A DNA stretch of 64,000 nucleotides, taken from an uncultured Eggerthellaceae bacterium (lineage in GTDB: Bacteria > Actinomycetota > Coriobacteriia > Coriobacteriales > Eggerthellaceae). The stretch lies in contig CAIFEG010000004.1 in the NCBI GenBank assembly GCA_903789415.1, positions 1 through 64,000 on the forward strand, in the 5' to 3' direction. The translations under genes and the position numbers were made by a program. Shown here piece by piece: positions 1 to 64,000 of the stretch. Every line of letters starts with the position of its first letter. The first letter of the stretch is position 1. A model generated the notes under the pieces. That model saw only the letters and a program-made list of their open reading frames with translations. It was not told where the DNA came from and did not search any database.

Positions 1-19
1 TCGTTCGGGGAAAAAGAAG

Positions 20-1015
20 GTTGAAGATCTGCCTTCTGACTAGCTGATATACTTATTTAAAGAAGTAATGAAGTGCTGACTTTGTTGAAGATCTGCCTTC
101 TGACTAGCTGATATACTTATCAAACGCGCTGAGAAGCCATATGAGGGGTTGAAGATCTGCCTTCTGACTAGCTGATATACTTAGACGTGGCAAAGACCTA
201 CGCGACGCAAGGTTGAAGATCTGCCTTCTGACTAGCTGATATACTTATCTTGGGTGTGCTGTTCTGAAATGGGGGGTTGAAGATCTGCCTTCTGACTAGC
301 TGATATACTTATTTAGTAGTTGCGGTAGTCTGTTGCTTGGTTGAAGATCTGCCTTCTGACTAGCTGATATACTTATCACGCGATTGGTTTATGCCTCAAA
401 CAGGTTGAAGATCTGCCTTCTGACTAGCTGATATACTTAGTGGCTGCATTGATGGCTGGTTGAATTCGTTGAAGATCTGCCTTCTGACTAGCTGATATAC
501 TTAGATCAAATGCAAGCAAAGATCCCTTTTGGTTGAAGATCTGCCTTCTGACTAGCTGATATACTTATTTGTTCCGTGCGTTTGGTTTGATCTGAGTTGA
601 AGATCTGCCTTCTGACTAGCTGATATACTTAGAATTTAAGGACTAGTTGTCCTTGATATGTTGAAGATCTGCCTTCTGACTAGCTGATATACTTACCTGC
701 ATCGCCTTTTCAACATCGCTATCGTTGAAGATCTGCCTTCTGACTAGCTGATATACTTACAAGAAGTAAATCATCGCCATCGGATTGGTTGAAGATCTGC
801 CTTCTGACTAGCTGATATACTTACGGAACAGATGGCAGGTTAAGAATTTCTGTTGAAGATCTGCCTTCTGACTAGCTGATATACTTAGAAGTACTGCTCT
901 CATGATTGTCAATATGTTGAAGATCTGCCTTCTGACTAGCTGATATACTTAAATAGGTAGGCGCATCGTCTTTCACGTCGTTGAAGATCTGCCTTCTGAC
1001 TAGCTGATATACTTA
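20..1015. CRISPR. CRISPR array: 16 identical 36-bp repeats (GTTGAAGATCTGCCTTCTGACTAGCTGATATACTTA), 15 unique 28-bp spacers, period exactly 64 bp. Bases 1-19 look like a truncated spacer, so the array probably continues upstream of the window.
   Basis: Repeat starts read directly at 20, 84, 148 ... 980. Spacers are all different. The repeat has no strong internal hairpin, which is typical of tracrRNA-dependent systems. Confidence 0.95.
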
Positions 1016-1073
1016 AGCAATTTTTGCTATGCATTGAAAGCGAGTTGCTCGCTTATTTAATAAGCGCTTGTAG

Positions 1074-1104
1074 GTGAGTATATCTGCTGGTCAGAAGCTT
1101 CAAC
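1074..1104. ncRNA. Inverted degenerate copy of the CRISPR repeat (anti-repeat). Candidate tracrRNA anti-repeat or leader-encoded anti-repeat.
   Basis: GTGAGTATATCTGCTGGTCAGAAG/CTTCAAC matches the reverse complement of the repeat (about 25 of 30 positions), with a 6-nt deletion that would produce a bulge in a repeat:anti-repeat duplex. It is flanked by small hairpins at 1016-1070. Confidence 0.35.
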
Positions 1105-1326
1105 AAATGTTTTTGATTAATATTTGATTTTAATCTTTAGTGACGTATAGAATTCAAATATTAATTGAAAGTGAAGAAAAATTTGACTCTTTTTCCTTGT
1201 TTTTGATCCTTCTAAGAAGGGATAAAACAAAAAATTCTTTTAAGAAAACGAGCATTTTTTGACTGATTCCTAATTATTATTGGCCAAAACATAAAATCAG
1301 CACAATTCGAAAAACATAGTAAAGAA

Positions 1327-1354
1327 GAAAGCCGCCTCGCGTGAGACGGCTTTT
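1327..1354 (-). terminator. Rho-independent terminator downstream of the POT transporter gene (minus strand).
   Basis: GC stem GCCGCCTC..GAGACGGC followed by a T-rich run on the minus strand, directly 3' of the CDS that ends at 1423. Confidence 0.5.
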
Positions 1355-1422
1355 CACTTTTCTATGTGAGTGCAACGCGCGTTACACAAAGAAGTGCGCA
1401 GCGTGTGCAGCAGTTGAGTCCT

Positions 1423-3003
1423 TTACTTCACGCCACCCATAAGCTTGTCGATGCGTTTGACGAAGAAGAACATGATGATGCCTGCGATCACGCTCACCAC
1501 GCCAATTGCTAAGAAGTACTGCACTTCGGTAGCCGGTGTATAGAACTGCACGATCTGTGCGTTTACTGCTTGGCCAGCGGAGTCAGCCAAGAACCACATG
1601 CTCATCATCTGAGACTCGAACGCCTTAGGCGCAAGCTTTGTGGTTACCGAAAGACCGATTGGCGAAATCAACATTTCAGCGATCTCGCAGAGGAACCAAG
1701 ACATGACCAGCCATAACGGGCTTACCTGACCATCTGTTCCCCAAAGTGCACCAGGAATTGCCATCCATGCGTACGACAAGCCGGCGAAAATCAAACCGGT
1801 AGCAAATTTGCTTGGTGCCGTAGGCTGATTTTTCCATGTATCCCACAGGTGTACGAAGAACGGGGTCAGGATCATGATGAACAGCGGGTTGAGCGTCTGG
1901 AAGTTTGCAGGATCCAGCGTAATTGGCCCAATGTCCAGAATCGTTCGAGTTTGTGCGAATACCGCAAGAACTGATGATCCAGATTCTTCGATAGCCCAGA
2001 AGATTGCAGCGGCAATAAACAGCGGGACATATGCCCAAACACGGCGGCGTTCTTCATGATTTACCTTTGGAGAACACAGAATCACGATGAAGTAAATGAT
2101 AGGAATTGCAATTGCCACGATAGAACAAATATCAATCACGCGATCGATATTGAGCCATCCGACAACAGCAAGGGTAATCATTACCACAGCAACGATGACT
2201 GCCACGATAACAATGCGGCGAACGATTACGTGAAGTTGATCCTTCTCTAGTGGGTCATTGGGCTTCATACCGATGTTGGATAAGTACTTGCGGCCACCCA
2301 AAACGTATTGGAGCAGGCCGATTGCCATGCCGATTGCAGCAAGACCGAAGCCCGCATGGAAGTTATACGCTTCACCAAATAGTTGAATACCAAAGCCTGA
2401 TGCAGCCCATGGAACTAAGATTGGCGAAATCGCGGCACCGAGGTTAATACCGAAAACGAACAGTGAGAATCCTGAGTCGCGGCGCTTGTCGCCCGGTGCA
2501 TACAAGCCACCAACCATGTCGGAAACATTCGGCTTCAAAAAGCCTGTGCCGATAACCAAGAGTGTGATTGACGCGTATAAAAATCCTTCTGCAGCGCCAA
2601 TAGACATACCTGGCCAGTTAATTGAAAGGCAAATGTGGCCGAACATAATAAGCAGGCCGCCCCAGAAAACGGTGCGCCGACTGCCAAGCAGGCGGTCGGA
2701 TACCCAACCACCTATAACGCCTGATAAATAAACCAGCGATCCGTAGATGGACATGATCGCAAGTGCGGTGGTTTGATCCATCCCCAAGCCGCCTGCGGTG
2801 ACGGCGTAGTAAAGGTAGAAAACCAGGATGGCGCGCATGCCGTAGTAACTGAAACGTTCCCACATCTCTGTGAAGAACAATGTTGAAAGACCATGGGGCT
2901 GGCCAAAAAATGCGGTGTCGTTATTCTTTTTTGGTTTACCTGGATCTTGTTGAATTGGTTTTTGGGCGTCTTCCAAAGTGCCCTCTGAATTTGTACTAGA
3001 CAT
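1423..3003 (-). CDS. Proton-dependent oligopeptide transporter (POT/PTR2 family di/tripeptide permease).
   Basis: 526-aa polytopic membrane protein. PTR2 signature region FYLYYAVTAGGLGMD..GGWVSDRLLG. GGAGA SD before the ATG. Confidence 0.85.
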   Translation of the reverse strand: MSSTNSEGTLEDAQKPIQQDPGKPKKNNDTAFFGQPHGLSTLFFTEMWERFSYYGMRAILVFYLYYAVTAGGLGMDQTTALAIMSIYGSLVYLSGVIGGWVSDRLLGSRRTVFWGGLLIMFGHICLSINWPGMSIGAAEGFLYASITLLVIGTGFLKPNVSDMVGGLYAPGDKRRDSGFSLFVFGINLGAAISPILVPWAASGFGIQLFGEAYNFHAGFGLAAIGMAIGLLQYVLGGRKYLSNIGMKPNDPLEKDQLHVIVRRIVIVAVIVAVVMITLAVVGWLNIDRVIDICSIVAIAIPIIYFIVILCSPKVNHEERRRVWAYVPLFIAAAIFWAIEESGSSVLAVFAQTRTILDIGPITLDPANFQTLNPLFIMILTPFFVHLWDTWKNQPTAPSKFATGLIFAGLSYAWMAIPGALWGTDGQVSPLWLVMSWFLCEIAEMLISPIGLSVTTKLAPKAFESQMMSMWFLADSAGQAVNAQIVQFYTPATEVQYFLAIGVVSVIAGIIMFFFVKRIDKLMGGVK

Positions 3004-3224
3004 AATCTCCCTTTAAAAGGTTACTGAAGCGTTAAGTATATCCCTCTAATGCACTAAAGCGGTTCCGGATGGAAAAATAACGCATAGTTCACGTATTGTA
3101 TGGGTGCATAGATACATGGGAATATACAAAAACCGGAATAGGTGCGGCGAAATAATACGAAAGTGGCGGGATCAGGCCAGGTCATTTATATTTAAATCAG
3201 AACATTTAAGGAGCCCTGAACCAC

Positions 3225-3851
3225 ATGCTGATCAAGTTTCAACAAGCAAAATTTATCGCCTCATATGCTAAAGCCGAACAACTTCCGCCAAGTACATGCC
3301 CCGAAGTTTCGTTTGTTGGGCGCTCAAATGTAGGAAAATCGTCCATCATGAACAAGATTTTCAACCGGAAATCCCTTGTGAAGACGTCGAAATGGCCTGG
3401 CAGCACCCAGCATGTGAACTTTTTTGGTGCAGACGGAATCCGTAATGGCGTACATTTTGTTGACCTGCCCGGATACGGGTTTGCACGCCGCGCTGACAAG
3501 GATAAAGAGCGTTGGCGCGATTTGGTTGAGGGCTATTTCAACCAGGATCGCAATTTTGCATTGTGTGTGGTGCTCATTGATATTCGTCACGATATAAGTC
3601 CGCTTGATATTCAGATGGTGCAGTATCTTGCGGATCGCGAAGTGCCTTTTATGGTGGCGTTTACGAAGGCGGACAAACTATCCGGCAAGGCTGCGATCAA
3701 ACGGCAGGTGCAGGCGCTTGCGGTACAGCTCGGCCGTGCGGGTGCTGGCGACATGGTGTGTATCGCATGCTCGGCGCTGAATGGAGAAGGCGTATCTGAT
3801 CTGCGGTCACTGATTACCGATGCGGTCGAGCAGGCGTATCAGTCCGCTTAG
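3225..3851 (+). CDS. engB: Ribosome biogenesis GTP-binding protein EngB/YihA/YsxC.
   Basis: G1 motif GRSNVGKSS, 208 aa, AAGGAG SD. Confidence 0.85.
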   Translation: MLIKFQQAKFIASYAKAEQLPPSTCPEVSFVGRSNVGKSSIMNKIFNRKSLVKTSKWPGSTQHVNFFGADGIRNGVHFVDLPGYGFARRADKDKERWRDLVEGYFNQDRNFALCVVLIDIRHDISPLDIQMVQYLADREVPFMVAFTKADKLSGKAAIKRQVQALAVQLGRAGAGDMVCIACSALNGEGVSDLRSLITDAVEQAYQSA

Positions 3852-3951
3852 CGGCTGCCAACCATACCCATTCGACAGTTATTTGCGCGTTTAGAAAAAA
3901 GATTTTCTATTTCCTCTTTCATCTAATTGTGATCGCGTTACAATAACGCGC

Positions 3952-5334
3952 ATGACAGAGACACAAACAGACAAAACGTCGACGTTATATGCTTCTTCAG
4001 CAATACAAACTGCTGGAAAAAGTCCTGTTCGCAGGGCCCATAGTACACGGAGCCCGCAAGGTGCAAAAAAGCACTCTTATTCTTTTGTGATTGCCGCCTG
4101 TTGCTTTGCGATGTTATTCGTAAACATGGGGCTTTCAACCACTTCTTTTAATGTTTACCAATCCTATCTTGTCGCGATGCCTGGCGTTGGGGATGCGAAC
4201 GGATCAATTGTTATCGCGGTGCGCATGCTTATCGCGGCAATTGCACTTTTATTTGTTGCACGCTTTTACGAAATCGTTCCTGCGCGGGTGGGTGTTGCGG
4301 TTTCGGTGGCATTTACCGGTGTTGGATTTATTTTTTACGGAATGGCGGCCAACGTTTCGGCAGACGCATCGAGCATGCCACTCTTAATGCTTGGCGCAAT
4401 TGTGTGCGGCGTGGGGTACGCATTCGGCGGCATTGTCCCCATGACGATGCTGATGAATCGATGGTTTTGTCGCGATGTGTCAAGCATTGTTGGTTATGTT
4501 TCTGCAGGTAGTGGGCTTGATGCAGCCGTTATGCCTGTGGTAATTCACTTCTTTATTTCGAACTTCAGTTTGGCTGCGGCGTTTTGGTTCGAGGCGCTTC
4601 TTTCGTTTTTAATCGGCGTGGTTTGCCTGATTTTGATTCGTGATAGGCCAAGTTCGCTGGGCCTCGAGCCGCATCCTCTTACGAAGCGTGGCGGCGGCGA
4701 GCATATCCATAACCACGAGCATCCAATTGCGAACAATCGAAATCTTTCGCCGCGCGCACGGTATGCCATGTATGCCACCGGATTTTTCTCGGGAACGATC
4801 GGCATTTCGGCATTCAGCTATTTAGGCATTTTACTGACGACCGAATCGTTCGATCCAGGCTTTGTCGCAGGGCTGTTGTCTGTCGGAGGAATCTGCATCA
4901 CAGCTTCTAAGATTTTGACGGGACGAATGTTCGCTGCGCTCGGTACACGCAGGGGTTGCACGATTGTTTATGGCTTTCTGATCGTGGGCCTGATCAGCTG
5001 TTCGTTCATGGGACTTCACAGCGTGCTGATTGCCGTGGTCGCAATTATTGCTATGTATATTGGTGGTTCGCTGACTACCGTGGCTATGCCCATGTGGGGT
5101 CTTGAACTGGCACATCCCGGAAGCCAAACGCGCCTGGTAAAGGATCTTCAGGTTTGCTATTCGGCGGGCGGGCTTACGTTTAACCTGCTTCCTGGTTTCT
5201 TGATGCAGATGACGGGCGGGTATGAAATCACGTACGCCATCATTTTGATTTTCGCTGTCGCCTCGCTTGTCATCGTCGATTGGGTTTACAAGAATTATCG
5301 CCAGGCGCCAGGGTTTATCCGTCGGAAGAAATAA
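3952..5334 (+). CDS. MFS-type membrane transporter.
   Basis: 460 aa, about 12 hydrophobic helices with a central hydrophilic loop. Confidence 0.55.
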   Translation: MTETQTDKTSTLYASSAIQTAGKSPVRRAHSTRSPQGAKKHSYSFVIAACCFAMLFVNMGLSTTSFNVYQSYLVAMPGVGDANGSIVIAVRMLIAAIALLFVARFYEIVPARVGVAVSVAFTGVGFIFYGMAANVSADASSMPLLMLGAIVCGVGYAFGGIVPMTMLMNRWFCRDVSSIVGYVSAGSGLDAAVMPVVIHFFISNFSLAAAFWFEALLSFLIGVVCLILIRDRPSSLGLEPHPLTKRGGGEHIHNHEHPIANNRNLSPRARYAMYATGFFSGTIGISAFSYLGILLTTESFDPGFVAGLLSVGGICITASKILTGRMFAALGTRRGCTIVYGFLIVGLISCSFMGLHSVLIAVVAIIAMYIGGSLTTVAMPMWGLELAHPGSQTRLVKDLQVCYSAGGLTFNLLPGFLMQMTGGYEITYAIILIFAVASLVIVDWVYKNYRQAPGFIRRKK

Positions 5335-5481
5335 CCGAGAGACATCACGACACCTGAACCTCAATTGTGGAGATCAAATTCACACTCCTTGTAACATCGT
5401 TGTAACAAGAAAAAATGCGTGCGTGACACTATATATGGATGCGATCAGGCTGGTCGCATTTGTATAAAAGAAAGGTCCGTC

Positions 5482-6963
5482 ATGCCAAGCGAGAAAACAA
5501 CGTCAACTGTGTCCGCATCATCTGCGTCAGGCACTCCTGCATCGAATAGTGCAGGTGCGCCGAAACGCGAGCAATTTGCATCTCGTCTTGGCTTTATTTT
5601 AATTTCTGCAGGTTGCGCCATCGGGCTTGGGAATGTCTGGCGTTTTCCGTATATCACGGGCGAATATGGCGGCGCGGCATTCGTCATTATCTATCTGTTG
5701 TTCCTGGTTATCCTGGGACTTCCGGTTATGGTGATGGAATTTTCTGTTGGCCGTGCATCACAAAAAAGTTCCGCGCTGGCGGTCGATGTACTTCAGCCGA
5801 GCCGCCGTTGGCACTGGTTTACCTGGTGGGGTTTCATCGGATGCATCGTTTTGATGATGTTCTATACCGTGGTCTGTGGATGGATGCTCGACTATATCTT
5901 TAAGATGGCCACTGGAGCATTCAACGGGGCAGATTCAGCGGCGGTCACCGGCGTGTTTGCCGAAATGCTCGCAAATCCTGGCGAAATGATTTTCTGGACG
6001 CTCGTTGTGGTGGCTCTGGGTTACATCATCGTTGCGATGGGCTTGCAGAAGGGCGTTGAGCGCATCACTAAAGTGATGATGGTGTGCCTGCTTTTGGTTA
6101 TGGTTTTGCTGGCGATTCGTTCGGTGACACTTCCGGGTGCAGGTGAAGGTCTGGCATTCTATCTGCTCCCCGACTTTTCTCGCTTGTTTGCAGGCGATAC
6201 ACTCGGTGCGCAGATGACTACCTTTGCCGATGCGGTCTATGCGGCAATGGGGCAAGCGTTCTTCACTCTTTCGCTGGGTATTTCTGCAATGGAAATTTTC
6301 GGAAGCTATATCGGCAAAGACCGTTCGCTCAATGGTGAAGCGGCGCGTATTTGCGGGCTGGATACGTTTGTTGCGTTTGTTGCAGGTCTAATTATTTTCC
6401 CTGCGTGCGCGGCGTTTTCTGTAAGCCCTGATCAGGGCCCGTCCTTGGTGTTTGTGACGCTTCCAAGCGTGTTCAACCAGATGCCGCTTGGTCAGCTGTG
6501 GGGCGCACTCTTCTTCGTGTTCATGAGCTTCGCAGCACTTTCGACAATTATTGCCGTGTTTGAAAATCTTGCCGGCTGGTCCATGGACAAATGGGGCCAT
6601 TCTCGTAAATATTGCATTCGCCGTGTGGCGATTTTGATCGCGGTTTTGAGCATGCCCTGCGTACTGGGATACAACCTGTGGGCAGGCGTGAGCATTCCTG
6701 GCATCGGCGACATTCAATCACTTGAAGACTTCGTTGTTTCCAATAACCTGCTGCCTATCGGATCGCTTATTTACGTTCTTTTCTGCGTGAAGAAAAGCGG
6801 CTGGGGCTGGGACAACTTCATTGCTGAGGCCAATGCGGGTAAAGGTTTGCGATTCCCCGTGAAAGCACGTGGTTGGGTTACGTATGGCATTCCAGCGCTG
6901 ATCATCATTATTTTGATTATGGGCTATATACCGAAATTCGCTGTGTGGTTGGGGCTTGCGTAA
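5482..6963 (+). CDS. Neurotransmitter:sodium symporter (NSS/SNF) family transporter.
   Basis: NSS N-terminal signature GFILISAGCAIGLGNVWRFPY. The start at ATG 5482 (SD AAAGAAAGG) is preferred over the ORF-track start at 5419. Confidence 0.8.
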   Translation: MPSEKTTSTVSASSASGTPASNSAGAPKREQFASRLGFILISAGCAIGLGNVWRFPYITGEYGGAAFVIIYLLFLVILGLPVMVMEFSVGRASQKSSALAVDVLQPSRRWHWFTWWGFIGCIVLMMFYTVVCGWMLDYIFKMATGAFNGADSAAVTGVFAEMLANPGEMIFWTLVVVALGYIIVAMGLQKGVERITKVMMVCLLLVMVLLAIRSVTLPGAGEGLAFYLLPDFSRLFAGDTLGAQMTTFADAVYAAMGQAFFTLSLGISAMEIFGSYIGKDRSLNGEAARICGLDTFVAFVAGLIIFPACAAFSVSPDQGPSLVFVTLPSVFNQMPLGQLWGALFFVFMSFAALSTIIAVFENLAGWSMDKWGHSRKYCIRRVAILIAVLSMPCVLGYNLWAGVSIPGIGDIQSLEDFVVSNNLLPIGSLIYVLFCVKKSGWGWDNFIAEANAGKGLRFPVKARGWVTYGIPALIIIILIMGYIPKFAVWLGLA

Positions 6964-6998
6964 TAGATAGCAAGACGGGTAATAGATAGCAAGACGGG
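6961..6998. repeat. 19-bp perfect tandem duplication (TAATAGATAGCAAGACGGG x2) overlapping the stop codon of the NSS gene.
   Basis: Read directly from the sequence. Confidence 0.8.
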
Positions 6999-7094
6999 CC
7001 ATGTTTCGATAGAATTGGAACAAAACTTAGATAGTTCAAACCAAGATAGTTATTACTTACCTAATTACCTTGCTGTGTGAAAAGGAGTTTTATC

Positions 7095-8237
7095 ATGCCG
7101 AACAATGGTCCACAGCCTCCCCAAGGGTATCCACAATCTCCGCAGGGGAACAATCAAGGCAACAATCAACAACCAGCTCAGGGTGGAAATCCACAGCAGC
7201 CGCAACAGCCGCAGCAGCCCCAGGGATACAACCAGCAGGCATCCCAGCAGGGATATGGCCAGCAGCAAGCGGGCTATCAACAACAAGGTCCGCAAGCGTA
7301 TCAGCAGCCACCACAGGGAGGTCCACAACGGCCTCAAGGAACGCCGCAAGCACCGCGGGGGTATGCTGACAACGCAAGAAATATTGCAGAAAAGCGCGCG
7401 TTCCATATCAACGGATATGCTGGATTGATTCTGGTCATCGTGGTAATTTTCTTTGCCTTGGGACTGTTGGTTCGTCCGTATACCAGCTTCTTGGGCGTCA
7501 TTCTTATCATAGTTGCGCTTATCTTTGGGAGCTCACTTACTACCATTCAGCCAAACCAAGCGAAAGTACTCACGTTTTTCGGCACCTATGTGGGAACCAT
7601 TCGTGAGGCCGGTCTTTTCATGACCATTCCGCTGACCCACAAGCAGACAGTTTCGCTTCGTGTGCGCAACTTCGCCAGTGATGTTTTGAAGGTCAACGAC
7701 GAAAAGGGTAACCCAGTCGAGATTGCCGCTGTGGTTGTGTATCGCGTGGTTGATACGGCGCGTGCGATCTTCGGTGTGGATAGATATCTGGAATTCGTGC
7801 GTGTTCAAAGTGAATCTGCAATTCGTCACGTGGCAAGCGAATATCCGTACGATACGTTCAGCGACGAGAATGTAGTCACCCTTCGCGGAAATGCGACGGA
7901 AGTTTCAAGCCGTCTGACCGAGGAGCTGCAAGAGCGCATGAATGTTGCCGGCATCCAGATTATTGAGACTCGTCTGGCACACCTTGCGTATGCAACTGAA
8001 ATTGCGGGTGCAATGCTTCAGCGTCAGCAATCCACTGCTATTCTTGCGGCGAAAAAGGTCATCGTCGATGGTGCTGTTGAGATTACCGAAGGCGCCATCA
8101 GGCAGCTCACTAAAGACACGGGACTTGAGTTGACGAGCGCGCAACAGATGCAGATCGTGAATAACATCATGGTCGCTATTATCAGTGAACGCGGAGCGCA
8201 GCCGGTTATTAATACGAGCGTCCAATCTACCGAGTAG
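7095..8237 (+). CDS. SPFH/band-7 (stomatin-prohibitin) domain membrane protein with a ~100-aa Q/P/G/Y-rich low-complexity N-terminus.
   Basis: SPFH core (IQPNQAKVLTFFG..VRNFASDVLKVNDEKGNPVEIAAVVVYRV). AAAGGAG SD lies 7 nt before ATG 7095. The ORF-track GTG at 7077 overlaps this SD. Confidence 0.8.
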   Translation: MPNNGPQPPQGYPQSPQGNNQGNNQQPAQGGNPQQPQQPQQPQGYNQQASQQGYGQQQAGYQQQGPQAYQQPPQGGPQRPQGTPQAPRGYADNARNIAEKRAFHINGYAGLILVIVVIFFALGLLVRPYTSFLGVILIIVALIFGSSLTTIQPNQAKVLTFFGTYVGTIREAGLFMTIPLTHKQTVSLRVRNFASDVLKVNDEKGNPVEIAAVVVYRVVDTARAIFGVDRYLEFVRVQSESAIRHVASEYPYDTFSDENVVTLRGNATEVSSRLTEELQERMNVAGIQIIETRLAHLAYATEIAGAMLQRQQSTAILAAKKVIVDGAVEITEGAIRQLTKDTGLELTSAQQMQIVNNIMVAIISERGAQPVINTSVQSTE

Positions 8238-8252
8238 ATGTAGGCGGCGGTC

Positions 8253-9074
8253 ATGGTGGAAGAAAATCTCCATCGTGAAAGTTCTCGCGCGCAGCTTGAG
8301 GCGTACTATGCGTCGCTTTCGCGCGAAGATGACGTCGTGTCGCGCTGTGTGATGTGGCTTCCCACGGGCGCAGATGGCATGGCATTACGCGGGAAGACTG
8401 TGCTTGATGTTGCATGTCGCAAGGGCAAAGGCGTCTATGAAATTGCCGAAGACGTGGGACCAAATGGCCACGCGCTCGGACTTGACTGGAATAGCGATTT
8501 TATAGACGCTGCTCGCGCAGGGCAGGCGCATGCGATGGCGAAGATGCCGTGGGTGTGCGGCGCCGGTGGTGCTGGGCGAACGAGTGAAGCCACCGCGCAA
8601 GCAAGTGGATCCGATACGCGGTCACGTATGACTGCTGCAAAAAATCTCATGCAATTTTTTGTGGGGTTTCCCGAAGATTTAGTTGGCGCAGGGATTCCAG
8701 AGCACGGCGTTGACCTGGTATTTGTCAACACGGCTGCAAGCATGTTCTTTGACGCGCAGCGTGCCTATACCCAAATTGCACGCGTGCTTCGTGATGGTGG
8801 GCATCTACATCACGAGATGGTGTGCGTTGATGCCGCAGGTGAGCAGCAGGAAATGTCACCGACGCAAAGTTCGGATGAGTCGCGGAACTCGCTTCCCGCA
8901 TCGCTTGTTCATGCGCCAACAAAAGAAGACTTCATCGACCGAATTTCTTCAGCCGGATTTTCTTGCATCCAGGTCGTTTCAGAAGAGCCTCTTCAGCTTC
9001 CAGACACACCCATTTCAAAGGACGCTTCAGACAGATTTATCGATCTTGTTATAGATGCGGAAGTGCATCAATAG
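8253..9074 (+). CDS. Class I SAM-dependent methyltransferase.
   Basis: Motif I-like VLDVACRKGKG, and motif post-I/II-like LVFVNTAASMF. Confidence 0.5.
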   Translation: MVEENLHRESSRAQLEAYYASLSREDDVVSRCVMWLPTGADGMALRGKTVLDVACRKGKGVYEIAEDVGPNGHALGLDWNSDFIDAARAGQAHAMAKMPWVCGAGGAGRTSEATAQASGSDTRSRMTAAKNLMQFFVGFPEDLVGAGIPEHGVDLVFVNTAASMFFDAQRAYTQIARVLRDGGHLHHEMVCVDAAGEQQEMSPTQSSDESRNSLPASLVHAPTKEDFIDRISSAGFSCIQVVSEEPLQLPDTPISKDASDRFIDLVIDAEVHQ

Positions 9075-12000
9075 GAAATGCATCAATAGGAAGTGCATAT
9101 ATAAATTGAGCCAAGATTCAATGGTGACCCCAACCGCAGAACTTACGTCAGATGTCGAGCTGTTCTACGATATCGAAAGTACACCAAATGTCTTTTTGCT
9201 TTCTGTGTGTCAGGTTTCACCAGTTCAGCGTGATGATATTTTCTATCTCATAGACAATGCCAGCGAGATCTGCACCGACGATTGGCGGCGCACTACCGCG
9301 CAGCGTGTGCGCTCACAGAACAGTAATTTTACGGATGCGGCAATTTATTATCACGATCTCAGCAGCGAGCGAAGCATGCGTGATCTGGTGAATCTATTTG
9401 GGTGCTCGACGTCAGATTCTCCGGAAAAGCCGCCTCAGTTGGCGCCAAGTGCCATGCAACCATCACAAACGGGTGAAAATGCGGGAAAAGCCGCAGCCAT
9501 AAGCGCCGATGGAATTCCGTATGCGCCCATGAGTGTGGACATGGGCACCTTTGATACGCAGGGACAAACGTCAGCGCCCAAGTACTTCAAATGGTTGTTC
9601 GGGTTCAACTCGTACAATTACGATGTCACCATGGTTGCGTGGCTGTTTAGTCGTGTGAAGTGGTCAAATGGGCAGGCTGCCTATGAGCATCCGACTGCCG
9701 AGGATCTTCGTACGTTCAACGACCAACTGTTTCGCCGTGAAAATAGAGGCCAGATGCCGCAAGCGTTGGGAGGACCCGACGAGCCGGCTTCGCGCATTCG
9801 TCACAACATCATAAAGTGCGGAACGAACATCGACGTTGCGCGCTTAAATGAAAAGCAAAGTCATGCAGGTCTGAAGCGACTGCTGGGAATTCTGGGTTGT
9901 CAGATTTTGGAATCAGACAAAATTTCCGATGATCAGCATATCGAAAACACCGATCAGCTCGCAGACTTGATTGCGTATAACGCTTCGGATTGCGTGAACC
10001 TGGCGGTGCTTTTCCATCATCCGTTCTATCAGGGACAATTTGTGTTGAAGCACGGACTTTTACGCACATATCCGCAGCTTGTGTGGTGGCCGCGCGGAGG
10101 ACGTGTACCCGCAAACGAACACGCGGCAAACGTTCAAGATTATCGTGCGTTCCCAAGCGTCAACACAATGCGCGGCGATCGCCTTACCAGCGATTCGCGT
10201 TCAGCGCAGTTCGCCATTATGGCGTTGTGCCCCTATGGACACCTGAGCGACCTGCCCCATGTGGATCTTCATTATCCCGTTGTTATGGCCGATGGCACCA
10301 CGAAAAGTACCGATGTGCTTGAAATGGCGCGGGAGTTTTTTAACACGCATATTAATGGCACGAGTAAGGCGGCCGAACGAGCGCGTACGCAATTCCAGTT
10401 CGCCTATGAGTTCTATGACAATTTGCGCAATAAAAATTTCAATGCATCGCAGCAATATGCGGATGATTTCGGGACGAGCGCCGAAACGGTGCAGAGTGCG
10501 GCTAAGGTCATTCGTGATTTTGCGCATATCCATGCCGGCGACGACGGCGTGGGTGGTTCGGTATTTCTTCCGTATTACTTGGATAGTGAGGGCACGGAAT
10601 CCGATTGCTACGTGATGTTTTCTGTTGGTGGTTTGCATGGCGCTCAGCACGCGATGGGCGTCCATAAGGTGGGCGCGCCTGAGCAGGGAACACAGCTTTC
10701 GTTGCTCGACCAGCTCGCGGCAACTCCTGGCGGGCAGGACGAAGCGGCGCAAACGGAGCCGCAAGGTGTTGCGCTTGCCAAAAATGGCAGCCTGGACATT
10801 CGCTATGCGATGACCTCGGCAGGTGTGGTGTGGCACGAGGATTTCACGAGCTACTACCCTTCGATGCTTCGTAAGATGAAGGCGTTTGCAAATCCGGGCC
10901 TTGGCTTTGATGCAGATGGTGAGCCGGTTGATCGCTATGGGCAGCTTTTCGAGCAGAAGCAACTCTACAAGCGTTTGATGAATGATCCAAGTAAAAGTGC
11001 TGAGGAACAAAGCGAATATCGCATTCGTCGCGAGGGTGTAAAACTGCTGCTCAACTCAGCGTCAGGGGCAGGGGCTGCACCATTCGAAAATGCGATTCGA
11101 ATGGATAATCGCATCCTTTCGATGCGCATCATTGGCCAGCTGTTTACGTGGATGATCGGGCAGTCGCTTTCGCTTGAAGGTGGACGTGTGGTGTCGACCA
11201 ACACGGATGGTCTGTATGTGGCATTTGATCCTATTCCCGGCGATGAGCATGCCGAAACCCGCAACTTACGAGGGCTTCGTCGCGTGTCGGATAGCACGGG
11301 TGTCGAGATTGACCCTGAAATCTGTGGGCTCATTTCGAAAGACGCGAACAATCGTCTGGAGTTTGATCCCAAAACGCGAAAAATTGCCAATCCTGCGGGG
11401 GGAACACTTTCGTGTGCACTGGGTCCCGACCCCACCAAAGCGCTCAATCATGCAGCAGCTATTGACTATTTGCTTGCCCAGGTGCTCCTGGATGTCGAAG
11501 CGCAGCAACCCGATTTCAAGGTGCAGCTTACTCATGTGCAGGCGCGCGCCTATGTGGATCGAATGATCGAAGCGTGTGATATGTCCGATTCGCAGGCGGT
11601 GGGACGTCTGTTGCAAATGTTCCAGGTGGTTGTGGCGGCGTCGCCGTCGGTGCACAATTGGCCGTTTTTAACGTTGAATCCAGACGAAAATCAGCTTGCC
11701 CATGACCCAAGTGATCAGGCACTTCAGCAGTACAATCGTTTGTTTTTGGTTGATCGCACGCGTGCGAAAACCCAAAGCGCGCAGCTTCATGCACAGCCGA
11801 TGCATCTGTTGAGTGCGGCGTGTCGTGCAAATGCAAAGGGCGGATCGCAGCGTTCTGCTTGGGTACACAACATCACCGAGCCGTCGTATGATCCCGTCTC
11901 TGAAAGCAAAGCGTTCTGCATTCAAAAAGTCACGGGAATTCATCCGGAGTGGTGGGTCATTGTTGAAAATGGTTCGCTTTTCTATATGCCACATGAGCAG

Positions 12001-12123
12001 GCACAAGCAATCATTGACGCACTTGATCGCGATGTGTATGCCGAAATGCTCGCCCATACGTACAACACGAACTGGTCAAACGCGGGAAAGACGTTGCGGA
12101 AATCCCGAACAACCGGGAATTAG
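9055..12123 (+). CDS. Divergent family-B DNA polymerase with 3'-5' exonuclease domain (piPolB-like). The true start is probably ATG 9121.
   Basis: ExoI FYDIEST (D at 9169), ExoII FNSYNYDV (9604-9627), ExoIII YNASD (9976-9990), motif A DFTSYYPS (10840), motif B KLLLNSASGAG (11041), motif C TNTDGLYV (11206), and KTRK (11371) in place of KxY. Confidence 0.6.
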   Translation: MRKCINRKCINRKCIYKLSQDSMVTPTAELTSDVELFYDIESTPNVFLLSVCQVSPVQRDDIFYLIDNASEICTDDWRRTTAQRVRSQNSNFTDAAIYYHDLSSERSMRDLVNLFGCSTSDSPEKPPQLAPSAMQPSQTGENAGKAAAISADGIPYAPMSVDMGTFDTQGQTSAPKYFKWLFGFNSYNYDVTMVAWLFSRVKWSNGQAAYEHPTAEDLRTFNDQLFRRENRGQMPQALGGPDEPASRIRHNIIKCGTNIDVARLNEKQSHAGLKRLLGILGCQILESDKISDDQHIENTDQLADLIAYNASDCVNLAVLFHHPFYQGQFVLKHGLLRTYPQLVWWPRGGRVPANEHAANVQDYRAFPSVNTMRGDRLTSDSRSAQFAIMALCPYGHLSDLPHVDLHYPVVMADGTTKSTDVLEMAREFFNTHINGTSKAAERARTQFQFAYEFYDNLRNKNFNASQQYADDFGTSAETVQSAAKVIRDFAHIHAGDDGVGGSVFLPYYLDSEGTESDCYVMFSVGGLHGAQHAMGVHKVGAPEQGTQLSLLDQLAATPGGQDEAAQTEPQGVALAKNGSLDIRYAMTSAGVVWHEDFTSYYPSMLRKMKAFANPGLGFDADGEPVDRYGQLFEQKQLYKRLMNDPSKSAEEQSEYRIRREGVKLLLNSASGAGAAPFENAIRMDNRILSMRIIGQLFTWMIGQSLSLEGGRVVSTNTDGLYVAFDPIPGDEHAETRNLRGLRRVSDSTGVEIDPEICGLISKDANNRLEFDPKTRKIANPAGGTLSCALGPDPTKALNHAAAIDYLLAQVLLDVEAQQPDFKVQLTHVQARAYVDRMIEACDMSDSQAVGRLLQMFQVVVAASPSVHNWPFLTLNPDENQLAHDPSDQALQQYNRLFLVDRTRAKTQSAQLHAQPMHLLSAACRANAKGGSQRSAWVHNITEPSYDPVSESKAFCIQKVTGIHPEWWVIVENGSLFYMPHEQAQAIIDALDRDVYAEMLAHTYNTNWSNAGKTLRKSRTTGN

Positions 12124-12125
12124 CT

Positions 12126-13124
12126 TTAGCCCCGTGCACGCTGGTATGCCTGTGTGAGATCGAGATCCATGTCCACTGCGGTATCGATGCCGGGTAGATT
12201 TCCGTTGTTTGAATACTGCCACATGGTGAAATCAAAATTTGTCTGCGGAACGGCACCGTAACTTGCCACCCACAACGGGTAGTTTGAAAGCGAACTTAAA
12301 TCATAGTTTCCCAAGTCAGAGGCATTTCCGTATACCGTTGCCTGATAGCCGCGCTGGTTTACTTCATCGGCAAACGCCTTCATGATCTGGGTGTATTGAT
12401 CCTGCGTTAAATTGCTTGCACGATTTTGTGCCCCATTGGTGGGCTCCAAGTCGAATGCGATGGGGTACGCAATATCGGCGTTATTCAGCTGGCTTACCAC
12501 GTAATCTGCTTCCTGAACAGCCTCATCAGTGGTTGTAGCCTGGCTATAAAAATACACTCCCACATCAAGCCCGGCGGCACGCGCGTTCGCGAAATTTTCG
12601 TCAAAATAGGCATCTTTCACAATAGTGCCGGTATCGGTTGATCGATATCCCACGCGAATATAGGCAAACTGAATGCCGTAATCGTGCACCTGTGTCCAAT
12701 CGATTTCGTGCTGATGTTCAGAAACATCCACCCCCACACGCGAAAGTGTCGCAAGCCCACTTCGATATTCGTAAAGCCCTTTATCGTCTAAGGACAAATT
12801 ATTCCAATCGTAGGGTGATTGATATACTTGCTCGCTTGCGGTGTTATAGCTGGCAGTTTGGGTGACAGGTTCGCGGCTTGAACATGACCCTAACACATGG
12901 GCAACAACTGCAATAATGGCCAGAATTACGATAAGTAGAACAAGGCGAGGCCGCGTTTTGGTGGTGTAGTGGTATCGATGCTTTGCCGCGAAACGTATCG
13001 CCTTCTCGTTTATGCGGTTGTTCGGCGAAGGATTTCTTTGTGAGGATGATCTTTGCGTATGTCGTCCGGTTCTGGGCAAATACAACCACTCTTTCGTATG
13101 TAGGCTTTCACATGAAAGCGCCAC
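12126..13124 (-). CDS. GH25 family muramidase (lysozyme), probably a membrane-anchored lipoprotein.
   Basis: GH25 catalytic region DVSEHQHEIDWTQV..IQFAYIRVGY..VGVYFY. N-terminal hydrophobic segment ending LGSC (lipobox-like). Confidence 0.75.
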   Translation of the reverse strand: MALSCESLHTKEWLYLPRTGRHTQRSSSQRNPSPNNRINEKAIRFAAKHRYHYTTKTRPRLVLLIVILAIIAVVAHVLGSCSSREPVTQTASYNTASEQVYQSPYDWNNLSLDDKGLYEYRSGLATLSRVGVDVSEHQHEIDWTQVHDYGIQFAYIRVGYRSTDTGTIVKDAYFDENFANARAAGLDVGVYFYSQATTTDEAVQEADYVVSQLNNADIAYPIAFDLEPTNGAQNRASNLTQDQYTQIMKAFADEVNQRGYQATVYGNASDLGNYDLSSLSNYPLWVASYGAVPQTNFDFTMWQYSNNGNLPGIDTAVDMDLDLTQAYQRARG

Positions 13125-13249
13125 GTAAAAATTTCTTTATTAGTTTTATAACAAATATGTTGGAAAAAAATGTAGGCAGGTCAACTGATTGTTTTTGTTT
13201 TCAAGCAGTAACGCAACGATGACGAAATCCCGAAGGTTTGCCGTATGAA

Positions 13250-13309
13250 TTGTCTTGGTTTTGCGTCTTACTATAATTGTTTTTAGCACTCAAAGAAGTT
13301 GACTGCTAA
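13250..13309 (+). promoter_or_regulatory. Sigma-70-like promoter (TTGTCT-16-TATAAT) followed by a CIRCE-like inverted repeat TTAGCACTC-N9-GACTGCTAA upstream of htpG.
   Basis: CIRCE consensus TTAGCACTC-N9-GAGTGCTAA is matched at 17 of 18 positions (13283-13309). The -10 TATAAT is at 13272-13277. Confidence 0.55.
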
Positions 13310-13381
13310 TTCTGTGCAATGGTTTGCATACCTCCAGCCCAGCTTCCTTCTATACATACGATGATTTGAAAGGATGCAGTG

Positions 13382-15478
13382 ATGCGCAAGTTTAAAACTG
13401 AGAGTAAAAAGCTTCTCGATTTAATGATCAACTCAATTTACACCAATAAGGAAATTTTCCTTCGAGAGCTTATTAGTAATGCGTCAGATGCTTCCGACAA
13501 GCTGTATATGAAAAGCCTGACCGACGACAAGGTGAATGTCGGCAAGAGCGATTTGGATATTAGGGTCACCTTTGATGAAAAAACGCGCACCCTCACGGTT
13601 TCCGACCACGGCATCGGAATGAATGATGCAGAGCTTGAAAAGAACTTGGGCACCATCGCACATTCCGATAGTAACGAGATTAAAGAAGCGCAAAAAGCTG
13701 CAGAAAAAGCTCGTGAAGAGGCTAAACAGAAGGCCGAAGCCGAAAAGGTTAAAGCTGAAGATGCCGAAAAGTCCGGCGAGAGTGCGGATAAAGCAGCCGA
13801 TACCGAAGCGGCGAAGGCATCAGCCGAATCTTCTACCGAAACCAGCGCGTCTGGCAATACCGACACCAAAGCCGATTCCGAAAAGCTCGACCAGGCAGCT
13901 GCCGAAGCTGATTCGCCCGACATCATCGGACAATTCGGCGTGGGCTTCTACAGCGCATTCATGGTAGCGAGCAAAGTTCGCGTTGTTTCCAAGAAATATG
14001 GCGATGACCAAGCATGGGCTTGGGAAAGCGACGGTGTTGAGGGCTACACGATCACAAAGGCAGAAAAAGATACCTGGGGCACTGACGTTATCCTCACCAT
14101 CAAAGAGGGCAAGGATTACGATCATTACCTGAGCGAATATGGCTTGCGCGGCATCATCAAGCGCTATTCGAACTACGTGCGTTACCCCATCAAGATGATG
14201 GTCAGCCACGAGGTTGAACAGCCAAAGCCTGAGGATGCGGGCGACGATTACAAGCCGCAGTACAAGACCGAGCGCAAGCTTGAAGTCGTCAATTCCATGG
14301 TTCCTATCTGGAAAAAGCGCAAGAGCGAGGTCAAGCAGGAAGACTACAACGAGTTCTACAAGACCACGTTCCACGATTATGCGGACCCGCTGCGCACGAT
14401 TAGCTTCCATGCCGAAGGTCTGCTTGAATACGATGCGCTGCTGTTTATCCCAAGTCGTATGCCAAGCGATCTGTACAGCCGTGAATACAAGAAGGGCTTG
14501 CAGCTGTACAGCTCAAATGTCCTGATCATGGACAAGTGCGAAGAGCTGTTGCCTGATGAATTCAACTTCGTCAAAGGTGTGGTGGACAGCCACGACCTAA
14601 ATCTGAACATCTCGCGCGAGACACTTCAACATGACAGCCGCATGCAGGCAATCGCCCGCAAGGTTTCGCACCGCATCAAAGAGTCGCTGTGCCAGATGCG
14701 TGACAACGACCGCGAGGATTACGAGAAATTCTTTACGAACTTTGGCCGTGGTCTGAAGTATGCGATCTACGCGAGCTTTGGTGCGAAGAAGACTGAGCTG
14801 GCAGAACTTTTGCTGTTCTATTCAGCGAAGCAGAAAAAGATGGTCACCCTTGACGAGTATCTGAAGGCCGAAGGCGACGACGTGAAGAACATTTACTATG
14901 CAGCCGGTGATTCCACTAAACGGCTTTCGTCTACGCCTATGGTGCAGACGGTTCTTGACAAGGGTCACGATGTGCTGCTTTGCACGCAGGATATCGATGA
15001 CTTCTGCATGACCGCAATGCAAAGCTACAACGACAAGCCGTTGAAGAACGTTGCAAGTGGTGATCTGGATCTCGATTCCCAAGACGATAAAGATGCCGCA
15101 AAGAAGATCGAAGGCGAAAACAGCGATCTGCTGAAGGCTATGAAAGATACCCTGGGCGATCGCGTAACCAGCGTGAACATTTCCACCACGCTCACCGATT
15201 CTCCTGCTGCGCTTACGGCGAAGGGCCCAATTTCGCTTGAGATGGAAAAGGTTATGGCAAATATGCCTGGTGCCGAAGGCGTCAAGAGCCAGCGTGTGCT
15301 TGAAATCAATGCGAAGAGCCCCGTGTTTAAGTCGCTGACTGCGGCACAGGCACTCGGCGATAAGGACAAGGTATCAACCTATACCGACATCCTGTATAAC
15401 CAGGCGATGATGCTTGAAGGTATGCCGCTGGAAGATCCTGCGAAGTACGTCAAAGAGGTAAATGACCTCATGAAATAG
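13382..15478 (+). CDS. htpG: Molecular chaperone HtpG (Hsp90) with an ~80-aa charged K/E/A-rich linker.
   Basis: N-terminus KEIFLRELISNASDA is identical to the Hsp90 signature. GHKL ATPase, middle and C-terminal domains are recognisable. Confidence 0.95.
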   Translation: MRKFKTESKKLLDLMINSIYTNKEIFLRELISNASDASDKLYMKSLTDDKVNVGKSDLDIRVTFDEKTRTLTVSDHGIGMNDAELEKNLGTIAHSDSNEIKEAQKAAEKAREEAKQKAEAEKVKAEDAEKSGESADKAADTEAAKASAESSTETSASGNTDTKADSEKLDQAAAEADSPDIIGQFGVGFYSAFMVASKVRVVSKKYGDDQAWAWESDGVEGYTITKAEKDTWGTDVILTIKEGKDYDHYLSEYGLRGIIKRYSNYVRYPIKMMVSHEVEQPKPEDAGDDYKPQYKTERKLEVVNSMVPIWKKRKSEVKQEDYNEFYKTTFHDYADPLRTISFHAEGLLEYDALLFIPSRMPSDLYSREYKKGLQLYSSNVLIMDKCEELLPDEFNFVKGVVDSHDLNLNISRETLQHDSRMQAIARKVSHRIKESLCQMRDNDREDYEKFFTNFGRGLKYAIYASFGAKKTELAELLLFYSAKQKKMVTLDEYLKAEGDDVKNIYYAAGDSTKRLSSTPMVQTVLDKGHDVLLCTQDIDDFCMTAMQSYNDKPLKNVASGDLDLDSQDDKDAAKKIEGENSDLLKAMKDTLGDRVTSVNISTTLTDSPAALTAKGPISLEMEKVMANMPGAEGVKSQRVLEINAKSPVFKSLTAAQALGDKDKVSTYTDILYNQAMMLEGMPLEDPAKYVKEVNDLMK

Positions 15479-15637
15479 TGCGCGATAGGGCTTTGGCGTG
15501 TGATGATTTGCCACCAATATAGTTGATGCCTCCTGGCACTTAACTACCATCTAAGAAAAACAAAAAGTGCTCGATGAGTTCCTGTCGACTTATCGGGCAC
15601 TTTCCCTGTAAGGCAGCCTGAGGCAATGGTCTGAATA

Positions 15638-15677
15638 TATTCCTAAAAACTGTTACATGTAACAGTTTTTAGGAATA
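15638..15677. terminator. Perfect 40-bp palindrome (TATTCCTAAAAACTGTTACA|TGTAACAGTTTTTAGGAATA) between convergent htpG and the phosphatase gene. Probable bidirectional terminator or protein-binding site.
   Basis: Read directly. 20+20 bp with no mismatches. Confidence 0.5.
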
Positions 15678-15726
15678 ATGGCATATGCGAACACGTGCTG
15701 AAGCATGATATGTAAAGAAGTAAAAC

Positions 15727-16371
15727 TTACAACCCAGCTTGCTCGATGCCGCTATAGAGATATCCCATATGAGCTGTGGAGTTAAGTAATACCACACGCC
15801 AAGTATCTGCTTCTTTTTCTAGTACGTTGATGCAGGTGTTGTCCTGCTTTATTTGCCAGAAGTGGCTCATATCGAGCCCTAAAATATCGCAAATGATTGC
15901 CTTATTCACCGCGTCATGTGCTGCAACTAGAACGGTTTTCCCATCATATTTTTTGGCATAATCTTCAAACGCCGCGCGGGCACGGCGGCGCACATCATCC
16001 AGTGATTCTCCACCCTCGCCGGGCATTTTTACCTGTTCAGGATGCGTATGCCAGAGCGCAAACTCTTTGGGATACGCAGCTTCAATCTCACTTGCCAGCT
16101 TTCCTTCCCATGCGCCATGGTTGATCTCCGTCAAGCGCGCATCTTTTTGTACCGGCACCTGATGCAAATCGGCTGCGGTTTTGCATGTTATGTATGAGCG
16201 TTCAAGCGGGCTCGAAAGCGCCACATCAAACGGCACATTGACCAAGCCTTTTGCAAGCAGTTGCGCCTGCTGTAAACCGCGCTTGCTCAGTTTGGTATCC
16301 TCTTGTCCCTGATAGCGACCTTGAATGTTCCACTCTGTTTCCCCATGTCGCACCAAAATAATTCGTACCAT
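15727..16371 (-). CDS. Histidine phosphatase (phosphoglycerate mutase-like) family protein.
   Basis: N-terminal RHGETEWN motif, 214 aa. Confidence 0.75.
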   Translation of the reverse strand: MVRIILVRHGETEWNIQGRYQGQEDTKLSKRGLQQAQLLAKGLVNVPFDVALSSPLERSYITCKTAADLHQVPVQKDARLTEINHGAWEGKLASEIEAAYPKEFALWHTHPEQVKMPGEGGESLDDVRRRARAAFEDYAKKYDGKTVLVAAHDAVNKAIICDILGLDMSHFWQIKQDNTCINVLEKEADTWRVVLLNSTAHMGYLYSGIEQAGL

Positions 16372-16479
16372 GTTGCTCCTTATACGGAAACGACGCCGCC
16401 TGAAAAGACGACGCCGTTTATGACAACGTACCGTATCAGCCTGCGCTGTGTCGCATGCTTAGCTTTTACGGTTTATTCC

Positions 16480-18081
16480 TTACAGTTGTGGTTCGCAGCA
16501 GACCATCTTCACGTCAACGATGCCATCAATTGCGCGCACCTTATCCAAAATCTCGTCAGGGATGTCTTTTTCGATCGCGATGGTCATGATGTTTTGGCCT
16601 TTCTCTTCCGAGCGGCCTACCTGCATCCCGGTGATGTTGATGCCGGCTTTGCCCAAGATGGTCGAAATCTGGCCAATCATGTTCGGCTGGTCACGGTGTG
16701 GTGCTACCAGGAAATATCCTTTTGGCTCGAAGTCCACGCGGAAGCCGTCAATCTTTGCGATGCGCGCCTCGCCCTTGTTGAAGAGCGTGCCGACCACTTT
16801 GTGCTGGCCCTTTTCGGTATCAAGTGTCAGGCGAATTGCATCAACGAACTCGGGGTCACTATTCAGCTTAGTTTCCTTGACGGCGATATGGCGATTATTC
16901 GCGACGAGCGCCGCGTTTACATAGTTCACCGAATCCTGCATGACCGGGTTCAAAATGCCCTTCAGCACTGCAGTGGAAAGCAGATTGGTGTCAACATCGG
17001 CCAGGTCACCGATGTATTCGATAGTCACGCCGGTCACCGCTCCATCGCACAGCGAAATCGCCAGCGTGCCCATGCGCTCGGCCAGCTCGAAATACGGCTT
17101 AATCTTTGCGTAAACCTGCTTAGAAACCGGTGCCATGTTGACGGCTGTCGGAACTGGTTCGCCGCGCAGTGCCTGCATAACGCCGGTTGCCACGTCGACT
17201 GAAACCGCGCGCTGTGCTTCGCGCGTATTCGCGCCAATGTGAGGCGTTAAGACAACATTCTGCATACCCAAAAACGGATTTGCATCCTTGGTGAGTGGCT
17301 CTTTTGGATATACGTCAATACCCGCGCCCGCAATGTGTCCCGACTTTAGCGCGTCGGCCAATGCATAAATATCCAAAACCGCGCCGCGCGATGCGTTAAT
17401 TACGTACGCGCCGTCTTTCATCTTTGCAATTTCATCTTCGCCAATCATGCCGCGCGTTTCGTCAGTCAGTGGCACGTGCATGGTGATGTAGTCTGATTCT
17501 TTCAGGAGCGTGTCCAGGTCGACCAGGTCAACGCCCAGTTGGTCGCCGCGCTCACGCGGAATGTAGGGGTCATAGCCAATCGTGCGCATTTCCATGGCTT
17601 GCATGCGTTTTGCTACGCGCGATCCGATGCGGCCGACGCCGATGATACCGATCGTCTTGTTCTGCAGCTGCTGGCCGACGAATTTCTTGCGGTCCCAGCG
17701 ACCTTCCATGATGGATTGGTTTGCCTGGGGAATAAAACGCGAGACGCCAATGATCAGGCCGCACGTAAGCTCGGTGGCCGCCAATGTATTTGATTCAGGG
17801 GTATTAACCACGACAATGCCGCGCTTGGTGGCATCGGGAATATCAATCGAATCGACGCCGACGCCTGCACGACCGATGACCTTCAAATGATCCGCCGCGT
17901 CGATGACTTTTTTGGTTACGTGTGTCATCGAGCGGGTGATAAATGCGTCGTATTTGCCAACGACCTTCACGAATTCGTCTTCATTCATGTTTGGCAAAAT
18001 GTCGACGTCATATCCAGCCTTTTTAAGCTCTTCTACGCCATCGGTTTGTACGTCATTCGTTACGAGAATTTTTTCAGCCAT
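16480..18081 (-). CDS. serA: D-3-phosphoglycerate dehydrogenase, long form with ASB/ACT domains.
   Basis: 533 aa. NAD-binding GxGxxG (GIIGVGRIG). 2-hydroxyacid dehydrogenase catalytic residues. Confidence 0.9.
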   Translation of the reverse strand: MAEKILVTNDVQTDGVEELKKAGYDVDILPNMNEDEFVKVVGKYDAFITRSMTHVTKKVIDAADHLKVIGRAGVGVDSIDIPDATKRGIVVVNTPESNTLAATELTCGLIIGVSRFIPQANQSIMEGRWDRKKFVGQQLQNKTIGIIGVGRIGSRVAKRMQAMEMRTIGYDPYIPRERGDQLGVDLVDLDTLLKESDYITMHVPLTDETRGMIGEDEIAKMKDGAYVINASRGAVLDIYALADALKSGHIAGAGIDVYPKEPLTKDANPFLGMQNVVLTPHIGANTREAQRAVSVDVATGVMQALRGEPVPTAVNMAPVSKQVYAKIKPYFELAERMGTLAISLCDGAVTGVTIEYIGDLADVDTNLLSTAVLKGILNPVMQDSVNYVNAALVANNRHIAVKETKLNSDPEFVDAIRLTLDTEKGQHKVVGTLFNKGEARIAKIDGFRVDFEPKGYFLVAPHRDQPNMIGQISTILGKAGINITGMQVGRSEEKGQNIMTIAIEKDIPDEILDKVRAIDGIVDVKMVCCEPQL

Positions 18082-18277
18082 GGTTTTCTCCCCTTTGGTT
18101 CTGGTGCAACATGTTTATATACTATACAAAATTACTAGGAATTACGAGGTGAATTTTGCGGGTGCACAGCATAAGGTGGTATTGCAGCGGTGACCTGCGA
18201 AAAGTGTCATGCTGCGTGTGTAGTCTGTGTGACCTGTGTTGATGCGCGGTCTGTGTGACCTGTGTTGTTTGTGACCT

Positions 18278-19372
18278 CTATGATCGAGAAGCGTGGGCGT
18301 GCTGATAATCACGCATGAATTTTGCTAAGACTTTGCAGTCGTCCATCGTGACCGCGTTATACGTAGAGACGCGACAGCCTCCGACGCTGCGGTGACCCTT
18401 CACGCCGATGAGGTTCTGCTTGGCTGCTTCGGCTGCAAAATCAGCTTCAAGTTCGGGTGTTGCCATATTGAATGTGATGTTCATCAGGCTGCGCGAACCT
18501 GGGCGGGCGTGGCCTTTATAAAAGCCATCGCTCTCGTCGATAACCGAATAGATAAGCCCCGCCTTTTCCTTGTTGATCTCGTACATTGCGTCAAGGCCGC
18601 CGAGGTTTTTAAGCCATTTAGCCACCTTGCCAAGAAAATAGATGTTGAAAACCGGTGGGGTGTTGTAAGTGGAATCCTTTTCGACAAACGTCTTGTACTG
18701 CAGGTATGGAGCGATATCGGTACGCGCGCGGCGGAGCAGTTCATCCTTGATAATTACGACCACACAGCCCGCAGGTCCCACATTTTTCTGAATGCCCGCA
18801 TAAATAAGATCGAAGTTCGACACGTCGACTGGACGGCTTAAAAAGTCGCTCGACATGTCTGCAAACAGCGGCACATCGAAGTGCGGGAACTGCCACCATT
18901 CTGTGCCATGGATCGTGTTGTTTACCGTGATATGTACGTAGTCGGTGTCAGGCTTCAGAACCCAGGTGCCACTCGCGGGAATTTCCGGAATGTAGCTGAA
19001 ATTATCATCTTTGCTTGACGCAAGTTCATAGGTTTCGCCATAAAACGAGGCTGCGGCCTCGGCTTTTGTTGCCCACGAGCCGGTGTTTATATATGCGCCC
19101 CGATGAATCAGGAAGTTTTGCGCATGCAAAATAAACTGCATGGAGCCACCGCCCTGCATAAACAGCACATGGTAACCATCCGGGATCTTCAGCAGGTCTT
19201 TGATGTCTTGTTCGGTTTCGGTCTGCATCTCCTGGTATTCGGGGCTGCGATGTGAGATTTCGACGATGCTCATTCCCGTTCCTTTGTAATCAAGGAACTC
19301 TTGCTGCACTTCCTTGAGTACGGGAAGCGGCATAGCGGCAGGACCTGGATTGAAGATATGAGCACGAGTCAT
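18278..19372 (-). CDS. serC: Phosphoserine aminotransferase.
   Basis: Starts MTRAHIFNPGPAAMP (SerC signature). The internal ATG at 19372 has a GGAGA SD. The ORF-track start at 19438 is probably too far upstream. Confidence 0.9.
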   Translation of the reverse strand: MTRAHIFNPGPAAMPLPVLKEVQQEFLDYKGTGMSIVEISHRSPEYQEMQTETEQDIKDLLKIPDGYHVLFMQGGGSMQFILHAQNFLIHRGAYINTGSWATKAEAAASFYGETYELASSKDDNFSYIPEIPASGTWVLKPDTDYVHITVNNTIHGTEWWQFPHFDVPLFADMSSDFLSRPVDVSNFDLIYAGIQKNVGPAGCVVVIIKDELLRRARTDIAPYLQYKTFVEKDSTYNTPPVFNIYFLGKVAKWLKNLGGLDAMYEINKEKAGLIYSVIDESDGFYKGHARPGSRSLMNITFNMATPELEADFAAEAAKQNLIGVKGHRSVGGCRVSTYNAVTMDDCKVLAKFMRDYQHAHASRS

Positions 19373-19501
19373 AGAAATCTCCTTCGTGTTGCAGTTGGTG
19401 TTCGTCCATTGTGCAACGGCAGGTGCAGGAGGCGGCAACTCTTTTTAAGAGCGGCGCGAAATTCCTGCGGAAAGGCTGGCGGCATCTATGCAAGATGACC
19501 T

Positions 19502-20878
19502 TTATGCGGTCAGTGTATTAATTGGTAATACATACACACCATCATTTGTGCGCTGACGAGCATACGTGCCCTTACCCACCACAACTGCCAAAAAGACAGG
19601 ATCAGGATTTCGAGCAGCAGTGTTGGCTTTTACCTTGTCACGCAGTCGCAGCAGATTGGCCGCAGCTTGGTCTGTTTTTGCTTCGCCGAGCTTTACTTCT
19701 AAGGCTGCCCACCGACCGTCGCGCAATTCGATGATGATATCGGCTTCAAGTCCATCTGCGTCTGAATAATAACGAAGTGGCTGTGTTTGTGCTCCCGGTA
19801 AAAGACTCGCGTACACTTCAAGATCGTGCACACAAAGTGATTCAAACAATATGCCGAAAAGTTGCCCGTCTTGTAGCAAACGTTCGGGGGATACTGCTAA
19901 AAGAGATGCTGCCATTGAAGGGTCATCAAGATAGCGTTTTGGCTTCGTGCGTACGCGGGAGCGAGAGCGCACAGGTGCATCCCAGCCGGGCAGTGTCTCG
20001 ATGAAGTAGTTTAACTCGAAACCTGTGAGGTACGATGACACTGTTTCAGGTGAAGGCGGATTATCCGACCCTTCTGCAGCATCCATCGCAAGGGTCTGTA
20101 ATGTGGCGCTTGTCCCCACATTGCGCGCGAGAGCAAGGGCAATTCGCCTGCTGAGCTGGGGATCTCTTCCAAGGCGCCGCATACTGATATTAAAAAGCGC
20201 GGAAAGATACTCGTCTACAGATGCCTGTGCACGTTCAAGTGGTTGGTTGATCAGGGCTGGCCAGCCGCCGTGACAAATGATTTCTGCGAGTTGCTCTAGG
20301 GTGAGTTTCGATTGCTGGGGCGCAAATTTCCCTTCAAACAAATCAGCTAATGAAACAGTTCCGCTTGAAATACCGAGTTCTGCCAATGTCATGGTGTGCA
20401 TGCGAATGCGTCCGATGCGTCCTGCGCCGCTATGACGATTTTCTTTGTCGAGCGGAGTTGAAGAACCAGTAAGAATGAACTGTCCGGGGGTGTTGGAAGA
20501 ATCGTCAATGCTGTGCCGCACATGGTTCCATATTGTTGGCACGTCCTGCCATTCGTCAACTGCATGGGGCTGATCGCCAATGAGAGCAAGCTCGGGCTCT
20601 TCGGTATAGATCTCAGGATTTTCATCTACCCGTGTGATGCTGCGAGCGAATGCTTCAGATGTCCATGACTTTCCGCACCAGCGTGTTCCACATACTTCAA
20701 TCGCACCAAACTCTTTCAGGCGCTTTTCCATGAGGCGGTCAACAAGGCGTGGTATGTATGTGTCGCGTTTTAAGGGTCCGTAGGCAGACATGTTGGACTT
20801 CCAATCAAACAGTGCAGATACCTGTAAATTGTTTAACCTCATTATAAGGCAATCGTGCTTTTCGAGGATTCTCAACAT
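19502..20878 (-). CDS. AAA-family ATPase with DUF4143 domain (AAA_14/DUF4143 type).
   Basis: Walker A GTRWCGKS. Typical DUF4143-family architecture, 458 aa. Confidence 0.65.
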   Translation of the reverse strand: MLRILEKHDCLIMRLNNLQVSALFDWKSNMSAYGPLKRDTYIPRLVDRLMEKRLKEFGAIEVCGTRWCGKSWTSEAFARSITRVDENPEIYTEEPELALIGDQPHAVDEWQDVPTIWNHVRHSIDDSSNTPGQFILTGSSTPLDKENRHSGAGRIGRIRMHTMTLAELGISSGTVSLADLFEGKFAPQQSKLTLEQLAEIICHGGWPALINQPLERAQASVDEYLSALFNISMRRLGRDPQLSRRIALALARNVGTSATLQTLAMDAAEGSDNPPSPETVSSYLTGFELNYFIETLPGWDAPVRSRSRVRTKPKRYLDDPSMAASLLAVSPERLLQDGQLFGILFESLCVHDLEVYASLLPGAQTQPLRYYSDADGLEADIIIELRDGRWAALEVKLGEAKTDQAAANLLRLRDKVKANTAARNPDPVFLAVVVGKGTYARQRTNDGVYVLPINTLTA

Positions 20879-20972
20879 CGATTTTCGAGGAAATTCAACC
20901 GTGATTTTCGAGTGGCTTCAATCGGTATTTTCGAGCCATATCATTCGTGTTTTTCGAAAACCTCAGCTATTT
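20858..20972. repeat. Five tandem 23-bp repeats (ATTTTCGAG-N5-TCAA-N5) with period exactly 23 bp. They begin on the start codon of the DUF4143 ATPase and run upstream.
   Basis: Copies begin at 20858, 20881, 20904, 20927 and 20950. Confidence 0.85.
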
Positions 20973-22534
20973 TGCTGCTCCCTCATTCTCTTTTCGGTTT
21001 CTGATTCGCCCTGCAAGCGCAGTACCGCATCCTTGAGCGCTTTTCCGATGGACACGCCCACTTTTGCGGCGAGGGCAAAGAACGTGACGTACTCAAGACG
21101 CCCTGCCCACATCTCAATGATATAGACAATTTCCAGGCCAGCAGGCATTCCTGGTGCAGCAATTCCCGTGGTAATGCCGCCGTTTGCTGCCATTGCGATG
21201 CTTTCAACCATCGAATCAAGCGCGTTATTTCCGCAGGCAATTCCGCTGAGGGTACCCACCACATATGCGACGATGAACAGCAGGAATACGGTCATTGCGT
21301 TTTTGACCTCGGTGTTGTCTAGAATACGTCGGCCCATGTGATAGTACGAGGTATTCAGGCGAACCGAAGATGGTTCGACGGCACGACGAATGGTTATCCA
21401 AGCTGCTTTTACCACCATTCCTAAGCGCATGAATTTAATACCGCCTGATGTTGACCCGGCGCCTGCGCCAATAGCCATCGCAATCGCAATTACAAACATC
21501 CCGCCACCAGGCATTGCATCGTTCATCTGGCTTTGGCTTAACAGCCCGACTCCGGTAGAGGTTCCGGCGGAAATAATCGTGAAGAATCCCATGCGCAACA
21601 TCGTCGTGACATTGCTCATGAACGGGGAATTCGCCATGATAATCGCCAGTATAAGCGTGAGCGACATCCACCAAATGATGCCGGTGCGCGTTTCGATGTC
21701 TTTAAAAAAGTCGCGTATGCGGCCATTCTGCATTGCAATTTGAAGCGAGAAGTTTGTGCCACCGAAAAGCATCACAATCATCATGATGAATTCAAGCACC
21801 ACCGAGTGGTAGGAAACTAAGTTGATCTGCGTGGGCACGAGGCCACCCGTGTCATAGCAGGTGATCGACAACCACAGGGAATGTAACACGGAGTTTTCCA
21901 ATGAAAGATCTTTTGCGAGCATGATGATGGTGCACACGATCGTGGACACAAGAATAACTACCGCGGATGTGCGAAGCATGAGTCGTGCAGACGTCATGAG
22001 GTTTGGGATTACGTGTTCGTTTCGCCCTTCGGCGTTGTAAAGGCTTCCCGCGGCGTGGGAGACACCTCCGAACGAAAGACCGACGACGACGAGCCCTAAG
22101 CCACCGAGGAACTCCATGGTAAAACGCCACATATTGTCGGCATTCGACATGTGATCGAGGTCTTGGACGACGGTCGCACCGGTGGTAGTAAAAGCGGATA
22201 CCGATTCGAATAGTGCATCCAGGTAGGTTTGGTAATGGCCAGAGAAAAATAGAGGAAGCGACCCGATTACACTGATGAAGAACCAGGCAAAACCTGTGAC
22301 GGCAAGTGCTTGCTGTGCCGATAGTTCACCTGGCGTGACATCTATCATGGCCAGACCCAGACCAATGATAAGTGCGATTCCCGCGCAGAATAAATAGCGA
22401 GCTACGGCCTGCCATTCGCCAAAAGCAATGCCCAACACCATGGGCACCAACATGGCTAAACCAGAATACGCAATCAAAAGACCGAGATAATGCGAGACTC
22501 TGCGCAGGTCTGTCGAAGAAAACCGTTGCCACAT
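20963..22534 (-). CDS. trkH: Trk/Ktr-type potassium uptake membrane subunit (TrkH-like).
   Basis: 523 aa. Repeated M1-P-M2 pore motifs with GGxG-like selectivity sequences. Confidence 0.8.
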   Translation of the reverse strand: MWQRFSSTDLRRVSHYLGLLIAYSGLAMLVPMVLGIAFGEWQAVARYLFCAGIALIIGLGLAMIDVTPGELSAQQALAVTGFAWFFISVIGSLPLFFSGHYQTYLDALFESVSAFTTTGATVVQDLDHMSNADNMWRFTMEFLGGLGLVVVGLSFGGVSHAAGSLYNAEGRNEHVIPNLMTSARLMLRTSAVVILVSTIVCTIIMLAKDLSLENSVLHSLWLSITCYDTGGLVPTQINLVSYHSVVLEFIMMIVMLFGGTNFSLQIAMQNGRIRDFFKDIETRTGIIWWMSLTLILAIIMANSPFMSNVTTMLRMGFFTIISAGTSTGVGLLSQSQMNDAMPGGGMFVIAIAMAIGAGAGSTSGGIKFMRLGMVVKAAWITIRRAVEPSSVRLNTSYYHMGRRILDNTEVKNAMTVFLLFIVAYVVGTLSGIACGNNALDSMVESIAMAANGGITTGIAAPGMPAGLEIVYIIEMWAGRLEYVTFFALAAKVGVSIGKALKDAVLRLQGESETEKRMREQQNS

Positions 22535-22849
22535 ACGCTCGTTACCGCTTTCGCCTCAGAGAGGTTTTGCAAGCGACGCCGATGCAGCAGCCGCAAATAT
22601 AGTTGGCGTTGGCATAATCTGAGTTGGCATAATCTGCCCAGGTAATGGTATGTCTTCTTTCCCAAGTCATGTGCTGATTGTAATCCCGGCTTGATTGAAT
22701 TGAAATACATTCACACGTGACCCACGAAATTCCAAAAAAGGGTATCAAAGGGTTTCCGCAACAACTGTGATTTCTGCGTTGTCCAGAATGTGGTGTTGTA
22801 AAGCTTATATATGGCTTACTAAAGGCTTACTAAAAACCTTGCATGAACC

Positions 22850-24106
22850 TTACAACACTTGTGTTTGATCGTGTTCGCGTCTGATTCTTTCGTGCCTGAA
22901 GTGCAGAGCTATTCTCCAGCTTAGAGCGAGCACAAGGTAAATCGTGTTGATCACGACGGCGATGCTTGTACCTGCAGTTGGATGGAAAAATGCCCAGCCG
23001 GCAAGAGCCAGAAGAAGCACACAAACAATTGCTCCGCTGCTTCCCATTGCGTGTATCGGGCCCGTCCAAAAGGCAGTCCGCGCAACGGCGGAAATTGAGG
23101 TGCACAGCGCAAGGCCTTGACCTATGCCCAAAATAACTCCAACTAAAAAGCTTTGCGTGGTGAATGCCTGGCTTACTGCCCAGCTCACAAAAAGTAATAT
23201 TGCTGCAACAAGAGATGCCGAGAATTCAGCTTGTTTTTCGAGCTCAAGATTGCTTTTCGTATTGTTACTCCTGCATATAAGCAAAAGGACGATGCTGCTT
23301 ACAATGGTGCCGATTGAACTTGCAATCTCATTGCGGGCGCTTCCTATAAATGAGCCCTGAGCTGCAACGTCGCCCCATGAGCATGCGCAAACTGCCCAAT
23401 AAAGAACCAACACGCCAAGCGCTAGCGTCGCACGTTGTCCGTCTTCGCGCTTGAGAATATGCGTTGGAATGATCGATTTCTCCTGTGTGTCTTTCGCAAG
23501 AACTGCCAAGTATCCTTCCGGTGTCGTTTCTACAATGCCTGGAAGGGGAATGGAAGAAATCACGAGAAGCGTCAGGGCTTTTGTGGTGGTATCTAGCACC
23601 GGCGCAATCGCCATGGTGATGAGCACAAATACGCTGCCAAGCAACACCGATGCGGCCACATTCGGAAGAATCTGCTTCCCCGATAATTGTGCGTATGCGC
23701 AGGTCCACAAAAGAAGTAAAAGCGCGCCCCCAATGCCGATTAAAATTGCCGAAATAATGGTTAGGGGCATAACAGAAGCATAGGGAACGACCGTACAAAT
23801 CATGTACAATACGGTGCCTGAAAGCAAAAGTAATGAGCACAAAATAGTTGGTGGCCGAGTATTCGCGCCATGTCGGGTGTATATGGCTTCGAGAAGCAAA
23901 GTCACTGCACAGGTTACCAGCGCGAGAATCAGAAACATCGCAGGTATCTGAATTGGCTGTACTGCCGAATTCGAAGGCGTCGGATACGCCGTCATAAGAT
24001 ATGCTGCCGCAATCGGCAAGCAAAGAAACAAATAAGGGAACTCGATGCCGCTGAGAGAACTCTTCTGCGAGCTCTTCTGCTGATCTTTCTGTGATGACTG
24101 CGGCAA
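22850..24106 (-). CDS. Polytopic integral membrane protein, function unknown.
   Basis: 418 aa, about 12 hydrophobic helices, no recognisable signature. Confidence 0.45.
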   Translation of the reverse strand: MPQSSQKDQQKSSQKSSLSGIEFPYLFLCLPIAAAYLMTAYPTPSNSAVQPIQIPAMFLILALVTCAVTLLLEAIYTRHGANTRPPTILCSLLLLSGTVLYMICTVVPYASVMPLTIISAILIGIGGALLLLLWTCAYAQLSGKQILPNVAASVLLGSVFVLITMAIAPVLDTTTKALTLLVISSIPLPGIVETTPEGYLAVLAKDTQEKSIIPTHILKREDGQRATLALGVLVLYWAVCACSWGDVAAQGSFIGSARNEIASSIGTIVSSIVLLLICRSNNTKSNLELEKQAEFSASLVAAILLFVSWAVSQAFTTQSFLVGVILGIGQGLALCTSISAVARTAFWTGPIHAMGSSGAIVCVLLLALAGWAFFHPTAGTSIAVVINTIYLVLALSWRIALHFRHERIRREHDQTQVL

Positions 24107-24293
24107 AATAAAATCCCCTCATAAAATTTGTACAATATTCACATATTCTACTACTTCACAACTTAAACACATACGACAAAATGCCAGGTGAACAGCTCCA
24201 TAGAGACGCCGTTCTATTGATAACCTGGCAAAACAGCAAATATATAGAAATCAAAACTCGTCTTAAATACAGTAGAAGCATGAAATACAGACG

Positions 24294-26864
24294 ATGAATG
24301 AAAGACGAAAGGGTAAAACAATGGGAGCTGATCGCAGAAAACCTATTGAAGAACCTACGCAAATTGAAATCCATGGTGCCCGTGTGCACAACTTGAAAGA
24401 TATCGATGTTTCCATTCCGCTTCATAAGCTTGTGGGTATCGCAGGTGTGTCGGGATCGGGAAAGAGCTCGCTTGCTATTGGCATTCTGTATGCCGAAGGG
24501 TCGCGCAGATATCTTGAAGCACTTTCGACATTTACGCGTCGCCGCCTGACGCAAGCATCTTCGGCGGATGTCGATTCAATCGAGCATGTTCCGGCGGCAA
24601 TCGCCTTACACCAGCGTCCTGGCGTCCCGGGCATTCGCAGCACTTTCGGTACGCAAACCGAATTGCTCAATGGGCTCCGCCTGTTGTTTAGCCGCGTCGG
24701 AAGCTATGTGTGTCCCAATGGTCACCGCGTTCCGGCTTCGATGGCGGTGGCGCTTGAGCAGCCCATCGTCTGCCCTGTGTGTGGCGCGAAATTCCACGGA
24801 CTTTCGGCGGAAGATTTGGCATTTAATTCGCAGGGAGCATGCCCTACCTGCGGGGGAACCGGCATTGTTCGCCAAGTGGATGAGTCAACGCTTGTGCCTG
24901 ATGAAACGAAAACCATTGATGAAGGAGCCGTGGCACCCTGGCAGCAGCTTATGTGGAAGTTGATGACGCAGGTCGCCGCCCAAATGGGGGTTCGCACCGA
25001 TGTGCCGTTTAAGGATTTAACGCCACGCGAAAAAGACATCGTGTTTCATGGACCTGCCGAAAAGCGAAAGATTCTTTATCAGAATAAAGATGGACAAGCG
25101 GGCGAGCTCAACTTTACGTATTTCAATGCGGTATATACCGTGGAAAATGCGCTGAACAGGGCAAAGGATGAGCGTGGTCTGAAGCGTGTGTCCAAATTTT
25201 TAAAAGAGGGGCCGTGTCCCGATTGTCATGGTTCGCGCCTGTCTAAGGAAGCGCGTACGCCAACAATTGATGGCAAAAACTTAGCCGATGCCACCGACAT
25301 GACGCTTGAAGAATTGAATGGGTGGCTGGCTGGCGTTCCCGATACACTGCCCAAAGTGGTACGCCCGATGGCGCGTCAAATTATCGCATCGATGCAGGGC
25401 ACGATGCATCGTCTGTTGCAGCTGGGCCTGTCGTACCTTGCGCTTTCCCGTGCCTCTTCAACGCTTTCGACGGGCGAGCGTCAACGTGTGCAACTCGCGC
25501 GTGCGGTTCGCAGCCATATAACCGGCGTACTGTATGTGCTCGATGAGCCGACGATTGGTTTGCATCCGTCCAACGTCGATGGCCTCATGGGTGTGGTCGA
25601 CGACCTGTTGGCTGATGGGAACACCGTGGTCATGGTTGATCACGATGTTCGTGTGTTGCGTCGCGTCAATCACCTTATAGAAATTGGACCTGCGTCGGGA
25701 GCGCAAGGTGGGCAGGTAATTGCGCAAGGCAGCGTTGATCAGGTTGAACATATGAAGGCTTCCCGTATTGCACCATTTTTGAGTGGTGCCGAACGAGTTT
25801 CCGTGCGCAACCGATGTGACGCTGACGAAATGTTTGAGCATGGCGAAATCCACCTTGTCACCGGTGCAATTCACACGGTTCATCCCCTTGATGTGCGCTT
25901 TCCTCGCGGGCGTCTTTCTGTGGTTACGGGCGTTTCTGGATCAGGGAAAACAACGATGGTCTTGGAAAGTCTGGTTGCGGGGCTGCAGGCACGCAACAAC
26001 GCTTCGGCGCTTCCTTCGCATGTGAAAAAGATCGAAGCCGAGGGGATCAAACACGTTCACTTGATTGATGCGACGCCCATTGGGGTAAATGTGCGCTCGA
26101 CAGTGGCGACGTATTCCGGCGTGCTTGATGGCTTGCGTCGGGCGTTTGCGGCGACGCCCGAAGCGAAAAAGTCAGGGCACAAGGCAGGGGACTTTTCCTA
26201 CAACACGGGAAAATTGCGCTGCCCCACCTGCGATGGCACGGGCTCGATTTCTTTGGATGTGCAATTTTTGCCCGATGTTGAAATCGAATGTCCTGACTGC
26301 CATGGAAGCCGATATGGAAAAGAGGCTGATCAGATCACCCTTCCAGCAAAATCTGAAGATGGCACAGACGTGCGTCTTTCGATTGCACAGGTGTTGGCTC
26401 TTACCGTTGACCAAGCGCTTGAACAGCTACCTGACATAAAGGGTGTCACACATAAGCTGCAGGTGCTGCACAACATTGGCTTGGGATACCTCACGTTGGG
26501 AGAATCAACACCGGCACTTTCTGGTGGTGAAGCGCAGCGGCTAAAGCTTGCAAGTCAGATGTCCCGTGATCAGTCGGATGCGTTGTTCGTCTTCGACGAG
26601 CCGACCATTGGATTGCACCCTCTTGATGTGGGGGTTCTCCTCAGTGTGCTCGAACACCTGATTGATAAGGGCGCCACGGTGGTCGTCATTGAGCATGACT
26701 TAGATATGATGGCGAACGCTGATTACATCATAGATATGGGACCTGGCGGCGGCACCGCAGGCGGGCGTATCGTGTGCGCAGGAACGCCGGAAGAGGTGTG
26801 CGCGTGCAAAGAAAGCGTCACGGGCAAATATCTGAAACAAGAGCTTGAGCAGGGAAATTCGTAG
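24294..26864 (+). CDS. UvrA-family double-ABC ATPase, class II type (lacks the UvrB-binding domain). Alternative start at ATG 24321.
   Basis: Two ABC modules with Walker A (GVSGSGKSS, GVSGSGKTT), ABC signatures and Zn-finger CxxC pairs. Only ~20 aa separate RVGSYVCPNGH from CPVCGAKF, where canonical UvrA carries a ~130-aa UvrB-binding insert. Confidence 0.8.
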   Translation: MNERRKGKTMGADRRKPIEEPTQIEIHGARVHNLKDIDVSIPLHKLVGIAGVSGSGKSSLAIGILYAEGSRRYLEALSTFTRRRLTQASSADVDSIEHVPAAIALHQRPGVPGIRSTFGTQTELLNGLRLLFSRVGSYVCPNGHRVPASMAVALEQPIVCPVCGAKFHGLSAEDLAFNSQGACPTCGGTGIVRQVDESTLVPDETKTIDEGAVAPWQQLMWKLMTQVAAQMGVRTDVPFKDLTPREKDIVFHGPAEKRKILYQNKDGQAGELNFTYFNAVYTVENALNRAKDERGLKRVSKFLKEGPCPDCHGSRLSKEARTPTIDGKNLADATDMTLEELNGWLAGVPDTLPKVVRPMARQIIASMQGTMHRLLQLGLSYLALSRASSTLSTGERQRVQLARAVRSHITGVLYVLDEPTIGLHPSNVDGLMGVVDDLLADGNTVVMVDHDVRVLRRVNHLIEIGPASGAQGGQVIAQGSVDQVEHMKASRIAPFLSGAERVSVRNRCDADEMFEHGEIHLVTGAIHTVHPLDVRFPRGRLSVVTGVSGSGKTTMVLESLVAGLQARNNASALPSHVKKIEAEGIKHVHLIDATPIGVNVRSTVATYSGVLDGLRRAFAATPEAKKSGHKAGDFSYNTGKLRCPTCDGTGSISLDVQFLPDVEIECPDCHGSRYGKEADQITLPAKSEDGTDVRLSIAQVLALTVDQALEQLPDIKGVTHKLQVLHNIGLGYLTLGESTPALSGGEAQRLKLASQMSRDQSDALFVFDEPTIGLHPLDVGVLLSVLEHLIDKGATVVVIEHDLDMMANADYIIDMGPGGGTAGGRIVCAGTPEEVCACKESVTGKYLKQELEQGNS

Positions 26865-26929
26865 GTTTTCCCGCGGGCGTTTGAGCTGGGAAAGCAAGAG
26901 TGAAGTGGCTTCTTGAGCCAAGTGGACAG

Positions 26930-27580
26930 CTAATTCGCTCGAAAATGCGGGAGCGTGCGCAGAACCTTCCACAGGTGCGCTTTCCCTTTTTGAGCTTCAA
27001 GCATGGTATCGATATTGTTCAGTGGAGCTACGCTTCGTCCAAAGACGCGGGCGGGCTCCATGGGCATAATTTGCGTGTGATACGCTTCTGCAAGAAGATG
27101 GGTTGCCTTGTCATCGCAGGTCACAAGGCATACAGGATCAAGCCCTTCGACGATTTCAAAAAGTTGATCGCTAGAGATTATTACTTTATTTGTCTCATCA
27201 CGATTTTTGGGCCCTCGATTATCTGACTTTTCGAGTCCAGAAACATCCACATAGGTAACTGGGTCAGCTCCATAGTTGAATGATTCGGCTGTTTTGGTGA
27301 GCGCATTCTTTGCGGCATCGGAAAGCGGTTCGCTTGTAAGCGCCACAAATAATCCCGTGCTTGATCCCGAAATTATCTGGGCATACTTTTCCAAGATATG
27401 CTGTCGAGACACAGAATATGATTGCGATGCACTCTGCTTGGTTAGGCTTGAAGTGACAGTTGGACGACCCATGTTTGCCGGAGCAGTGGTTGCTTTGTTT
27501 GCGCTTGTTGCGTGGTTCGCGCCTGTTGTGTTGATCTTGCGATGCGGGGATGTCGATGAATTTTGCGCCATCATAGCCAC
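26930..27580 (-). CDS. Hypothetical protein (216 aa) downstream of the VanW-family gene.
   Basis: ORF only. S/T/N-rich N-terminus. No motif recognised. Confidence 0.35.
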   Translation of the reverse strand: MAMMAQNSSTSPHRKINTTGANHATSANKATTAPANMGRPTVTSSLTKQSASQSYSVSRQHILEKYAQIISGSSTGLFVALTSEPLSDAAKNALTKTAESFNYGADPVTYVDVSGLEKSDNRGPKNRDETNKVIISSDQLFEIVEGLDPVCLVTCDDKATHLLAEAYHTQIMPMEPARVFGRSVAPLNNIDTMLEAQKGKAHLWKVLRTLPHFRAN

Positions 27581-27583
27581 CTC

Positions 27584-29878
27584 CTATGCGGTTCCTTGTG
27601 CAATCACACGATTTTGCGGAAGATATTCGGAGTCAAAGGTGTCGGCGCGTACAATATCGCCATCAGAATCTCGTACCGTGCGCACAACCGTAATCTCTCG
27701 TCCATCCTGCCCTTGCGCTTTCACTTCTTCGGTTCCTGAAGGCAGGGAGTCATCATCTTCATACACCGTTGAGTATGCTTGACCTGGTTCCCAATTTCCT
27801 ACGTCGCTAGTAACGGTATAGCCGGGGTCTATCCCATACAATGTAGCGGTAACCGTGGTATCGGTATGCGACATTTCCAGGAGGATATCTGAAGATGTAT
27901 CGTTGCTCCATTTCAGGTCGGGAGAAGGCCAACTTACGGCGGCGTCACGGCCCGCAGGATATCCCGCCATATAAATAGAGTGATTGTGGCGTTCATCTAC
28001 AGGCAAGCCCGATTCATACACCGCATTAAACACGGTCGTAGCCACTTGGCAAATACCACCGCCGTACGAGTCTTCCGTGGTGTTCCCGACCACAATGCTT
28101 GCGGGCTTATAGCCTGTTTCTTCGCCACAATAGCCTGCAGTATCGTTAAAACTCCAGGACCCTCCATTTGCTTTTATTACCGATCCCGATATAGCGTCGG
28201 CAGCGCGGTGAATATTAAAGTTACGGTTCTCTGCGCGTGCCGTGTATTCGGTGGTGTAGGTGCTGATCTGAGACACAACCCCCAGGTCAATTGCCTCATC
28301 AAGGGACATCGTCGTCGGCACCGACTGCATGTTTATCTGAATGAACCGATTGCCAGTTTCGCCCGGTTGGTCGTAGAGCACCGATTGCAACGTGGCGGCA
28401 CCTTCGGTGACGTCGGGAACTTCGGTTGCGTTGCTCAAGGTAACCTGGACAGAGCCGTCGTCACCTGTTTCAAAAGAAACGGTGAAATTGTTTTCGGCAT
28501 CAGACGTGTCGGCTTCGCTCATGATCTGCTTTTTTGCTTCATCTTGATTGATCGAAGGAACTAAATTCCACTGCCCGTCATCATTGCGTGCATCGCATGT
28601 GGTAAGCGAGCCCAAATCGCTTGGCGTGAACGACCACTGTTTCCCATTGCAATCAAACTGCACGTCTTCGGTGAGCGCTCGATTGACCTCATCAGAGCAA
28701 GTTTGTGCGTGTGCCATGTCTATTTGCATCGGGGTATAGGTAGGAGCCGCAACAAATTGCCTCGGGGTGTCGGAATCTGAAGTAAAGAAATTGCTACAGG
28801 TAGACGCAAAATCTTGGCGGTTAATCATATTTCCGTCGTGTCCTTCAACAGCAGTTGCTTTTCCATCGGTAATGGTAACGCTGGAGTTTTCGAACGGATC
28901 TCCGATGGTTCGGTCGATTTGATCGCAAAAAGAATCCACTGCAGATTGGTTTAAATCTACTGGTACATCAAGGTGAGTGGGTGAAAAGAGCTGTCTGATG
29001 CGATCGAAGGGCGATGCATGGCCGGTCTGGAGCGCCTTTTCCGCCAAGCCATCGTAGTCAATAGTAGCTTGCAGCATATCGGCATCGGTCGTCCACTGCG
29101 AGGTTGAAGCATTCTCCTGGTCGACAGAAACCGTATCGCCAGATTCTTCATTGGAAGTCTGGGCGTCAAGTGCTTCCTGACTGGCGTAAATGGTAATTCC
29201 TGAAGAGTGAAGCCGCTGCTCATACTCTTGAGAAACCGCTTGTATGGCCTGGTCTTTATCCATTCCGCCCACGTTCACTACACCAATGGTGGTGCCATCG
29301 TAAATGATATGGGAATGTGAAATGGCATCGGCAACCGACCATATGCCACCGCCAACTAAGAAAATACAGACGCACGCCACGATGATTGCGGCTCGTTGGG
29401 ATCGACGATAGAGCCGACCGAATTGCTTGCGCAGTGCTCGAAACGCAACAACAATGGCGCGCCCGATCGCTTTTGCAATAGTTAAAAGGATATTAAGCAA
29501 TGCAGCAAGAAATGCGCGGAATGCGTTTTGTTGCGTCGATGGGGAATAAGCTTTAGGGAACGTGCTTTCCGAGGCACGCGACCTAGTATTTGCTTTCGGA
29601 GCTCTTCTTCTCGTGTTTCGATAAACGGGCCGATCATACGATGGTTGATAGGTACCATGATTGTGTGATCTGCGGGGTGATTGATGCTCTCTGTGTACGC
29701 TCGTGTGGGATTGCTGATGGTCCGTCGAATGTACAGCTCGCGAAGGCCTCGCGTGCGACGTTGAGGCGGCAGATCTCGAAGGCTTTGCATGCGACGTTGC
29801 GTCCGCAGGCTTACGGTAAGGCCTAATAGTGGGAGACTTTTTTCGAGCGGAACTGGCTTTTCGATGTTGTATGCCCAA
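27584..29878 (-). CDS. VanW-family protein with C-terminal G5 domain and a basic, disordered N-terminus plus a TM anchor.
   Basis: VanW core YGGGICQVATTVFNAVYESGLP. G5-like C-terminus (EEVKAQGQDGREITVVRTVRDSDGDIV). Confidence 0.7.
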   Translation of the reverse strand: MGIQHRKASSARKKSPTIRPYRKPADATSHAKPSRSAASTSHARPSRAVHSTDHQQSHTSVHREHQSPRRSHNHGTYQPSYDRPVYRNTRRRAPKANTRSRASESTFPKAYSPSTQQNAFRAFLAALLNILLTIAKAIGRAIVVAFRALRKQFGRLYRRSQRAAIIVACVCIFLVGGGIWSVADAISHSHIIYDGTTIGVVNVGGMDKDQAIQAVSQEYEQRLHSSGITIYASQEALDAQTSNEESGDTVSVDQENASTSQWTTDADMLQATIDYDGLAEKALQTGHASPFDRIRQLFSPTHLDVPVDLNQSAVDSFCDQIDRTIGDPFENSSVTITDGKATAVEGHDGNMINRQDFASTCSNFFTSDSDTPRQFVAAPTYTPMQIDMAHAQTCSDEVNRALTEDVQFDCNGKQWSFTPSDLGSLTTCDARNDDGQWNLVPSINQDEAKKQIMSEADTSDAENNFTVSFETGDDGSVQVTLSNATEVPDVTEGAATLQSVLYDQPGETGNRFIQINMQSVPTTMSLDEAIDLGVVSQISTYTTEYTARAENRNFNIHRAADAISGSVIKANGGSWSFNDTAGYCGEETGYKPASIVVGNTTEDSYGGGICQVATTVFNAVYESGLPVDERHNHSIYMAGYPAGRDAAVSWPSPDLKWSNDTSSDILLEMSHTDTTVTATLYGIDPGYTVTSDVGNWEPGQAYSTVYEDDDSLPSGTEEVKAQGQDGREITVVRTVRDSDGDIVRADTFDSEYLPQNRVIAQGTA

Positions 29879-30238
29879 ATCAGACCTCCCCTCTCATGTT
29901 TTCACATATTAATAGTTCATTCTATCGTATACTGCGCAAAATATGGCACCCTACCGAAGTTGCAGCAGATGCACCGTCTCTTTCGCACCTTGTGTTTCTT
30001 TTAGAAAAAATGAGGCGACACATTCTTCAAAAGAAGTGTTTCCAATTGCGAACATTCTTGTATGAGATATTCATACGGTCTTCAAAAATATACTCTTTTG
30101 GCTGTATTTCTGCTCATTTTGCATAACGATTTTGTGCAATCTTGCTCAATCTTGCCAGGAATAATTTCCTCTATGCGAAAATCGAAAAAGTTTTGTCGTT
30201 CTTAACACTCTCCATATTTTTGGGATTGGGAGGATTAT

Positions 30239-31489
30239 ATGAAGTCACGCAGGCTTTTAGCCATTGTTGTGGCAGTTTTTGGCGTTGTTCTTGCGTTTGG
30301 GCTTTCCGCTTGCTCGAGCTCAAACAATGGCAGCAGCGACAGCAGTAGCAGCAATAGCAGTAGTACAAGTAGCAGCAACACCGGCGCGGTCGCGGCGACC
30401 GTTAATGGTAACGACATCTCCGAAGATGACATTACGAATTACATCCAAGGATTCCGCGAGAACCAGGGTTTAACCGATGAAGATTCTTGGGGCCAATGGC
30501 TCGCACAGTATCAGATGACACCCGAAAGTGTTCGTAGCGCGGTGCTTCAACAGTTCGAGCGCACGGAGCTTCTCAACGAAGCGGCGAATGAATATGGCGT
30601 CAACGTTACCGACGAAGATGTCGACTCCAACATTCAAAGGATGCGTTCCAACTATGATTCTGATGATGCATGGAATCAGGCGCTTTCCCAAGCGGGATAC
30701 ACCGAAGATACGTATCGTCAAACCGTTCGCTCTGGTCTGCAGCAAAGAGGTTTGATGGAGCAGGTGAATACCGGTGTCCAAGATCCGTCAGATGATGACG
30801 TTCTCAATATTGCAAAACAGTACGGATCTGCATTTAACGGCGCAAAACGTTCCGAGCACATCTTGTTCTCAAGTGATAACCAAGATCAGGCACAGCAAGT
30901 TTTAGACCAGATTAACAACGGTCAGATTTCATTTGAGGATGCTGCAAGCCAATATTCGATTGACACGCAGACCGCTCAAAACGGTGGCGATGTTGGTTGG
31001 GATAAACTCAACCAGTTCAATTCCGACTACACCAGCCAGCTCGACAGCTTGAGTCCTGGCCAGGTAAGCGGCTTATTCAACGATCAATACGGTATCGAGA
31101 TCGTGAAATGCACCGATCAATGGAATGCCCCGGACAGCATCGACAGCTTAGATCAAATGCCGAGCGAGCTCGTGGACTTCATTCGTCAGATGCTGATTTC
31201 GGAAAATCAACAGCAGGCATTTAGCAATTGGTTCTCAAATTACAGAAATAATGCGAGTATCCAGGAAAATGATATGCCTGACGGACTGCCGTATAACGTT
31301 GACATGTCTAAGTATCAAACCGATAACAGCAGCACAAGCGATCAGAGCCAAAACAGTGATAGCCAAGACCAAAGCTCAGATCAGAACAATCAGAGTACCG
31401 ATCAGAGTAGCCAAAACCAAAACTCTGATCAGTCTGGACAATCCAGCGATCAAGGCCAGTCATCTCAGGATTCAGGTTCGAACAACTAG
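30239..31489 (+). CDS. PrsA/SurA-like parvulin peptidyl-prolyl isomerase lipoprotein with S/Q/D-rich low-complexity linkers.
   Basis: Lipoprotein signal LAFGLSAC. Parvulin domain HILFSS..GGDVGWD. GGAGG SD. Confidence 0.7.
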   Translation: MKSRRLLAIVVAVFGVVLAFGLSACSSSNNGSSDSSSSNSSSTSSSNTGAVAATVNGNDISEDDITNYIQGFRENQGLTDEDSWGQWLAQYQMTPESVRSAVLQQFERTELLNEAANEYGVNVTDEDVDSNIQRMRSNYDSDDAWNQALSQAGYTEDTYRQTVRSGLQQRGLMEQVNTGVQDPSDDDVLNIAKQYGSAFNGAKRSEHILFSSDNQDQAQQVLDQINNGQISFEDAASQYSIDTQTAQNGGDVGWDKLNQFNSDYTSQLDSLSPGQVSGLFNDQYGIEIVKCTDQWNAPDSIDSLDQMPSELVDFIRQMLISENQQQAFSNWFSNYRNNASIQENDMPDGLPYNVDMSKYQTDNSSTSDQSQNSDSQDQSSDQNNQSTDQSSQNQNSDQSGQSSDQGQSSQDSGSNN

Positions 31490-31518
31490 TTACTGAACCG
31501 CGGAATTGATGGCAGTTG

Positions 31519-31598
31519 CAGAGTAAGTGATGCTCGGCTGCCGCTTAAATGAGTGGCGTTCGGCTGTCGCTTAAATGAGCGATGCTCGCCTGCTTCTT
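31519..31598. repeat. Three tandem ~27-bp imperfect repeats (GCTCGGCTGCCGCTTAAATGAG-like) upstream of the LuxR-type regulator gene.
   Basis: Read directly. Confidence 0.7.
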
Positions 31599-31729
31599 AA
31601 TCAAAAAGCAAGTTAGCTGAACGCCGCTTGGTTTACGTTGTTTTTGTCATTCTCAACAAGGCCAGACAGAGGCGCTGCGTTCGTAGGATATGCTAATCTT
31701 ACGTATGCACGCAAGATGTCTGGTCTTTT

Positions 31730-33598
31730 TTGTACCATTTAAGACATGTTGAGAAAGAATCATCAATGAACCATCCGCACATTTCAGTTTCCACAAAGAG
31801 ACAGGTGCTCTTGTGGACTGATCAATGGTTCCCTTTTTGTGCGGCAGCGACTATTTCTTGGCGTCAATGGGTACTTTTACTCTCCAGCAAAACACTCGAA
31901 AATGGGAATATCGGCAATATCCTCTTTTTGCTTACGGTTATCATTTCGTGCGTGGTCGTTGCTCTTTTTGCTCGCAAAAAAGATGAGCAGAATACCATTC
32001 CCGAACTTTTCGTCACCTTCTTCAATGATCCTCATGTTGTGGCATTCTTCCTCATATTTGCGCTTTTGAACTGGGGGATTGGACTTTTCCTCCTGTTTGA
32101 TGGCGATGCGCCTATCTGGCTCGCATACCTCGAGACGATAAGCGCGGGTGTTGCGTGTGCGGGCTTTTTTGTGATGTGGGCTGAAATATTTGTGCATGTT
32201 GAAATGTCGCAAGCGACATTCACGCTTGCTGCATGCGTGCTTCTTTCCGGACTGATTGATCAGATAACTGGTGGAGCAAACGAAATAGCATTTTTTATTA
32301 TGGGGCTTCTGCTTATTGCGGCCACCGCGGCGGGTATTCAGCGTGCGGGTGCGATGCTTATTGGCCCAAGTCTTATGCAAACGACGGGTAAGCAACAGCC
32401 AACTCATCATGAATCATCGGTCGCTGGACTTGCAATTACGGTCTTTTTACTTCTTACGTTGCTTTCAGCCATCAAGACTGTTGGCACGGGACTTCCTGTT
32501 ATGGAATTTTCAGTCGGGGTGAGCCTTTCGGGAGCAATTATTGTAGTTCTTATGCTGTTCTTCGGCCGCGTTCCCCTAAACTGGCTCTGGCGCATCAGCT
32601 TACCCCTGTTACTTCTTGGGGCTGCATCAGCGCTTTTTAAGGGCTCAATTTCAGATATTGCAGGGCGTATTATCTGCGATATTCCCGTGGGGATGCTTGC
32701 TATTATGGCGGCAAGCATTGGGGTGCACTACGCACGAACCCATACAACCCCCACGATTAAACTTGCTTGCATTGCGGGTGGAGCATTTGCGGCAGCAGAT
32801 CTTCTCGGTTTTGATGGCACGGTTGCGCTTCTTCAATATGTCCATATCAGCGGTACGGTTATCGTTCTCGTTGCTACGGTTGTCGCAACGATCGCGGTGA
32901 TGGTATGTCTGGTCTGGAATGATACGCTTTCACTTCAAGCGAGCACATTTACTGGTTTCTCGGCATTTTCCGCAGGAGAAGGGCTGAGTTATTTGCGCCC
33001 AATTTCGGTGGCTGCGCATAAGATTGCGGATCACGATACCTCGGAATCTGAATCTGTGAAGCCCGAATCTGAGACTGAGCAAGAAGCCCGCAGCTCTCGG
33101 TCTCGTGGGGCTCAATATGCCGGAACAATGAACTCTAAGGAAAGTCCTTTTGGGACGGGGAATATTTCTGCAGCGGAATCGCCACGTGATGTATTAAACA
33201 GTATGGCTCTGAACAATAGTCTTTCTGGTGAAGTAGTACCCACGTCCGGCGCGCCGTTTTGTCCGTTACCTTCGACCATAGAAAATGCGAAGATTCTTTC
33301 TTCTGCTGCTGCAAGTGTATATGGTCTACGCAATCGCGAAACAGAAGTTCTCACCCAACTTCTTATGGGGGAATCTGCGGGGCAAATCGCTGTTGATTTG
33401 TTTATTGCTCGCGGAACGGTAAAAGCGCATATCCATAACATTTATTCAAAAATGGGGATTCATAATCGTGAAGAATTGCGTGTTGCTGTAGATAAGGCAT
33501 ACACGAAAGTGAGTTCGGATCGGGCTCACGAAAGAGCGAGAACGGCGCTTGATAAAGCCGATAAATTGCAACAACAGAATCAGAATCACGAAAAATAG
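31730..33598 (+). CDS. Membrane-anchored LuxR-family transcriptional regulator (N-terminal polytopic domain, C-terminal LuxR HTH).
   Basis: C-terminal RETEVLTQLLMGESAGQIAVDLFIARGTVKAHIHNIYSKMG is a LuxR/GerE HTH. About 10 TM helices precede it. Confidence 0.75.
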   Translation: MYHLRHVEKESSMNHPHISVSTKRQVLLWTDQWFPFCAAATISWRQWVLLLSSKTLENGNIGNILFLLTVIISCVVVALFARKKDEQNTIPELFVTFFNDPHVVAFFLIFALLNWGIGLFLLFDGDAPIWLAYLETISAGVACAGFFVMWAEIFVHVEMSQATFTLAACVLLSGLIDQITGGANEIAFFIMGLLLIAATAAGIQRAGAMLIGPSLMQTTGKQQPTHHESSVAGLAITVFLLLTLLSAIKTVGTGLPVMEFSVGVSLSGAIIVVLMLFFGRVPLNWLWRISLPLLLLGAASALFKGSISDIAGRIICDIPVGMLAIMAASIGVHYARTHTTPTIKLACIAGGAFAAADLLGFDGTVALLQYVHISGTVIVLVATVVATIAVMVCLVWNDTLSLQASTFTGFSAFSAGEGLSYLRPISVAAHKIADHDTSESESVKPESETEQEARSSRSRGAQYAGTMNSKESPFGTGNISAAESPRDVLNSMALNNSLSGEVVPTSGAPFCPLPSTIENAKILSSAAASVYGLRNRETEVLTQLLMGESAGQIAVDLFIARGTVKAHIHNIYSKMGIHNREELRVAVDKAYTKVSSDRAHERARTALDKADKLQQQNQNHEK

Positions 33599-33885
33599 AC
33601 GTCCAAATAAGAAATAAGATGCTTCGCAAATATGCTTTAGTAAATCAAGCAATTCGATGATGCCTTTTCCGCCATTATTTTAAATTGCCTGTTCAGAGGC
33701 ATATATTATTCTCACGCGAGAATGGTTTACTCGGAAAATAACCCTTTCAACCCATGTTAATCCAATCAAACTCTTTCCTAAATTGAGTGTAGTGAGTTTG
33801 TGCTACCCATATGTGCTGCGCGGAAAACATCTCAGGTCATGCGCATCGCAAAAGGTAGCTAGCATAAAGAAGAGAGAGGGTAAAT

Positions 33886-36800
33886 ATGGACTTGACGAGA
33901 CGCGGTTTCTTTAAAGCCAGCGCGCTCGCCGCTGCCGGAGTTGCAGCTCTAGGACTTTCTGGAGAAGCTCAGGCATATGCCGACCCAGAATTTTCAGCTG
34001 ACAGTGACTGGAAGCTGGTGGATACCGAAGAATACACCAACGTCTGCTGCTATTGTGCAGGTGGATGTGGGTCGGTTGTTTCGGTGCGCGACGGCAAGAT
34101 CGTAAATGTTGAAGGAGACCCGGATAACCCCATCAATGAAGGTGGGTTGTGCCCAAAGGGCGCGGCGATGATGCAGCTGCACGATATCGTTGACCCAGAA
34201 ACGGGAAAGTGGATTCCGAATCCGAATCGTGAGTATGCGCCAAAAGTGCGCCGCCCTGGCGCAAGTGACTGGGAACCTATTTCATGGGATGACGCGTTCG
34301 ACGAAATTGCACGTCATATTAAAGACACGCGTGATGCAACGTTCCAAGTGACTGACGAAAACGGGGTAACGGTCAACCGCACCGAGGCGATTGCAAGTTA
34401 TGGCGGGTCTCAGCAGAACTCCGAGGAGCAATACCTTATCTTGAAGGCCATGCGTATGCTGGGCATTATCGCCGTTGATAACCAGGCACGTGTGTGTCAC
34501 TCATCAACGGTTGCGGGACTCGCGCCAACGTTTGGCCGTGGCTCCATGACCAATCACTTCAGCGACATTGCCAACACCGACTATATTTTAACCTGTGGTT
34601 CGAACTGCGCAGAGTGTCACCCCGTTTCTATGAAGTGGATCAACCGCGCGTTGGAGCGTGGCGCAAAATGGATCGTGGTCGATCCGCGTTTCACGCGTAC
34701 CGCAGCAAATGCCGATGTGTATCTGCCGATTCGTTCCGGCACTGATATCGCGTTTTACGGCGGCATGATCAACTACATTTTTGAGCACGATCGTTGGCAG
34801 CATGAATATGTCATGCATTACACCAATATCTCCTACATCATGAACGACGATTTCGATTTTGATCCCGAGACTGGTTTGTTCAATGGTTGGAACGAGGATA
34901 CACAAACCTACGACACTACCCAGTGGGGCTACGCAACAGACCACACCGAAGAGTGGGATACGTCTGAAAATGGAACGTATTCATGGGTGTCACGTCCTGG
35001 TGTGCCTCAGTTTACTCCTCCGACAGTGCAGGTTCCGCGTACCGATCCCACTTTGCAGGATCCGCATTGCGTCTATCAGATTATGCGTAATCATTACAGC
35101 CGCTACACGCTAGACACGGTTTCTGATATTTGTGGTATGAACAAAGACGCACTTGAGCAAGTGTATGAGCTTTATACGCGTTCAGGCGCATCTGATAAAT
35201 CGGGCACAATTATTTTCGCGCTCGGTCAGACCCAGCACACCTATGGTGCGCAGAACTGCCGTTCGATGGCTATGATCCAGCTGCTGCTTGGAAACATTGG
35301 CATGCCTGGTGGCGGCTGCAACGCCTTCCGCGGTGAGCCAAATGTTCAGGGCGCAACTGACATGGCAATGACCGTCTACGATTTGCCTGGATATCTTCAC
35401 TGGCCAACGGTTGCAACCACGCCATCTCTTGCTGACTGGCTGCATCATGAGACATATTCATCAGGTTATTACACCAATAAGCCAAAGTTCATGGTTTCGT
35501 TCTTGAAGGAATACTTCGGGAAGAATGCCACCGTCGACAACGATTACGGCTATGACTGGCTGCCAAAGATCGGCAGCAACAACCTTACGCACATCCGCAC
35601 GTTTGAGGCAATGCGCGACGGCACCATGAAGGGCTATTTCGCGTGGGGTATGAACCCCGCAAATTCCGCTCCGAATGCGAAGTTCGCTCGTCAAGCAATG
35701 GCAAACCTTGATTGGCTCGTCGTTGCCGATTGGTTTGAAACCGAAACCGCGAGTTTCTGGAAAGCTCCCGATATGGATCCTTCGCAGGTACAAACCGAAG
35801 TCTATATGTTGCCTGCTGCGGAAATTTTCGAAAAGCCCGGTACCATCGTTAATTCTGGTCGTTGGCTGCAGTGGCGCAACAAGGCTGTTGAGCCGGCGGA
35901 AGATACGATGACCGACCTTGAAATGGTCAACCAAATTTGGAAGCGTGTCGCGGCGCTGTATCGCAGCGAAGGTGGCGTCGGTGCAGATTGCATCTTAAAT
36001 ACTGCGTGGGATTACGATATTGGTGGCAAAGCAAGCTTCGAAAAGGTTGCATGGGCGATGAATGGCTATCGCGTAAATAGCAGCGACTTCCATGCCAACA
36101 AACCTGATCTGTTGACAGGATATAGCCAGCTGCAGGCCGATGGTTCTACCGCATGTGGCATTTGGATTTACTCCGGCTACTACAACAATTCTGCTGAGCC
36201 TATGAACCCGGCAGCTCAGCCCGTGGGCTCTCGCGGACTGCGCAATCCCGGCGGTGTGGGTCTGTACCCCGATTTCGCATTCAGCTGGCCGAACAACCGT
36301 CGTGTTCTTTACAACCGTGCCTCTTGTGATCCACAGGGAAACCCTTGGAAGCACGATCAGGTATTGGAAGAATGGGACGGAACCCGTTGGATCTCAAACG
36401 ATGTGCCTGACTTTACCGCAACGACCACTTCCAATGGCACTACCACGCAAGTTCCGCCAAACGACAACGCATTCTTTATGCGTTGGGAACAGCGCGGCTG
36501 CTTTACCACGACGCAAATGCCTGACATGCCGATTCCTGAATTCTACGAGCCAATCGAAAGCCCTGCGGAAAACGAGCTCAACCATCGTCAGAATTCGCCG
36601 CGTGCGATGTTTACGAAGGATCCGTCGCTGCAGAAAGGCGATCCAGATCAGTATCCGCTGGTTGCAACTACCTACGGCATCACCGAACATTGGCAAACGG
36701 GTCAGCAAACACGTTCCTGCCCTGTGCTCGACGAAATTGCGCCGAAACAGTTCATCGAAATTGATCGCGATTTGGCTGATGAGAAGGGCATCCAGAACGG

Positions 36801-37044
36801 CGACGACGTACGCGTGTTTAACAACCGCGGATCGGTCGTTGTTGCCGCAATGGTCACCGATCGCATGACGCCGCTTACCGTCAACGGAAGAACAGTTCAC
36901 GAAGTTGGCCTGATTCACCACTGGGGCTGGGCAAACAAGTTCAGTACCGGCGATACAGTGAACGACCTCACACCGAATGTCGGCGATCCAAATAGTTATA
37001 TTCCTGAATACAAGGCATTCCTTGTAGACATTGAGAAGGCTTAG
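33886..37044 (+). CDS. fdnG: Formate dehydrogenase-N alpha subunit, TAT-exported, Cys-type (no selenocysteine).
   Basis: TAT signal RRGFFK. Mo-bisPGD enzyme motifs. Active-site RVCHSSTVAGLAPTFGRG aligns to E. coli RLUHGPTVASLAPTFGRG with Cys replacing Sec. Confidence 0.85.
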   Translation: MDLTRRGFFKASALAAAGVAALGLSGEAQAYADPEFSADSDWKLVDTEEYTNVCCYCAGGCGSVVSVRDGKIVNVEGDPDNPINEGGLCPKGAAMMQLHDIVDPETGKWIPNPNREYAPKVRRPGASDWEPISWDDAFDEIARHIKDTRDATFQVTDENGVTVNRTEAIASYGGSQQNSEEQYLILKAMRMLGIIAVDNQARVCHSSTVAGLAPTFGRGSMTNHFSDIANTDYILTCGSNCAECHPVSMKWINRALERGAKWIVVDPRFTRTAANADVYLPIRSGTDIAFYGGMINYIFEHDRWQHEYVMHYTNISYIMNDDFDFDPETGLFNGWNEDTQTYDTTQWGYATDHTEEWDTSENGTYSWVSRPGVPQFTPPTVQVPRTDPTLQDPHCVYQIMRNHYSRYTLDTVSDICGMNKDALEQVYELYTRSGASDKSGTIIFALGQTQHTYGAQNCRSMAMIQLLLGNIGMPGGGCNAFRGEPNVQGATDMAMTVYDLPGYLHWPTVATTPSLADWLHHETYSSGYYTNKPKFMVSFLKEYFGKNATVDNDYGYDWLPKIGSNNLTHIRTFEAMRDGTMKGYFAWGMNPANSAPNAKFARQAMANLDWLVVADWFETETASFWKAPDMDPSQVQTEVYMLPAAEIFEKPGTIVNSGRWLQWRNKAVEPAEDTMTDLEMVNQIWKRVAALYRSEGGVGADCILNTAWDYDIGGKASFEKVAWAMNGYRVNSSDFHANKPDLLTGYSQLQADGSTACGIWIYSGYYNNSAEPMNPAAQPVGSRGLRNPGGVGLYPDFAFSWPNNRRVLYNRASCDPQGNPWKHDQVLEEWDGTRWISNDVPDFTATTTSNGTTTQVPPNDNAFFMRWEQRGCFTTTQMPDMPIPEFYEPIESPAENELNHRQNSPRAMFTKDPSLQKGDPDQYPLVATTYGITEHWQTGQQTRSCPVLDEIAPKQFIEIDRDLADEKGIQNGDDVRVFNNRGSVVVAAMVTDRMTPLTVNGRTVHEVGLIHHWGWANKFSTGDTVNDLTPNVGDPNSYIPEYKAFLVDIEKA

Positions 37045-37056
37045 GGGTGATAGAAA

Positions 37057-37941
37057 ATGGCTGATCTAGCAATTTATTATGACTCCTCCAAATGCACCGG
37101 ATGCAAGGGCTGCATGGTTGCGTGCAAAACCTGGAATAACCTGCCTTCGCCGATCGAGCTGAATTCGCAGCCATATTCGGGCACGTATCAAAATCCCGTT
37201 GACCTGAACGAGAACACACGCACCATCATCACGTACAAAGAGCGTAAACGCGAAAATGCGTACGGCATTGACTGGGCGTTCGGCAGCAGACGCTGCATGC
37301 ACTGCACCGATGCGGCGTGCGTAAAAGTGTGCCCAAGTGGGTGCCTGTATCATGATGACAACGGGTTTGTGGTTATGGATATTGACAAATGCATCGGCTG
37401 CCAGTATTGCCGTGCAGCCTGCCCGTTTGATGTGCCGCGTCACACCGGAGTGAACGTGCGTGGTGCCGATATCAAGATCGATAAATGCGATGCATGCGCG
37501 ACACGTGTGGCCCATGGTATGAAGCCCGCATGCGTGACCACCTGCCAGCCAAATGCGCTGGATTTTGGTCCGCGTGAAGAGATGCTTACGCGTGCACATG
37601 AACGTGTCGAATGGCTGCACAAAAGAGGCTACGCCGATGCGCGTGTGTACGGTGAGACCGAAGCCGGTGGCACGCATGTCATTATGGTGTTGAAATACGA
37701 CATTTCTCAATATGATTTGCCTGAAAATCCGAATACCAATAAGGGCGCTGCTTCCAATGTTATGAAACCACTTACCGCACTTGCAGCAGTTGGAATTGTG
37801 GGTGGCTTAGGTATCACCTATGCACGTGCACATGGCTATCATCGTGACCATATGGCGTACGACACTAAAACTCACGACGTTGTTGATATGGATAAAGACG
37901 AAGTGGAACGTCATATCGATAAGGAAGCAGGTGAGCGCTAA
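37057..37941 (+). CDS. fdnH: Formate dehydrogenase-N iron-sulfur (beta) subunit.
   Basis: Four CxxCxxCxxxCP ferredoxin motifs. C-terminal TM anchor. Confidence 0.85.
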   Translation: MADLAIYYDSSKCTGCKGCMVACKTWNNLPSPIELNSQPYSGTYQNPVDLNENTRTIITYKERKRENAYGIDWAFGSRRCMHCTDAACVKVCPSGCLYHDDNGFVVMDIDKCIGCQYCRAACPFDVPRHTGVNVRGADIKIDKCDACATRVAHGMKPACVTTCQPNALDFGPREEMLTRAHERVEWLHKRGYADARVYGETEAGGTHVIMVLKYDISQYDLPENPNTNKGAASNVMKPLTALAAVGIVGGLGITYARAHGYHRDHMAYDTKTHDVVDMDKDEVERHIDKEAGER

Positions 37942-37942
37942 G

Positions 37943-38734
37943 ATGGAACAGAAGGAACAAAGATACATCCAGCGTCATTCTATGCAAACTAGAATCACGC
38001 ATGACATTGTTGCGGTTGCCTGCATCTGGTTGACGTTTAGTGGCTTGTTCGTATTTATCCCCGCGCTTGCCTCGGCATTCCCCGATTTTACGCGCGCAAT
38101 GCGTGTGTCTCACCGCATCGTGGGTTGCATTCTGATTATCACGCCAATCGTGAGCGCGATCCTTTCACCACGTGGCGTGGGTAGATTCTTCAAGAAATAC
38201 TTCACGAAGTGGACGCCTGAGGATAAGGAATTCACGAAGAAATTCGTCCCATACATGCTGAATGCGCGTAATGTGCACATGCCTGATCAGGACGAAGTGA
38301 AGTCGGGCCAGCGCTTTGCTGATGGCTTGATGGTCGTCGGCGTGCTACTAATGGCGATTAGCGGCTTGGTGCTGTGGCTTGGCACGTCGGTATGGCGTGT
38401 AAGCGGTGACACTGCTTCTGTTATGCGCACCATCCACGATATTTGCTTCCTTATTCTAGTGATCTTTGTAGTTGCTCATGTCTACCTGGGTGCCGGCATC
38501 TTCGAGCCGTACAAAGGAACAGGAAAGCTTATGTGGGGCAACGGCCAAGTGAGCGAATCGAACGCCTTGTACCACTGGGGCTTCTGGGCGCGCAAAGAGC
38601 TTGAAAAGGGCGACAAGGTGTTGCTCAAAGACGAAAATGACCAGGTTGTTGCGCGTGGCAAAGAAGCCGTTGATCTCGGTAATACCTACATCGAGGAAAA
38701 GCTCAAGCAAAAAGCACCACTCAAACAGGAATAA
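37943..38734 (+). CDS. fdnI: Formate dehydrogenase cytochrome b556 (gamma) subunit. Start at ATG 37943.
   Basis: Four TM helices with conserved His. Starts 1 nt after the fdnH stop. The ORF-track upstream extension overlaps fdnH. Confidence 0.75.
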   Translation: MEQKEQRYIQRHSMQTRITHDIVAVACIWLTFSGLFVFIPALASAFPDFTRAMRVSHRIVGCILIITPIVSAILSPRGVGRFFKKYFTKWTPEDKEFTKKFVPYMLNARNVHMPDQDEVKSGQRFADGLMVVGVLLMAISGLVLWLGTSVWRVSGDTASVMRTIHDICFLILVIFVVAHVYLGAGIFEPYKGTGKLMWGNGQVSESNALYHWGFWARKELEKGDKVLLKDENDQVVARGKEAVDLGNTYIEEKLKQKAPLKQE

Positions 38735-39038
38735 TGCCGAATTAAGAATAAACCGACGGAACAGGCGCGAATACCTTGTGACTCCTCTAAGAAACGTCTG
38801 TTCCGTATACGACCCCCCTCCTTTTATGCGCATGTTGGATGTGCAACGATCGCTATCATATGAAGCGAAACGTGCACGAAGACATGCGCATGCATTCATG
38901 TCGAGCGAAAATTTTCAAATACATTTGGGAATTGCCGATGTGCAAATCAATTCACGAAAATACGTTTGCAGAATCACTTTTGCGCAGAGAACGCAATTAA
39001 ATAACAAACTATAAAAATCAACGATCGGAGAATATGCG

Positions 39039-39947
39039 ATGGATGTAGATGCCATCAAAAAAGCGGCAAACTTCTACCGCAATCATGCAGGTCATCTCAA
39101 AACAGACCAGCTCGGATTTTTTGTTCAGCTTTTTGAAACGTGTGATGCGCGGAGCAAAGAATTGGGTGCACCTCAAGCCGCCAATTCGAATGACCCGTTT
39201 GATCCGGCGCATCCTGATAAAAACGAACTTGACCGGGAATACTGGATCGGCGAAACGGTTCTTTCAAAACACCCTATTGCGGTAGAGCCAATTGAATTTG
39301 CCGCAACGCTCCAGCAGATTTCCGATGTGGTGGCGAAAAATCCAAATCTTGCACCGGAAACTTCTCGGGCACTTTCCTCTTTTGCGTGGGATGCGTTTGT
39401 GTTCGACAATGATGTTGAGATGCTCGTGAACCACCCAAATAAGATGTTTGCTGCAACGCTTACGGTGGATGTTTCAGAAAATGTTGCCGATGCTACAGCT
39501 GATGCCTTCCATGTGGTGATGGCGTACGCGCTCCGTACGCATTTGGATGCCGTATCTCATACAATACATGAGGCGTTTAACCCGCGCGAAAGCATCGTGA
39601 AGGGTTCAAATCCGCTGCGGTGCCCGGTTTGCGGATCCGAGCCGTCTCTTTCCCTTGTAGGTCCGGCTGCTGGCACTGACGGAAATGGTCGCGAGCAGTA
39701 TTGCCCGGTATGTGGGTTTACCTGGCCGTTTGAACGCATTCGTTGTGGAAAATGTGGGAGCAAAGATCAATCGAAGCTGCATTACACAAGTGTTGAGGGA
39801 GATCCGGCGCACCGCATTCAGACGTGTGATGTATGCGGTGAACATAGCCTGGTGGTATTCCAGCCAGACCTCAAATGTGAGCCGTCTCTTGAAATCGAGG
39901 ATGTGATTATGGGTCCGCTTGCGGCGCTTGCAAAATCGCACGTCTAA
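39039..39947 (+). CDS. fdhE: Formate dehydrogenase accessory protein FdhE.
   Basis: Four CxxC pairs (CPVCGSE, CPVCGFTW, CGKCGSKD, CDVCGEH) in the FdhE arrangement. Confidence 0.8.
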   Translation: MDVDAIKKAANFYRNHAGHLKTDQLGFFVQLFETCDARSKELGAPQAANSNDPFDPAHPDKNELDREYWIGETVLSKHPIAVEPIEFAATLQQISDVVAKNPNLAPETSRALSSFAWDAFVFDNDVEMLVNHPNKMFAATLTVDVSENVADATADAFHVVMAYALRTHLDAVSHTIHEAFNPRESIVKGSNPLRCPVCGSEPSLSLVGPAAGTDGNGREQYCPVCGFTWPFERIRCGKCGSKDQSKLHYTSVEGDPAHRIQTCDVCGEHSLVVFQPDLKCEPSLEIEDVIMGPLAALAKSHV

Positions 39948-40018
39948 GCACGAATTTGCGCGTTGTCTTGCACCCAGCCCAAAAGCGGTACGTTTGCCGT
40001 GCCGGCGGAAGACGTGTG

Positions 40019-40142
40019 TGGCTAGAACATACCTGCCGGACATCTGAATGCTCGTGGCTAGAACATACCTGCCGGACATCTGAATGTTCGTGACTAAAAC
40101 ATACCTGCCGGGTATCTGAATGTTTGTGGCACTGCGTGCTCG
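40019..40142. repeat. 3.4 tandem copies of a 36-bp repeat (TGGCTAGAACATACCTGCCGGACATCTGAATGCTCG) in the fdhE-ATPase intergenic region.
   Basis: Copies at 40019, 40055, 40091, plus a partial copy at 40127. Confidence 0.85.
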
Positions 40143-40226
40143 TTACTTTTTCGTAGTGCTTCATCGACTATAATCGATAAAAATACATGATTCTATCGAC
40201 TGTAATCGATATTATGGAGCCCAATT

Positions 40227-41516
40227 ATGAACCATGAAGTAATAAAGCAGGTGATATTTGACCAGCGTCGTGTCATTCAGCGTATGCACATTACTCCTCG
40301 TCAATACCGGCTAGAAGTGCAGGCAAACTACATCATTGTTGGCATGCGTCGTGCGGGAAAGTCCACCCTTCTTTATGAAAGGGCGCGTGAACTTGTCGCC
40401 CAGGGGGCGGACTGGAGCCAAATAATCTACATTAATTTTGAAGACGAACGGCTTCTCGGATTTACGCTTGCTGATTTCAACGATGTTGTTCAAACGGCAG
40501 CAGAGCTTACGAACGACGAGCCATACTACTTTTTTGACGAAATCCAAAACATTGAGGGGTGGGAGCGCTTCGCACGACGCATGGCTGATGAGCAGCGGCG
40601 GGTCTTCATCTCTGGCAGCAACGCCGAGATGCTCAGTGGTGAGATGGCGCAGCGTCTTGGGGGACGGTATCTGGTGTGCGAGCTCATGCCTTTCAACTTT
40701 GCCGAGTACCTCTCTGCTAAGAATATTGATTACGACGAGGAGGCGCGTCTTACTGCGGAGCTTGTTGGCAAGATTCAGGCTGCAGCTGCTGACTATCTGA
40801 AGAATGGCGGTCTTCCAGAGTCTATCGAATTTCTTGACAGACGAACGTATGCTGAGAATGTCTACCAGAAGGTACTTCTGGGAGATATTGCTGCTCGACA
40901 TTCGATTCGCAACATTGCTACGCTGCGAATGCTCATTAAGAAGATCGCAGAGACAGTCACAAGCGAAGTAACTTTCTCGTCGCTCAGAAGATCAGTTGTT
41001 GCGACAGGTGCCTCTATTAGCACAGATTCGGTTATTGATTATGTTGGTTATGCAGAGGATGCCTATCTCCTCTTCCATACGAGCAACTATGTTGCGCACT
41101 TCGCCCAGCGAGAAAGCACCCCGCGTTATTACTTTGGAGATAATGGTCTGCTTGACCTTTTCCTGGTAGATAAGGCATCGTTGCTGTTGGAGAATGCGGT
41201 CGCACTGAGTCTCAAACGGCGTTTCGGCGACAAAGTTTTTTATTTCAAATCTTCAAAGACCAGCATAGATATAGATTTCTACCTCCCAGACCAATCACTT
41301 GCTGTTCAGGTGGTGTATACCCTTGACGAAAACAGTAAGAAGCGTGAGCTATCGAGTCTCGATGCCTTGTCGCGTGACAAAAGACTTGCACCCAAGCGGT
41401 CTGTAATCGTCACTTATGCAGATGATGAGAGAACCATCGATACCGGTGATTCTTCCATCGAAGTTATCCCGCTTTGGAAGTTTCTTTTGGAAAATTCTTT
41501 ACTCAATGAAAACTGA
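40227..41516 (+). CDS. AAA-family ATPase with DUF4143 domain.
   Basis: Walker A GMRRAGKST, Walker B FFDEIQ, 429 aa. Confidence 0.65.
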   Translation: MNHEVIKQVIFDQRRVIQRMHITPRQYRLEVQANYIIVGMRRAGKSTLLYERARELVAQGADWSQIIYINFEDERLLGFTLADFNDVVQTAAELTNDEPYYFFDEIQNIEGWERFARRMADEQRRVFISGSNAEMLSGEMAQRLGGRYLVCELMPFNFAEYLSAKNIDYDEEARLTAELVGKIQAAAADYLKNGGLPESIEFLDRRTYAENVYQKVLLGDIAARHSIRNIATLRMLIKKIAETVTSEVTFSSLRRSVVATGASISTDSVIDYVGYAEDAYLLFHTSNYVAHFAQRESTPRYYFGDNGLLDLFLVDKASLLLENAVALSLKRRFGDKVFYFKSSKTSIDIDFYLPDQSLAVQVVYTLDENSKKRELSSLDALSRDKRLAPKRSVIVTYADDERTIDTGDSSIEVIPLWKFLLENSLLNEN

Positions 41517-41560
41517 GTCAATTTTAATTGAGTTAAATAAAATTGAGTAAAGAGGATCGT

Positions 41561-42940
41561 ATGACGTTTTATGGTCGAGAAAATGAGCTTGCGCTCCTAC
41601 AAAAGACATTCGAAAGTCGCAAACAAAACGTGACGCTTGTCTATGGACGCAAACGCGTTGGCAAAAGTGAGCTCATCAAGCAGGCGCTCACGTGCTCGAA
41701 TTCACATGCCATTTACTATGAATGCAAGGAGATTTCGGGAGGGGGCAACGTTGCGAGCTTGGCGAGTCTCGTTTCGGAAACGCTCGAACTTCCTCCGCTA
41801 GGCTTTTCAACTATAGAAGCATTGCTCGAGTTCCTTTTCAGACAGGCAAACAAATCGAAGTTTATCCTTGTGCTTGACGAATATCCGTATCTGCGAAGCG
41901 CCGTCAAGGGGCTTGACAGCATACTTCAGACACTTATCGATCGGTTTGCCAATACGTCGCAGCTCTCACTCGTGCTTTGCGGCTCGTATATCGAGGTGAT
42001 GCGAACATTACTTGAGCATGAGAACCCTTTGTATGGCCGAGTAGATCACACGATTGCGCTCGAGCCGATGGACTATTATGACTCGGCGCGCTTCTACTCA
42101 AACTTTTCCGCAGAAGATAAGGTGCGCCTGTACAGTGTTTTTGGCGGCATTCCTTATTACAACAAGTTCATCGATTCCACGGCAAGTGTTGATGAAAACA
42201 TCATGGGCTTGTTGGTAGAGCCTGACTCTCGGCTTGAAAATGAAGTGCCGCTGTATCTGGGGTCTGAGATATCTAAAATTACGAATGCGAACGAAGTATT
42301 CGGAGCACTCGCGCAGGGATATGCGCGATATAAGGACATCCTCGATCAGTCGCATGTGACGAGTGGTCCTGCTATGGTAAATGTTCTGGACAAGCTTATC
42401 AGCATGGAGCTCGTTCAGAAGCAGACGCCCATCAATGATCCGGTGAATCGGCGGAAAACCAGCTATCGTATTGTGGATGGGCTCTCGCTTTTTTATTACC
42501 GGTATCTCTTTCGCTATTCCTCGCAGCGGATGGTCATGAGCCCCAAGGCTTTCTTCAAACGATATGTGCACGATGACCTGGAAACAAACTTTATACCGCA
42601 TCGTTTTGAGGAGGTGTGCCGTCAGTATCTCATTCGCCAGAATCGTGCAGGGAAAATGCCAGAAACGTTCTCGGAAATTGGAAGATATTGGTATGATGAT
42701 CCGTCAACGCACACAAACGGCGAGTTTGACATCGTGACAAAAGACCCGAAGGGCTATGCATTCTATGAAGCGAAGTTTCGCTCAACGCCGGTAACGACAA
42801 AAATGATGGAAGAGGAGATCGCACAGGTGAGAGCCACGGGTCTTACAAGCTATGCGTACGGCTTTTTCTCGCGCTCCGGCTTTAAAGGAACTGCTCCGGC
42901 CGATACGCGCCTTATCTCGATAGAAGAGCTATATGGATAA
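41561..42940 (+). CDS. ATP-binding protein (archaeal-type ATPase with DUF234 C-terminal domain). Start at ATG 41561.
   Basis: Walker A GRKRVGKSE, Walker B VLDEYPY. AAAGAGGA SD before 41561. Confidence 0.65.
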   Translation: MTFYGRENELALLQKTFESRKQNVTLVYGRKRVGKSELIKQALTCSNSHAIYYECKEISGGGNVASLASLVSETLELPPLGFSTIEALLEFLFRQANKSKFILVLDEYPYLRSAVKGLDSILQTLIDRFANTSQLSLVLCGSYIEVMRTLLEHENPLYGRVDHTIALEPMDYYDSARFYSNFSAEDKVRLYSVFGGIPYYNKFIDSTASVDENIMGLLVEPDSRLENEVPLYLGSEISKITNANEVFGALAQGYARYKDILDQSHVTSGPAMVNVLDKLISMELVQKQTPINDPVNRRKTSYRIVDGLSLFYYRYLFRYSSQRMVMSPKAFFKRYVHDDLETNFIPHRFEEVCRQYLIRQNRAGKMPETFSEIGRYWYDDPSTHTNGEFDIVTKDPKGYAFYEAKFRSTPVTTKMMEEEIAQVRATGLTSYAYGFFSRSGFKGTAPADTRLISIEELYG

Positions 42941-43017
42941 TTTCATCGAACTGTTGTCGAAACCCGCCGTATTTCAATGAAGAGGCGATTGCAGAAAAGA
43001 AGTTCTTGCAGAACGAG

Positions 43018-43821
43018 CTATAATTCCGCAGGAATTTGTTCTGTTTGATACGGAAACACGATTCTCAGCTTATTGCTAATGGGCGTGACGGGCACCATAT
43101 ATGAACGCACGTGATAGAACTCTTTGATGGTATCTTCGTTAATCACGGATTTTGTGGGACCCATCAGTTGTTTCCCATTGCTTCCAAGAAATAGCGTGTC
43201 GTCCGAAATCCTAAGCGCGTTGTTGGGGAAATGGGTGTTGATTATGCATGTGGTATCACCTTTATCCGCAATGCGCTCTATTACATCGAGCACACGCAAT
43301 TGGTTTGCCATATCCAGGTTGGATTCGGGTTCATCTAAGATGAGTACCTCTGGATCACTTACCAGTGCACGTGCGATCAGCACCATCTGCAACTGACCTC
43401 CGCTTACGCGGTCACAATTTCGCTCAGCAAGGTCAGCGAGGCCGAGCCATTCGAGTGCCGCCTGTGCTTTTTCATAATCCTCTTTTGATGGTGTAGAGAA
43501 CAGTGAAGAAGAGGCGTTGAGCCCCATGACCACCGTGTCAATGACACGATACGAAAATGAGCTTTGTTTTGCCTGGGGCACATAGCTAATATGCGACCAC
43601 ACTTCTTTATGGGAATATGAATGGAATGGAGCGCCGTTGAGGAGTGTTTCACCTTCTTTCCATGGCAAAAACCCCATCAGACATCTGAGTAGCGTTGTTT
43701 TCCCAACGCCGTTTGCGCCCAGGATAGTGAGTACCTTGTTTTCGGGCACCTTTAAATTCAGGTGGTCAAATAAGAGCTTTCCGCGATATCCGAAGCATCC
43801 ATTGTGAATTTCTACTTTCAT
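43018..43821 (-). CDS. Iron-chelate/cobalamin-type ABC transporter ATP-binding protein (FecE/BtuD family).
   Basis: Walker A GANGVGKTT, signature SGGQLQMV, Walker B LILDEP. Start MKVEIHNG with a GGAGGGAG SD. Confidence 0.85.
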   Translation of the reverse strand: MKVEIHNGCFGYRGKLLFDHLNLKVPENKVLTILGANGVGKTTLLRCLMGFLPWKEGETLLNGAPFHSYSHKEVWSHISYVPQAKQSSFSYRVIDTVVMGLNASSSLFSTPSKEDYEKAQAALEWLGLADLAERNCDRVSGGQLQMVLIARALVSDPEVLILDEPESNLDMANQLRVLDVIERIADKGDTTCIINTHFPNNALRISDDTLFLGSNGKQLMGPTKSVINEDTIKEFYHVRSYMVPVTPISNKLRIVFPYQTEQIPAEL

Positions 43822-44918
43822 TTTGCACTCCCTCCGGTTTTTTGAAGCAGTGACATAAAGACAGGTGCGCCAATAATTGCCGTGAGAATAGACAAAGGAA
43901 TTTCCGTTCCTGTTGCACACCGTGCAATATCGTCAATAAGTAAAAGGTATGCTCCTCCCATCAGCATTGATGAAGGAATTAGGACGCGGTGATCGTTCCC
44001 TACGATCATTCGACACATATGTGGAATGACTAAGCCGATCCAGCCAATAACGCCGCAGAGCGACACGGTTACTGCCGTCATAAGGGTTGCGATAACAAGC
44101 ACAAGAATGCGCATTTTGCTTACATCGATGCCAAGCGAAGCAGCTTCTTCTTCGTCAAGGGATAGAAGGTTGAGCTTCCAACGCAGCAGCCAAAGCAAGA
44201 TGCAGCATGGCAAGATTATGATGGCAGAGGTAACTACGTCTCCATATGATGAAGAGGTAAGCGATCCCATCAGCCATGTGACGATAGCAGGCAGTTGGTC
44301 ATATGGGTCGGCCACATATTCCAAGAGTGAAACAAGCGCTGAAAACAGAGAACTTACGATTACGCCTGCAAGGACCAACATATACAGCTGTGTTTTCTTT
44401 TGCACACGTCCCAGAAAAATTACTATCACCAGGGCGATTAATCCAAAAGCAAGTGACCAGGCTTGGATTCCGATTGTTCCTACCGAAAGAAGAATGCCGA
44501 GTGTTGCGCCAAAGCTTGCTCCGGAAGATACACCCAGAATGTCGGAGCTGACGAGGGGGTTCCCGAACACCGCTTGATATGTTGCACCGGCTTCGGCAAG
44601 TGCCGCGCCCACGAGGATTCCCATAAGAATACGGGGCATTCGCACCGAAAATACGATGTTTGATGCCATAGGATCGACGTTTGACTGAGTTAATGTTCCC
44701 CAGAGTACCTGAATGATATCTGAGGGTGAAAACTGGTAGCGGCCAAGGCAGAGAGAAAAGATAAACGTTGCGATCAGAAGTATGAGCAGGGCAAGGATGG
44801 CAATTCCGCCATGCTTATGTCGCTCGTTGGTCTGGCTTTGGAGTGCGCCGGTCTTGCTTTGGCCGGCGGGAGTTTTCGCGGCTTTTTCTCCTTTGATGAC
44901 CTTGTTTTTGCTGCTCAT
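43818..44918 (-). CDS. FecCD-family ABC transporter permease.
   Basis: 366 aa, about 9-10 TM helices. 4-bp overlap with the ATPase gene. Confidence 0.85.
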   Translation of the reverse strand: MSSKNKVIKGEKAAKTPAGQSKTGALQSQTNERHKHGGIAILALLILLIATFIFSLCLGRYQFSPSDIIQVLWGTLTQSNVDPMASNIVFSVRMPRILMGILVGAALAEAGATYQAVFGNPLVSSDILGVSSGASFGATLGILLSVGTIGIQAWSLAFGLIALVIVIFLGRVQKKTQLYMLVLAGVIVSSLFSALVSLLEYVADPYDQLPAIVTWLMGSLTSSSYGDVVTSAIIILPCCILLWLLRWKLNLLSLDEEEAASLGIDVSKMRILVLVIATLMTAVTVSLCGVIGWIGLVIPHMCRMIVGNDHRVLIPSSMLMGGAYLLLIDDIARCATGTEIPLSILTAIIGAPVFMSLLQKTGGSAK

Positions 44919-46135
44919 GATGCTGACTTCTTTACGAACGCATGGTCAACAAGTTTGAGGAACGAGGTTCCATATGGGCACAGATGCTTATCCCATGACA
45001 GACGGCTCGACACCGCAGCATGAGGAACTTCCACAAACGCTGTTCCTTCACTCACATACGGCTGGAGCAGGCCATCGCCTACCACGAGGTCATAATTACC
45101 CGAACCTGCCAGGTCAAGCGCTTGAAGCTCGCTTATCGTTCCATGATCACCCTCAGAAAGGGGCTGATCCCAATCAAAGAATGTCGCGGTTTCTACCTTC
45201 GCAAATCCCATATCTTCGATAAGTGACTGGCGTATGCTGTGTGCAAGCACTTGCTCTCCGATGACAAGAGCGCGATCGTGACCACCAGTCGCCTCTGGCC
45301 CTTGTTCAGCAGGTTTACCTTCCGCTACCATCTCCAAATTACGCAGAAAACGCTGCACAGGTTTCTCACCTGATAGAGAACCATCAATATACGGAATACC
45401 GAGCGCCTGGTTCATCCAGGCTGCAACGTCATGTCCGCTTCGCGTAAGTACAACGTTACATGCAGCATTCTGCGCTTCGGCCAGTTCATCGAGCGATGAA
45501 CCCATGCACCAGCAGCTTTCGATGGCCCATCCCGCATCTTCCAAAATGTCCTTGATGGCCTGTACATTTTCATTGTTAAGCAGATCTAATGGAGTTGCTC
45601 CAAGCAGATTTACACTTTTGGTGTGACGCTGCTTTTGAGAGCGTGGCTTTGGGTTAGGAAAGACAAGATCACGAGCGAGTTTAAGCATGGCAAGTGACAC
45701 GCCATAGTCGTAGTAACGTGTGCCCGTAGTTTCAAATGCAAGCACCGGCGTGTGAATCTTTCGCTGCAGCTCTTTACCAAGAGCCTTTAAGTCAGTTCCC
45801 AAAATCATGGGATTCGGCGAGCCAATGATGGCAACAAAACGCCCCCCAACTGCCTCTTGAGTATGCGCACTGGCTTCTACAAATAAGTCATCTCGCCCGA
45901 ATAGCGCCTGCATATCATCGAGGGCGGAAGTGAATACGCGTGCATGGCTGCTGTAGGCGCGCGGTTCATCGTATCCTACGAAATTTCCGGTGCACCCCGC
46001 AGGGTCATGGAAAATGATGGTGCCATCAAGCTCAAATAATGCCGATGCGACGCCGGAATAATCGCCAGCGAACGTAGGAAGATACATGTGAATACGCGTA
46101 TCGTTTAAGAGATCTTGTGGGAATTTTTCATTCAT
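44915..46135 (-). CDS. Nitrogenase component-1-like oxidoreductase subunit (NifK/NifN/BchB-like).
   Basis: 406 aa, Cys-containing Nif D/K-fold sequence. Translationally coupled to the upstream D-like gene. Confidence 0.65.
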   Translation of the reverse strand: MNEKFPQDLLNDTRIHMYLPTFAGDYSGVASALFELDGTIIFHDPAGCTGNFVGYDEPRAYSSHARVFTSALDDMQALFGRDDLFVEASAHTQEAVGGRFVAIIGSPNPMILGTDLKALGKELQRKIHTPVLAFETTGTRYYDYGVSLAMLKLARDLVFPNPKPRSQKQRHTKSVNLLGATPLDLLNNENVQAIKDILEDAGWAIESCWCMGSSLDELAEAQNAACNVVLTRSGHDVAAWMNQALGIPYIDGSLSGEKPVQRFLRNLEMVAEGKPAEQGPEATGGHDRALVIGEQVLAHSIRQSLIEDMGFAKVETATFFDWDQPLSEGDHGTISELQALDLAGSGNYDLVVGDGLLQPYVSEGTAFVEVPHAAVSSRLSWDKHLCPYGTSFLKLVDHAFVKKSAS

Positions 46136-47592
46136 TAGACCACCAACGTTTTCTCCAACAGCATCTTGCGTGTATCGCGCGTTTCCGTAAGTGCATGTTT
46201 TACTTCGCTTAGCAGGTATTCAATGGCCTGGAAACCAAATGGCTGCTGATCAACACCCCATGGCACGCACGTCGCCTCTGGGCACAGACGCCCTACATCA
46301 AATCCCACGGCAATATCAACTGGTTCATTCAAGCCGGTAACGGTTGCCATACGAGGGTTTGTGCTCGGATAGACGGGAAGCGTGGGGTTTACCTGCATGA
46401 GTTCATCCACATAGGGGGCATCTGATGCAGCTGCTTCCTCGGCGACGAGCGCGACGATGTGTGCACCGGCCTGCTGAAGCAAGGCTGCAATTTCGAATGT
46501 CGAACCATTCAGGCTTGATCCGACGGCAACATTTTTCCCTGAAAGCCAAGAGCGAGCTTCCTCAATCGATTGCTGTGCATGCGTTTTATATGGCTCGTAT
46601 TCGAGCTTGACGCCAAGTGCTTCGCCAAGTGCATCGTACATATGTGCTACATGATCGATCGACATGGGCATGCCTGTGAGCTTGTACGGTGTGCCCCATT
46701 TCTTTTTCATTTCATCGCAGGCCAAGCGGCCGAATGCTTTAAGCAAGATATTGAAATGCGACAATCGTATCTCGGCGAATTCATCGAAGTTTTTGCATGC
46801 CGCTATTTGATGGACGCTTTGATACCCTGCCTGTTTGAGCAGCGGATATAGCTCAGATTCAGCCGCGACAGGAGCGAAACCACCGATAATATTGATGGCG
46901 TGTTCGTCGTGTGGTCCTTGGGGAAGATGCTCAAGCACATGATATATGGTGCGCTGCAGGGTGACCGGAGGTGGCGTGTGTGACGTCATAGTCACGGGGT
47001 CCATGTGGCCATCCACAAACGGAATCCCATATTTGTGCTCCATTTCTGCAGCGAGACCACGGTAATCTGATCCAAGCAGATCGTCCACGCAGGTGCTGAA
47101 TAGTAAGAACGCGCGAGGCCGTGGCCTGCGATGCTCCATAATCCACGCCACCGCTTGTTTGACACGTTCAAGATGTGTGCCCATTACTAAATCTGATTCT
47201 GTGGCGTCCAGGTAATAGATGCGATCGCGGTATCCATTCATGATTGCTGATAACGATCCGTGCCGTCCGCATCCAGCAGGAGCGGTAAACAGGATCACCG
47301 AATCAGGCACCTGTATTGCTCCGCGAACAATGCCCCATCCACCGGCGCACGGAGCCACATACCGCACGAATCCTTTTGGGGTGAGACACCCTTCGGTAAT
47401 TGGCAGTCCCACTACCTGGGATCCGTCTGCAGAATCTTCCAACACATCACTTGGCCGTGATGTGCGGTCCACCATATCTTTGAGCGGTACTGCTACGCCC
47501 GCATCTGTCTGTGTCCTCTGTGTATAAGGAGGATTTTTCTTAGACGAGAGCTGCGCAGCGTCGCTGCTTGTATGACGCGTCGTCTGTTTCAT
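46135..47592 (-). CDS. Nitrogenase component-1-like oxidoreductase subunit (NifD/NifE/BchN-like).
   Basis: 485 aa, conserved Cys ligand regions (EGCLTPKG.., APAGCGRHG). Confidence 0.65.
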   Translation of the reverse strand: MKQTTRHTSSDAAQLSSKKNPPYTQRTQTDAGVAVPLKDMVDRTSRPSDVLEDSADGSQVVGLPITEGCLTPKGFVRYVAPCAGGWGIVRGAIQVPDSVILFTAPAGCGRHGSLSAIMNGYRDRIYYLDATESDLVMGTHLERVKQAVAWIMEHRRPRPRAFLLFSTCVDDLLGSDYRGLAAEMEHKYGIPFVDGHMDPVTMTSHTPPPVTLQRTIYHVLEHLPQGPHDEHAINIIGGFAPVAAESELYPLLKQAGYQSVHQIAACKNFDEFAEIRLSHFNILLKAFGRLACDEMKKKWGTPYKLTGMPMSIDHVAHMYDALGEALGVKLEYEPYKTHAQQSIEEARSWLSGKNVAVGSSLNGSTFEIAALLQQAGAHIVALVAEEAAASDAPYVDELMQVNPTLPVYPSTNPRMATVTGLNEPVDIAVGFDVGRLCPEATCVPWGVDQQPFGFQAIEYLLSEVKHALTETRDTRKMLLEKTLVV

Positions 47593-47594
47593 AT

Positions 47595-48344
47595 TTATTC
47601 CTCCATTAATTTATCCGCAATAGACTGAAACGTCTGCGAAATGGGCAATGAGGAATCCATCTGTTCGACTGTCATGCCTTGGTCTTCAGCTTGCTGAATA
47701 TTGTCATCACGCGGAACAATACCCAAAATCTGAGTATGGATACTGTCAGCAAAGTTTTGGACAATCTCCTTTTCATTGGGGACATTTCGACAATTCAGGA
47801 TAATTCCACGCAAACGCGCATAGCCGCGTGACGAGAATGATTCAAGTGCTTTGTTGATATTGTTGGCAGCATAGAGTGCCATCTTTTCCCCTGAGGTAAC
47901 GATAACCACTTCATCGGCGTATCCTGCCCGCAGAGGTGTAGCAAAACCACCACATACTACGTCTCCTAAAACATCGAAGAAAACGTAATCGGGGTCGTAT
48001 TTGTCAAATGCTTCGAATTCTTCAAGTGTCTCGAATGTTTTTACGATACCGCGGCCTGCGCAGCCACTTCCTGGGGTTGGGCCGCCCGCCTCAACACAGG
48101 CGACTCCCCGGTAGCCCTGGGTCACAATTTGATCCAGTGATGGACACGTTCCACCGTGTTCCATAAGTACTTCCATCACCGGTTTTATGGTTGTGCCTTC
48201 AAGTAAGTTAAATGTCGAATCGGCCTTGGGATCGCAGCCAATTTGCATGACCCGTTTTCCTTCATCTGCCATACAAGCAGAAAGAGTTGATGTTACGGTT
48301 GACTTCCCGATACCGCCTTTTCCATAAATTGCAATTTTTCTCAT
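47595..48344 (-). CDS. NifH/BchL/CfbC-family ATP-dependent reductase (nitrogenase iron protein-like).
   Basis: P-loop GKGGIGKST, switch regions, and both 4Fe-4S Cys (CVEAGGP, VCGGFA). 249 aa. Confidence 0.85.
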
Positions 48345-48478
48345 TACATCTCATCCGTTTCATACACTGCCAATATTTAACGAGTGGGTAGTGAGCACCC
48401 GCGCAAAACGTGAGCATGATGAGCATGGACTTTGCTGTCATAACTTGGATGGCTTAAGCCCTGTGCTCGCTATTGCTG

Positions 48479-49645
48479 CTATTCCTGCGTGTGATCGAGC
48501 ATCTGCGAGAGTTGATCATCAGAAATTTGGTAGTCATACACGTCTTGATAGAAGGTGGTTACTTCTGCTTTCATGTCCATATCTTGGAATAAATCAGGAT
48601 GCATGATCTTAGAGAGCCACTTAATCATGAGAGGTGATTCCACTGATGGGGGATCCCAGCGATATGCGCCGATAGGAATCTTATACACATGGTTGTGCTG
48701 TACGGCGGCAACGCCTGACCAGTCTTCTCCCGAAAGCGTGTTATTCATTAGGTCTGAAGGCATAATGTCGGTGAAGTTGCCGATGAATATATATTCTGGG
48801 TTCCAGGTAAGAATTTGCTCCATATCCACTTTTGCGCTTTGCTGCTGAAGTGTTGCGGCCGGGTCGTCCGACCCACTTGTACTCAGCAAATATGGAGTGA
48901 ACCCTGAGCCGTCTACGGTAAGGTCATCAGCCAAGTGGATTGCAACTGGTTTATCCGCATCAGAAAGTCCTGATAGCCTGTCCGTCACCTCAGCAACCTG
49001 AGTGTCGTAATATGAAGAAAGGAAATCTGCACGATCTTGTCTTTGAGTCATTGTGCCAATGATGCTCAGCCAGGTCTTTAAATCATCGACGGTACCGTAT
49101 TGCAGCGCGATTACTTTCAGCCCGGCGTCTTCCATCGACTGAATACTTTCAGGTTGTGTTGTCCATTGGAATACCACATCAGGCTGCAGTGCAAGCAATT
49201 GTTCGACATTTACGGTAAAGTTGCGCGCCGTCCAGTCTGTATTAATATTTGCCATCTCAGGATACATATCCTTCAACGTGCTTTTTTCGTAGGCAGGCAT
49301 CGATGCGGGGTTGCACCCAACCAGCGTGTCGGTATTGCCCATAAAAGCAAAATAGATTGATGGGAACGGAATAATGGTTGTGCAGACGCGTTGAGGCACA
49401 CTGTCAAATGTGATGGTCTTACCCAACTGGTCCGTTACTTCAATTGAAGCTGTCGAAGTGGACCCCTGGTCATTGCTTTGCGAACCTGAATTAGAGCCCG
49501 AACTCGAATCAGAGTTTCCCGATGAACAGCCAGCCATTCCAAGTAAGCCGGAGGCAGCAAGCAATCCGGCTCCCATAACAAAATGCCGACGGTCAATTAA
49601 TCTATTTCGCTTGAGCGAATAGCTGTTATTCTCTTTGCCTGCCAT
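48479..49645 (-). CDS. ABC transporter periplasmic-type substrate-binding lipoprotein (FecB/BtuF class).
   Basis: RR-containing signal plus lipobox (LGMAGC). Class III SBP fold sequence. Confidence 0.75.
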   Translation of the reverse strand: MAGKENNSYSLKRNRLIDRRHFVMGAGLLAASGLLGMAGCSSGNSDSSSGSNSGSQSNDQGSTSTASIEVTDQLGKTITFDSVPQRVCTTIIPFPSIYFAFMGNTDTLVGCNPASMPAYEKSTLKDMYPEMANINTDWTARNFTVNVEQLLALQPDVVFQWTTQPESIQSMEDAGLKVIALQYGTVDDLKTWLSIIGTMTQRQDRADFLSSYYDTQVAEVTDRLSGLSDADKPVAIHLADDLTVDGSGFTPYLLSTSGSDDPAATLQQQSAKVDMEQILTWNPEYIFIGNFTDIMPSDLMNNTLSGEDWSGVAAVQHNHVYKIPIGAYRWDPPSVESPLMIKWLSKIMHPDLFQDMDMKAEVTTFYQDVYDYQISDDQLSQMLDHTQE

Positions 49646-49674
49646 AAGAGTCCTTTCAATTATTGATGGAGAAA

Positions 49675-49727
49675 GTTAGGTAAACCTAACATGTTTTATA
49701 AGCTCAAAATAGTTAGGGTTACCTAAC
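49675..49727. promoter_or_regulatory. Two palindromic operator-like sites (GTTAGGTAAACCTAAC and GTTAGGGTTACCTAAC, 37 bp apart) in the promoter of the SBP/nif-like operon. Their half-sites resemble a DtxR/IdeR iron box.
   Basis: Perfect 7-2-7 and near-perfect inverted repeats read directly. TTAGGT..ACCTAA half-sites are shared with the iron-box consensus TTAGGTTAGCCTAACCTAA. Confidence 0.45.
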
Positions 49728-50200
49728 ATGTCAAGAAAAAAATGAGTTTTAACGAATTGTTAAAAAAGCGGATTTAATCAGGCTATACACGAATTTCAAA
49801 ACGGACAGTGTTCATTTAAATGGGTGTCATTATTAGATGCAAACGCTGATGTTCAACAATGGTTGGATGTTATTGGAATGCAGCTCTAGCAAAACTGAGT
49901 CAATTCTGATGGAGCAGAGAACAGTGAAGACGATGCGTTTAGGCCCATCGCCGCATTTAAGAATCCGTTAGCTATATATTCTTTCAAATATTAAAAAATT
50001 AAGGCTAAATATTAAATATTTTGGTCAAATAATAACTTTGTTCGATGGAGTATTGGCGAACCTGCTCCGGGGAATGCCGCTGAGTTTTGGCGGAATTCTG
50101 CTGAATTTTCATTTCACATACCGAAGTAGCGAAGAAATTTTTGTTGCTATATACTTATTCAGCGCTACCTAAAAACATAACGTAGCATTTTTATTCGGTT

Positions 50201-50291
50201 GGAGAGATGTCCGAGTGGCCGAAGGAGCACGATTGGAAATCGTGTATACGCCAAAAGCGTATCTGGGGTTCAAATCCCCATCTCTCCGCCA
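50201..50291 (+). tRNA. tRNA-Ser (anticodon GGA), CCA encoded.
   Basis: Cloverleaf with a long variable arm. Anticodon loop TGGAAAT. T-loop GGTTCAAATCC. Confidence 0.85.
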
Positions 50292-50333
50292 GTTCACATA
50301 TTTACCGGTGAATTTCGCAACCGGTCCATCCGT

Positions 50334-50426
50334 GGAGGGGTGGCAGAGCGGTTGAATGCGGCGGTCTCGAAAACCGTTTTACCCCATATTCGGGTAACGA
50401 GGGTTCGAATCCCTCCTCCTCCGCCA
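50334..50426 (+). tRNA. tRNA-Ser (anticodon CGA), CCA encoded.
   Basis: Cloverleaf with a long variable arm. Anticodon loop CTCGAAA. T-loop GGTTCGAATCC. Confidence 0.85.
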
Positions 50427-50468
50427 TTTTTTGATTCAAAATTTTTTGGTCGAAAATTGATCCAAAAA

Positions 50469-50532
50469 GGCAATCCTGTAAAAAGGTAATCCTATAAAAA
50501 GATAATCCTGTAAAAAGGCAATCCTGTAAATG
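50469..50532. repeat. Four tandem 16-bp repeats (GGCAATCCTGTAAAAA-like) immediately 3' of the tRNA-Ser pair.
   Basis: Period 16, copies at 50469, 50485, 50501 and 50517. Confidence 0.8.
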
Positions 50533-50553
50533 AAAAATTGCTTGTGTTTACGC

Positions 50554-51189
50554 TCAATGGAAAACGGCACTTTTGGGGCCGCTCACGTGGATCAATTTCC
50601 CGCCATGCAGTAACTCTGTTGCCTTTTTGATCAGGGAATCTTGCGTCCCATCGATCATGCGTAGGCGTACACGTACCGAATCGGTATACGTCGTATCAAG
50701 AATTTGAGCCGAGCAATCTTTTGCGAGCCGAACAAACGAATCGTAGAGGGAATACGGAAGGGTTATCTCGATGTCGACACAGCGGGACACGGTAACTATT
50801 TGGGCTTTTTCGATCGCAGCTTGCGTTGCATGCGTGTATGCGCGCACCAAGCCACCTGTGCCAAGGAGAACCCCTCCAAAGTAACGGGTCACCACGCATA
50901 TCACGTTTGCAAGTTCCGCATGCTCGAGCGTTTCCAACGTGGGCATGCCAGCAGTTTTTTGTGGTTCGCCATCATCGGAATACCGCTTACGGGGGACATT
51001 ACTTTGCTCGTCGCGCAGAATATAGGCGTATACGTTGTGTTTCGCCATACGATTTTCGCTGCGAATTTTCTCTAAGAATTCGAGCGCCTCATCTTCGGTG
51101 TCCACGTGGCATACATTCCCGATGAACCGGCTTTTCTTCACTTCGATTTCGGCAGTTGAGGTGCCTTGTATGGTTTTATATGAGTTCAT
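50554..51189 (-). CDS. yigZ: IMPACT/YigZ family protein (UPF0029).
   Basis: 211 aa. N-terminal region matches the YigZ family (EIEVKKSRFIG..HNVYAYIL). Confidence 0.75.
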   Translation of the reverse strand: MNSYKTIQGTSTAEIEVKKSRFIGNVCHVDTEDEALEFLEKIRSENRMAKHNVYAYILRDEQSNVPRKRYSDDGEPQKTAGMPTLETLEHAELANVICVVTRYFGGVLLGTGGLVRAYTHATQAAIEKAQIVTVSRCVDIEITLPYSLYDSFVRLAKDCSAQILDTTYTDSVRVRLRMIDGTQDSLIKKATELLHGGKLIHVSGPKSAVFH

Positions 51190-51251
51190 GTGCTCACTAT
51201 ACCATGCGCGGTTTTGAGAGAAATGCGGTTTTCTAGTTAGAGTTTTCTCAG

Positions 51252-53132
51252 GTGCCTTTGTGGCAATCCGATAACGGTAAAATTTTTTTACTGATACTCT
51301 GGCGAATCGGAGAACCCGTGGAAAGTCTTCAACTCATAAATGCCGGGTGGTTGTCGTTGGTGCCGCCACTTTTGGCACTTGCTTTAGCACTCGGTACCAA
51401 AGAAGTGTATTCATCTTTGCTGGTCGGTGTGTTTTCCGGAACGATCATCTATGAGTTCATGCTGAATGGTGTGGGCTGGGATCAATTCGTTCAGGCATTT
51501 GCCCTGTTGCCACAAATTATGGCCGATCAAATTGGGAACAATGCCGCCCTGCTTCTGTTCTTGGCTTTGCTTGGCGCACTGGTCATGGTTATTGCTTCTG
51601 CAGGCGGTTCGCGCGCATATGGCGAATGGGTGGCAAAGCATATTAAGAGCCGGCGTACCGCACTTCTGCTCACGTCGCTTTTGGGCATCATCATTTTCGT
51701 TGACGACTATTTCAACTGCCTTACCGTGGGTGCGGTTATGCGCCCGGTCACTGATCGTTTTCATATTTCGCACGAAAAACTTGCCTGGGTTATCGACTCT
51801 ACGGCCGCGCCTGTATGCATTATTGCGCCGGTAAGCAGCTGGGCGGTTGCCGTTGGCGGATACATTGGCGACGGCGGATTTTCTACGTTCGTCCAGTCGA
51901 TTCCGTATAACCTGTATGCACTTCTCACGGTTTTCTTTGTCTTCTATGTATGTGCGCTCAACAGGGATTATGGTCCCATGTACAAGGCGCAAGTTGAATA
52001 TGAAAAGGGACGCATTCTTGACCAGGTAGAAAAGAACGCCGCGGAATCGGCGGCAGCTGCAGTTGGCGGACATTCTCGTGTGGCGTTCGATCCCCGTGCA
52101 GAAGTTGCACAGCATGCCGTGGATGCAAAAATGAATGCTGCAAAGAGCATGTATGCAGATCGTAATGCGGCTGAAGAAGAGCTTGCGCAATCTTTAGATG
52201 AGTCTTCGCCTTCCGCAACGGAATTCGATAAGTCTCATCGCCTTAAACATATGCTCAAAGATGAGGCAGATCTTCAAGCTGCGGCAAATGACACTGTTGA
52301 CCAGTATCATAGCCTCGAAAAAACCGACAAGGGAACCATCTGGGATCTGCTCATTCCCATTTTGGTCCTGATCTTCGCAAGCATCTGGGGCATGCTGTAT
52401 GTCGGTGACTTCTTCAGCGGAAACGTCGATTTTGGAACTGCGGTTGGCACCGATTCTATTACCGGATTATGTATCGGTGCGTGCGTGGCTATGGCGGTAA
52501 CCGTGCTGATGTTTTTGCCGCGTAAGCTTCTGACGCTTAAGCAATATGTCGAAGGCGTATCCGATGGTGCACGCAGCATGGTGGGTGCCATCATGATATT
52601 GGTTTTGGCCTGGAGCCTCGGCGGCGTTTGCCGCTACATGCTTGGTACGGGTGTGTTCGTGAGCACGTCGCTCGAAAGCGCAGGAGTTGCCGTGGTGTGG
52701 CTTCCGCTGGTTATCTTCTTGGTTGCCGCATTCATCAGTTTTGCAATGGGCACCAGCTGGGGCACGATCGCGTTGATGCTCCCCATGGTGTTAGGAATTT
52801 TTGCACCAGATAATTCCCTGTATTTAGTGGCAATTGGCGCAACACTTGCCGGCGCGGTGTATGGCGATCATGTTTCTCCTATTTCTGATACCACTATCCT
52901 TAGTTCTACCGGTGCGTCGTGCAACCATTTGCGCCACGTGTCCACGCAGCTGCCCTATGCCACAACGGTCATGATTGTGTGTGCTATCTGCTATGTCTTG
53001 CTTTCGTTTACCGACAATCCGTGGATTTCGCTTGCGGTAGGCGCAGCGATCCTGGCTGTTATTGTCCCGGTGCTTATGAGAAGAACCGCAAAGCAAAATG
53101 GAGCAGAGGGGACCGTGGCCAAAAACGCTTAA
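51252..53132 (+). CDS. NhaC-family Na+/H+ antiporter with a central hydrophilic insertion. Start uncertain.
   Basis: About 12 TM helices. NhaC-like conserved segments. The first ~20 aa of the ORF-track start may be noncoding. Confidence 0.7.
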   Translation: MPLWQSDNGKIFLLILWRIGEPVESLQLINAGWLSLVPPLLALALALGTKEVYSSLLVGVFSGTIIYEFMLNGVGWDQFVQAFALLPQIMADQIGNNAALLLFLALLGALVMVIASAGGSRAYGEWVAKHIKSRRTALLLTSLLGIIIFVDDYFNCLTVGAVMRPVTDRFHISHEKLAWVIDSTAAPVCIIAPVSSWAVAVGGYIGDGGFSTFVQSIPYNLYALLTVFFVFYVCALNRDYGPMYKAQVEYEKGRILDQVEKNAAESAAAAVGGHSRVAFDPRAEVAQHAVDAKMNAAKSMYADRNAAEEELAQSLDESSPSATEFDKSHRLKHMLKDEADLQAAANDTVDQYHSLEKTDKGTIWDLLIPILVLIFASIWGMLYVGDFFSGNVDFGTAVGTDSITGLCIGACVAMAVTVLMFLPRKLLTLKQYVEGVSDGARSMVGAIMILVLAWSLGGVCRYMLGTGVFVSTSLESAGVAVVWLPLVIFLVAAFISFAMGTSWGTIALMLPMVLGIFAPDNSLYLVAIGATLAGAVYGDHVSPISDTTILSSTGASCNHLRHVSTQLPYATTVMIVCAICYVLLSFTDNPWISLAVGAAILAVIVPVLMRRTAKQNGAEGTVAKNA

Positions 53133-53270
53133 AATGGTGGCATACCATGGCGACTCCAAGCGGATGCGTAAAACGCCCAATAAGCGGGTGCGTAAAACGC
53201 TTAATAATAAGAATACTGAGCTGATTTTTCCGTCTATGCCGCTGAAAAGGATGTTTCGTTTTTACAGATA

Positions 53271-53591
53271 TTGATAGAGGTTGCTGAGAGCTTCATGATT
53301 CGCAAGAAATTACATGGACATACTGCGTTAAAAGAATTCGGGAACTTCTTTTTGCTTGTTGTCTCAATTACACTCTTTGCTCCCAAGACGGCTTTGGCTG
53401 CTACAGTCATGACTTCCGGCCAGGGATATGGGACTTTAGCGCAAACACGAGACGCGCTTAATATACTTCCCATTGTTCTTATCGCTATCGCCGCGTGTAT
53501 TGTCGTTGTCGTTGCTGCCGTTCGATCCCGTAAGAAAAAGGAGAACTTCGATAATCAGGGAATGCCGAGACACCCCAAACATCAAAAATAA
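53271..53591 (+). CDS. Small hypothetical exported/membrane-anchored protein (signal peptide plus C-terminal TM and basic tail).
   Basis: ORF only. ALAATV cleavage-like site. Hydrophobic C-terminus followed by RSRKKKE. Confidence 0.3.
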   Translation: MIEVAESFMIRKKLHGHTALKEFGNFFLLVVSITLFAPKTALAATVMTSGQGYGTLAQTRDALNILPIVLIAIAACIVVVVAAVRSRKKKENFDNQGMPRHPKHQK

Positions 53592-53948
53592 TGGGACACA
53601 TGCCAAAACCTGGCGAAATTTCAACAGTTAATGCCAATACGTGGTGAAGCTTTCGATAGGTAACGCAAAAGCGTGATGGAGATTTCCGCAGTTACTGCCA
53701 AAATGCAGCGAAATTTTCGTCAGGTAACTCCAAAACACGGTGAAACATTTGGCTTTTTTGCAGCGCAGTCTGAAGATCTTTCCCCTTTTATCGTAGGGTT
53801 TCAGTTTTTACAGAATTGATAGCCTCAATACAGGCAATAAGGTTCATACTATACAAGGCTCTTCTTTTCGGATTTGAAGTGCCGTGGAGCGATGTTGAAG
53901 TAAGCATCGCGTGTATGCTCTGCGGAGCAAGAAAGATAGGTTGTTGTA

Positions 53949-54152
53949 ATGGCAAAAGGTACAGTGAAATGGTTCAGCAACGAAAAGGGCTATGGCTTTA
54001 TCTCAAGCGAAACTGGTGAAGACTTGTTCGTTCACTATTCCGCAATTCAGGGTGACGGCTATAAGACTCTCGACGATGGTGCCAAGGTAGAGTTCGACGT
54101 TGTGCCGGGCAAAAATGGAAAAATGCAGGCAGACAACGTTCGTGTTCTCTAA
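53949..54152 (+). CDS. cspA: Cold-shock protein (CspA family).
   Basis: RNP1/RNP2 motifs KGYGFI and VHYSAI. 67 aa. Confidence 0.9.
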
Positions 54153-54184
54153 TCGTTGTTCTATCACTGTTTAGCTGCATTGAA

Positions 54185-54209
54185 GGGTCGCATGGAGCGG
54201 CCCTTTTTG
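54185..54209 (+). terminator. Rho-independent terminator after the csp gene.
   Basis: GGGTCGC-ATGGA-GCGGCCC followed by TTTTTG. Confidence 0.6.
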
Positions 54210-54421
54210 TGTATTCAGACAACATATATCTCTCAGGGTTTATCATTACTAAAACTGATAAAGGCATGCGTACAAACAACGACATGCTCACAAACAAAGA
54301 AATGCAAAATATATAAAAGGAAATGCATACAAAAGGAATACACACAAACGCTGCCTAAAAGGCACGGTTTGTTTCGAAACGCTATGTAAAAAAGAGCGAA
54401 AGCTTAGGTGGAAGGATACAT

Positions 54422-55075
54422 ATGCCAGATCGCAAGGTTGAAACAAAAGCTGACAAGATCCCCGACATTGATGAGACACTTCGGGCAGTACTTCTTGCGG
54501 CTTTAAATGAAGCTCGTGAGCGGATGGAAAACGGGGAGCCGGTTGTTCCGTTTACTGCGTTGGCGGTTAAAGACAATTTGTTCCTTGAGTCAGTAAACGA
54601 GGAAACGCCAGAGCGCTGCTTCGCAAAAGCGCGTCATACGGTGCAGAACGCTCGCGGTGCATCTGCATATGCGCTTTGCTACGATGGCTACATCGATACG
54701 GATGCCGGCACGCAGGATGCGCTTATCTCCGAAGGCGGAATGCCTGGTCAAGATACGGGCTATGCGATTGCATATCCCTATACCGAAGATGATTCGAGCG
54801 AAGACGCAGTTCCGAAAATTGAAAAAGACCCCGTTTATATCGGCAAGGCTCCCAATTATATGATTGCGGCAACCCCGTATTCCGAAGAGGAACTTGCACA
54901 GATTGGCAATGAAGAAGAGCCTGAAGAGGAAACGGAAGAAGTCGAAGTTTCCGAAACGTTTGAAGAGACGGTTGAAGAGACAGCTGATCCGGACACTGCA
55001 GATAATGCTGAAGATTCAGATGCAACCTCAGAAAAAGATTCAGATGTGGATAAGGGAAATTCTGCAGCCGAATAA
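54422..55075 (+). CDS. Hypothetical acidic protein (E/D/T-rich C-terminus).
   Basis: ORF with a GGTGGAAGGA SD-like sequence. No motif recognised. Confidence 0.45.
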   Translation: MPDRKVETKADKIPDIDETLRAVLLAALNEARERMENGEPVVPFTALAVKDNLFLESVNEETPERCFAKARHTVQNARGASAYALCYDGYIDTDAGTQDALISEGGMPGQDTGYAIAYPYTEDDSSEDAVPKIEKDPVYIGKAPNYMIAATPYSEEELAQIGNEEEPEEETEEVEVSETFEETVEETADPDTADNAEDSDATSEKDSDVDKGNSAAE

Positions 55076-55325
55076 ATTCTGCGCGGGAGCGCCGTTTCAC
55101 GTTGTAAGCTCCCTCGCGTAAGTTTTCTGCAGCATATCTGTACAAGTTTTGTAAGACGATTTTTGCCACAATAGTCGTATGGATTTTCGCAATCTGTATG
55201 GCTGTTGTGGCATTGTGTTTTTATCCTTGCCAACGCGATTCAAGGTTTGTTACACTACGAGGGCTGTTTCCTGCTTCGGGTATATGCCTAAATCCCGAAG
55301 CCATAAGTCCGGAGGAGGTGAGCTG

Positions 55326-55619
55326 ATGAAGGCATATGAATTGCTATATTTTGTAGACCCATCTATTGATGAGGATACTCGCGCAACCGTCACCAAGCGT
55401 ATCAACGATACTATTGCTCAGGCAAAGGGCAAAGTCGACAACGTTGAAGAGTGGGGCAAACGCAAACTCGCATTTGAGGTTGATGGCCTGACTGAGGGCG
55501 ATTATACTCTCGTTGATTTCCATGCAGATCCCGCGGATATCGCTGAGCTCGATCGTATTCTTCGCATTACCGATGCGGTAAAGCGTCACATGATTGTCAA
55601 TCGTACTGATCGTGATTAG
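55326..55619 (+). CDS. rpsF: 30S ribosomal protein S6.
   Basis: MKAYELLYFVDPS is a typical S6 N-terminus. GGAGGAGG SD before ATG 55326. Confidence 0.9.
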   Translation: MKAYELLYFVDPSIDEDTRATVTKRINDTIAQAKGKVDNVEEWGKRKLAFEVDGLTEGDYTLVDFHADPADIAELDRILRITDAVKRHMIVNRTDRD

Positions 55620-55671
55620 TAGTTGTAAAGGGAATGCGGATTCATTCCGCGCTGCATAAAAGGGAAAGACC

Positions 55672-56178
55672 ATGAGCATTAATCGAGTTGTTATTACAGG
55701 AAACTTAACCAGAGACCCAGAACTTCGTACGACTGCTTCGGGAACGAGCGTTCTAAGCATCGGAGTGGCTGTAAACGATCGTCGTCGTAACCCACAGACA
55801 GGCAACTGGGAAGATTATCCGAATTACGTGGATTGCACCATATTCGGAAAACGTGCAGAGAGCCTTTCTAATATCTTGCATAAAGGATCAAAAGTGGCCA
55901 TTGCCGGTCGCCTTCGTTGGTCTAGTTGGAAAGCAAAGGACGGCTCCAACCGCAGCAAACTTGAAGTTATTGCTGACGACGTCGACTTTATGTCGAGCCG
56001 CAATAATGGCGGCGGGTATGCAAACAACGGTGGCAGCAATTATGGCGGAAACACCCAATATGGTGGTGGATATCAGCAGAATAATGCTGCGCAACCTGCA
56101 CAACCTTCGGTGCCTATGCAAAATTCGCCTGCACCTGCTGATGATGATTCTGCTTATGGAGATGAGATTCCCTTCTAG
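55672..56178 (+). CDS. ssb: Single-stranded DNA-binding protein.
   Basis: OB-fold N-terminus. G/N/Q-rich linker. Acidic tail ending DEIPF. Confidence 0.9.
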   Translation: MSINRVVITGNLTRDPELRTTASGTSVLSIGVAVNDRRRNPQTGNWEDYPNYVDCTIFGKRAESLSNILHKGSKVAIAGRLRWSSWKAKDGSNRSKLEVIADDVDFMSSRNNGGGYANNGGSNYGGNTQYGGGYQQNNAAQPAQPSVPMQNSPAPADDDSAYGDEIPF

Positions 56179-56200
56179 GAAATCGAAAGGAGTTTAAAAA

Positions 56201-56467
56201 ATGCCAGCAGTTGTAAAACAACCGCATCGTAAGTATTGCCAGTTCTGCAAGAACGATACGAAATATATTGATTATAAAGACACACAGATGCTGCGTAAAT
56301 TTGTCACTGATCGTGGCAAAATCAAGCCTCGTCGTGTAACAGGTTGCTGCACACAGCACCAACGCATGGTGGCTCAGGCTGTCAAACGTGCACGTGAGAT
56401 GGCTTTGATGCCGTATGCCGTGTCTACCGTAAGCAACCGTGGCGATCGTCGTCACAAGCGCGGTTAG
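56201..56467 (+). CDS. rpsR: 30S ribosomal protein S18.
   Basis: Matches the S18 family over [23 protein letters not shown]. Confidence 0.9.
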
Positions 56468-56484
56468 GCAAGGAGGCTTAGATT

Positions 56485-57066
56485 ATGAAGGTTATTCTTC
56501 TTCAAGAACTGAAGGGGAAAGGTATTGAGGGCGACATCATCGATGCAGCTGATGGTTTCGCAAATAACTATCTCCTTCCTCGTAAGATCGCGGTTAAGGC
56601 TACCAAGGGCAACTTAAAGCAGCTTGATATGCGCCGCGACAACATCGCAAAGCGCGAAAAAGAGCGCGTTGCTGCTGCTAACCAGCTTAAAGAGCAATTG
56701 GACGGTCAAGAGATCCATATTGATGCACGCGTCGGAGAGGCCGGCCAGCTATTTGGCTCTGTCGCTCCTGCGATGATCGCTTCTGCTCTGAAAGATCAAA
56801 AGGGCATCGAGGTTGATCGCAGACTCATCGATCTCAACGCTCCAATCCGTGTAGCTGGTATTCACCAGGCAACGATTACCTTGCATCATGACATCAAGGC
56901 TACCATCAAGGTTACCGTTGGTGATCCTGAAGCAATCAAAGCTGCTCAAGAAGCTCAAGAAGCTGAAAAGTCGAATGAAGAGGCAGCAAATACTGATGAA
57001 GCTGCTGCTGAAACTGAGGCTGCGGAAAAGGCAGTTAAGGACATCGAAAATCAGGAGAATGAATAA
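56485..57066 (+). CDS. rplI: 50S ribosomal protein L9 with an acidic A/E-rich C-terminal extension.
   Basis: MKVILLQELKGKG N-terminus. 193 aa against about 150 aa for a typical L9. Confidence 0.9.
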   Translation: MKVILLQELKGKGIEGDIIDAADGFANNYLLPRKIAVKATKGNLKQLDMRRDNIAKREKERVAAANQLKEQLDGQEIHIDARVGEAGQLFGSVAPAMIASALKDQKGIEVDRRLIDLNAPIRVAGIHQATITLHHDIKATIKVTVGDPEAIKAAQEAQEAEKSNEEAANTDEAAAETEAAEKAVKDIENQENE

Positions 57067-57096
57067 ACTCATTTCCTGATAGCGCTGTTTTTTTGA

Positions 57097-57134
57097 GTGT
57101 CACATCGGTTCTTCGGTGTGACACTTTCTTTTTT
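57097..57134 (+). terminator. Rho-independent terminator after rplI.
   Basis: GTGTCACA-loop-TGTGACAC followed by TTTCTTTTTT. Confidence 0.6.
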
Positions 57135-57279
57135 ATATGCCCGCTTTACATTTCGAGATGTTTTCGATGAGTTTTCGAACACTTCTTTAGATGCTCTGCA
57201 GGCGTTACTATTGAAATACGCATCTATGAGTTTTGCCGTGGTGCGTTCCTTTATATAAGTGTTGCTTGGAGGATTTTGA

Positions 57280-58728
57280 ATGCCATATCCAAATTCTGAT
57301 GATCCATATGCCGATCGTAAAGTTCAGCGCTCTGATGCGGCTGAGGTATTTCGGCAAGAGCCTCTTCCTGATCCTGAAAGCACTCATGAGACGCCCAAAA
57401 ATTTAGATGCTGAACGTTCGGTTCTTGCGGCATGCCTGCTTCAACCCGATGCAATTGATGAAGTATCTGCATCGCTGGCCCCTGAAGATTTTTATCTGCC
57501 TGCACATCAGATTATCTACCAGAGTATCTTAAACCTTCACCAGCAAAATCAAGCGGTTGATGCAATTTCGGTAAGTGAGGACTTAAAAGCAAACCACCAG
57601 CTCGATCAGGTTGGCGGCGATGATGCTCTCATGGATTTAGCGAACTATACGTTTTCGCTTACGCACTACATGTCGCATGCAAAGATGGTAAAACGTGATT
57701 CGCTGTTGCGGCATCTTGCAATTGCGGGATCGAAAATTAGGGCGCTTTCCTACGACGCACCAGACAATATTAATGAAGTTGTCGATCAGGCCGAAAAGAT
57801 TTTGTTCCAGGCCACCGAGCACAGCGTGTCTGAATCATTCCACAGTATTCGCGACTTACTCACAACCGCGTTTGAGCACATTACCACAATTTCCCAACAG
57901 CAGGACAAACTTGCGGGTGTGCCTACCGGTTTTAAAGATATCGATGATCTGTTCCATGGATTACGCGGCGGCGACTTGATCATTTTGGCTGCGCGTCCCG
58001 GTGTAGGAAAGACTTCGCTCGCGCTAAATATTGCGACCAATGCGGCAAAAGCGGGGTATCCCACTGCAGTGTTTTCGCTGGAAATGGGCGCAGAACAATT
58101 GGCAGAGCGCGTGCTGTGCTCACAGGCAAACGTCAATATGCAGCATGTGCGCAACGGTTTTGTTTCTGAGGCCGACTGGCAGCAAATCGCAAATGCCATG
58201 CCAGTTCTTGAAAATATTCCGCTGATGATCGACGATACGCCTGATTTGTCCATCATGGAAGCGCGCGCAAAGGCGCGTCGAGAGCTACGTGGGCAAAAGG
58301 CCGGTTTGATTATCGTGGACTATTTGCAGCTGATGCAAACCTCGAACCGTCGTGATGGAAATCGCGCGGTTGAAGTTGGTGAACTTTCGCGTGGCTTGAA
58401 GATTTTGGCAAAAGAAATGAACATGCCGGTGATTGCACTTTCACAGCTATCTCGTGCGGTTGAGCAGCGTGGGCGTGATAAGCGCCCTATGCTTTCCGAC
58501 CTGCGTGAATCGGGGTCAATCGAGCAGGATGCTGACATCGTTGCCTTCATCGATCGATCCATGGACGAGGAAGAAGCAGAAGCCGATGGACGTCCGGAGT
58601 GGGGCACCGCAAAGTTCATTGTTGCGAAATATCGTAACGGTCCAACACGTGATATCACGCTTTCGTGGAACCCGACGAATACAACGTTTGGTGATTATTT
58701 TGATGACTCAAGCTATGGGGAAATGTAA
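57280..58728 (+). CDS. dnaB: Replicative DNA helicase DnaB.
   Basis: Walker A GARPGVGKTS. DnaB H1-H4 motifs. 482 aa. Confidence 0.9.
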   Translation: MPYPNSDDPYADRKVQRSDAAEVFRQEPLPDPESTHETPKNLDAERSVLAACLLQPDAIDEVSASLAPEDFYLPAHQIIYQSILNLHQQNQAVDAISVSEDLKANHQLDQVGGDDALMDLANYTFSLTHYMSHAKMVKRDSLLRHLAIAGSKIRALSYDAPDNINEVVDQAEKILFQATEHSVSESFHSIRDLLTTAFEHITTISQQQDKLAGVPTGFKDIDDLFHGLRGGDLIILAARPGVGKTSLALNIATNAAKAGYPTAVFSLEMGAEQLAERVLCSQANVNMQHVRNGFVSEADWQQIANAMPVLENIPLMIDDTPDLSIMEARAKARRELRGQKAGLIIVDYLQLMQTSNRRDGNRAVEVGELSRGLKILAKEMNMPVIALSQLSRAVEQRGRDKRPMLSDLRESGSIEQDADIVAFIDRSMDEEEAEADGRPEWGTAKFIVAKYRNGPTRDITLSWNPTNTTFGDYFDDSSYGEM

Positions 58729-60015
58729 ATGGCTACCGATGCAAAAGTAACATTTATTCATGCTGCTGATTTGCATATCGGTGCGCCTTTTACCGGCATT
58801 CGTCATACGACGCCCGAACTGGCGCATTCATTGGTTGCGGCAATTACGCAATCGTACAACAGGCTGATTGATACGGCGCTCCGTCGTCAGGTTGATTTTG
58901 TCGTTTTTGCGGGCGATGTTTTTGACCGTGCACGTCCAACGTATGCCGACTTTTCGAGCTTTTATAACGGGCTCAATAAGCTTCAAACGGCTCATATTCC
59001 TGTCTATATTTGCAATGGCAATCACGATCCATGGTCTACATGGAGCAAAGACTATGGCGAGCTACCCGATAACACGCATATTTTTTCGGCGGAACATCCC
59101 GAGTTTTTCGTGTATCGAAAAGGCAATTCGCCAGACGGCACCCCTCTTGCCACGCTTGGAGGGCGAAGCTTTTTAAACGAAACCTTCCCTAAAAATGATT
59201 GCATTGCCAATGGTATTACAAAATTTGATGCGCAAAGGGCCACAAGGATAGCGACGCCGTTTTACGTGGGTGTCATTCATACGGGATTGGATTTTGATCA
59301 TAACCAGGCATATGTTCCGCGACAAAAACTCTTCTCATCAGGCATGAACTATTGGGCGCTCGGGCATATCCATAAAAGAATGGTCATCAATGCCCCGAAT
59401 GGTCAGAATATGCAACTGGTATATTCTGGGTGCATCCAGGGGAGAGATGTAAAAGAAATCGGTCCTCGCGGATGTGAATTAATCACACTTGAACAGGGAA
59501 AGCGGAACAAATTAGAATTCATTCCCCTGTCATCGATTATCTGGGAGCAATGCAACGTCGACATTTCTGAATGTTCAACGCTCGATCAGGTAACGTCCAA
59601 AATTCGTCATGCGCTGCAACGTATTGATGCAGGCCCGGGAGAACATAAAGTGGTTGTACGGGTGGCACTTGTGGGGCGCACAAATCTCAACACGCTTTTT
59701 AGCAACGAAAATCTCAATGCCATTCGCCACAATATCAACGAACACCATGCCATCGTGTTTTGTGATTCCATTATCGATTGCACGCGTGGCATACGCGACG
59801 ACGCAACAATCAAACGAGAGGGTCTTTTTGCGTCTCTTGTGCTGGAGGGGGCATCTTGGCAAAAGGATCATTCCAATGAACTTTTTGAGTCGCTCGAGCG
59901 TGAGTTTGCTCAGAGAGGCGAACAGCTTCCTCGCGAGTTTTCCGATCAGATGCAAAGCGTTGAACAAGATGCCTTAGAGCTGGTGTTTCGAGAGCTAGGG
60001 GGCGAAAAGAAGTGA
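58729..60015 (+). CDS. Mre11/SbcD-like calcineurin-family DNA repair exonuclease (YhaO-like).
   Basis: Metallophosphoesterase motifs (HAADLHIG, GDVFD, GNHD). ATG overlaps the dnaB stop. Confidence 0.7.
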   Translation: MATDAKVTFIHAADLHIGAPFTGIRHTTPELAHSLVAAITQSYNRLIDTALRRQVDFVVFAGDVFDRARPTYADFSSFYNGLNKLQTAHIPVYICNGNHDPWSTWSKDYGELPDNTHIFSAEHPEFFVYRKGNSPDGTPLATLGGRSFLNETFPKNDCIANGITKFDAQRATRIATPFYVGVIHTGLDFDHNQAYVPRQKLFSSGMNYWALGHIHKRMVINAPNGQNMQLVYSGCIQGRDVKEIGPRGCELITLEQGKRNKLEFIPLSSIIWEQCNVDISECSTLDQVTSKIRHALQRIDAGPGEHKVVVRVALVGRTNLNTLFSNENLNAIRHNINEHHAIVFCDSIIDCTRGIRDDATIKREGLFASLVLEGASWQKDHSNELFESLEREFAQRGEQLPREFSDQMQSVEQDALELVFRELGGEKK

Positions 60016-62525
60016 ACAATTTGCCAAAGCATGCGCGCGAAACCCAAACTCCGTCCCTTGTCGCCCCTCCAACTCGGCAAGAAATAGTATTGCGACACAA
60101 CGACCTATCTAAAGGGGCAGTTCAAGGCGCAGGCCAACGGTATTACTTACGCGCACTTCATATCGATAACTTTGGTGTGTTTCACCAAAAAGATATCGGG
60201 CCATTTGGCCCCGGGCTCAATGTTGTGTATGGGCGAAACGAAGCGGGAAAAACTACGATTCGTCAATTCATTGGTGGCGTGTTGTTCGGGTGGCCGCAAG
60301 GAGGTTCTCGCACTAACAGCTATTCAAATACTTCCGGCGATCGTGCAGGTACGCTCAACTTTTCTCCACGCGCCGATGTAGGTGGTGCGGGTGCGAGTCG
60401 TGCAGGTACGGTAACAGGTGATGCAGATACAGGCACAGATACAGGCAGTGCAGGCGTAGACAGTGCAGGCTCACAGCCTAACAGTGTGAATGCAGCGAGT
60501 GCACAAAGAGGCGCATATAGTGCAGGGACAAATGGTGCGCGAACTTCATACGGTTCCGAAATTCGCATCACGCGAACCTCTAAACGTGGGCAGCCAGAAG
60601 AAGATTCCGCAGAGCATTCCAGCTTGCTTGCCGACATTGACAAAACGACGTATGCAAATGTGTTTTCTCTTGATACCGATGAATTGATGGATCTCAAAGC
60701 AGGCGATAAGCTTACGTCGCGATTTTTATCGGCGAGCGCAGATACTGCGGTGTCGCCTTCGCAGGCAAAACAAAATATTGAAAATCAAATAAAAGATTGT
60801 TTTTCGCGTTCGCAAGCAGAATCGTATAAACGCTCTATCCCGAATTTGAAGGCGCAGCTTTCCCAAGTTCAGTCCAAACTTGAAGAAGCCGAGGAACAGC
60901 GTCATCGTCTTTTTGATGATCGGGAAACATACAAAAATCTCTCGCGTGAAGAGCGCACGCTCAATGAACGAATTGCGCGATTGCAGTCGCTCGAAAAACA
61001 GCTTTCAAACTGTGAAACAAATCTTGTCCATTGGAAAAACGAGCATAAAAAGCTTACCGAAGATGTACGCGACCTCGATGAACAGAAGGATGATTTAACG
61101 CGGGAGGAGCGCACCTTCGAGTCGTCGCATGATGCATATCCTGATAAAAAAGACAGCGATATTATGCATATGCGCAAAGATATCCAGGCGCTTCGTAAGA
61201 AATTAACCAGAAGTGAGGATGCGCTTCAAGATGCAAAAACGCATCGCGAAGATTCGTACGTTCGTCTGCAAACACTCAAAAATAAGATGGCGAAGGAGCA
61301 AACCGACTCTGTATCCACACGTACGACTCGCGCCGCGCGACGAGCTCTTCCGTCTGTACTCACGCTCATTCTTCTTGCGATTGGTGCGCTGACTTTTTCA
61401 TTTGGGCGCATTCAATCAAGCATTTCTATCACCGGTCTTGGCATGGTGATCCTGGCGCTTGCCTTTGTGGGTATGCTCGCGATTGTCGTGGCAGGCCGCA
61501 GGCAAATTAAACAGCCAAGCCATCTCCTTGTACTCGAAAATCAGCTTGAAAGTGACCAAACAACCTTCGATCGCGACGATGCACTCTTTAATATCAAGCA
61601 GAAAGATTATTCGGCCTGCGAAAAGGAAATTGCCACATGGATTCAAAATGCTGGTTTTGGCGAATATGCGCGCAACCTTGATGAAGCGGAAGATATTCTC
61701 GACTCTCTTGAAGAGATACATAAGACCCAACGCCTGTTTCATCAGCGCTGGTTAAGCTTAAATGCACAAGATGTGCAGCTAAGGAAGCGGGAGCGCAATC
61801 TGGCCGAAGAACATCAGGATATCCTGCGCACTTTTGAAGATGCTGATATTAACGATTCGGCATCTGACCTGGAGCAGAAACTTGAAAATGCCTTAAGCCG
61901 GGTGGCTGAAGAGCTTAAACTTGCCCGCGACGAACAAACGCAAAACCTACGACACTTAGGTCAACTCAACGAACGTTTTTCGCGTGCAGCAAATGACAAC
62001 GAACTCAGCGAACTTCGCTTGCAAGTAGAAAAGCTACACACAAAACTTGATGATGCTCACAAGCATTTAGCAGTGCTTTTGCTTGCACGTGATTTAATCT
62101 CTGGGGCGCTTCATAGGTGGGAGAGTCAAAGCAGCCCCGATGTTTACGGGCGTGCAGGCCATATACTTGAAGCTATGACATCGGGTGCGTGGGATCACGT
62201 TCAGCTTGATAGCGCGGGAAAAATCCAAGCAGTTTCATTTAGCGGCAACACCATGAAGCCGGTAAAAATGTCGCTTGGTACACGGCAACAACTGTATTTA
62301 TCACTTCGTCTTGCGCTTTTGCAAACCGCGTCTGATGTGGGGAAAAATGTACCCGTTCTTTGTGACGATATCTTGGTAAATTTCGACGAAGCGCGCAGGG
62401 AAGGCGCCGCAAAGGCAATTGCATCTCTTGCCGCACAGCGCCAGATTATCGTTTTCACGTGTCATCAAGACGTGGTGAGCTTGTTGAAGGATGTATGCCC
62501 GAACATTACCGAGATATCTCTGTAA
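60012..62525 (+). CDS. SbcC/Rad50-like AAA ATPase (YhaN-like) with a long coiled coil and a central pair of hydrophobic segments.
   Basis: N-terminal Walker A GRNEAGKTT. C-terminal signature/Walker B region (VLCDDILVNFDEAR). 4-bp overlap with the upstream gene. Confidence 0.65.
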   Translation: MNNLPKHARETQTPSLVAPPTRQEIVLRHNDLSKGAVQGAGQRYYLRALHIDNFGVFHQKDIGPFGPGLNVVYGRNEAGKTTIRQFIGGVLFGWPQGGSRTNSYSNTSGDRAGTLNFSPRADVGGAGASRAGTVTGDADTGTDTGSAGVDSAGSQPNSVNAASAQRGAYSAGTNGARTSYGSEIRITRTSKRGQPEEDSAEHSSLLADIDKTTYANVFSLDTDELMDLKAGDKLTSRFLSASADTAVSPSQAKQNIENQIKDCFSRSQAESYKRSIPNLKAQLSQVQSKLEEAEEQRHRLFDDRETYKNLSREERTLNERIARLQSLEKQLSNCETNLVHWKNEHKKLTEDVRDLDEQKDDLTREERTFESSHDAYPDKKDSDIMHMRKDIQALRKKLTRSEDALQDAKTHREDSYVRLQTLKNKMAKEQTDSVSTRTTRAARRALPSVLTLILLAIGALTFSFGRIQSSISITGLGMVILALAFVGMLAIVVAGRRQIKQPSHLLVLENQLESDQTTFDRDDALFNIKQKDYSACEKEIATWIQNAGFGEYARNLDEAEDILDSLEEIHKTQRLFHQRWLSLNAQDVQLRKRERNLAEEHQDILRTFEDADINDSASDLEQKLENALSRVAEELKLARDEQTQNLRHLGQLNERFSRAANDNELSELRLQVEKLHTKLDDAHKHLAVLLLARDLISGALHRWESQSSPDVYGRAGHILEAMTSGAWDHVQLDSAGKIQAVSFSGNTMKPVKMSLGTRQQLYLSLRLALLQTASDVGKNVPVLCDDILVNFDEARREGAAKAIASLAAQRQIIVFTCHQDVVSLLKDVCPNITEISL

Positions 62526-62585
62526 TATAATCGAGGCGCGAGAGTGATCTCGATGTTGTACGCATCGCACGAAAGGACTTCTCAA

Positions 62586-63878
62586 ATGCCAAGTACGGTT
62601 ATTGTTGGTGCTCAATGGGGCGACGAGGGCAAAGGCAAAGTAGTCGATCTTGTTTCGGATGACTACGATTATGTTGTGCGTTATGGCGGTGGCAATAATG
62701 CTGGGCACACGATTGTGCACAACGGTCAGACACTTGCCATGCGTTTGATTCCCTGCGGGATTATGTGCAAAACAATTACCCCTGTTATCGGTAACGGAGT
62801 CGTTGTTGATCCACATGTTCTTGCAAATGAACTCAAAACTCTCCATGATGATGGTATTTCTACCGATAAGCTTGTGATCAGCGGAAACGCCCACCTGATC
62901 ATGCCTTGGCATGTTGCCCTGGATGGTGCATCTGAAAAACGTCTGGGCAACAAAAAAGTTGGTACCACGAAAAACGGTATCGGTCCTTGTTACCAGGATA
63001 AAGTAGCGCGTACGGGTATTCGTGTGCAGGACCTGTTGGATCCCGATGTATTTCGCGATAAAGTCACCAGCGTTTTAGCTATTAAAAACCTCGTTCTTGA
63101 TAAAATTTATGGCCTGCCAACGTATTCGGTGGATGAAATTTGTGATGAATATGCTCCGTTTGCCGATATGATGCGTCCCTATGTGACAAGCACCGAACAC
63201 CTTTTGTCACACGCAATTCGCGATGGTAAGAAAGTGCTCTTTGAAGGTGCTCAGGCAACAATGCTCGACGTCGATCACGGAACCTATCCTTTTGTCACCT
63301 CTTCTTCTTGCACGGCGGGTGGTGCATGCACGGGAAGCGGACTTGGCCCGACGCAAATTCAAAAAGTCTGTGGTGTCTCAAAGGCATATATCACGCGCGT
63401 TGGATCTGGCCCATTCCCTACTGAACAGTTTGGCGAAGACGGCGACACCTTGCGTTCGGTCGGTCACGAGTTTGGTGTCGTTACGGGTCGTCCACGTCGT
63501 TGTGGGTGGTTTGACGCGGTCGTCGCACGCTATGCAACAGAGGTAAACGGACTTACCGATATGGCAATCACCAAACTCGATGTGCTTTCTGCCTTCGACA
63601 CCATTAAGGTTTGTGTGGCCTACGACATTGATGGCACGCGTGTTGAAGATTTCCCTACTGATTCTACTCAGGTCAACAACCCGAATCTCAAACCAATTTA
63701 TGAAGAATTACCTGGTTGGAAGGGTGTAGATATTTCAGGGTGCCGCAAATTTGAAGAGTTACCCGAAAATGCGCAGAAATACATCCATTTCCTCGAGCAG
63801 CAGATTGGTGTGCCGGTAAGTATCATCGGATGCGGCCCCGACCATGATCAAACAATCCTTCATGGATGGAACAACTAG
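62586..63878 (+). CDS. purA: Adenylosuccinate synthetase.
   Basis: N-terminal GAQWGDEGKGK P-loop. GNGVV and TKLD motifs. Start at ATG 62586. Confidence 0.9.
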   Translation: MPSTVIVGAQWGDEGKGKVVDLVSDDYDYVVRYGGGNNAGHTIVHNGQTLAMRLIPCGIMCKTITPVIGNGVVVDPHVLANELKTLHDDGISTDKLVISGNAHLIMPWHVALDGASEKRLGNKKVGTTKNGIGPCYQDKVARTGIRVQDLLDPDVFRDKVTSVLAIKNLVLDKIYGLPTYSVDEICDEYAPFADMMRPYVTSTEHLLSHAIRDGKKVLFEGAQATMLDVDHGTYPFVTSSSCTAGGACTGSGLGPTQIQKVCGVSKAYITRVGSGPFPTEQFGEDGDTLRSVGHEFGVVTGRPRRCGWFDAVVARYATEVNGLTDMAITKLDVLSAFDTIKVCVAYDIDGTRVEDFPTDSTQVNNPNLKPIYEELPGWKGVDISGCRKFEELPENAQKYIHFLEQQIGVPVSIIGCGPDHDQTILHGWNN

Positions 63879-64000
63879 ACAAAATAGTCTATAAAGCCTG
63901 TATATACGCGCGCTTTACGAGCGTCTTTCCTTCGGGCATTACAAATTTCATGCGTGAGTCCGAATTGATTTGGGCTCACGCATGAGCTTCTCTCAATAAT

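Follow-up and report, generated by a model that had tools for sequence, protein, structure and literature searches.

The inverted, degenerate copy of the CRISPR repeat at positions 1074-1104 of the window (the whole 64,000-nt stretch of DNA analysed here) belongs to what is apparently an undescribed, recurrent array-end feature of its type II-C clade. Judged by its sequence, this element is not the tracrRNA that loads Cas9. The reading we favour, if tentatively and at somewhat less than an even chance, is that the element would act as the 3' arm of a cis-acting RNA hairpin with the last repeat and would cap transcripts of the array. The features concerned are as follows, in window coordinates except for the last.

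20-1015, plus strand: visible part of the CRISPR array, with 16 identical repeats; the array continues past the window's left end
980-1015, plus strand: last repeat, predicted 5' arm of a hairpin with 1074-1104 and, in type II-C, the entry site for new spacers
1005-1013, plus strand: extended -10-like motif TGATATACT in the last repeat (repeat nt 26-34)
1016-1073, plus strand: 58-nt insert between the hairpin arms, with small hairpins at 1016-1028 and at 1038-1054 or 1050-1066 (the last two mutually exclusive)
1074-1104, plus strand: inverted degenerate repeat copy (element 'B'), pairing with repeat nt 14-36 and nt 1-7 and leaving nt 8-13 without a partner
1105-1420, plus strand: remaining AT-rich flank, the leader in the acquisition sense
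1328-1353, no strand assigned: GC-rich hairpin between the flank and the convergent transporter gene, scanned as the terminator of that minus-strand gene
17256-17353 of locus L001, minus strand of L001 (the cas9 strand): canonical tracrRNA ('A'), ~270 nt upstream of cas9 and outside the window

The repeats are 36 nt long (GTTGAAGATCTGCCTTCTGACTAGCTGATATACTTA; 16 identical copies) and are separated by 28-nt spacers. Exactly 58 nt past the last of them the plus strand reads GTGAGTATATCTGCTGGTCAGAAGCTTCAAC. Aligned with the reverse complement of the repeat, TAAGTATATCAGCTAGTCAGAAG[GCAGAT]CTTCAAC, this element shows one clean 6-nt deletion, which corresponds to repeat nt 8-13 (AUCUGC in RNA), and 3 substitutions over 30 aligned positions (27/30 identical outside the deletion). 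An earlier note on this DNA had reported an inverted repeat copy 58 bp past the array with a 6-nt GCAGAT deletion, which the alignment confirms, but had counted two substitutions where we find three. In plus-strand RNA, two of these turn into G.U pairs and one into U.U. A 21-nt core of the element with 2 mismatches is the sole inverted match to the repeat in the 64-kb window (0.00 expected, 100 shuffles), and the local alignment score of the element is 41.5, against a best score of 26.5 +/- 1.6 (maximum 30) when the 21.6-kb locus is shuffled. In its sequence the element is literally an anti-repeat: on the strand that is transcribed, it complements the crRNA repeat. Inspection by eye did not bear out 1016-1104 as an inverted spacer-repeat unit in the register of the array.

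The cas genes lie beyond the window's left edge. They were recovered in L001, a second assembly of the same locus, which was found via the convergent transporter gene (1423-3003, minus strand), has a flank identical to that of the window and carries the array collapsed to one repeat. Read in the orientation of the window, the locus begins with a TetR gene, followed by cas9 (1191 aa), cas1, cas2, the array, the element and the transporter, with the cas genes and the array all on the plus strand. Neither csn2 nor cas4 is present in the L001 locus, and the set of cas9, cas1 and cas2 without either of these defines it as type II-C. The locus is thus tracrRNA-dependent and not one of the tracrRNA-independent type I or III systems, which the earlier note had named as an outcome that would speak against its interpretation. 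The closest solved Cas9 structures are AnaCas9 (4OGC, E = 4e-194), CdCas9 (6JOO) and AceCas9 (8D2K), from Actinomyces naeslundii, Corynebacterium diphtheriae and Acidothermus cellulolyticus, respectively. A scan of genome contigs for the exact repeat and for Cas9 peptides gave no match.

Repeat-internal promoters are established for type II-C arrays (PMC12080349), in which spacers are added at the last repeat, transcription runs towards it (PMC12080349, PMC13187072) and the extra repeat is the first repeat of the array (PMC12080349). The degenerate repeats of relatives of our locus are likewise found at the cas2-proximal, sense 5' end, opposite the side of the element. A motif of the form TGnTAnnnT occurs at the same repeat position in 34 of the 37 unique repeats of the clade, ending 1-2 nt before the repeat 3' end, and in none of the 37 on the antisense strand; its chance rate is 0.9% per 14-mer. 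Because the motif is found on the plus strand only and the true tracrRNA is complementary to the plus-strand repeat, the array is most probably read on the plus strand, towards the element, and the crRNAs would be plus-strand transcripts. As II-C repeats each carry a promoter and spacers enter at the last one, this places the element in the flank on the acquisition side, where transcription leaves the array. The alternative offered earlier, an anti-repeat encoded in the leader of an array transcribed from the minus strand, had placed the element correctly on the acquisition side but had the wrong strand. Apart from the promoters within the repeats, nothing upstream of the element makes a plausible promoter, and the motif in the last repeat would give rise to an 'orphan' transcript starting near 1019-1021.

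Two details of the array boundaries may be added. At the sense 5' end, 2 nt separate the cas2 stop codon from the first repeat (L001 12024-12029), which leaves no intergenic leader or terminator there, so that read-through from the cas operon would run straight into the array. At the other end, the first two bases past the last repeat are AG in most loci, the window included (AGCAA...), and this could be a leader-anchoring dinucleotide for integration.

The tracrRNA upstream of cas9 reads TATAAAGGAGAT-GCAGATCTTCAAT-AAG-TGATGGCCTTGTTTGCCATCA-TGATTTCTCAGC-...-GAGAGGATCTTCCTCTC-...-GCCCCGCAAGGGGC-TTTTTTT and is made up of a 13-nt anti-repeat, an AA linker, a first stem-loop (SL1), a GAUUUCUC motif, a second stem-loop (SL2) and a terminator. 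Its anti-repeat pairs with repeat nt 1-13 (-20.2 kcal/mol), and the remainder folds into the two stem-loops and the terminator, GCCCCGCAAGGGGC (GCCCC/GGGGC) followed by T7, which the terminator scan calls. With few exceptions, the relatives examined have this design upstream of cas9 too: a short anti-repeat is followed by (U/C)AA(G), by a stem-loop of 7 bp whose loop has 7 nt, by GA(A/U)U(G/U)CUC and lastly by a terminator. When 24 loci are aligned, SL1 has compensatory changes at 7/7 pairs, and 90.5% of its cells are paired, compared with 35-51% in controls with slid partners. The layout is that of the AceCas9 guide, with its 12-bp duplex, AA linker, SL1, linker and SL2 (PMC7733487), and the position, on the strand of cas9 and upstream of that gene, is the one published for the II-C tracrRNA of B. 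bombi (PMC4521832). For the tracrRNA core we built a covariance model (R1) from loci that include L001; it scored 48 bits on L001 itself and 37-66 bits on five loci held out of the model.

A -10-like TATAAA sits where the 5' half of a full-length anti-repeat would be in this tracrRNA, and TAnnnT does likewise in relatives; from these sequences, the tracrRNA promoter seems to have replaced half of the anti-repeat. In L018 the tracrRNA (R1, 50.9 bits; 15259-15317, minus strand) lies not upstream of cas9 but sense-upstream of an inverted array, beyond cas2, which indicates that tracrRNA genes do not keep to one place across the clade.

The earlier note had proposed chiefly that the element is itself the tracrRNA, pairing with crRNA and loading Cas9. 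It does complement the repeat on the transcribed strand within a type II locus, and its position past the far end of the array, which the note considered unusual, is in fact a known one for tracrRNAs: Chylinski 2013 (PMC3737331) lists four places where anti-repeats typically occur, among them the region downstream of the array. Nevertheless, we consider this proposal very improbable. A complete tracrRNA with the conserved scaffold of the clade stands upstream of cas9, and R1, which recognises it, found no match over the whole window; with filters off over 1-1500, its best score was 7.5 bits and none fell over 1074-1130. The element is followed by AA, and a weak hairpin with a 7-nt loop is possible there, but the scaffold sought after it (AA linker, SL1 with a 7-nt loop, GA(A/U)UGCUC) is absent both by R1 and by comparison of the tail, whose resemblance to the tracrRNA scaffold is at chance level (67/500 shuffles as good). 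Compared in this way with the tracrRNAs of the nearest Cas9 relatives, as the earlier note had advised, the element is no member of the family. No intrinsic terminator follows it, the scan finding none on the plus strand in 850-1500. Furthermore, whereas the clade tracrRNA pairs the first 12-13 nt of the repeat contiguously, the element pairs nt 1-7 and then skips nt 8-13, which lie inside the 12-bp duplex held by AceCas9 (PMC7733487). The element and its downstream sequence were also considered as a decayed duplicate of the tracrRNA, and neither the covariance model nor the shuffled pairwise test showed any similarity. A scan of 1-3200 against Rfam (E <= 10) returned chance matches to snoRNA, miRNA and sRNA families only and no tracrRNA family.

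The element resembles the type II tracrRNA anti-repeat (Deltcheva 2011; Chylinski 2013, PMC3737331) in being a degenerate repeat copy that would form a bulged duplex with the crRNA repeat. It differs in having no Cas9-binding tail, no terminator and no complement to the guide-adjacent nt 8-13, and in belonging to a locus that already has a complete tracrRNA. Chylinski 2013 did not find anti-repeats for A. cellulolyticus, C. diphtheriae, B. longum and B. dentium (PMC3737331), all of which have Cas9 of the window's kind. The two anti-repeats of our locus also rank in the wrong order for any pipeline that takes the best anti-repeat as the tracrRNA. That of the true tracrRNA scores 26, under the shuffle maximum (30), and such pipelines would choose the element (41.5) in its place, giving a non-functional guide scaffold for the window's Cas9.

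When 952-1125 is folded, 980-1015 pairs with 1074-1104 at a minimum free energy of -57.5 kcal/mol (z = -4.35, 0/200 shuffles as good). Repeat nt 1-7 and 14-36 are paired in the predicted fold, nt 8-13 are bulged and the 58-nt insert becomes a multibranch loop. The duplex between element and repeat has a predicted energy of -39.7 kcal/mol on its own and consists of 12 + 10 bp with one mismatch. Folding the element with the repeat, a check that the earlier note had suggested, thus yields the duplex with the AUCUGC bulge that it had foreseen. Because the unpaired segment falls within the nt 1-13 bound by the tracrRNA, the hairpin leaves part of the tracrRNA site exposed, and nt 8-13 could serve as a toehold.

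These pairings can be joined into a cis-acting mechanism, the one that we favour. Transcripts from the repeat-borne promoters would run rightwards to the spacer-acquisition end, and one begun at an upstream repeat would pass the last repeat and reach 1074-1104, where the element would fold back on the last repeat. Pairing of nt 14-36 and 1-7, with nt 8-13 bulged, would then cap the 3' end of the pre-crRNA. By analogy with relatives that have a U-run right after the pairing, such a cap might stop or weaken read-through from the array; by analogy also, it might stabilise or define the 3' end of the newest crRNA, or provide a duplex for RNase III to cut. Each acquisition would renew the 5' arm, because the last repeat is duplicated when a spacer integrates. 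The predicted fold, which outdoes 200/200 shuffles, the lack of plausible promoters upstream of the element other than the repeat-internal ones, and the reading of II-C arrays towards the last repeat, where spacers enter (PMC12080349, PMC13187072), all agree with this mechanism. Against it, transcripts from the last repeat's own promoter would be without the 5' arm and hence uncapped, and with nt 1-7 covered by the arm, the tracrRNA could be impeded in binding the newest crRNA.

Alternatively, the same orphan RNA, starting at ~1020 and containing the element but no repeat, might act in trans as a second, scaffold-less anti-repeat. It would pair with nt 14-36 of every repeat and thereby create an RNase III duplex, or act as a sponge that tunes crRNA-tracrRNA pairing. 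The element lies ~55 nt downstream of the inferred repeat-internal promoter, and because the repeats are identical the -39.7 kcal/mol duplex would be available at each. Coverage of the repeat is also complementary, the tracrRNA taking nt 1-13 and the main helix of the element nt 14-36. Duplexes of 12 + 10 bp are the size of classical RNase III substrates in type II systems (Deltcheva 2011, as cited in PMC12080349), and the element would offer RNase III a long duplex beyond the reach of the tracrRNA's 13-nt anti-repeat. We nonetheless judge the trans-acting RNA distinctly unlikely. The 3' part of the element would compete with the tracrRNA for nt 1-7, and there is no terminator to bound a discrete small RNA. 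Many relatives, moreover, have an arm of just 10-12 nt that starts 0-4 nt past the repeat; a transcript from the last promoter would lose much of such an arm, which could thus work only in cis.

A more far-reaching version, which we rate as still less probable, would have the anti-repeat function split in the clade, with the 13-nt tracrRNA loading Cas9 and a second scaffold-less RNA, transcribed from the promoter in the last repeat at the acquisition end, pairing with the remaining two-thirds of each repeat. If this were true, the second RNA would supply the long duplex for RNase III processing or for regulation of crRNA output, and the conserved gap at nt 8-13 would keep the two RNAs from competing.

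Termination by the cis-acting hairpin is doubtful in the window, where the U-run (T5, 1110-1114) starts 5 nt after the stem, the stem encloses the 58-nt insert and the 6-nt bulge, and the terminator scan does not call the last repeat plus element. The rest of the flank is AT-rich, as stated in the earlier note (GC 24.5% at 1101-1300 vs ~50% in the neighbouring gene), and the small hairpins that the note had placed in the insert are present at those positions. A small hairpin straight after the last repeat is also found in the relatives L027, L035, L060, L043, L053 and L086. Apart from the T5 run, the flank at 1105-1420 has a hairpin at 1204-1222. The GC-rich hairpin at 1328-1353 is followed by TTTT on the plus strand too and, from this sequence, may also stop read-through from the array. 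An AT-rich inverted repeat with 20-nt arms that are 85% complementary occupies 1111-1130/1151-1170, and the sole sigma-70-like promoter match on the plus strand, at 1124-1153 (TTGATT, 18-nt spacer, TAGAAT), overlaps it.

We used 90 related loci, 80 from a metagenome scan and 10 obtained by exact protein look-up, to look for the array-end pairing elsewhere. The energy test was applied to the 21 non-redundant loci of the Cas9 clade with a usable array end; nearer Cas9 relatives (45-55% identity) contributed few of these, owing to contigs stopping inside arrays, one array cut by an IS21 element and one degenerate last repeat. For the last repeat and the downstream flank of the same locus, the mean pairing energy was -23.1 to -24.5 kcal/mol, compared with -17.2 kcal/mol for the flanks of other loci and -16.4 kcal/mol for upstream flanks (0/10,000 permutations as low; Mann-Whitney p = 2e-6 and 1e-3). 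The sequence of an arm follows the repeat of the locus to which it belongs, as in CCCCTCCCCT/AGGGGAGGGG, CCAATCCTCT/AGAGGATTGG and CCGTCCCCCT/AGGGGGACGG, among others. Many of the arms leave a similar segment of the repeat without a partner: nt 8-13 in the window and L018, nt 9-14 in L028, L032, L082 and L084, and nt 9-15 in L047. In L084 and L019, the last repeat and flank are called as an intrinsic terminator by a generic scan, with 14 and 12 pairs followed by TTTTCC and TTTTCTC, respectively, and L032, L049, L028, L027, L034 and L008 look terminator-like by eye. Termination by array-end pairing is therefore plausible in these relatives. Compared with them, the arm in the window is the longest, the insert there is the largest, and no U-run directly adjoins the pairing.

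This recurrence in 21 loci, with arms matched to their own repeats, with terminator calls in two loci and with a recurring unpaired segment that lies in the tracrRNA-bound stretch (nt 1-13), also argues for the cis-acting hairpin. Some observations do not fit it as well. The arm is not universal, as several of the nearest relatives (L086, L087 and L089) have no clear one. Mismatches in the arms show no G.U bias (7 G.U vs 6 A.C) and thus no strand-specific sign of selection at the RNA level. In addition, the complementarity could persist through repeated copying from the repeat and not through selection.

The same observations bear on the possibility that the element is a relic with no function of its own, a decaying inverted duplication of the repeat or an old anti-repeat left at the acquisition end, which could have arisen by template switching during repeat gap-filling or by recombination between inverted copies. 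A fairly recent copy would fit the 27/30 identity to the repeat bar one deletion, the frequent lack of the element in the nearest relatives and the missing G.U bias, and the orientation flips described below suggest that inversions between inverted repeat copies occur in the clade. We consider a relic unlikely, if a serious rival, because its occurrence would be expected to be sporadic and unpatterned. Instead, complementarity to the own repeat is enriched across divergent loci whose repeats differ at many positions, the same internal gap is found in loci with Cas9 only ~36-40% identical to the window's Cas9, and in some loci a U-run directly follows the arm.

It is also conceivable that the complementarity matters as DNA, as a leader signal that marks the acquisition end and helps Cas1-Cas2 to pick the last repeat, like a leader-anchoring sequence. 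The element is on the spacer-acquisition side of a II-C array (PMC12080349), the arms of most relatives abut the last repeat (0-4 nt) in flanks that usually begin with AG, and a double-stranded DNA signal would be expected to show no G.U bias. However, the distance from arm to repeat ranges from 0 to 61 nt across loci, which is hard to square with a fixed protein-DNA geometry, and the arm is absent from several loci with long, apparently active arrays. We found no precedent for such a signal in the literature searched and regard it as a poor prospect.

Within the clade (loci L002-L090), arrays occur in both orientations with respect to the cas9-cas1-cas2 genes. They are co-directional with these genes in the window, L002-4, L032/33, L069, L074, L086, L087, L089 and L090 and opposite in most Bifidobacterium-like loci, and a repeat-complementary arm is located at the sense 3' end of the array in both orientations. 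The flips suggest, on sequence grounds, inversions between inverted copies of the repeat. Three array ends are of note individually. In L005 (15068-15130), one degenerate repeat follows cas9-cas1-cas2, and 10 nt on ATCAAAGGGAAT complements repeat nt 19-30; this is either an array collapsed in assembly or a minimal module of repeat plus arm. In L087 (16146-16205), a Gordonibacter-like array is followed, directly past its last repeat, by tandem TGCGACCC units, which may stem from faulty assembly or from expansion of a simple repeat in the leader. In L090 (16545-16570), the array stops mid-repeat (GTTGGAAATCACACTCCATTACAGCT|CTTCCC...) beside several IS21-family genes (16757-21315) and seems to have lost its acquisition end to an insertion or deletion.

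Among known systems, the nearest likeness is to the leader-repeat hairpins of II-A and type VI arrays, which block extraneous crRNA (Liao 2022 as cited in PMC12080349; PMC13187072). In both cases a leader-side flank complements the adjacent repeat, is conserved in relatives and is proposed to form an RNA hairpin. Theirs is upstream and traps the first, spacer-less repeat (PMC12080349, PMC13187072), whereas the flank in the window is transcriptionally downstream and pairs with the last repeat, after the newest spacer. No leader-repeat hairpin has been identified in II-C according to Feussner 2025, which cites Liao 2022 for this (PMC12080349); that study analysed only the upstream side of II-C arrays (PMC12080349). 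The Rho-independent terminators that it describes beside II-C arrays insulate the array by a hairpin and U-run, a form that L084 and L019 share, but they stand upstream of the first repeat and, unlike the element, are not built from repeat sequence (PMC12080349). The scaRNAs and mini-arrays of Shmakov 2023 (bioRxiv 10.1101/2023.03.03.530964) are likewise solitary repeat-derived sequences in CRISPR-cas loci outside the array. They are in repeat orientation, however, and give crRNA-like guides with a partial spacer, while the element is in anti-repeat orientation and has no guide-like partner. In the literature searched, of which coverage was incomplete, we did not come across any flank arm described as pairing with the last repeat, and this counts as absence of evidence only.

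Prior work on the self-tuning of arrays concerns the transcription-upstream side, with leader-repeat hairpins in II-A and type VI and, in II-C, with terminators and first repeats that are mutated. Should pairing with the last repeat prove routine in actinobacterial-type II-C systems, it would mirror these solutions at the opposite end of the array, and it would bear on the crRNA of the newest spacer, on the transcription boundary of the array and possibly on the site of spacer integration.

The gene that converges on the array (1423-3003, minus strand) encodes a POT/PTR2 peptide transporter whose nearest named relatives are from Lactobacillaceae (~67-70% identity). HtpG points to an uncultured Eggerthellaceae-like member of the Coriobacteriia, and the contrast between the two genes may reflect horizontal transfer. 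We looked for an orthologous element beside the transporter in a sister species (L091; transporter 76% and HtpG 87% identical) and found at this site, instead of CRISPR-Cas, a type I restriction-modification system (hsdS, hsdM and hsdR, L091 11689-17390). The site beside the transporter thus looks like a hot spot for defence genes.

Follow-up and report, generated by a model that had tools for sequence, protein, structure and literature searches.

The polymerase gene described here lies in a 64,000-nucleotide stretch of DNA (the window) from an uncultured Eggerthellaceae bacterium. It is contained in an open reading frame at 9055–12123 of the forward strand and, as initially annotated, is neighbored by genes for an SPFH/Band7 protein, a class-I methyltransferase, a GH25 protein and HtpG. 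The features discussed are listed below, with the residues of the polymerase counted from a start at 9121.

7095–8237, forward strand: SPFH/Band7 gene, co-oriented with the polymerase gene, 15-bp gap to the methyltransferase gene
8253–9074, forward strand: class-I SAM methyltransferase gene, co-oriented, 46-bp gap to the polymerase gene
9059–9103, no strand assigned: three tandem 15-bp direct repeats (GGAAGTGCATCAATA) overlapping the methyltransferase gene end and the following 46-bp gap
9121–12123, forward strand: family-B DNA polymerase coding sequence, 1000 aa, TAG stop codon included
9163–9183, forward strand: ExoI motif FYDIEST, residues 15–21, with D17 and E19 invariant in the family
9604–9627, forward strand: ExoII motif FNSYNYDV, residues 162–169, with N163, Y167 and D168 invariant
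9976–9990, forward strand: ExoIII motif YNASD, residues 286–290, DEDDy type, with Y286 and D290 invariant
10693–10716, forward strand: QLSLLDQL, candidate β-clamp-binding motif in a predicted disordered loop, specific to the orphan clade
10840–10863, forward strand: polymerase motif A DFTSYYPS, residues 574–581, with catalytic D574 and the steric-gate region Y578/Y579 invariant
11041–11073, forward strand: polymerase motif B KLLLNSASGAG, residues 641–651, with K641, N645, S646 and G649 invariant
11194–11220, forward strand: polymerase motif C STNTDGLYV, residues 692–700, with catalytic D696 kept
11329–11361, forward strand: family-invariant LISKDANNRLE strand in the KxY position, putative KxY equivalent
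11371–11382, forward strand: KTRK, residues 751–754, in a variable loop, no conserved motif

A polymerase starting at 9055 would overlap the methyltransferase open reading frame, which ends at 9074. On an identical contig, the gene was independently called from the equivalent of 9121, and the amino-terminal extension upstream of this position shows no conservation in the two orthologues. ATG 9121, the start favored by the initial annotation, is therefore the most likely one. The KCINRK stretch within the extension is repeat DNA in translation, as had been suggested, and all three copies of the repeat are present; the repeats have no recognisable conservation upstream of the two orthologues. 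Comparable short tandem repeats occur at several further sites in the window.

The description of the product as a family-B DNA polymerase (PolB) of approximately 1000 aa with intact DEDDy exonuclease and polymerase motifs is well founded, and every motif quoted in that description was found in the translation. An alignment of 26 sequences contains approximately 130 invariant columns, among which are all catalytic residues of the exonuclease and the polymerase. Judged by these residues, all of which are intact, the gene encodes a proofreading polymerase that is expected to be active. The ExoIII motif aligns with that of E. coli Pol II, and is the only part to do so in an hhalign comparison of the two (E = 0.095). 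In motif C, N694 stands where the canonical DTD has its first Asp, a substitution found throughout the family and in the PolBs of crAss-like phages.

The KxY position had been assigned to KTRK. This assignment does not hold, since the conserved LISKDxNNRxE strand occupies the expected distance from motif C and KTRK sits six residues beyond it. The strand (L-I-S-K740-D-x-N-N-R745-x-E) is invariant in the 26 sequences, falls where AlphaFold predicts β-strands (residues 733–739 and 745–748), and aligns with QKDVNNY of the phage PolBs, whose Tyr corresponds to R745; it probably represents the KxY equivalent. Neither the length nor the sequence of the loop that contains KTRK is constant among family members, some of which have over 40 residues inserted, and the KTRK position reads TTRT in one of the two close orthologues (P0001). 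Since motif C carries Asn and the KxY Tyr is absent, activity and primer handling could differ from those of canonical PolBs.

The protein had also been likened to the primer-independent PolBs (piPolBs) (Redrejo-Rodriguez et al. 2017, PMC5695915), in which case it would be a pipolin remnant able to start DNA chains de novo. In both, motif C has another residue in place of its first Asp (STNTDG in the window protein, SxTTDG in piPolB), a canonical KxY is absent, the size is roughly 1000 aa, and the exonuclease starts at the amino terminus, with ExoI at residue 15 of the window protein leaving no long N-terminal domain. The basic KTRK, 57 residues past motif C and present only in the window lineage, may be compared with the KTRG found 63 residues past motif C in the piPolB of pSE-12228-03. 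However, KTRK is not conserved even inside the clade, and the window protein has no conserved KH-X8-KTRG. The spacing of motifs A–B and B–C (67/53 residues) is close to that of E. coli Pol II (74/52) and leaves no room for the TPR1 and TPR2 regions of piPolB; phage P087 has a spacing of 45/54, phi29 of 134/73, and the genuine piPolB of pSE-12228-03 of 163/70. When the family profile was compared by hhalign, similarity to this piPolB was undetectable (E = 0.62) and the match to phi29 was no better than E = 0.43, against 1.1e-16 for the crAss-like/P087-like phage PolBs. Fold searches brought up RNA/DNA-primed PolBs but no phi29. A pipolin context is likewise absent: the gene is, as first described, an orphan in a housekeeping neighborhood, with no integrase or recombinase family among the 30 window ORFs scanned against Pfam and with the nearest tRNA genes 38 kb away. 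Moreover, the copies of the family on mobile elements adjoin a D5-type primase-helicase, an arrangement that implies a supply of primers. A primer-independent polymerase is thus extremely improbable. The protein is placed firmly outside the piPolBs; an intact canonical KxY, which the initial annotation had coupled to such a placement, is not found, as the family is without one.

The window protein belongs to a family of approximately 1000-aa proteins that has no Pfam or NCBIfam model. A full HMM search gave 591 representatives at 50% identity, and more than 621 clusters at 90% identity are devoid of a Pfam domain. The AlphaFold model was of moderate confidence only (pLDDT = 73.9, pTM = 0.75); its top viral matches in a fold search were phage DNA polymerases of 590–760 aa, including those of Lactococcus phage P087 and crAss-like cr3_1. 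The window protein matches phrog_1252 at 2.5e-24, and the PolBs of P087 and crAss-like phage cr272_1 match this PHROG at 4e-121 and 5e-133, respectively. An hhalign comparison of the family profile with a five-phage profile (probability 98.8%, 418 aligned columns at the E value given above) identified GGxHG, DxxSxYPS, KxxLNxxxG, NTDG and KDxNN as common motifs. A tblastn search of 50,697 phage records produced no match. From the profile comparisons, the family is placed as a distant offshoot of the crAss-like/P087-like phage PolBs (PHROG 1252). These form the "crAss-like" group of the EpsilonN-like clade, for which "profound" MotifC and KxY differences have already been recorded (Kazlauskas et al. 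2020, PMC7544198). The family may correspond to the "crAss-like_1" or "crAss-like_2" bacterial group of Timinskas et al. 2026 (PMC12926913).

Like the window protein, the phage PolBs have their exonuclease at the extreme amino terminus, a GGxHG ahead of motif A, a motif C with NTDG, and KDxNN for KxY, and neither they nor the window family match the Pfam PolB models. They differ in length (approximately 560–760 aa versus 1000 aa), the extra residues of the window protein lying mainly in its C-terminal part and in the stretch that separates ExoIII from motif A, and in the invariant Tyr of KDVNNY, which is Arg in the window protein. The phage genes are found in replication modules, whereas the window gene is a lone chromosomal copy.

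Outside the window clade, the family is a replicase of mobile elements. Its genes are carried by IMG/VR viral contigs, plasmids and integrated elements in the order D5-like SF3 (primase-)helicase, PolB, then VRR-NUC nuclease and SNF2 helicase; the D5-like helicase is a neighbor in 88 and the SNF2 helicase in 86 of 120 loci, and copies on actinobacterial plasmids adjoin a P4-family primase. The SF3 helicase gene directly upstream of PolB mirrors the fused order of HelPrimPolB (SF3 helicase, PrimPol and PolB), a sister divergent group within the same clade (Kazlauskas et al. 2020, PMC7544198). The 1304 positions of phrog_4210 match the helicase in their N-terminal part and the P087 PolB in their C-terminal part. 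In contrast to HelPrimPolB, the genes are separate in the family, and the helicase is wholly absent from the window. Members on mobile elements of actinobacteria and firmicutes, such as WP_014924751 (Gordonia pGKT2) and WP_329142832 (Streptomyces plasmid), align with the window protein over the full length at 33–41% identity, with the same length and motifs and the approximately 130 invariant columns in common. Unlike them, the window copy has no homolog of the D5-like helicase, SNF2 helicase or VRR-NUC neighbors anywhere in the window. The window clade is the most divergent branch of the family (34–41% identity to all others) and is without two family-conserved segments, FRxxCDTDxxYD and a block of approximately 45 aa after GGxHGA; these losses and the divergence could reflect a changed or reduced function.

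The clade also differs from the mobile-element members by its QLSLL loop, a region (residues 516–532) with a pLDDT below 50. Among 236 family sequences scanned, the strict QL[SD]L[FL] pattern was restricted to the window protein, the two orthologues and duplicate contigs, and a looser Q[LM]xL[FL] pattern yielded no further strict match in a 551-sequence set. In other members of the family, QMSLF, QMTLF or QxSLF is found at the C terminus instead. The loop possibly tethers the polymerase to the sliding clamp. The motif was recognized after the fact and is internal, whereas those of the other family members are C-terminal.

The window lineage is a small, undescribed clade of gut Eggerthellaceae that is distantly related to Cryptobacterium curtum; its closest named relatives by HtpG have no polymerase gene near HtpG. 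Synteny is kept in three Eggerthellaceae lineages, the window and two orthologous loci (L001 and L125), between which the polymerase is 75–78% and the flanking genes 74–88% identical, with the methyltransferase evolving faster (50–56%). The polymerase gene is under strong purifying selection, with pN of 0.14–0.17 and pS saturated at 0.71–0.81, and its GC content resembles that of its surroundings. A second orphan lineage of the family occurs in Lactobacillus delbrueckii and L. equicursoris, again in a core-genome context.

These data bear on whether the gene is instead an integrated phage or plasmid remnant in decay, functionless or catalytically dead. Its usual helicase and nuclease partners are gone, the clade is divergent and without two conserved segments, and motif C has Asn for its first Asp. 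However, a 1000-codon frame has stayed unbroken in three lineages despite saturated synonymous sites, every family-invariant catalytic residue is kept, and the GC content matches that of the host. Nor is the Asn a lesion, as it is a family-wide trait present in replicating phages (P087, Seurat, crAss-like), and piPolB is active with TTD in motif C (PMC5695915). A relic is therefore unlikely. Of the initial suggestion of a domesticated or relic polymerase, the first part stands and the second is contradicted by the intact frame and the purifying selection.

Given their co-orientation and gaps of 15 and 46 bp, the SPFH, methyltransferase and polymerase genes may form one operon, and the arrangement is kept in both orthologous loci. 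The three could even constitute one unit, such as a defense or DNA-modification module. All three are missing from the syntenic C. curtum SNF...GH25–HtpG site, where a TauE gene is present instead, and the methyltransferase weakly matches PADLOC mad2 (7.5e-7). However, C. curtum is a distant relative, with 64% HtpG identity, and the difference in gene order may therefore be an unrelated rearrangement. Neither the polymerase nor the SPFH protein has a PADLOC match, the methyltransferase fits generic class-I (UbiE-type) small-molecule methyltransferase models, no SPFH or methyltransferase homolog lies near the polymerase in approximately 120 other family loci, and the L. delbrueckii orphan has other neighbors. 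Such a unit has a low probability.

Host-like composition, strong purifying selection and a fixed neighborhood point to a domesticated host gene rather than an active element or a relic in decay. The likely explanation is an intact, proofreading accessory PolB derived from a mobile element and most likely primer-dependent. The analysis shows the fold, motifs, family membership, orphan context, synteny and selection, and from these we infer that the enzyme is active, needs a primer, binds the clamp and has a role in the cell. A parallel may be E. coli Pol II and the bacterial G3 PolBs, which are likewise chromosomal and non-replicative and have their DEDDy proofreader intact. Published work proposes that such groups arose from viruses or mobile elements, G1 and G3 being held to have been introduced from viruses (PMC7544198). 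Unlike Pol II, the window protein is without the canonical N-terminal domain, DTDS motif C, KxY and C-terminal QLGLF. No LexA/SOS-box signal was found for the window gene, so nothing ties it to the damage response, and an accessory role is proposed by analogy only. The family serves elsewhere as a mobile-element replicase; the window lineage has kept the polymerase gene alone and has inherited it vertically in its fixed housekeeping neighborhood. In the proposed mechanism, the disordered QLSLL loop may bring the enzyme to the β sliding clamp, and the enzyme would extend primers made by host enzymes with its DEDDy exonuclease proofreading the product. By analogy with Pol II, its tasks in these bacteria would be those of an accessory cellular polymerase, namely filling gaps, repairing DNA, restarting replication or bypassing lesions.

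The open reading frame at 9055-12123 (+) is present as the initial annotation described it, and the ATG at 9121 that was favored there is still the best choice of start. Three observations favor 9121: the methyltransferase reading frame upstream runs to 9074, the gene as called independently on the identical public contig (L124) begins at the equivalent position, and the two orthologues lack the N-terminal extension. All of the exonuclease and polymerase motifs quoted from the reading frame were found in the resulting 1000-aa protein.

Sequence motifs of the window polymerase (9121-12123, plus strand; residues numbered from the Met at 9121)
Residues 15-21: exonuclease motif ExoI, FYDIEST
Residues 162-169: exonuclease motif ExoII, FNSYNYDV
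Residues 286-290: exonuclease motif ExoIII, YNASD
Residues 525-532: QLSLLDQL, in a loop with pLDDT <50
Residues 574-581: polymerase motif A, DFTSYYPS
Residues 641-651: polymerase motif B, KLLLNSASGAG
Residues 692-700: polymerase motif C, STNTDGLYV
Residues 751-754: KTRK, in a variable loop

The three direct copies of a 15-bp repeat at 9059-9103 were also confirmed. Since these repeats have no recognizable conservation upstream of the two orthologues and similar ones occur elsewhere, no regulatory role is proposed for them. Tandem repeats with units of 15-36 bp in 2-4 copies were observed at 6960-6998, 20859-20935, 31529-31600, 40018-40130 and 50464-50530, at least some of them intergenic; one of them, with 4.2 copies of a 16-bp unit, directly follows a tRNA-Ser pair (50201-50426). 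Repeats of this kind are thus a common feature of the genome rather than a peculiarity of the polymerase gene. Promoter and terminator scans remained at background level, and a search for actinobacterial LexA boxes returned 37 matches against 30 expected, none of them a convincing SOS box near the polymerase gene.

The window protein is established as a family-B DNA polymerase (PolB). The consensus sequences of family-B polymerases are DxxSLYPS for motif A, Kx3NSxYG for motif B and YxDTDS for motif C. The corresponding motifs of the window protein (DFTSYYPS, KLLLNSASG and STNTDG) occur in PolB order with a Pol II-like spacing and are invariant throughout its family, a set of unnamed PolBs of ~1000 aa that are usually encoded on mobile elements; in motif C, the first Asp is changed to Asn. 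The DEDDy residues D17/E19, N163/Y167/D168 and Y286/D290 are invariant in a 26-sequence alignment. As judged from sequence, the DEDDy exonuclease, the catalytic Asp residues of motifs A and C, motif B and the steric-gate tyrosines are all intact, and the protein is predicted to have a PolB fold with exonuclease, palm, fingers and thumb. At the KxY position, the aligned strand reads SKDANNR, which retains the Lys but not the Tyr. The conserved element at this position, L-[IV]-S-K-D-x-N-N-R-x-E, aligns with QKDVNNY of a group of phage polymerases. From this alignment and the predicted strands, we infer that the K-D-x-N-N-R strand is the KxY equivalent.

Conventional annotation does not recognize the protein. 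Scans of the polymerase against Pfam (DNA_pol_B, DNA_pol_B_exo1, DNA_pol_B_2), NCBIfam and PADLOC gave no match. Among PDB sequences, the only phmmer hit was a Pyrococcus (P. abyssi) PolB with an E-value of 0.2 over motifs B and C, and a profile search was without a match. An hhalign comparison of the family profile with the single E. coli Pol II sequence was not significant (E = 0.095) and aligned ExoIII alone. The window protein thus lacks the sequence homology across the N-terminal, exonuclease and polymerase domains expected of an E. coli Pol II-type (G1) enzyme, and it has no C-terminal QLxLF clamp motif.

Within the family-B polymerases, the gene belongs to the crAss-like lineage, as a new and divergent member. 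The window protein matches PHROG 1252, annotated as "DNA polymerase", with an E-value of 2.5e-24; the PolBs of phage P087 and of cr272_1, the crAss-like phage chosen as the representative for comparisons, are both strong members of this group. Among viral proteins, the best matches by fold are polymerases of phages, 590-760 aa in length, and include those of Lactococcus phage P087 and crAss-like phages. Homologues of the P087 PolB were found in 1002 phage records, including Enterococcus, Seurat-like, Barba-like, Leuconostoc and crAss-like phages. When the family profile was compared by hhalign with a profile of five phage enzymes, the two aligned over 418 columns (probability 98.8%, E = 1.1e-16) and had the motifs GGxHG, DxxSxYPS, KxxLNxxxG, NTDG and KDxNN in common. 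A tblastn search of the window polymerase against 50,697 phage records gave no match. The related phage PolBs have no Pfam match either, which explains why the window protein is without a Pfam annotation.

The relationship is distant. The crAss-like/PHROG 1252 group has an invariant Tyr in KDxNNY, whereas the whole ~1000-aa family has Arg instead. The phage enzymes are also compact (~560-760 aa) and encoded in a phage replication module, in contrast to the 1000-aa window protein, which is chromosomal and an orphan, meaning that its gene has no replication-module neighbors. In an earlier classification, this is the "crAss-like" group, which diverges from the rest of the EpsilonN-like clade and whose MotifC and KxY show "profound" differences (Kazlauskas et al. 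2020, PMC7544198). A recent survey includes "crAss-like_1" and "crAss-like_2", represented by S1QZ24 and A0A0U3BJH5, respectively, among eight groups of bacterial PolBs (Timinskas et al. 2026, PMC12926913); the present family may correspond to one of the two.

The initial annotation had suggested a different relative, the primer-independent PolB (piPolB) of pipolins, with KTRK taking the place of KxY. The hallmarks of piPolB are the TPR1 and TPR2 insertions, a motif C of SxTTDG and a KH-X8-KTRG element replacing KxY (PMC5695915). The reference for comparison was the 1109-aa protein of plasmid pSE-12228-03, which has both SVTTDG and KTRG.

Spacing between polymerase motifs (residues from A to B; residues from B to C)
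Window protein: 67; 53
E. coli Pol II: 74; 52
Phage P087 PolB: 45; 54
crAss-like cr272_1 PolB: 50; 52
phi29 DNAP: 134; 73
piPolB (pSE-12228-03): 163; 70

With a spacing of 67 and 53 residues, the window protein has no room for either TPR1 or TPR2. The hhalign comparison of the family profile with the pSE-12228-03 piPolB aligned only the TDG of motif C; with an E-value of 0.62 against 1.1e-16 for the crAss-like phage PolBs, the piPolB-like interpretation is not borne out. The comparison with phi29 DNAP was also null (E = 0.43), and phi29 was not among the top fold matches. KTRK itself is found in only two of the three members of the window clade, which comprises the window protein and its two orthologues; one orthologue reads TTRT. 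The loop that holds it varies in both sequence and length across the family, and the window protein has no KH. While the first Asp of motif C is replaced in piPolB and the window protein alike, the latter carries Asn, as do the crAss-like phage PolBs, and the likeness to piPolB is superficial. The genomic setting agrees. As noted initially, no recombinase is nearby: among 30 window ORFs scanned against Pfam, none matched an integrase family, and the tRNA-Ser genes at 50.2 kb are 38 kb away. A piPolB interpretation is therefore refuted by the motif spacing, the null profile comparisons, the position of KTRK in a variable loop and the absence of a pipolin context among the ORFs scanned.

The ~1000-aa family to which the window protein belongs is compact and well separated from canonical PolBs. 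A word-indexed search identified more than 621 clusters with lengths of ~950-1150 aa; most are unnamed, and all are without a Pfam domain. An HMM search of 1.84 billion representatives gave 591 matches at E ≤ 1e-3, of which 365 also passed E ≤ 1e-30. The window protein aligns with the family at 97-99% coverage (E = 1e-140 to 1e-160) with ~130 invariant columns. Its close relatives are limited to two sequences of 79% and 76% identity, and no other sequence exceeds 37%. The identity of the window clade to all other family members is 34-41%, as compared to 41-49% among the other groups, and it is the most divergent branch. It is also missing a FRxxCDTDxxYD segment; given this loss and the divergence, the function of the clade may have shifted. 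A genome scan with the single window protein gave no match, and a profile scan of GTDB species representatives identified 94 relatives, none from the species of the window.

Members of the family are found on IMG/VR viral contigs of ~35-250 kb, on large plasmids of Streptomyces, Gordonia and Rhodococcus, where they adjoin a "P4-family primase", and in chromosomes or MAGs of Streptomyces, Arthrobacter, Kribbella, Actinomyces, Lachnospiraceae, Lactobacillus and others. To describe these neighborhoods, the ORFs of 124 fetched loci were clustered together with those of the first 25 kb of the window, making 125 sequences in all; 120 of these contained the polymerase. A D5-like SF3 helicase (DUF5906/Pox_D5/D5_N, matching phrog_864 "DNA primase" at 5e-77) was present in 88 of the 120, typically immediately upstream. 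A SNF2-family helicase was located downstream in 86, often with a VRR-NUC nuclease, a glutaredoxin and an MgsA-like ATPase. From these neighborhoods, members of the family normally serve as the replicase in the replication module of a mobile element. A different arrangement was observed on a 378-kb contig binned as a Clostridia MAG (loci L003/L044), where the polymerase is part of a long co-oriented run of small genes that includes RNase H, a RecG-like helicase, SNase, an AAA ATPase, an integrase and a sigma factor, with no adjacent D5-like helicase; this contig resembles a very large phage or plasmid whose module is organized differently. A literature search on the family, the P087 PolB and D5/SNF2/PolB elements found nothing specific.

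The window clade departs from this setting, as no homologue of the replication-module genes was identified anywhere in the 64-kb window. The gene order is PTR2 transporter, GTPase, MFS transporter, SNF symporter, SPFH protein, methyltransferase, polymerase, GH25 and HtpG. The identical public contig shows this order as well, as does the region of the 76% orthologue, while the 79% orthologue, which is on a short contig, has the methyltransferase upstream. Between lineages, the polymerases are 75-78% identical and the flanking genes 74-88%, with the methyltransferase evolving faster (50-56%). For the polymerase, pS is saturated (0.71-0.81), pN is 0.14-0.17 and dN/dS is ~0.09 where it can be computed. 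The GC content of the gene (0.49-0.54) is similar to its surroundings. In Cryptobacterium curtum and another relative, the SNF/GH25/HtpG region is present without the polymerase. Taken together, the synteny, the identity range, the substitution rates, the GC content and the relatives without the gene indicate one ancestral capture followed by vertical inheritance under purifying selection. Of the two readings offered initially, a domesticated orphan polymerase is supported by the synteny, the purifying selection and the host-like GC content; a relic is not, as the gene is maintained by selection in the window clade.

Within the window clade, the SPFH, methyltransferase and polymerase genes keep a tight arrangement that is missing from C. 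curtum. The SPFH and methyltransferase genes were considered as remaining parts of the ancestral element, and this was rejected, as neither has homologues near other family members. Apart from a weak match of the methyltransferase to mad2, these three genes gave no defense-system signal.

The organism itself probably belongs to a rarely sampled, undescribed lineage of Eggerthellaceae. Its assignment to the Eggerthellaceae comes from HtpG. The window proteins fall into clusters of 1-4 members at 90% identity. The best named matches of HtpG are from C. curtum (64% identity) and Raoultibacter (59%); with only 64% identity to its nearest named relative, the organism probably represents an undescribed genus. 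Several features were observed elsewhere in the window:

19-1016: CRISPR array with ~15-16 copies of the 36-nt repeat GTTGAAGATCTGCCTTCTGACTAGCTGATATACTTA and spacers of ~28-30 nt
19502-20878 (-): AAA_14/DUF4143 ATPase with a strong match (2.3e-54) to the PADLOC candidate defense family PDC-S01
43818-49645 (-): NifH-like ATPase and two nitrogenase-component-1-type proteins, flanked by a FecCD permease and a periplasmic binding protein

On the identical contig, cas9, cas1 and cas2 precede the array, and the system is therefore type II. The cluster at 43818-49645 would be, from its gene content, a nitrogenase-like reductase system in an Eggerthellaceae genome.

A second orphan lineage was identified in the Lactobacillus delbrueckii group, with representatives in L. 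delbrueckii, L. equicursoris and related MAGs that are ~80% identical within the group (loci L047, L048, L051 and L123; the L048 PolB is at 9980-12847). The gene lies between S-layer protein genes on one side and, on the other, a core block of a phosphoribosyltransferase, an rRNA-type methyltransferase, tadA, dnaX, recR, tmk and holB, with no helicase partners. One record titled Faecalicatena absiana YH-C36a contig6 (L049) has a polymerase that groups with the L. delbrueckii clade and a Lactobacillus-type neighborhood downstream of it; this record may be contaminated or mislabeled.

With respect to function, the window enzyme would extend primers made by host enzymes and proofread its product. 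By analogy with E. coli Pol II, it could serve as an accessory polymerase in gap filling, repair, restart or lesion bypass. That family polymerases adjoin a primase-helicase argues for supplied primers. The alternative is that the changes in the first Asp of motif C and in the KxY strand, which occur family-wide and as in piPolB, reflect a convergent and unusual mode of initiation or lesion bypass. This is considered very improbable; if true, lone chromosomal copies without a dedicated primase would be self-sufficient DNA synthesizers recruited by the host.

An accessory polymerase acting on host-made primers may also be tethered to the sliding clamp. Several other family members end in QMSLF, QMTLF, QISLF or QE[ST]LF, and C-terminal peptides of the beta-clamp type, such as QMSLF, QMTLF, QLTLLSELF and QMDLF, were observed in P0040, P0057, P0060, P0145, P0293 and others. 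Such members likely use the host sliding clamp, and the motifs suggest the same for the family in general. In a scan of 236 family sequences, the strict QL[SD]L[FL] pattern was found only in window-clade sequences and in all three lineages. In the window protein, the QLSLLDQL loop stands in place of a ~45-aa block that is conserved in the rest of the family. This candidate QLSLL motif, spotted post hoc, suggests that the orphan clade evolved a clamp tether of its own.

This analysis removes a tempting misannotation, as the fortuitous occurrence of KTRK in a variable loop is not enough to define a piPolB. A name and a lineage are also provided for ~600 sequence clusters that are publicly called "hypothetical protein" and go undetected by Pfam and NCBIfam; their members are distantly related to crAss-like phage replicases. 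A mobile-element replicase has been kept alone on the chromosome in two unrelated Gram-positive lineages, the Eggerthellaceae clade, for which purifying selection was measured, and the L. delbrueckii group. A viral origin has been proposed for Pol II and for the G3 group. According to a recent survey, Actinobacteria typically lack B-family polymerases (PMC12926913), and the orphans are therefore small, fresh examples of the gain of an accessory PolB from viruses. As a cultivable organism, L. delbrueckii may offer a means of studying such an enzyme.

Follow-up and report, generated by a model that had tools for sequence, protein, structure and literature searches.

DPOR (BchL/BchNB), COR, and CfbCD each pair an Fe protein with a component-1-like protein that carries only [4Fe-4S] clusters. 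The cassette described here, found in the genome of an uncultured Eggerthellaceae bacterium, has this same architecture and likely the same mechanism, in which ATP-gated electron transfer would reach an organic or chelate substrate held in a pocket equivalent to that of FeMo-co. However, its subunits score far below the cut-offs of the BchN, BchB, BchZ, and CfbD models, its cluster site is all Cys whereas that of DPOR comprises three Cys and one Asp, and its D and K subunits are heteromeric whereas CfbD is homomeric. Moreover, DPOR, COR, and CfbCD are tied to biosynthesis, whereas the cassette is tied to import in organisms that are non-phototrophic and mostly non-methanogenic. NifEN with NifH is a second relevant system, and shares with the cassette both a NifH-type ATPase partner and a 3+1 arrangement of cysteines in which C48 of K is aligned to C44 of NifN. 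Unlike NifEN, the cassette enzyme has no equivalent of NifE Cys250, lacks nifB, nifX, and nifDK partners, and is encoded within a metal-chelate importer operon in hosts that are not diazotrophs.

Some iron-regulated operons for the uptake of heme or siderophores encode their own cytoplasmic processing enzyme, as seen for hmuTUV with hmuO under DtxR, for the fhu/viuB-type ferric-siderophore reductases, and for chuW/hutW, which degrade heme anaerobically. By analogy, the cassette would share their logic, in which an importer is co-expressed with a chelate-acting enzyme from a DtxR/Fur-type operator. In those operons the enzyme is an oxygenase, a reductase with flavin or [2Fe-2S], or a member of the radical SAM class, whereas the cassette encodes an ATP-dependent, three-subunit nitrogenase homolog.

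The association of the H, D, and K genes (HDK) with ABC transporters has not gone unnoticed, because Dos Santos et al. remarked in 2012 (PMC3464626) that nitrogenase-like genes are co-located with such transporters. Their uncharacterized clade, exemplified by Mlab_1040/1039 and Dhaf_1539/1540 and including some members from human gut microbes, has the cysteine pattern of the cassette family, with two conserved D cysteines that correspond to NifD C88 and C154 and one in K that corresponds to NifK C95/NifN C44. A 2026 review in Chem Rev (PMC13474568) lists Groups IV-D, IV-E, and VI as uncharacterized and never mentions siderophores or the importer link. Judged by cysteine pattern and ABC co-location, the cassette appears akin to the 2012 clade and to clades IV-D and IV-E. 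The initial annotation of this locus had called the coupling of reductase and importer functionally uncharacterized, and we likewise found no such characterization in the literature, but the co-location itself belongs to the earlier study. That study proposed cofactor assembly and does not give the transporter class, regulatory evidence, or cross-phylum synteny presented here. What is added is the importer linkage across phyla, the enrichment of iron-type operators, and the absence of riboswitches at the loci searched.

Organization and recurrence of the cassette

Six open reading frames occupy positions 43018-49645 on the minus strand of the window, which is the whole 64,000-nucleotide stretch that was analyzed. 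In the order of transcription, with their Pfam matches, they are:

48479..49645, minus strand, substrate-binding lipoprotein (PBP), class III, 388 aa, Peripla_BP_2
47595..48344, minus strand, NifH-like Fe protein (H), 249 aa, Fer4_NifH at 308 bits
46135..47592, minus strand, NifD/NifE-like D subunit, 485 aa, Oxidored_nitro
44915..46135, minus strand, NifK/NifN/BchB-like K subunit, 406 aa, Oxidored_nitro
43818..44918, minus strand, FecCD/BtuC-type permease of a type II ABC importer, 366 aa, FecCD over the full length at 306 bits
43018..43821, minus strand, ABC importer ATPase, 267 aa from the ATG at 43821, ABC_tran

These frames and assignments agree with the initial annotation, which had described one operon with six products. 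Its further description of the genes as overlapping or abutting holds for four junctions: H and D are separated by 2 nt, D and K overlap in TAATG, and the K-permease and permease-ATPase junctions each overlap in ATGA. It does not hold for PBP and H, which are 134 nt apart. The longest frame for the ATPase begins at GTG 43920 (43018-43920). However, ATG 43821 is the most likely start because homologs have 262-270 aa, the ATG overlaps the permease stop, and a GGAGG ribosome-binding site is present. This layout shows an operon in which the importer genes would be co-transcribed with a three-protein nitrogenase-like enzyme and in part translationally coupled to it.

A chance arrangement of these six genes is excluded because the identical set is repeated in dozens of unrelated genomes. 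About 40 loci link HDK with this importer class; they span at least nine bacterial phyla and also include Methanospirillum. The PBP, FecCD, and ATPase genes accompany HDK at about 33 of 36 genome loci, with further metagenome and plasmid loci besides. Linked loci occur in Coriobacteriia, Clostridia, Desulfobacterota, Chloroflexota, Acidobacteriota, Spirochaetota, Synergistota, Eisenbacteria, and Methanospirillum. There are at least four gene orders, including B-H-D-K-P-A, H-D-K-B-P-A, B-P-A-H-D-K, and B-P-A-D-K-H. The linkage is also recovered when starting from the PBP, whose gut homolog P0217 (49% identical and abundant in the gut) is encoded at another HDK cassette. The coupling proposed for the single locus is therefore real, as it is kept across phyla despite shuffled gene order. 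The flanking genes are different at every locus, and no broadly conserved seventh gene was found across the loci compared. Genes for suf functions or cysteine desulfurase adjoin the cassette at several loci. All of the named hosts are known as strict anaerobes.

Promoter and candidate operators

The best promoter-like site within positions 42800-50300 overlaps one of two palindromes that precede the PBP gene:

49706..49734, minus strand, sigma-70-type promoter, TTGACA (-35) and TATTTT (-10) with a 17-nt spacer, 10 of 12 matches
49712..49727, no strand assigned, candidate operator 1, palindrome GTTAGGTAACCCTAAC including TTAGG-N4-CCTAA, inside the -35/-10 spacer
49675..49690, no strand assigned, candidate operator 2, palindrome GTTAGGTTTACCTAAC, 30-45 nt 5′ of the PBP start codon

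Both palindromes are candidate DtxR/IdeR-like operators. The sequence TTAGGNNNNCCTAA occurs twice in the 64-kb window, both times in the PBP promoter, where 0.02 copies are expected, and two copies were reached in 0 of 100 shuffles. The right half of operator 2, TTTACCTAA, is presumably identical to the right half of the tox operator of C. diphtheriae. A generalized form of the operator, GTTAG-N6-CTAAC, is enriched 56-fold 5′ of cassettes in Coriobacteriia and Clostridia, and a DtxR-type pattern is enriched 58-fold; the enriched boxes lie upstream of cassettes at 14 or more loci and are mostly paired. In Curtanaerobium, a DtxR-family gene adjoins the cassette, and the neighboring suf operon has the same box on its 5′ side. 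Fur-box-like arrays are present at the Syntrophomonas and Wukongibacter loci. The inner bases of the Clostridia operators are unlike those of DtxR boxes, and at a large number of loci, among them every diderm and archaeal one, neither DtxR-type nor Fur-type boxes were seen. Some DtxR-family proteins also sense Mn. The cassette appears to be metal-responsive and is most probably repressed by iron. A search for cobalamin, Moco, and NiCo riboswitches found none, which for the cobalamin class covers the window region and 17 diverse loci.

The Fe protein and the cluster site of D and K

The H protein is a NifH-family ATPase, as had been claimed, with a P-loop and two cluster cysteines (C95 and C131) that are invariant in 32 of 32 family members. 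It scores 325 bits against the nifH model and 309 bits against CfbC, which is below the respective cut-offs of 394 and 402. Membership in Group IV is plausible because these scores are near the NifH and CfbC models and the score against BchL is far lower.

The D and K subunits show a single conserved metal site, a NifEN-like 3+1 arrangement of C82, C108, and C168 from D and C48 from K that would hold one [4Fe-4S] cluster between the subunits. This pattern matches that of single-cluster enzymes of the NifEN or DPOR type. Among D homologs, C108 and C168 are invariant (38 of 38) and C82 is variable. In K, C48 is the single invariant cluster cysteine (34 of 34), Asp25 is also invariant, and the segment FHDPAGC48TG aligns to FHGSQGC44TA of NifN as well as to the HGP.xC motif of NifE. 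Position 30 of K is Ala in the protein from this window and Cys in 28 of 34 family members, and most of the family has additional co-varying cysteines. Absence of the cluster-ligating cysteines had been named as grounds for abandoning the proposal; family-wide, their retention is only partial, with one of the three P-cluster cysteines left in K and, in D, two that are invariant, or three in the protein from this window. At the position of NifE C250, D has Lys, and it carries neither a FeMo-co nor an L-cluster cysteine.

Among NCBIfam models, nifE is the best match to D, at 58.7 bits (cut-off 505), and K is far below the cut-off of every model. The best solved relative of D is NifE (E=5e-8), and BchB chains are the second-best solved relatives of K. 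The predicted structure of D (pTM 0.80) is equally distant from NifD/K/E/N, MarD, and BchB, and its family comprises 388 clusters (50% identity, E<1e-30). Model scores and ligand pattern rule out nitrogenase, NifEN, DPOR/COR, CfbCD, and Mar as identities for the enzyme, and its placement beyond the characterized families holds for each family that can be tested. The initial annotation had rejected a true nitrogenase on the basis of subunit sizes and missing nifB/E/N/V genes. That conclusion stands, but the argument is weak, and the pattern of cluster ligands is the better reason.

There is almost no chance that the cassette is a minimal but genuine nitrogenase that fixes N2, even though H is close to true NifH (C. 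pasteurianum, E=3e-72 in the PDB). The lack of a FeMo-co cysteine in D and of two P-cluster cysteines in K effectively refutes this reading; in addition, the nifD, nifK, and nifE cut-offs are 10-fold above the scores, and nifB, nifE, and nifN occur in no cassette at any locus. We also consider it highly improbable that the enzyme serves organosulfur assimilation in the manner of Mar or Isr, with cleavage of the C-S bond of a sulfur compound that the importer takes up. Group IV contexts so far mostly concern sulfur metabolism (PMC13474568), and some cassettes are close to cysteine desulfurase genes. However, D matches MarD at merely E=0.002 over 75 residues, the L-cluster cysteine and a MarB/IsrB-type radical SAM gene are missing, and no sulfonate, methionine, or cysteine-synthesis genes are among the neighbors. 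Furthermore, this importer class is not known to serve thioethers or sulfonates, and a metal-type operator is present.

The importer and its candidate ligands

The PBP (a surface lipoprotein with the structure of the FecB/BtuF class), the FecCD permease, and the ABC ATPase show the composition of a type II importer. The PBP N-terminus has a twin-arginine-like motif followed by the lipobox LLGMAGC and a Ser/Gly/Asn-rich linker. The permease is matched best by the BtuC, FhuB, and FecD models, and the ATPase is matched by heme, corrinoid, and FecE-type models, all below cut-off. Sequence searches of the PDB with the PBP yield 4OVK (E=6e-67), MolA (1e-22), H. pylori CeuE (9e-15), and BtuF (0.03). 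Foldseek neighbors of its predicted structure (pLDDT 83) are 4OVK, 4HN9, MolA, YiuA, and CeuE-Hp, with binders of heme, B12, and siderophores ranked behind. Its closest characterized structural relatives are thus MolA (TM 0.82), YiuA, and H. pylori CeuE (TM 0.81), which belong to the importers MolBC-A (HI1470-72), YiuABC, and NiuBDE/CeuE. These share the FecCD/BtuCD class of permease and ATPase with the cassette but, unlike it, include no nitrogenase-like enzyme. Ligand specificity is not transferable from these relatives because their identity to the PBP is just 17-25%. Of the imported substrates that had been suggested, a small metal chelate is favored by the PBP fold, and heme meets with mixed evidence.

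Diderm cassettes additionally have TonB-dependent receptors. For all four receptors that adjoin HDK, the highest scores come from the heme/hemoglobin receptor subfamily (248-264 bits; cut-off 317), followed by the siderophore model (160-178 bits) and the B12 and copper models (about 135 bits). At two Chloroflexota loci without a FecCD importer, K is followed directly by a gene for a NikA/Opp5A-like binding protein of family 5, which is nearest to NikA, although far below cut-off. Evidence on the ligand is therefore conflicting: the PBP fold points to small metal complexes, the TonB receptors to heme, and the alternative binding protein to NikA.

It is possible, though we think it rather unlikely, that the importer is specific for heme or another metalloporphyrin and that the enzyme reduces the macrocycle like DPOR, COR, and CfbCD do, thereby freeing iron without oxygen. 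If so, the cassette would functionally take the place of hmuTUV with heme oxygenase in anaerobes. Oxygen-dependent routes such as heme oxygenase are inoperable under anoxia, and the hosts are strict anaerobes. Characterized nitrogenase-like enzymes with only [4Fe-4S] clusters, the kind of site found in D/K, all use tetrapyrroles (PMC13474568). The TonB receptor scores, an iron-type operator compatible with heme-uptake operons, and the make-up of the PBP family, in which Cys111 is near-invariant and many Trp, Tyr, Phe, and Met positions are invariant, also argue for heme. Against this, the PBP clearly resembles MolA, YiuA, and Ni-CeuE more than PhuT, ShuT, HmuT, BhuT, and IsdE in both sequence and fold, the receptor scores are below cut-off, and no heme-handling gene of the ChuS/HmuS, ChuW, or ChuX type recurs near cassettes.

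Less probable still is cofactor assembly, in which the transporter would feed molybdate or thiomolybdate, nickel, or an aqueous FeS species to a NifH/NifEN-like scaffold that reductively builds or matures a metallocluster for other enzymes, so that what is imported would not serve as a substrate. NifE is the best solved relative of D, NifN gives the best alignment to the K N-terminus, the 3+1 Cys site is as in NifEN, and the extra co-varying cysteines of most members could hold a larger cluster. Moreover, the nearest characterized relative of the PBP is a molybdate/tungstate binder (MolA), suf or cysteine desulfurase neighbors occur, and coupling of metal transport to assembly has been proposed (PMC3464626). 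However, the Cys250 equivalent that holds the L-cluster in NifE is missing, no NifB, radical-SAM, or NifX-like partner or client enzyme recurs among the neighbors, and neither a Moco riboswitch nor a ModE-like context was found. Mo or Ni uptake is not expected under an iron-type operator, and the module moves alone among very different genomes.

Corrinoids had also been suggested, and salvage or remodeling of cobamides or their precursors through a BtuFCD-like importer, with reduction of the corrin ring or cobalt, now seems very unlikely. The BtuC and corrinoid-ATPase matches would fit this function, as would an MtaA-like protein with a fused B12-binding domain that is encoded upstream at two loci, the weak likeness of certain neighboring methyltransferases to the corrinoid-protein-associated CpaM, and the corrinoid dependence of Dehalococcoidia and methanogens. 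It is weakened by the lack of cobalamin riboswitches in the regions searched and by the distance of the PBP from BtuF, whose fold is farther than those of metal-complex binders. The iron-type operator also speaks against it, as do the TonB receptor scores, which are lowest for BtuB-type models.

Because the module recurs in strict anaerobes of many phyla, its hosts probably take up a metal complex and make use of it by chemical reduction. We give about even chances to the proposal that the cassette is a self-contained, metal-responsive, and most probably iron-repressed module that imports and then reduces a metal chelate. Two candidate ligands lead, namely a small Fe complex and a metalloporphyrin such as heme, with thio-metal or Ni species as further candidates. 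The chelate, in diderms first taken up by the TonB-dependent receptor, would be bound outside the cell by the PBP and carried into the cell by the type II importer. The Fe-protein dimer would receive electrons from ferredoxin or flavodoxin and, with ATP hydrolysis, pass them at low potential to the imported molecule by way of the [4Fe-4S] cluster of D/K. This molecule would sit in the D/K cavity equivalent to the FeMo-co site of nitrogenase and the protochlorophyllide site of DPOR, and reduction would render it usable, most likely by release of the metal (iron) without oxygen. Such release calls for an unusually recalcitrant ligand, because ordinary ferric siderophores need no ATP-driven reductase in ferredoxin-rich anaerobes. 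Cultured hosts exist, and so the module is open to testing. Left unexplained by the import-then-reduce proposal are methyltransferase genes, which recur near the cassettes.

Gene content and flanks of the operon

Six co-directional ORFs fill positions 43018-49645 of the minus strand and match the Pfam families expected from the initial annotation, which had described a six-gene operon coupling a nitrogenase-like reductase to a chelate importer. These genes, in order of transcription, are as follows.

48479-49645, minus strand: substrate-binding lipoprotein (PBP), Peripla_BP_2 (Pfam)
47595-48344, minus strand: NifH-like Fe protein (H), Fer4_NifH (Pfam, 308 bits)
46135-47592, minus strand: NifD/E-like subunit of 485 aa (D), Oxidored_nitro (Pfam, 111.9 bits; cut-off 28.6)
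44915-46135, minus strand: NifK/N-like subunit of 406 aa (K), Oxidored_nitro (Pfam, 90.5 bits; cut-off 28.6)
43818-44918, minus strand: FecCD permease (Pfam, 306 bits)
43018-43920, minus strand: ABC_tran ATPase as the longest ORF (Pfam; start at ATG 43821 preferred)

The genes had been described as overlapping or abutting. This holds from H through the ATPase, where H and D are separated by a 2-nt gap, D and K overlap in TAATG, and the K-permease and permease-ATPase junctions are ATGA overlaps. It does not hold between PBP and H, where 134 nt form the sole real spacer in the operon. Because of the permease-ATPase ATGA overlap, we place the ATPase start at ATG 43821 rather than at the upstream GTG, which corrects the gene's earlier extent to 43920. 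The resulting protein of 267 aa has a length like that of its homologs. The GC content of the operon is not distinct from that of its surroundings, and the flanking genes in the window are unrelated to the cassette. Features on the two sides include the following.

33886-39947, plus strand: formate dehydrogenase-N-like cluster (FdnGHI/FdhE)
40227-42940, plus strand: pair of neighbouring AAA+ ATPase genes of the AAA_14/DUF4143 and ATPase_2/DUF234 types, which separate the operon from the formate dehydrogenase cluster
50201-50291 and 50334-50426, plus strand: tRNA-Ser genes with anticodons GGA and CGA
50426-50458: repeat with a 15-bp unit, 2.2 copies
50464-50530: tandem repeat of the 16-bp unit AAAAAGGCAATCCTGT, 4.2 copies, between an IMPACT-family gene and the tRNAs

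The IMPACT-family gene and a Na+/H+ antiporter gene also flank the operon. AAA+ ATPase pairs of the kind found here are usual for accessory or mobile islands. The tRNA-Ser pair lies about 550 nt upstream of the operon promoter on the opposite strand. Between them, this pair and the AAA-ATPase genes beyond the far end of the operon could point to a hotspot where the portable cassette inserts. The formate dehydrogenase cluster encodes FdhE together with a Tat-signal molybdopterin subunit (1052 aa), a cytochrome b561 subunit and a 4Fe-4S subunit. Its presence shows host production of Mo/W-bisPGD and heme-b enzymes. No direct link between this cluster and the operon was found.

Family relationships and cluster ligands of H, D and K

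Nitrogenase homologs catalyze some of the hardest reductions in biology. The H protein is a nitrogenase-superfamily Fe protein, as had been proposed from its P-loop and two cluster cysteines: the motif GKGGIGKS is present, C95 and C131 are conserved without exception in 32 family members, and a PDB sequence search matches H to Clostridium pasteurianum NifH with E=3e-72. Its NCBIfam scores fall under the cut-offs of the nifH (325 bits), CfbC (309 versus 402 bits) and BchL (218.8 versus 345 bits) models.

D and K are adjacent PF00148 paralogs that form an alpha/beta-type pair of the nitrogenase superfamily. For both, nifE is the top NCBIfam model (59 bits for D and 51 for K, with cut-offs near 500), and the BchN, BchB, BchZ, NifD and CfbD models score lower. 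The closest PDB sequence to D is NifE (E=5e-8), and those closest to K are the NifEN fusion and BchB (E=2e-6 to 1e-5). An AlphaFold model of D (pLDDT 78, pTM 0.80) matches the NifD/K/E/N folds with a probability of 1.0 and gives TM scores of 0.53-0.61 at 12-17% identity against NifD, NifK, NifE, NifN, MarD and BchB. Because the model is equidistant from all of these, fold search could not place D in any subfamily. A profile built on 14 D sequences recovers a D family of 388 clusters at 50% identity (E<1e-30, D-K fusions included). The D/K branch is deep and separate, yet not rare, and RefSeq names its proteins merely 'nitrogenase component 1'.

At each of the three P-cluster positions the window D protein has a cysteine (C82, C108, C168; counterparts of NifD C62/C88/C154 or NifE C37/C62/C124), and Lys occupies the position aligned to the L-cluster or FeMo-co cysteine (NifE C250, NifD C275). 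K has a single cluster cysteine, C48, in the motif FHDPAGCTG that aligns with FHGSQGC44TA of NifN. The three D cysteines plus K C48 correspond to the 3+1 all-cysteine site of NifEN, which holds a single [4Fe-4S]. We take the NifEN ligand residues to be those in PDB entry 3PDI. The identities of these [4Fe-4S] ligands come in part from PMC3464626.

A lack of conserved cluster-ligating cysteines in D or K had been named as a finding that would refute the initial annotation. In alignments of 38 D and 34 K sequences, the cysteines kept without exception are D C108, D C168 and K C48 alone. The fourth ligand mostly alternates between position 82 of D (in the window and two homologous loci, L015 and L041) and position 30 of K (in the majority). 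Three extra co-varying D cysteines (79, 165 and 195) occur in most members and are absent from the window's Coriobacteriia subclade, and K Asp25 is invariant (34/34). A correspondence between K Asp25 and the ligand Asp36 of the DPOR subunit BchB was not established in the alignments. The alternating fourth cysteine, the extra D cysteines and the invariant Asp25 may reflect different cluster types within one family. Exactly the same pattern of two cysteines in D and one in K characterizes an uncharacterised clade described by Dos Santos et al. 2012 (PMC3464626), which includes Mlab_1040/1039, Dhaf_1539/1540 and proteins of gut Firmicutes.

Judged by sequence or context, the enzyme is nitrogenase-like and outside every characterised family. 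A true nitrogenase (NifDK, VnfDK or AnfDK) was already dismissed in the initial annotation, and ligand pattern, model scores and context agree. Lys occupies the place of the FeMo-co ligand Cys275 of NifD, with no conserved cysteine there family-wide, and the six-cysteine P-cluster site (three from D and three from K) is not formed, since K offers C48 alone. K scores 33.9 versus 653 bits on the nifD model, and D scores 33.9 versus 486 bits on the alpha-subunit subfamily model. NifEN identity fails at the Lys in the L-cluster Cys position (NifE C250) and on TIGR01283 (58.7 versus 505.1 bits). The scores likewise reject DPOR (BchN, 36.9 versus 420 bits; BchB, 48.2 versus 490 bits) and COR (BchZ, 22.3 versus 529 bits). 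CfbCD (Group IV-B) uses a single CfbD homodimer, as opposed to the two distinct subunits D and K, and its CfbD model gives 28.2 versus 268 bits.

Placement inside a characterised family such as MarHDK (Group IV-C), the counter-case raised originally, finds no support in scores, ligands or context. In phmmer, D matches Rhodospirillum rubrum MarD (9FMG/9D9U) at E=0.002 over 75 residues, the L-cluster Cys is missing, and every cassette lacks a radical SAM gene. MarHDK itself combines a P-cluster with an L-like cluster and has a marB partner. IsrHDK (Group IV-F) is set apart by context alone, with its IsrB radical SAM partner and its sulfonate-transporter, sulfur-regulated setting absent at all loci. 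A Mar/Isr-like reading is rejected on this combination of ligand pattern, scores and context. Group VI NFL enzymes of the Elusimicrobia type have a NifH about 40% identical to NifH that is sister to the BchL group, along with radical-SAM-rich neighbourhoods (bioRxiv 10.1101/765248). Scores and context argue against this group as well, with H at 325 bits on nifH versus 219 bits on BchL and with radical SAM neighbours absent. The enzyme may belong to an unassigned Group IV clade (IV-D or IV-E), for which its NifH-like H and its place outside the characterised families are indirect evidence.

Linkage to the importer and the imported ligand

The order PBP-H-D-K-FecCD-ATPase is kept on contigs that carry the closest D homologs, and the flanking contexts differ. 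A scan with one genome per species gave 36 loci. By tblastn with the six window proteins, the three nitrogenase-like genes (HDK) stand beside PBP, permease and ATPase genes in about 33 of them, in at least four gene orders. This neighbourhood survey upholds the proposed coupling of reductase and importer. The hosts include Coriobacteriia (Curtanaerobium, Eggerthellaceae and Paraeggerthella), Clostridia (Enterocloster citroniae, Oscillospiraceae, Peptococcaceae, Syntrophomonas and Wukongibacter), Desulfosarcina and Desulfobacteraceae, Dehalococcoidia and other Chloroflexota, Acidobacteriota, Spirochaetota, Eisenbacteria and the archaeon Methanospirillum. Further cassettes are present in Dethiosulfovibrio (Synergistota), a 3 Mb genome, and on a 424 kb replicon of Treponema saccharophilum. 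The link is two-way, because a search begun from an abundant gut PBP homolog also ends at an HDK cassette, this one ordered H-D-K-PBP-permease-ATPase.

Partners at other steps of transport vary among the hosts. In diderm loci, one or two TonB-dependent receptor genes lie directly upstream, and in two Chloroflexota loci that lack a FecCD importer, a family-5 (NikA/Opp5A-like) binding-protein gene abuts K, with Opp-type ATPases nearby. No seventh broadly conserved gene emerged when 556 neighbouring ORFs were clustered all against all, and therefore the six genes constitute a self-sufficient, portable module. The shuffled order, the exchange of outer-membrane and periplasmic partners for others of like function, and the cross-domain distribution provide strong comparative evidence that the enzyme would act on the transporter's cargo or a derivative of it.

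What this cargo might be was approached through the transport proteins. Pfam scores of 93, 306 and 109 bits, all over cut-off, identify a type II ABC importer of the BtuCD/FecBCDE class, and none of the NCBIfam equivalogs for such importers (BtuC, FhuB, FecD, HmuV and others) reaches its cut-off. The PBP N-terminus (49520-49645) carries a twin-arginine-like DRRHFV and the lipobox LLGMAGC, followed by a Ser/Gly/Asn-rich linker of about 25 residues, features that make the protein an anchored surface lipoprotein. The PBP homolog P0171 has a Pfam TAT_signal match. These signals suggest Tat-dependent export of a folded lipoprotein.

PBP is 45% alignable to 4OVK, a Veillonella structural-genomics protein with no ligand assigned. 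Next closest in both sequence and fold (model pLDDT 83) are Eubacterium eligens 4HN9, MolA, YiuA and Helicobacter pylori CeuE. MolA binds molybdate/tungstate, YiuA binds Fe(III) with partial chelates and H. pylori CeuE binds Ni-His2. The heme binders PhuT, ShuT, HmuT and BhuT, as well as BtuF and hexadentate-siderophore binders, are clearly further away. These relationships favour a small metal complex that the protein probably contacts directly. The four TonB receptors have as their top model the heme/hemoglobin receptor subfamily (248-264 bits versus a cut-off of 317), with siderophore, copper and B12 models scoring lower. The alternative family-5 binding proteins are nearest NikA/Opp5A, far under cut-off. 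The lines of evidence on the ligand conflict with one another. Among the substrates originally suggested, a corrinoid is the least supported, and heme and a small chelate of Fe or another metal both stay candidates.

Putative operator, possible function and accessory genes

The best promoter-like site of the region (TTGACA-17 nt-TATTTT, 49734-49706, minus strand) contains the palindrome GTTAGGTAACCCTAAC in its spacer, and a near-identical GTTAGGTTTACCTAAC follows 37 nt downstream. The core TTAGG-N4-CCTAA is present in both copies at the promoter and nowhere else in the 64 kb window, with 0.02 occurrences expected. Presumably, this core is contained in the 19-bp DtxR/IdeR iron-box consensus TTAGGTTAGCCTAACCTAA. 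It is 58-fold enriched in regions upstream of homologous cassettes and precedes the cassette also in Curtanaerobium, Clostridia MAGs and a Syntrophomonas. The general form GTTAG-N6-CTAAC is 56-fold enriched upstream and occurs before the first cassette gene at no fewer than 14 loci in Coriobacteriia, Peptococcaceae, Oscillospiraceae, Enterocloster, other Clostridia and Syntrophomonas, usually as a pair about 90-100 bp apart. Paraeggerthella has a one-mismatch version about 60 nt before the PBP gene. This putative operator is consistent with metal-responsive repression, most probably responsive to iron.

Fur-box-like arrays exist in two Syntrophomonadaceae loci and in Wukongibacter. Their overall enrichment is 5-fold, and because this is weak and AT-rich intergenic DNA confounds the count, we take them as supportive in these three loci only. 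No locally encoded regulator was found near the Clostridia cassettes, where the neighbours are housekeeping genes, and no riboswitch of any type, cobalamin, Moco and NiCo elements included, was found in the 42-52 kb portion of the window or in 17 loci. In Curtanaerobium respiraculi (L001, 12595-14137), the cassette is immediately followed by a DtxR-family repressor gene (12595-12966) and by a sufCBD-sufS operon, whose promoter has the same palindromic box, at 13101. At another locus (L018, 13088), a regulator gene of the GntR/aminotransferase (MocR) type, situated 600 nt downstream from the cassette, is preceded by a perfect GTTAG-N6-CTAAC.

A 2026 review (PMC13474568) assigns verified or proposed functions only to the Group IV clades Nfa, CfbCD, Mar and Isr, lists Group VI as uncharacterised, names as the main obstacle that genomic context gives few clues for uncharacterised clades, and is silent on the importer association described here. 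Dos Santos et al. 2012 (PMC3464626) noted ABC-transporter co-location in a few genomes and speculated on cofactor assembly. These two sources are all that literature searches yielded on a functional link of siderophores, TonB, heme, FecCD or iron acquisition to nitrogenase-like enzymes, in keeping with the original statement that the coupling is not functionally characterised. A pyrite proteomics paper on M. voltae and a 2026 preprint on the expansion of Mar have no bearing on it. The clade itself and its bare transporter association are not new. What is new is the importer class, the near-obligatory, order-shuffled and cross-domain HDK-importer linkage, the use of TonB receptors and of a second type of importer as substitutes, the iron-box-like putative operator common to Actinomycetota and Bacillota, and the NifEN-type minimal predicted cluster site in the Coriobacteriia subclade. 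The context of this clade is unusually informative in offering a metal-chelate importer partner, a metal-repressor-type operator and diderm TonB receptors.

The gene set, conserved linkage, Fe-protein features, predicted single [4Fe-4S]-type site and putative operator described here underlie a proposed mechanism. The lipoprotein would capture the ligand and the FecCD/ATPase pair would import it. The compound would then be held in the FeMo-co-equivalent pocket of D/K and receive electrons by ATP-gated transfer from H2, the Fe protein, through the D/K cluster, and its reductive conversion would most likely release the metal. Because ATP-driven reduction is costly, a ligand beyond the reach of ferredoxin-level reductants is suggested, perhaps a very-low-potential Fe(III) complex or an aromatic macrocycle. 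In the main rival reading, less probable but still a candidate, the NifEN-like pair would serve as a scaffold on which an imported inorganic species is built into a mature cluster. Against it stand the missing L-cluster ligand, the absence of NifB-type partners and client enzymes, and the iron-type operator.

Tentatively, and with rather more doubt than conviction, we propose for this family a dedicated role in nutrient-metal acquisition, the first for a nitrogenase-like enzyme. It would be an ATP-driven reductase of very low potential with which strict anaerobes, common human gut Clostridia and Coriobacteriia among them, free iron from an imported, otherwise irreducible chelate. The strongest form of the proposal is heme macrocycle reduction, which if true would give access to heme iron without O2 by a path other than ChuW-type radical SAM cleavage or HmuS-type dechelation. 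If the enzyme does free metal from a recalcitrant ligand without O2, then nutrient acquisition would be a new role for the nitrogenase superfamily. It would also help to explain metal competition among gut and sediment anaerobes, and PBP and the enzyme would be possible targets or markers in microbiome iron ecology. The function is directly testable because the clade occurs in cultured gut and environmental anaerobes, namely Enterocloster citroniae DSM 19261, Curtanaerobium respiraculi, Paraeggerthella hongkongensis DSM 16106, Treponema saccharophilum, Dethiosulfovibrio and Methanospirillum stamsii.

Several accessory genes recur beside the cassettes. In at least seven lineages, cassette genes abut or are overlapped by genes for class I SAM-dependent methyltransferases, one of them of O-methyltransferase type. 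The loci include the following.

L007, 2593-3471
L023, 12339-12932
L024, 9438-10082
L029, 8100-9134
L044, 10378-10983
L040

These methyltransferases have generic family matches only, and their recurrence may mean that the substrate or product is methylated. In one Desulfosarcina MAG and one Acidobacteriota MAG, the region upstream of the TonB receptor and HDK cassette encodes an MtaA/URO-D-like methyltransferase domain fused to a cobalamin-binding domain (L020, 2348-4051, with a homolog in L031). A pair of proteins of about 210 aa, with no Pfam, NCBIfam or PDB match, is encoded immediately beside the cassette in three distant lineages (L007, 10502-11143; L020, 13547-14816; L022, 5907-7170). 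A DUF2325 protein is also among the recurrent accessories, which have generic or no family matches. Finally, paired half-transporter ABC exporters (ABC_membrane plus ABC_tran, about 580 aa) are encoded within a few kb of the cassette at five loci (L023, L024, L025, L040 and L043).
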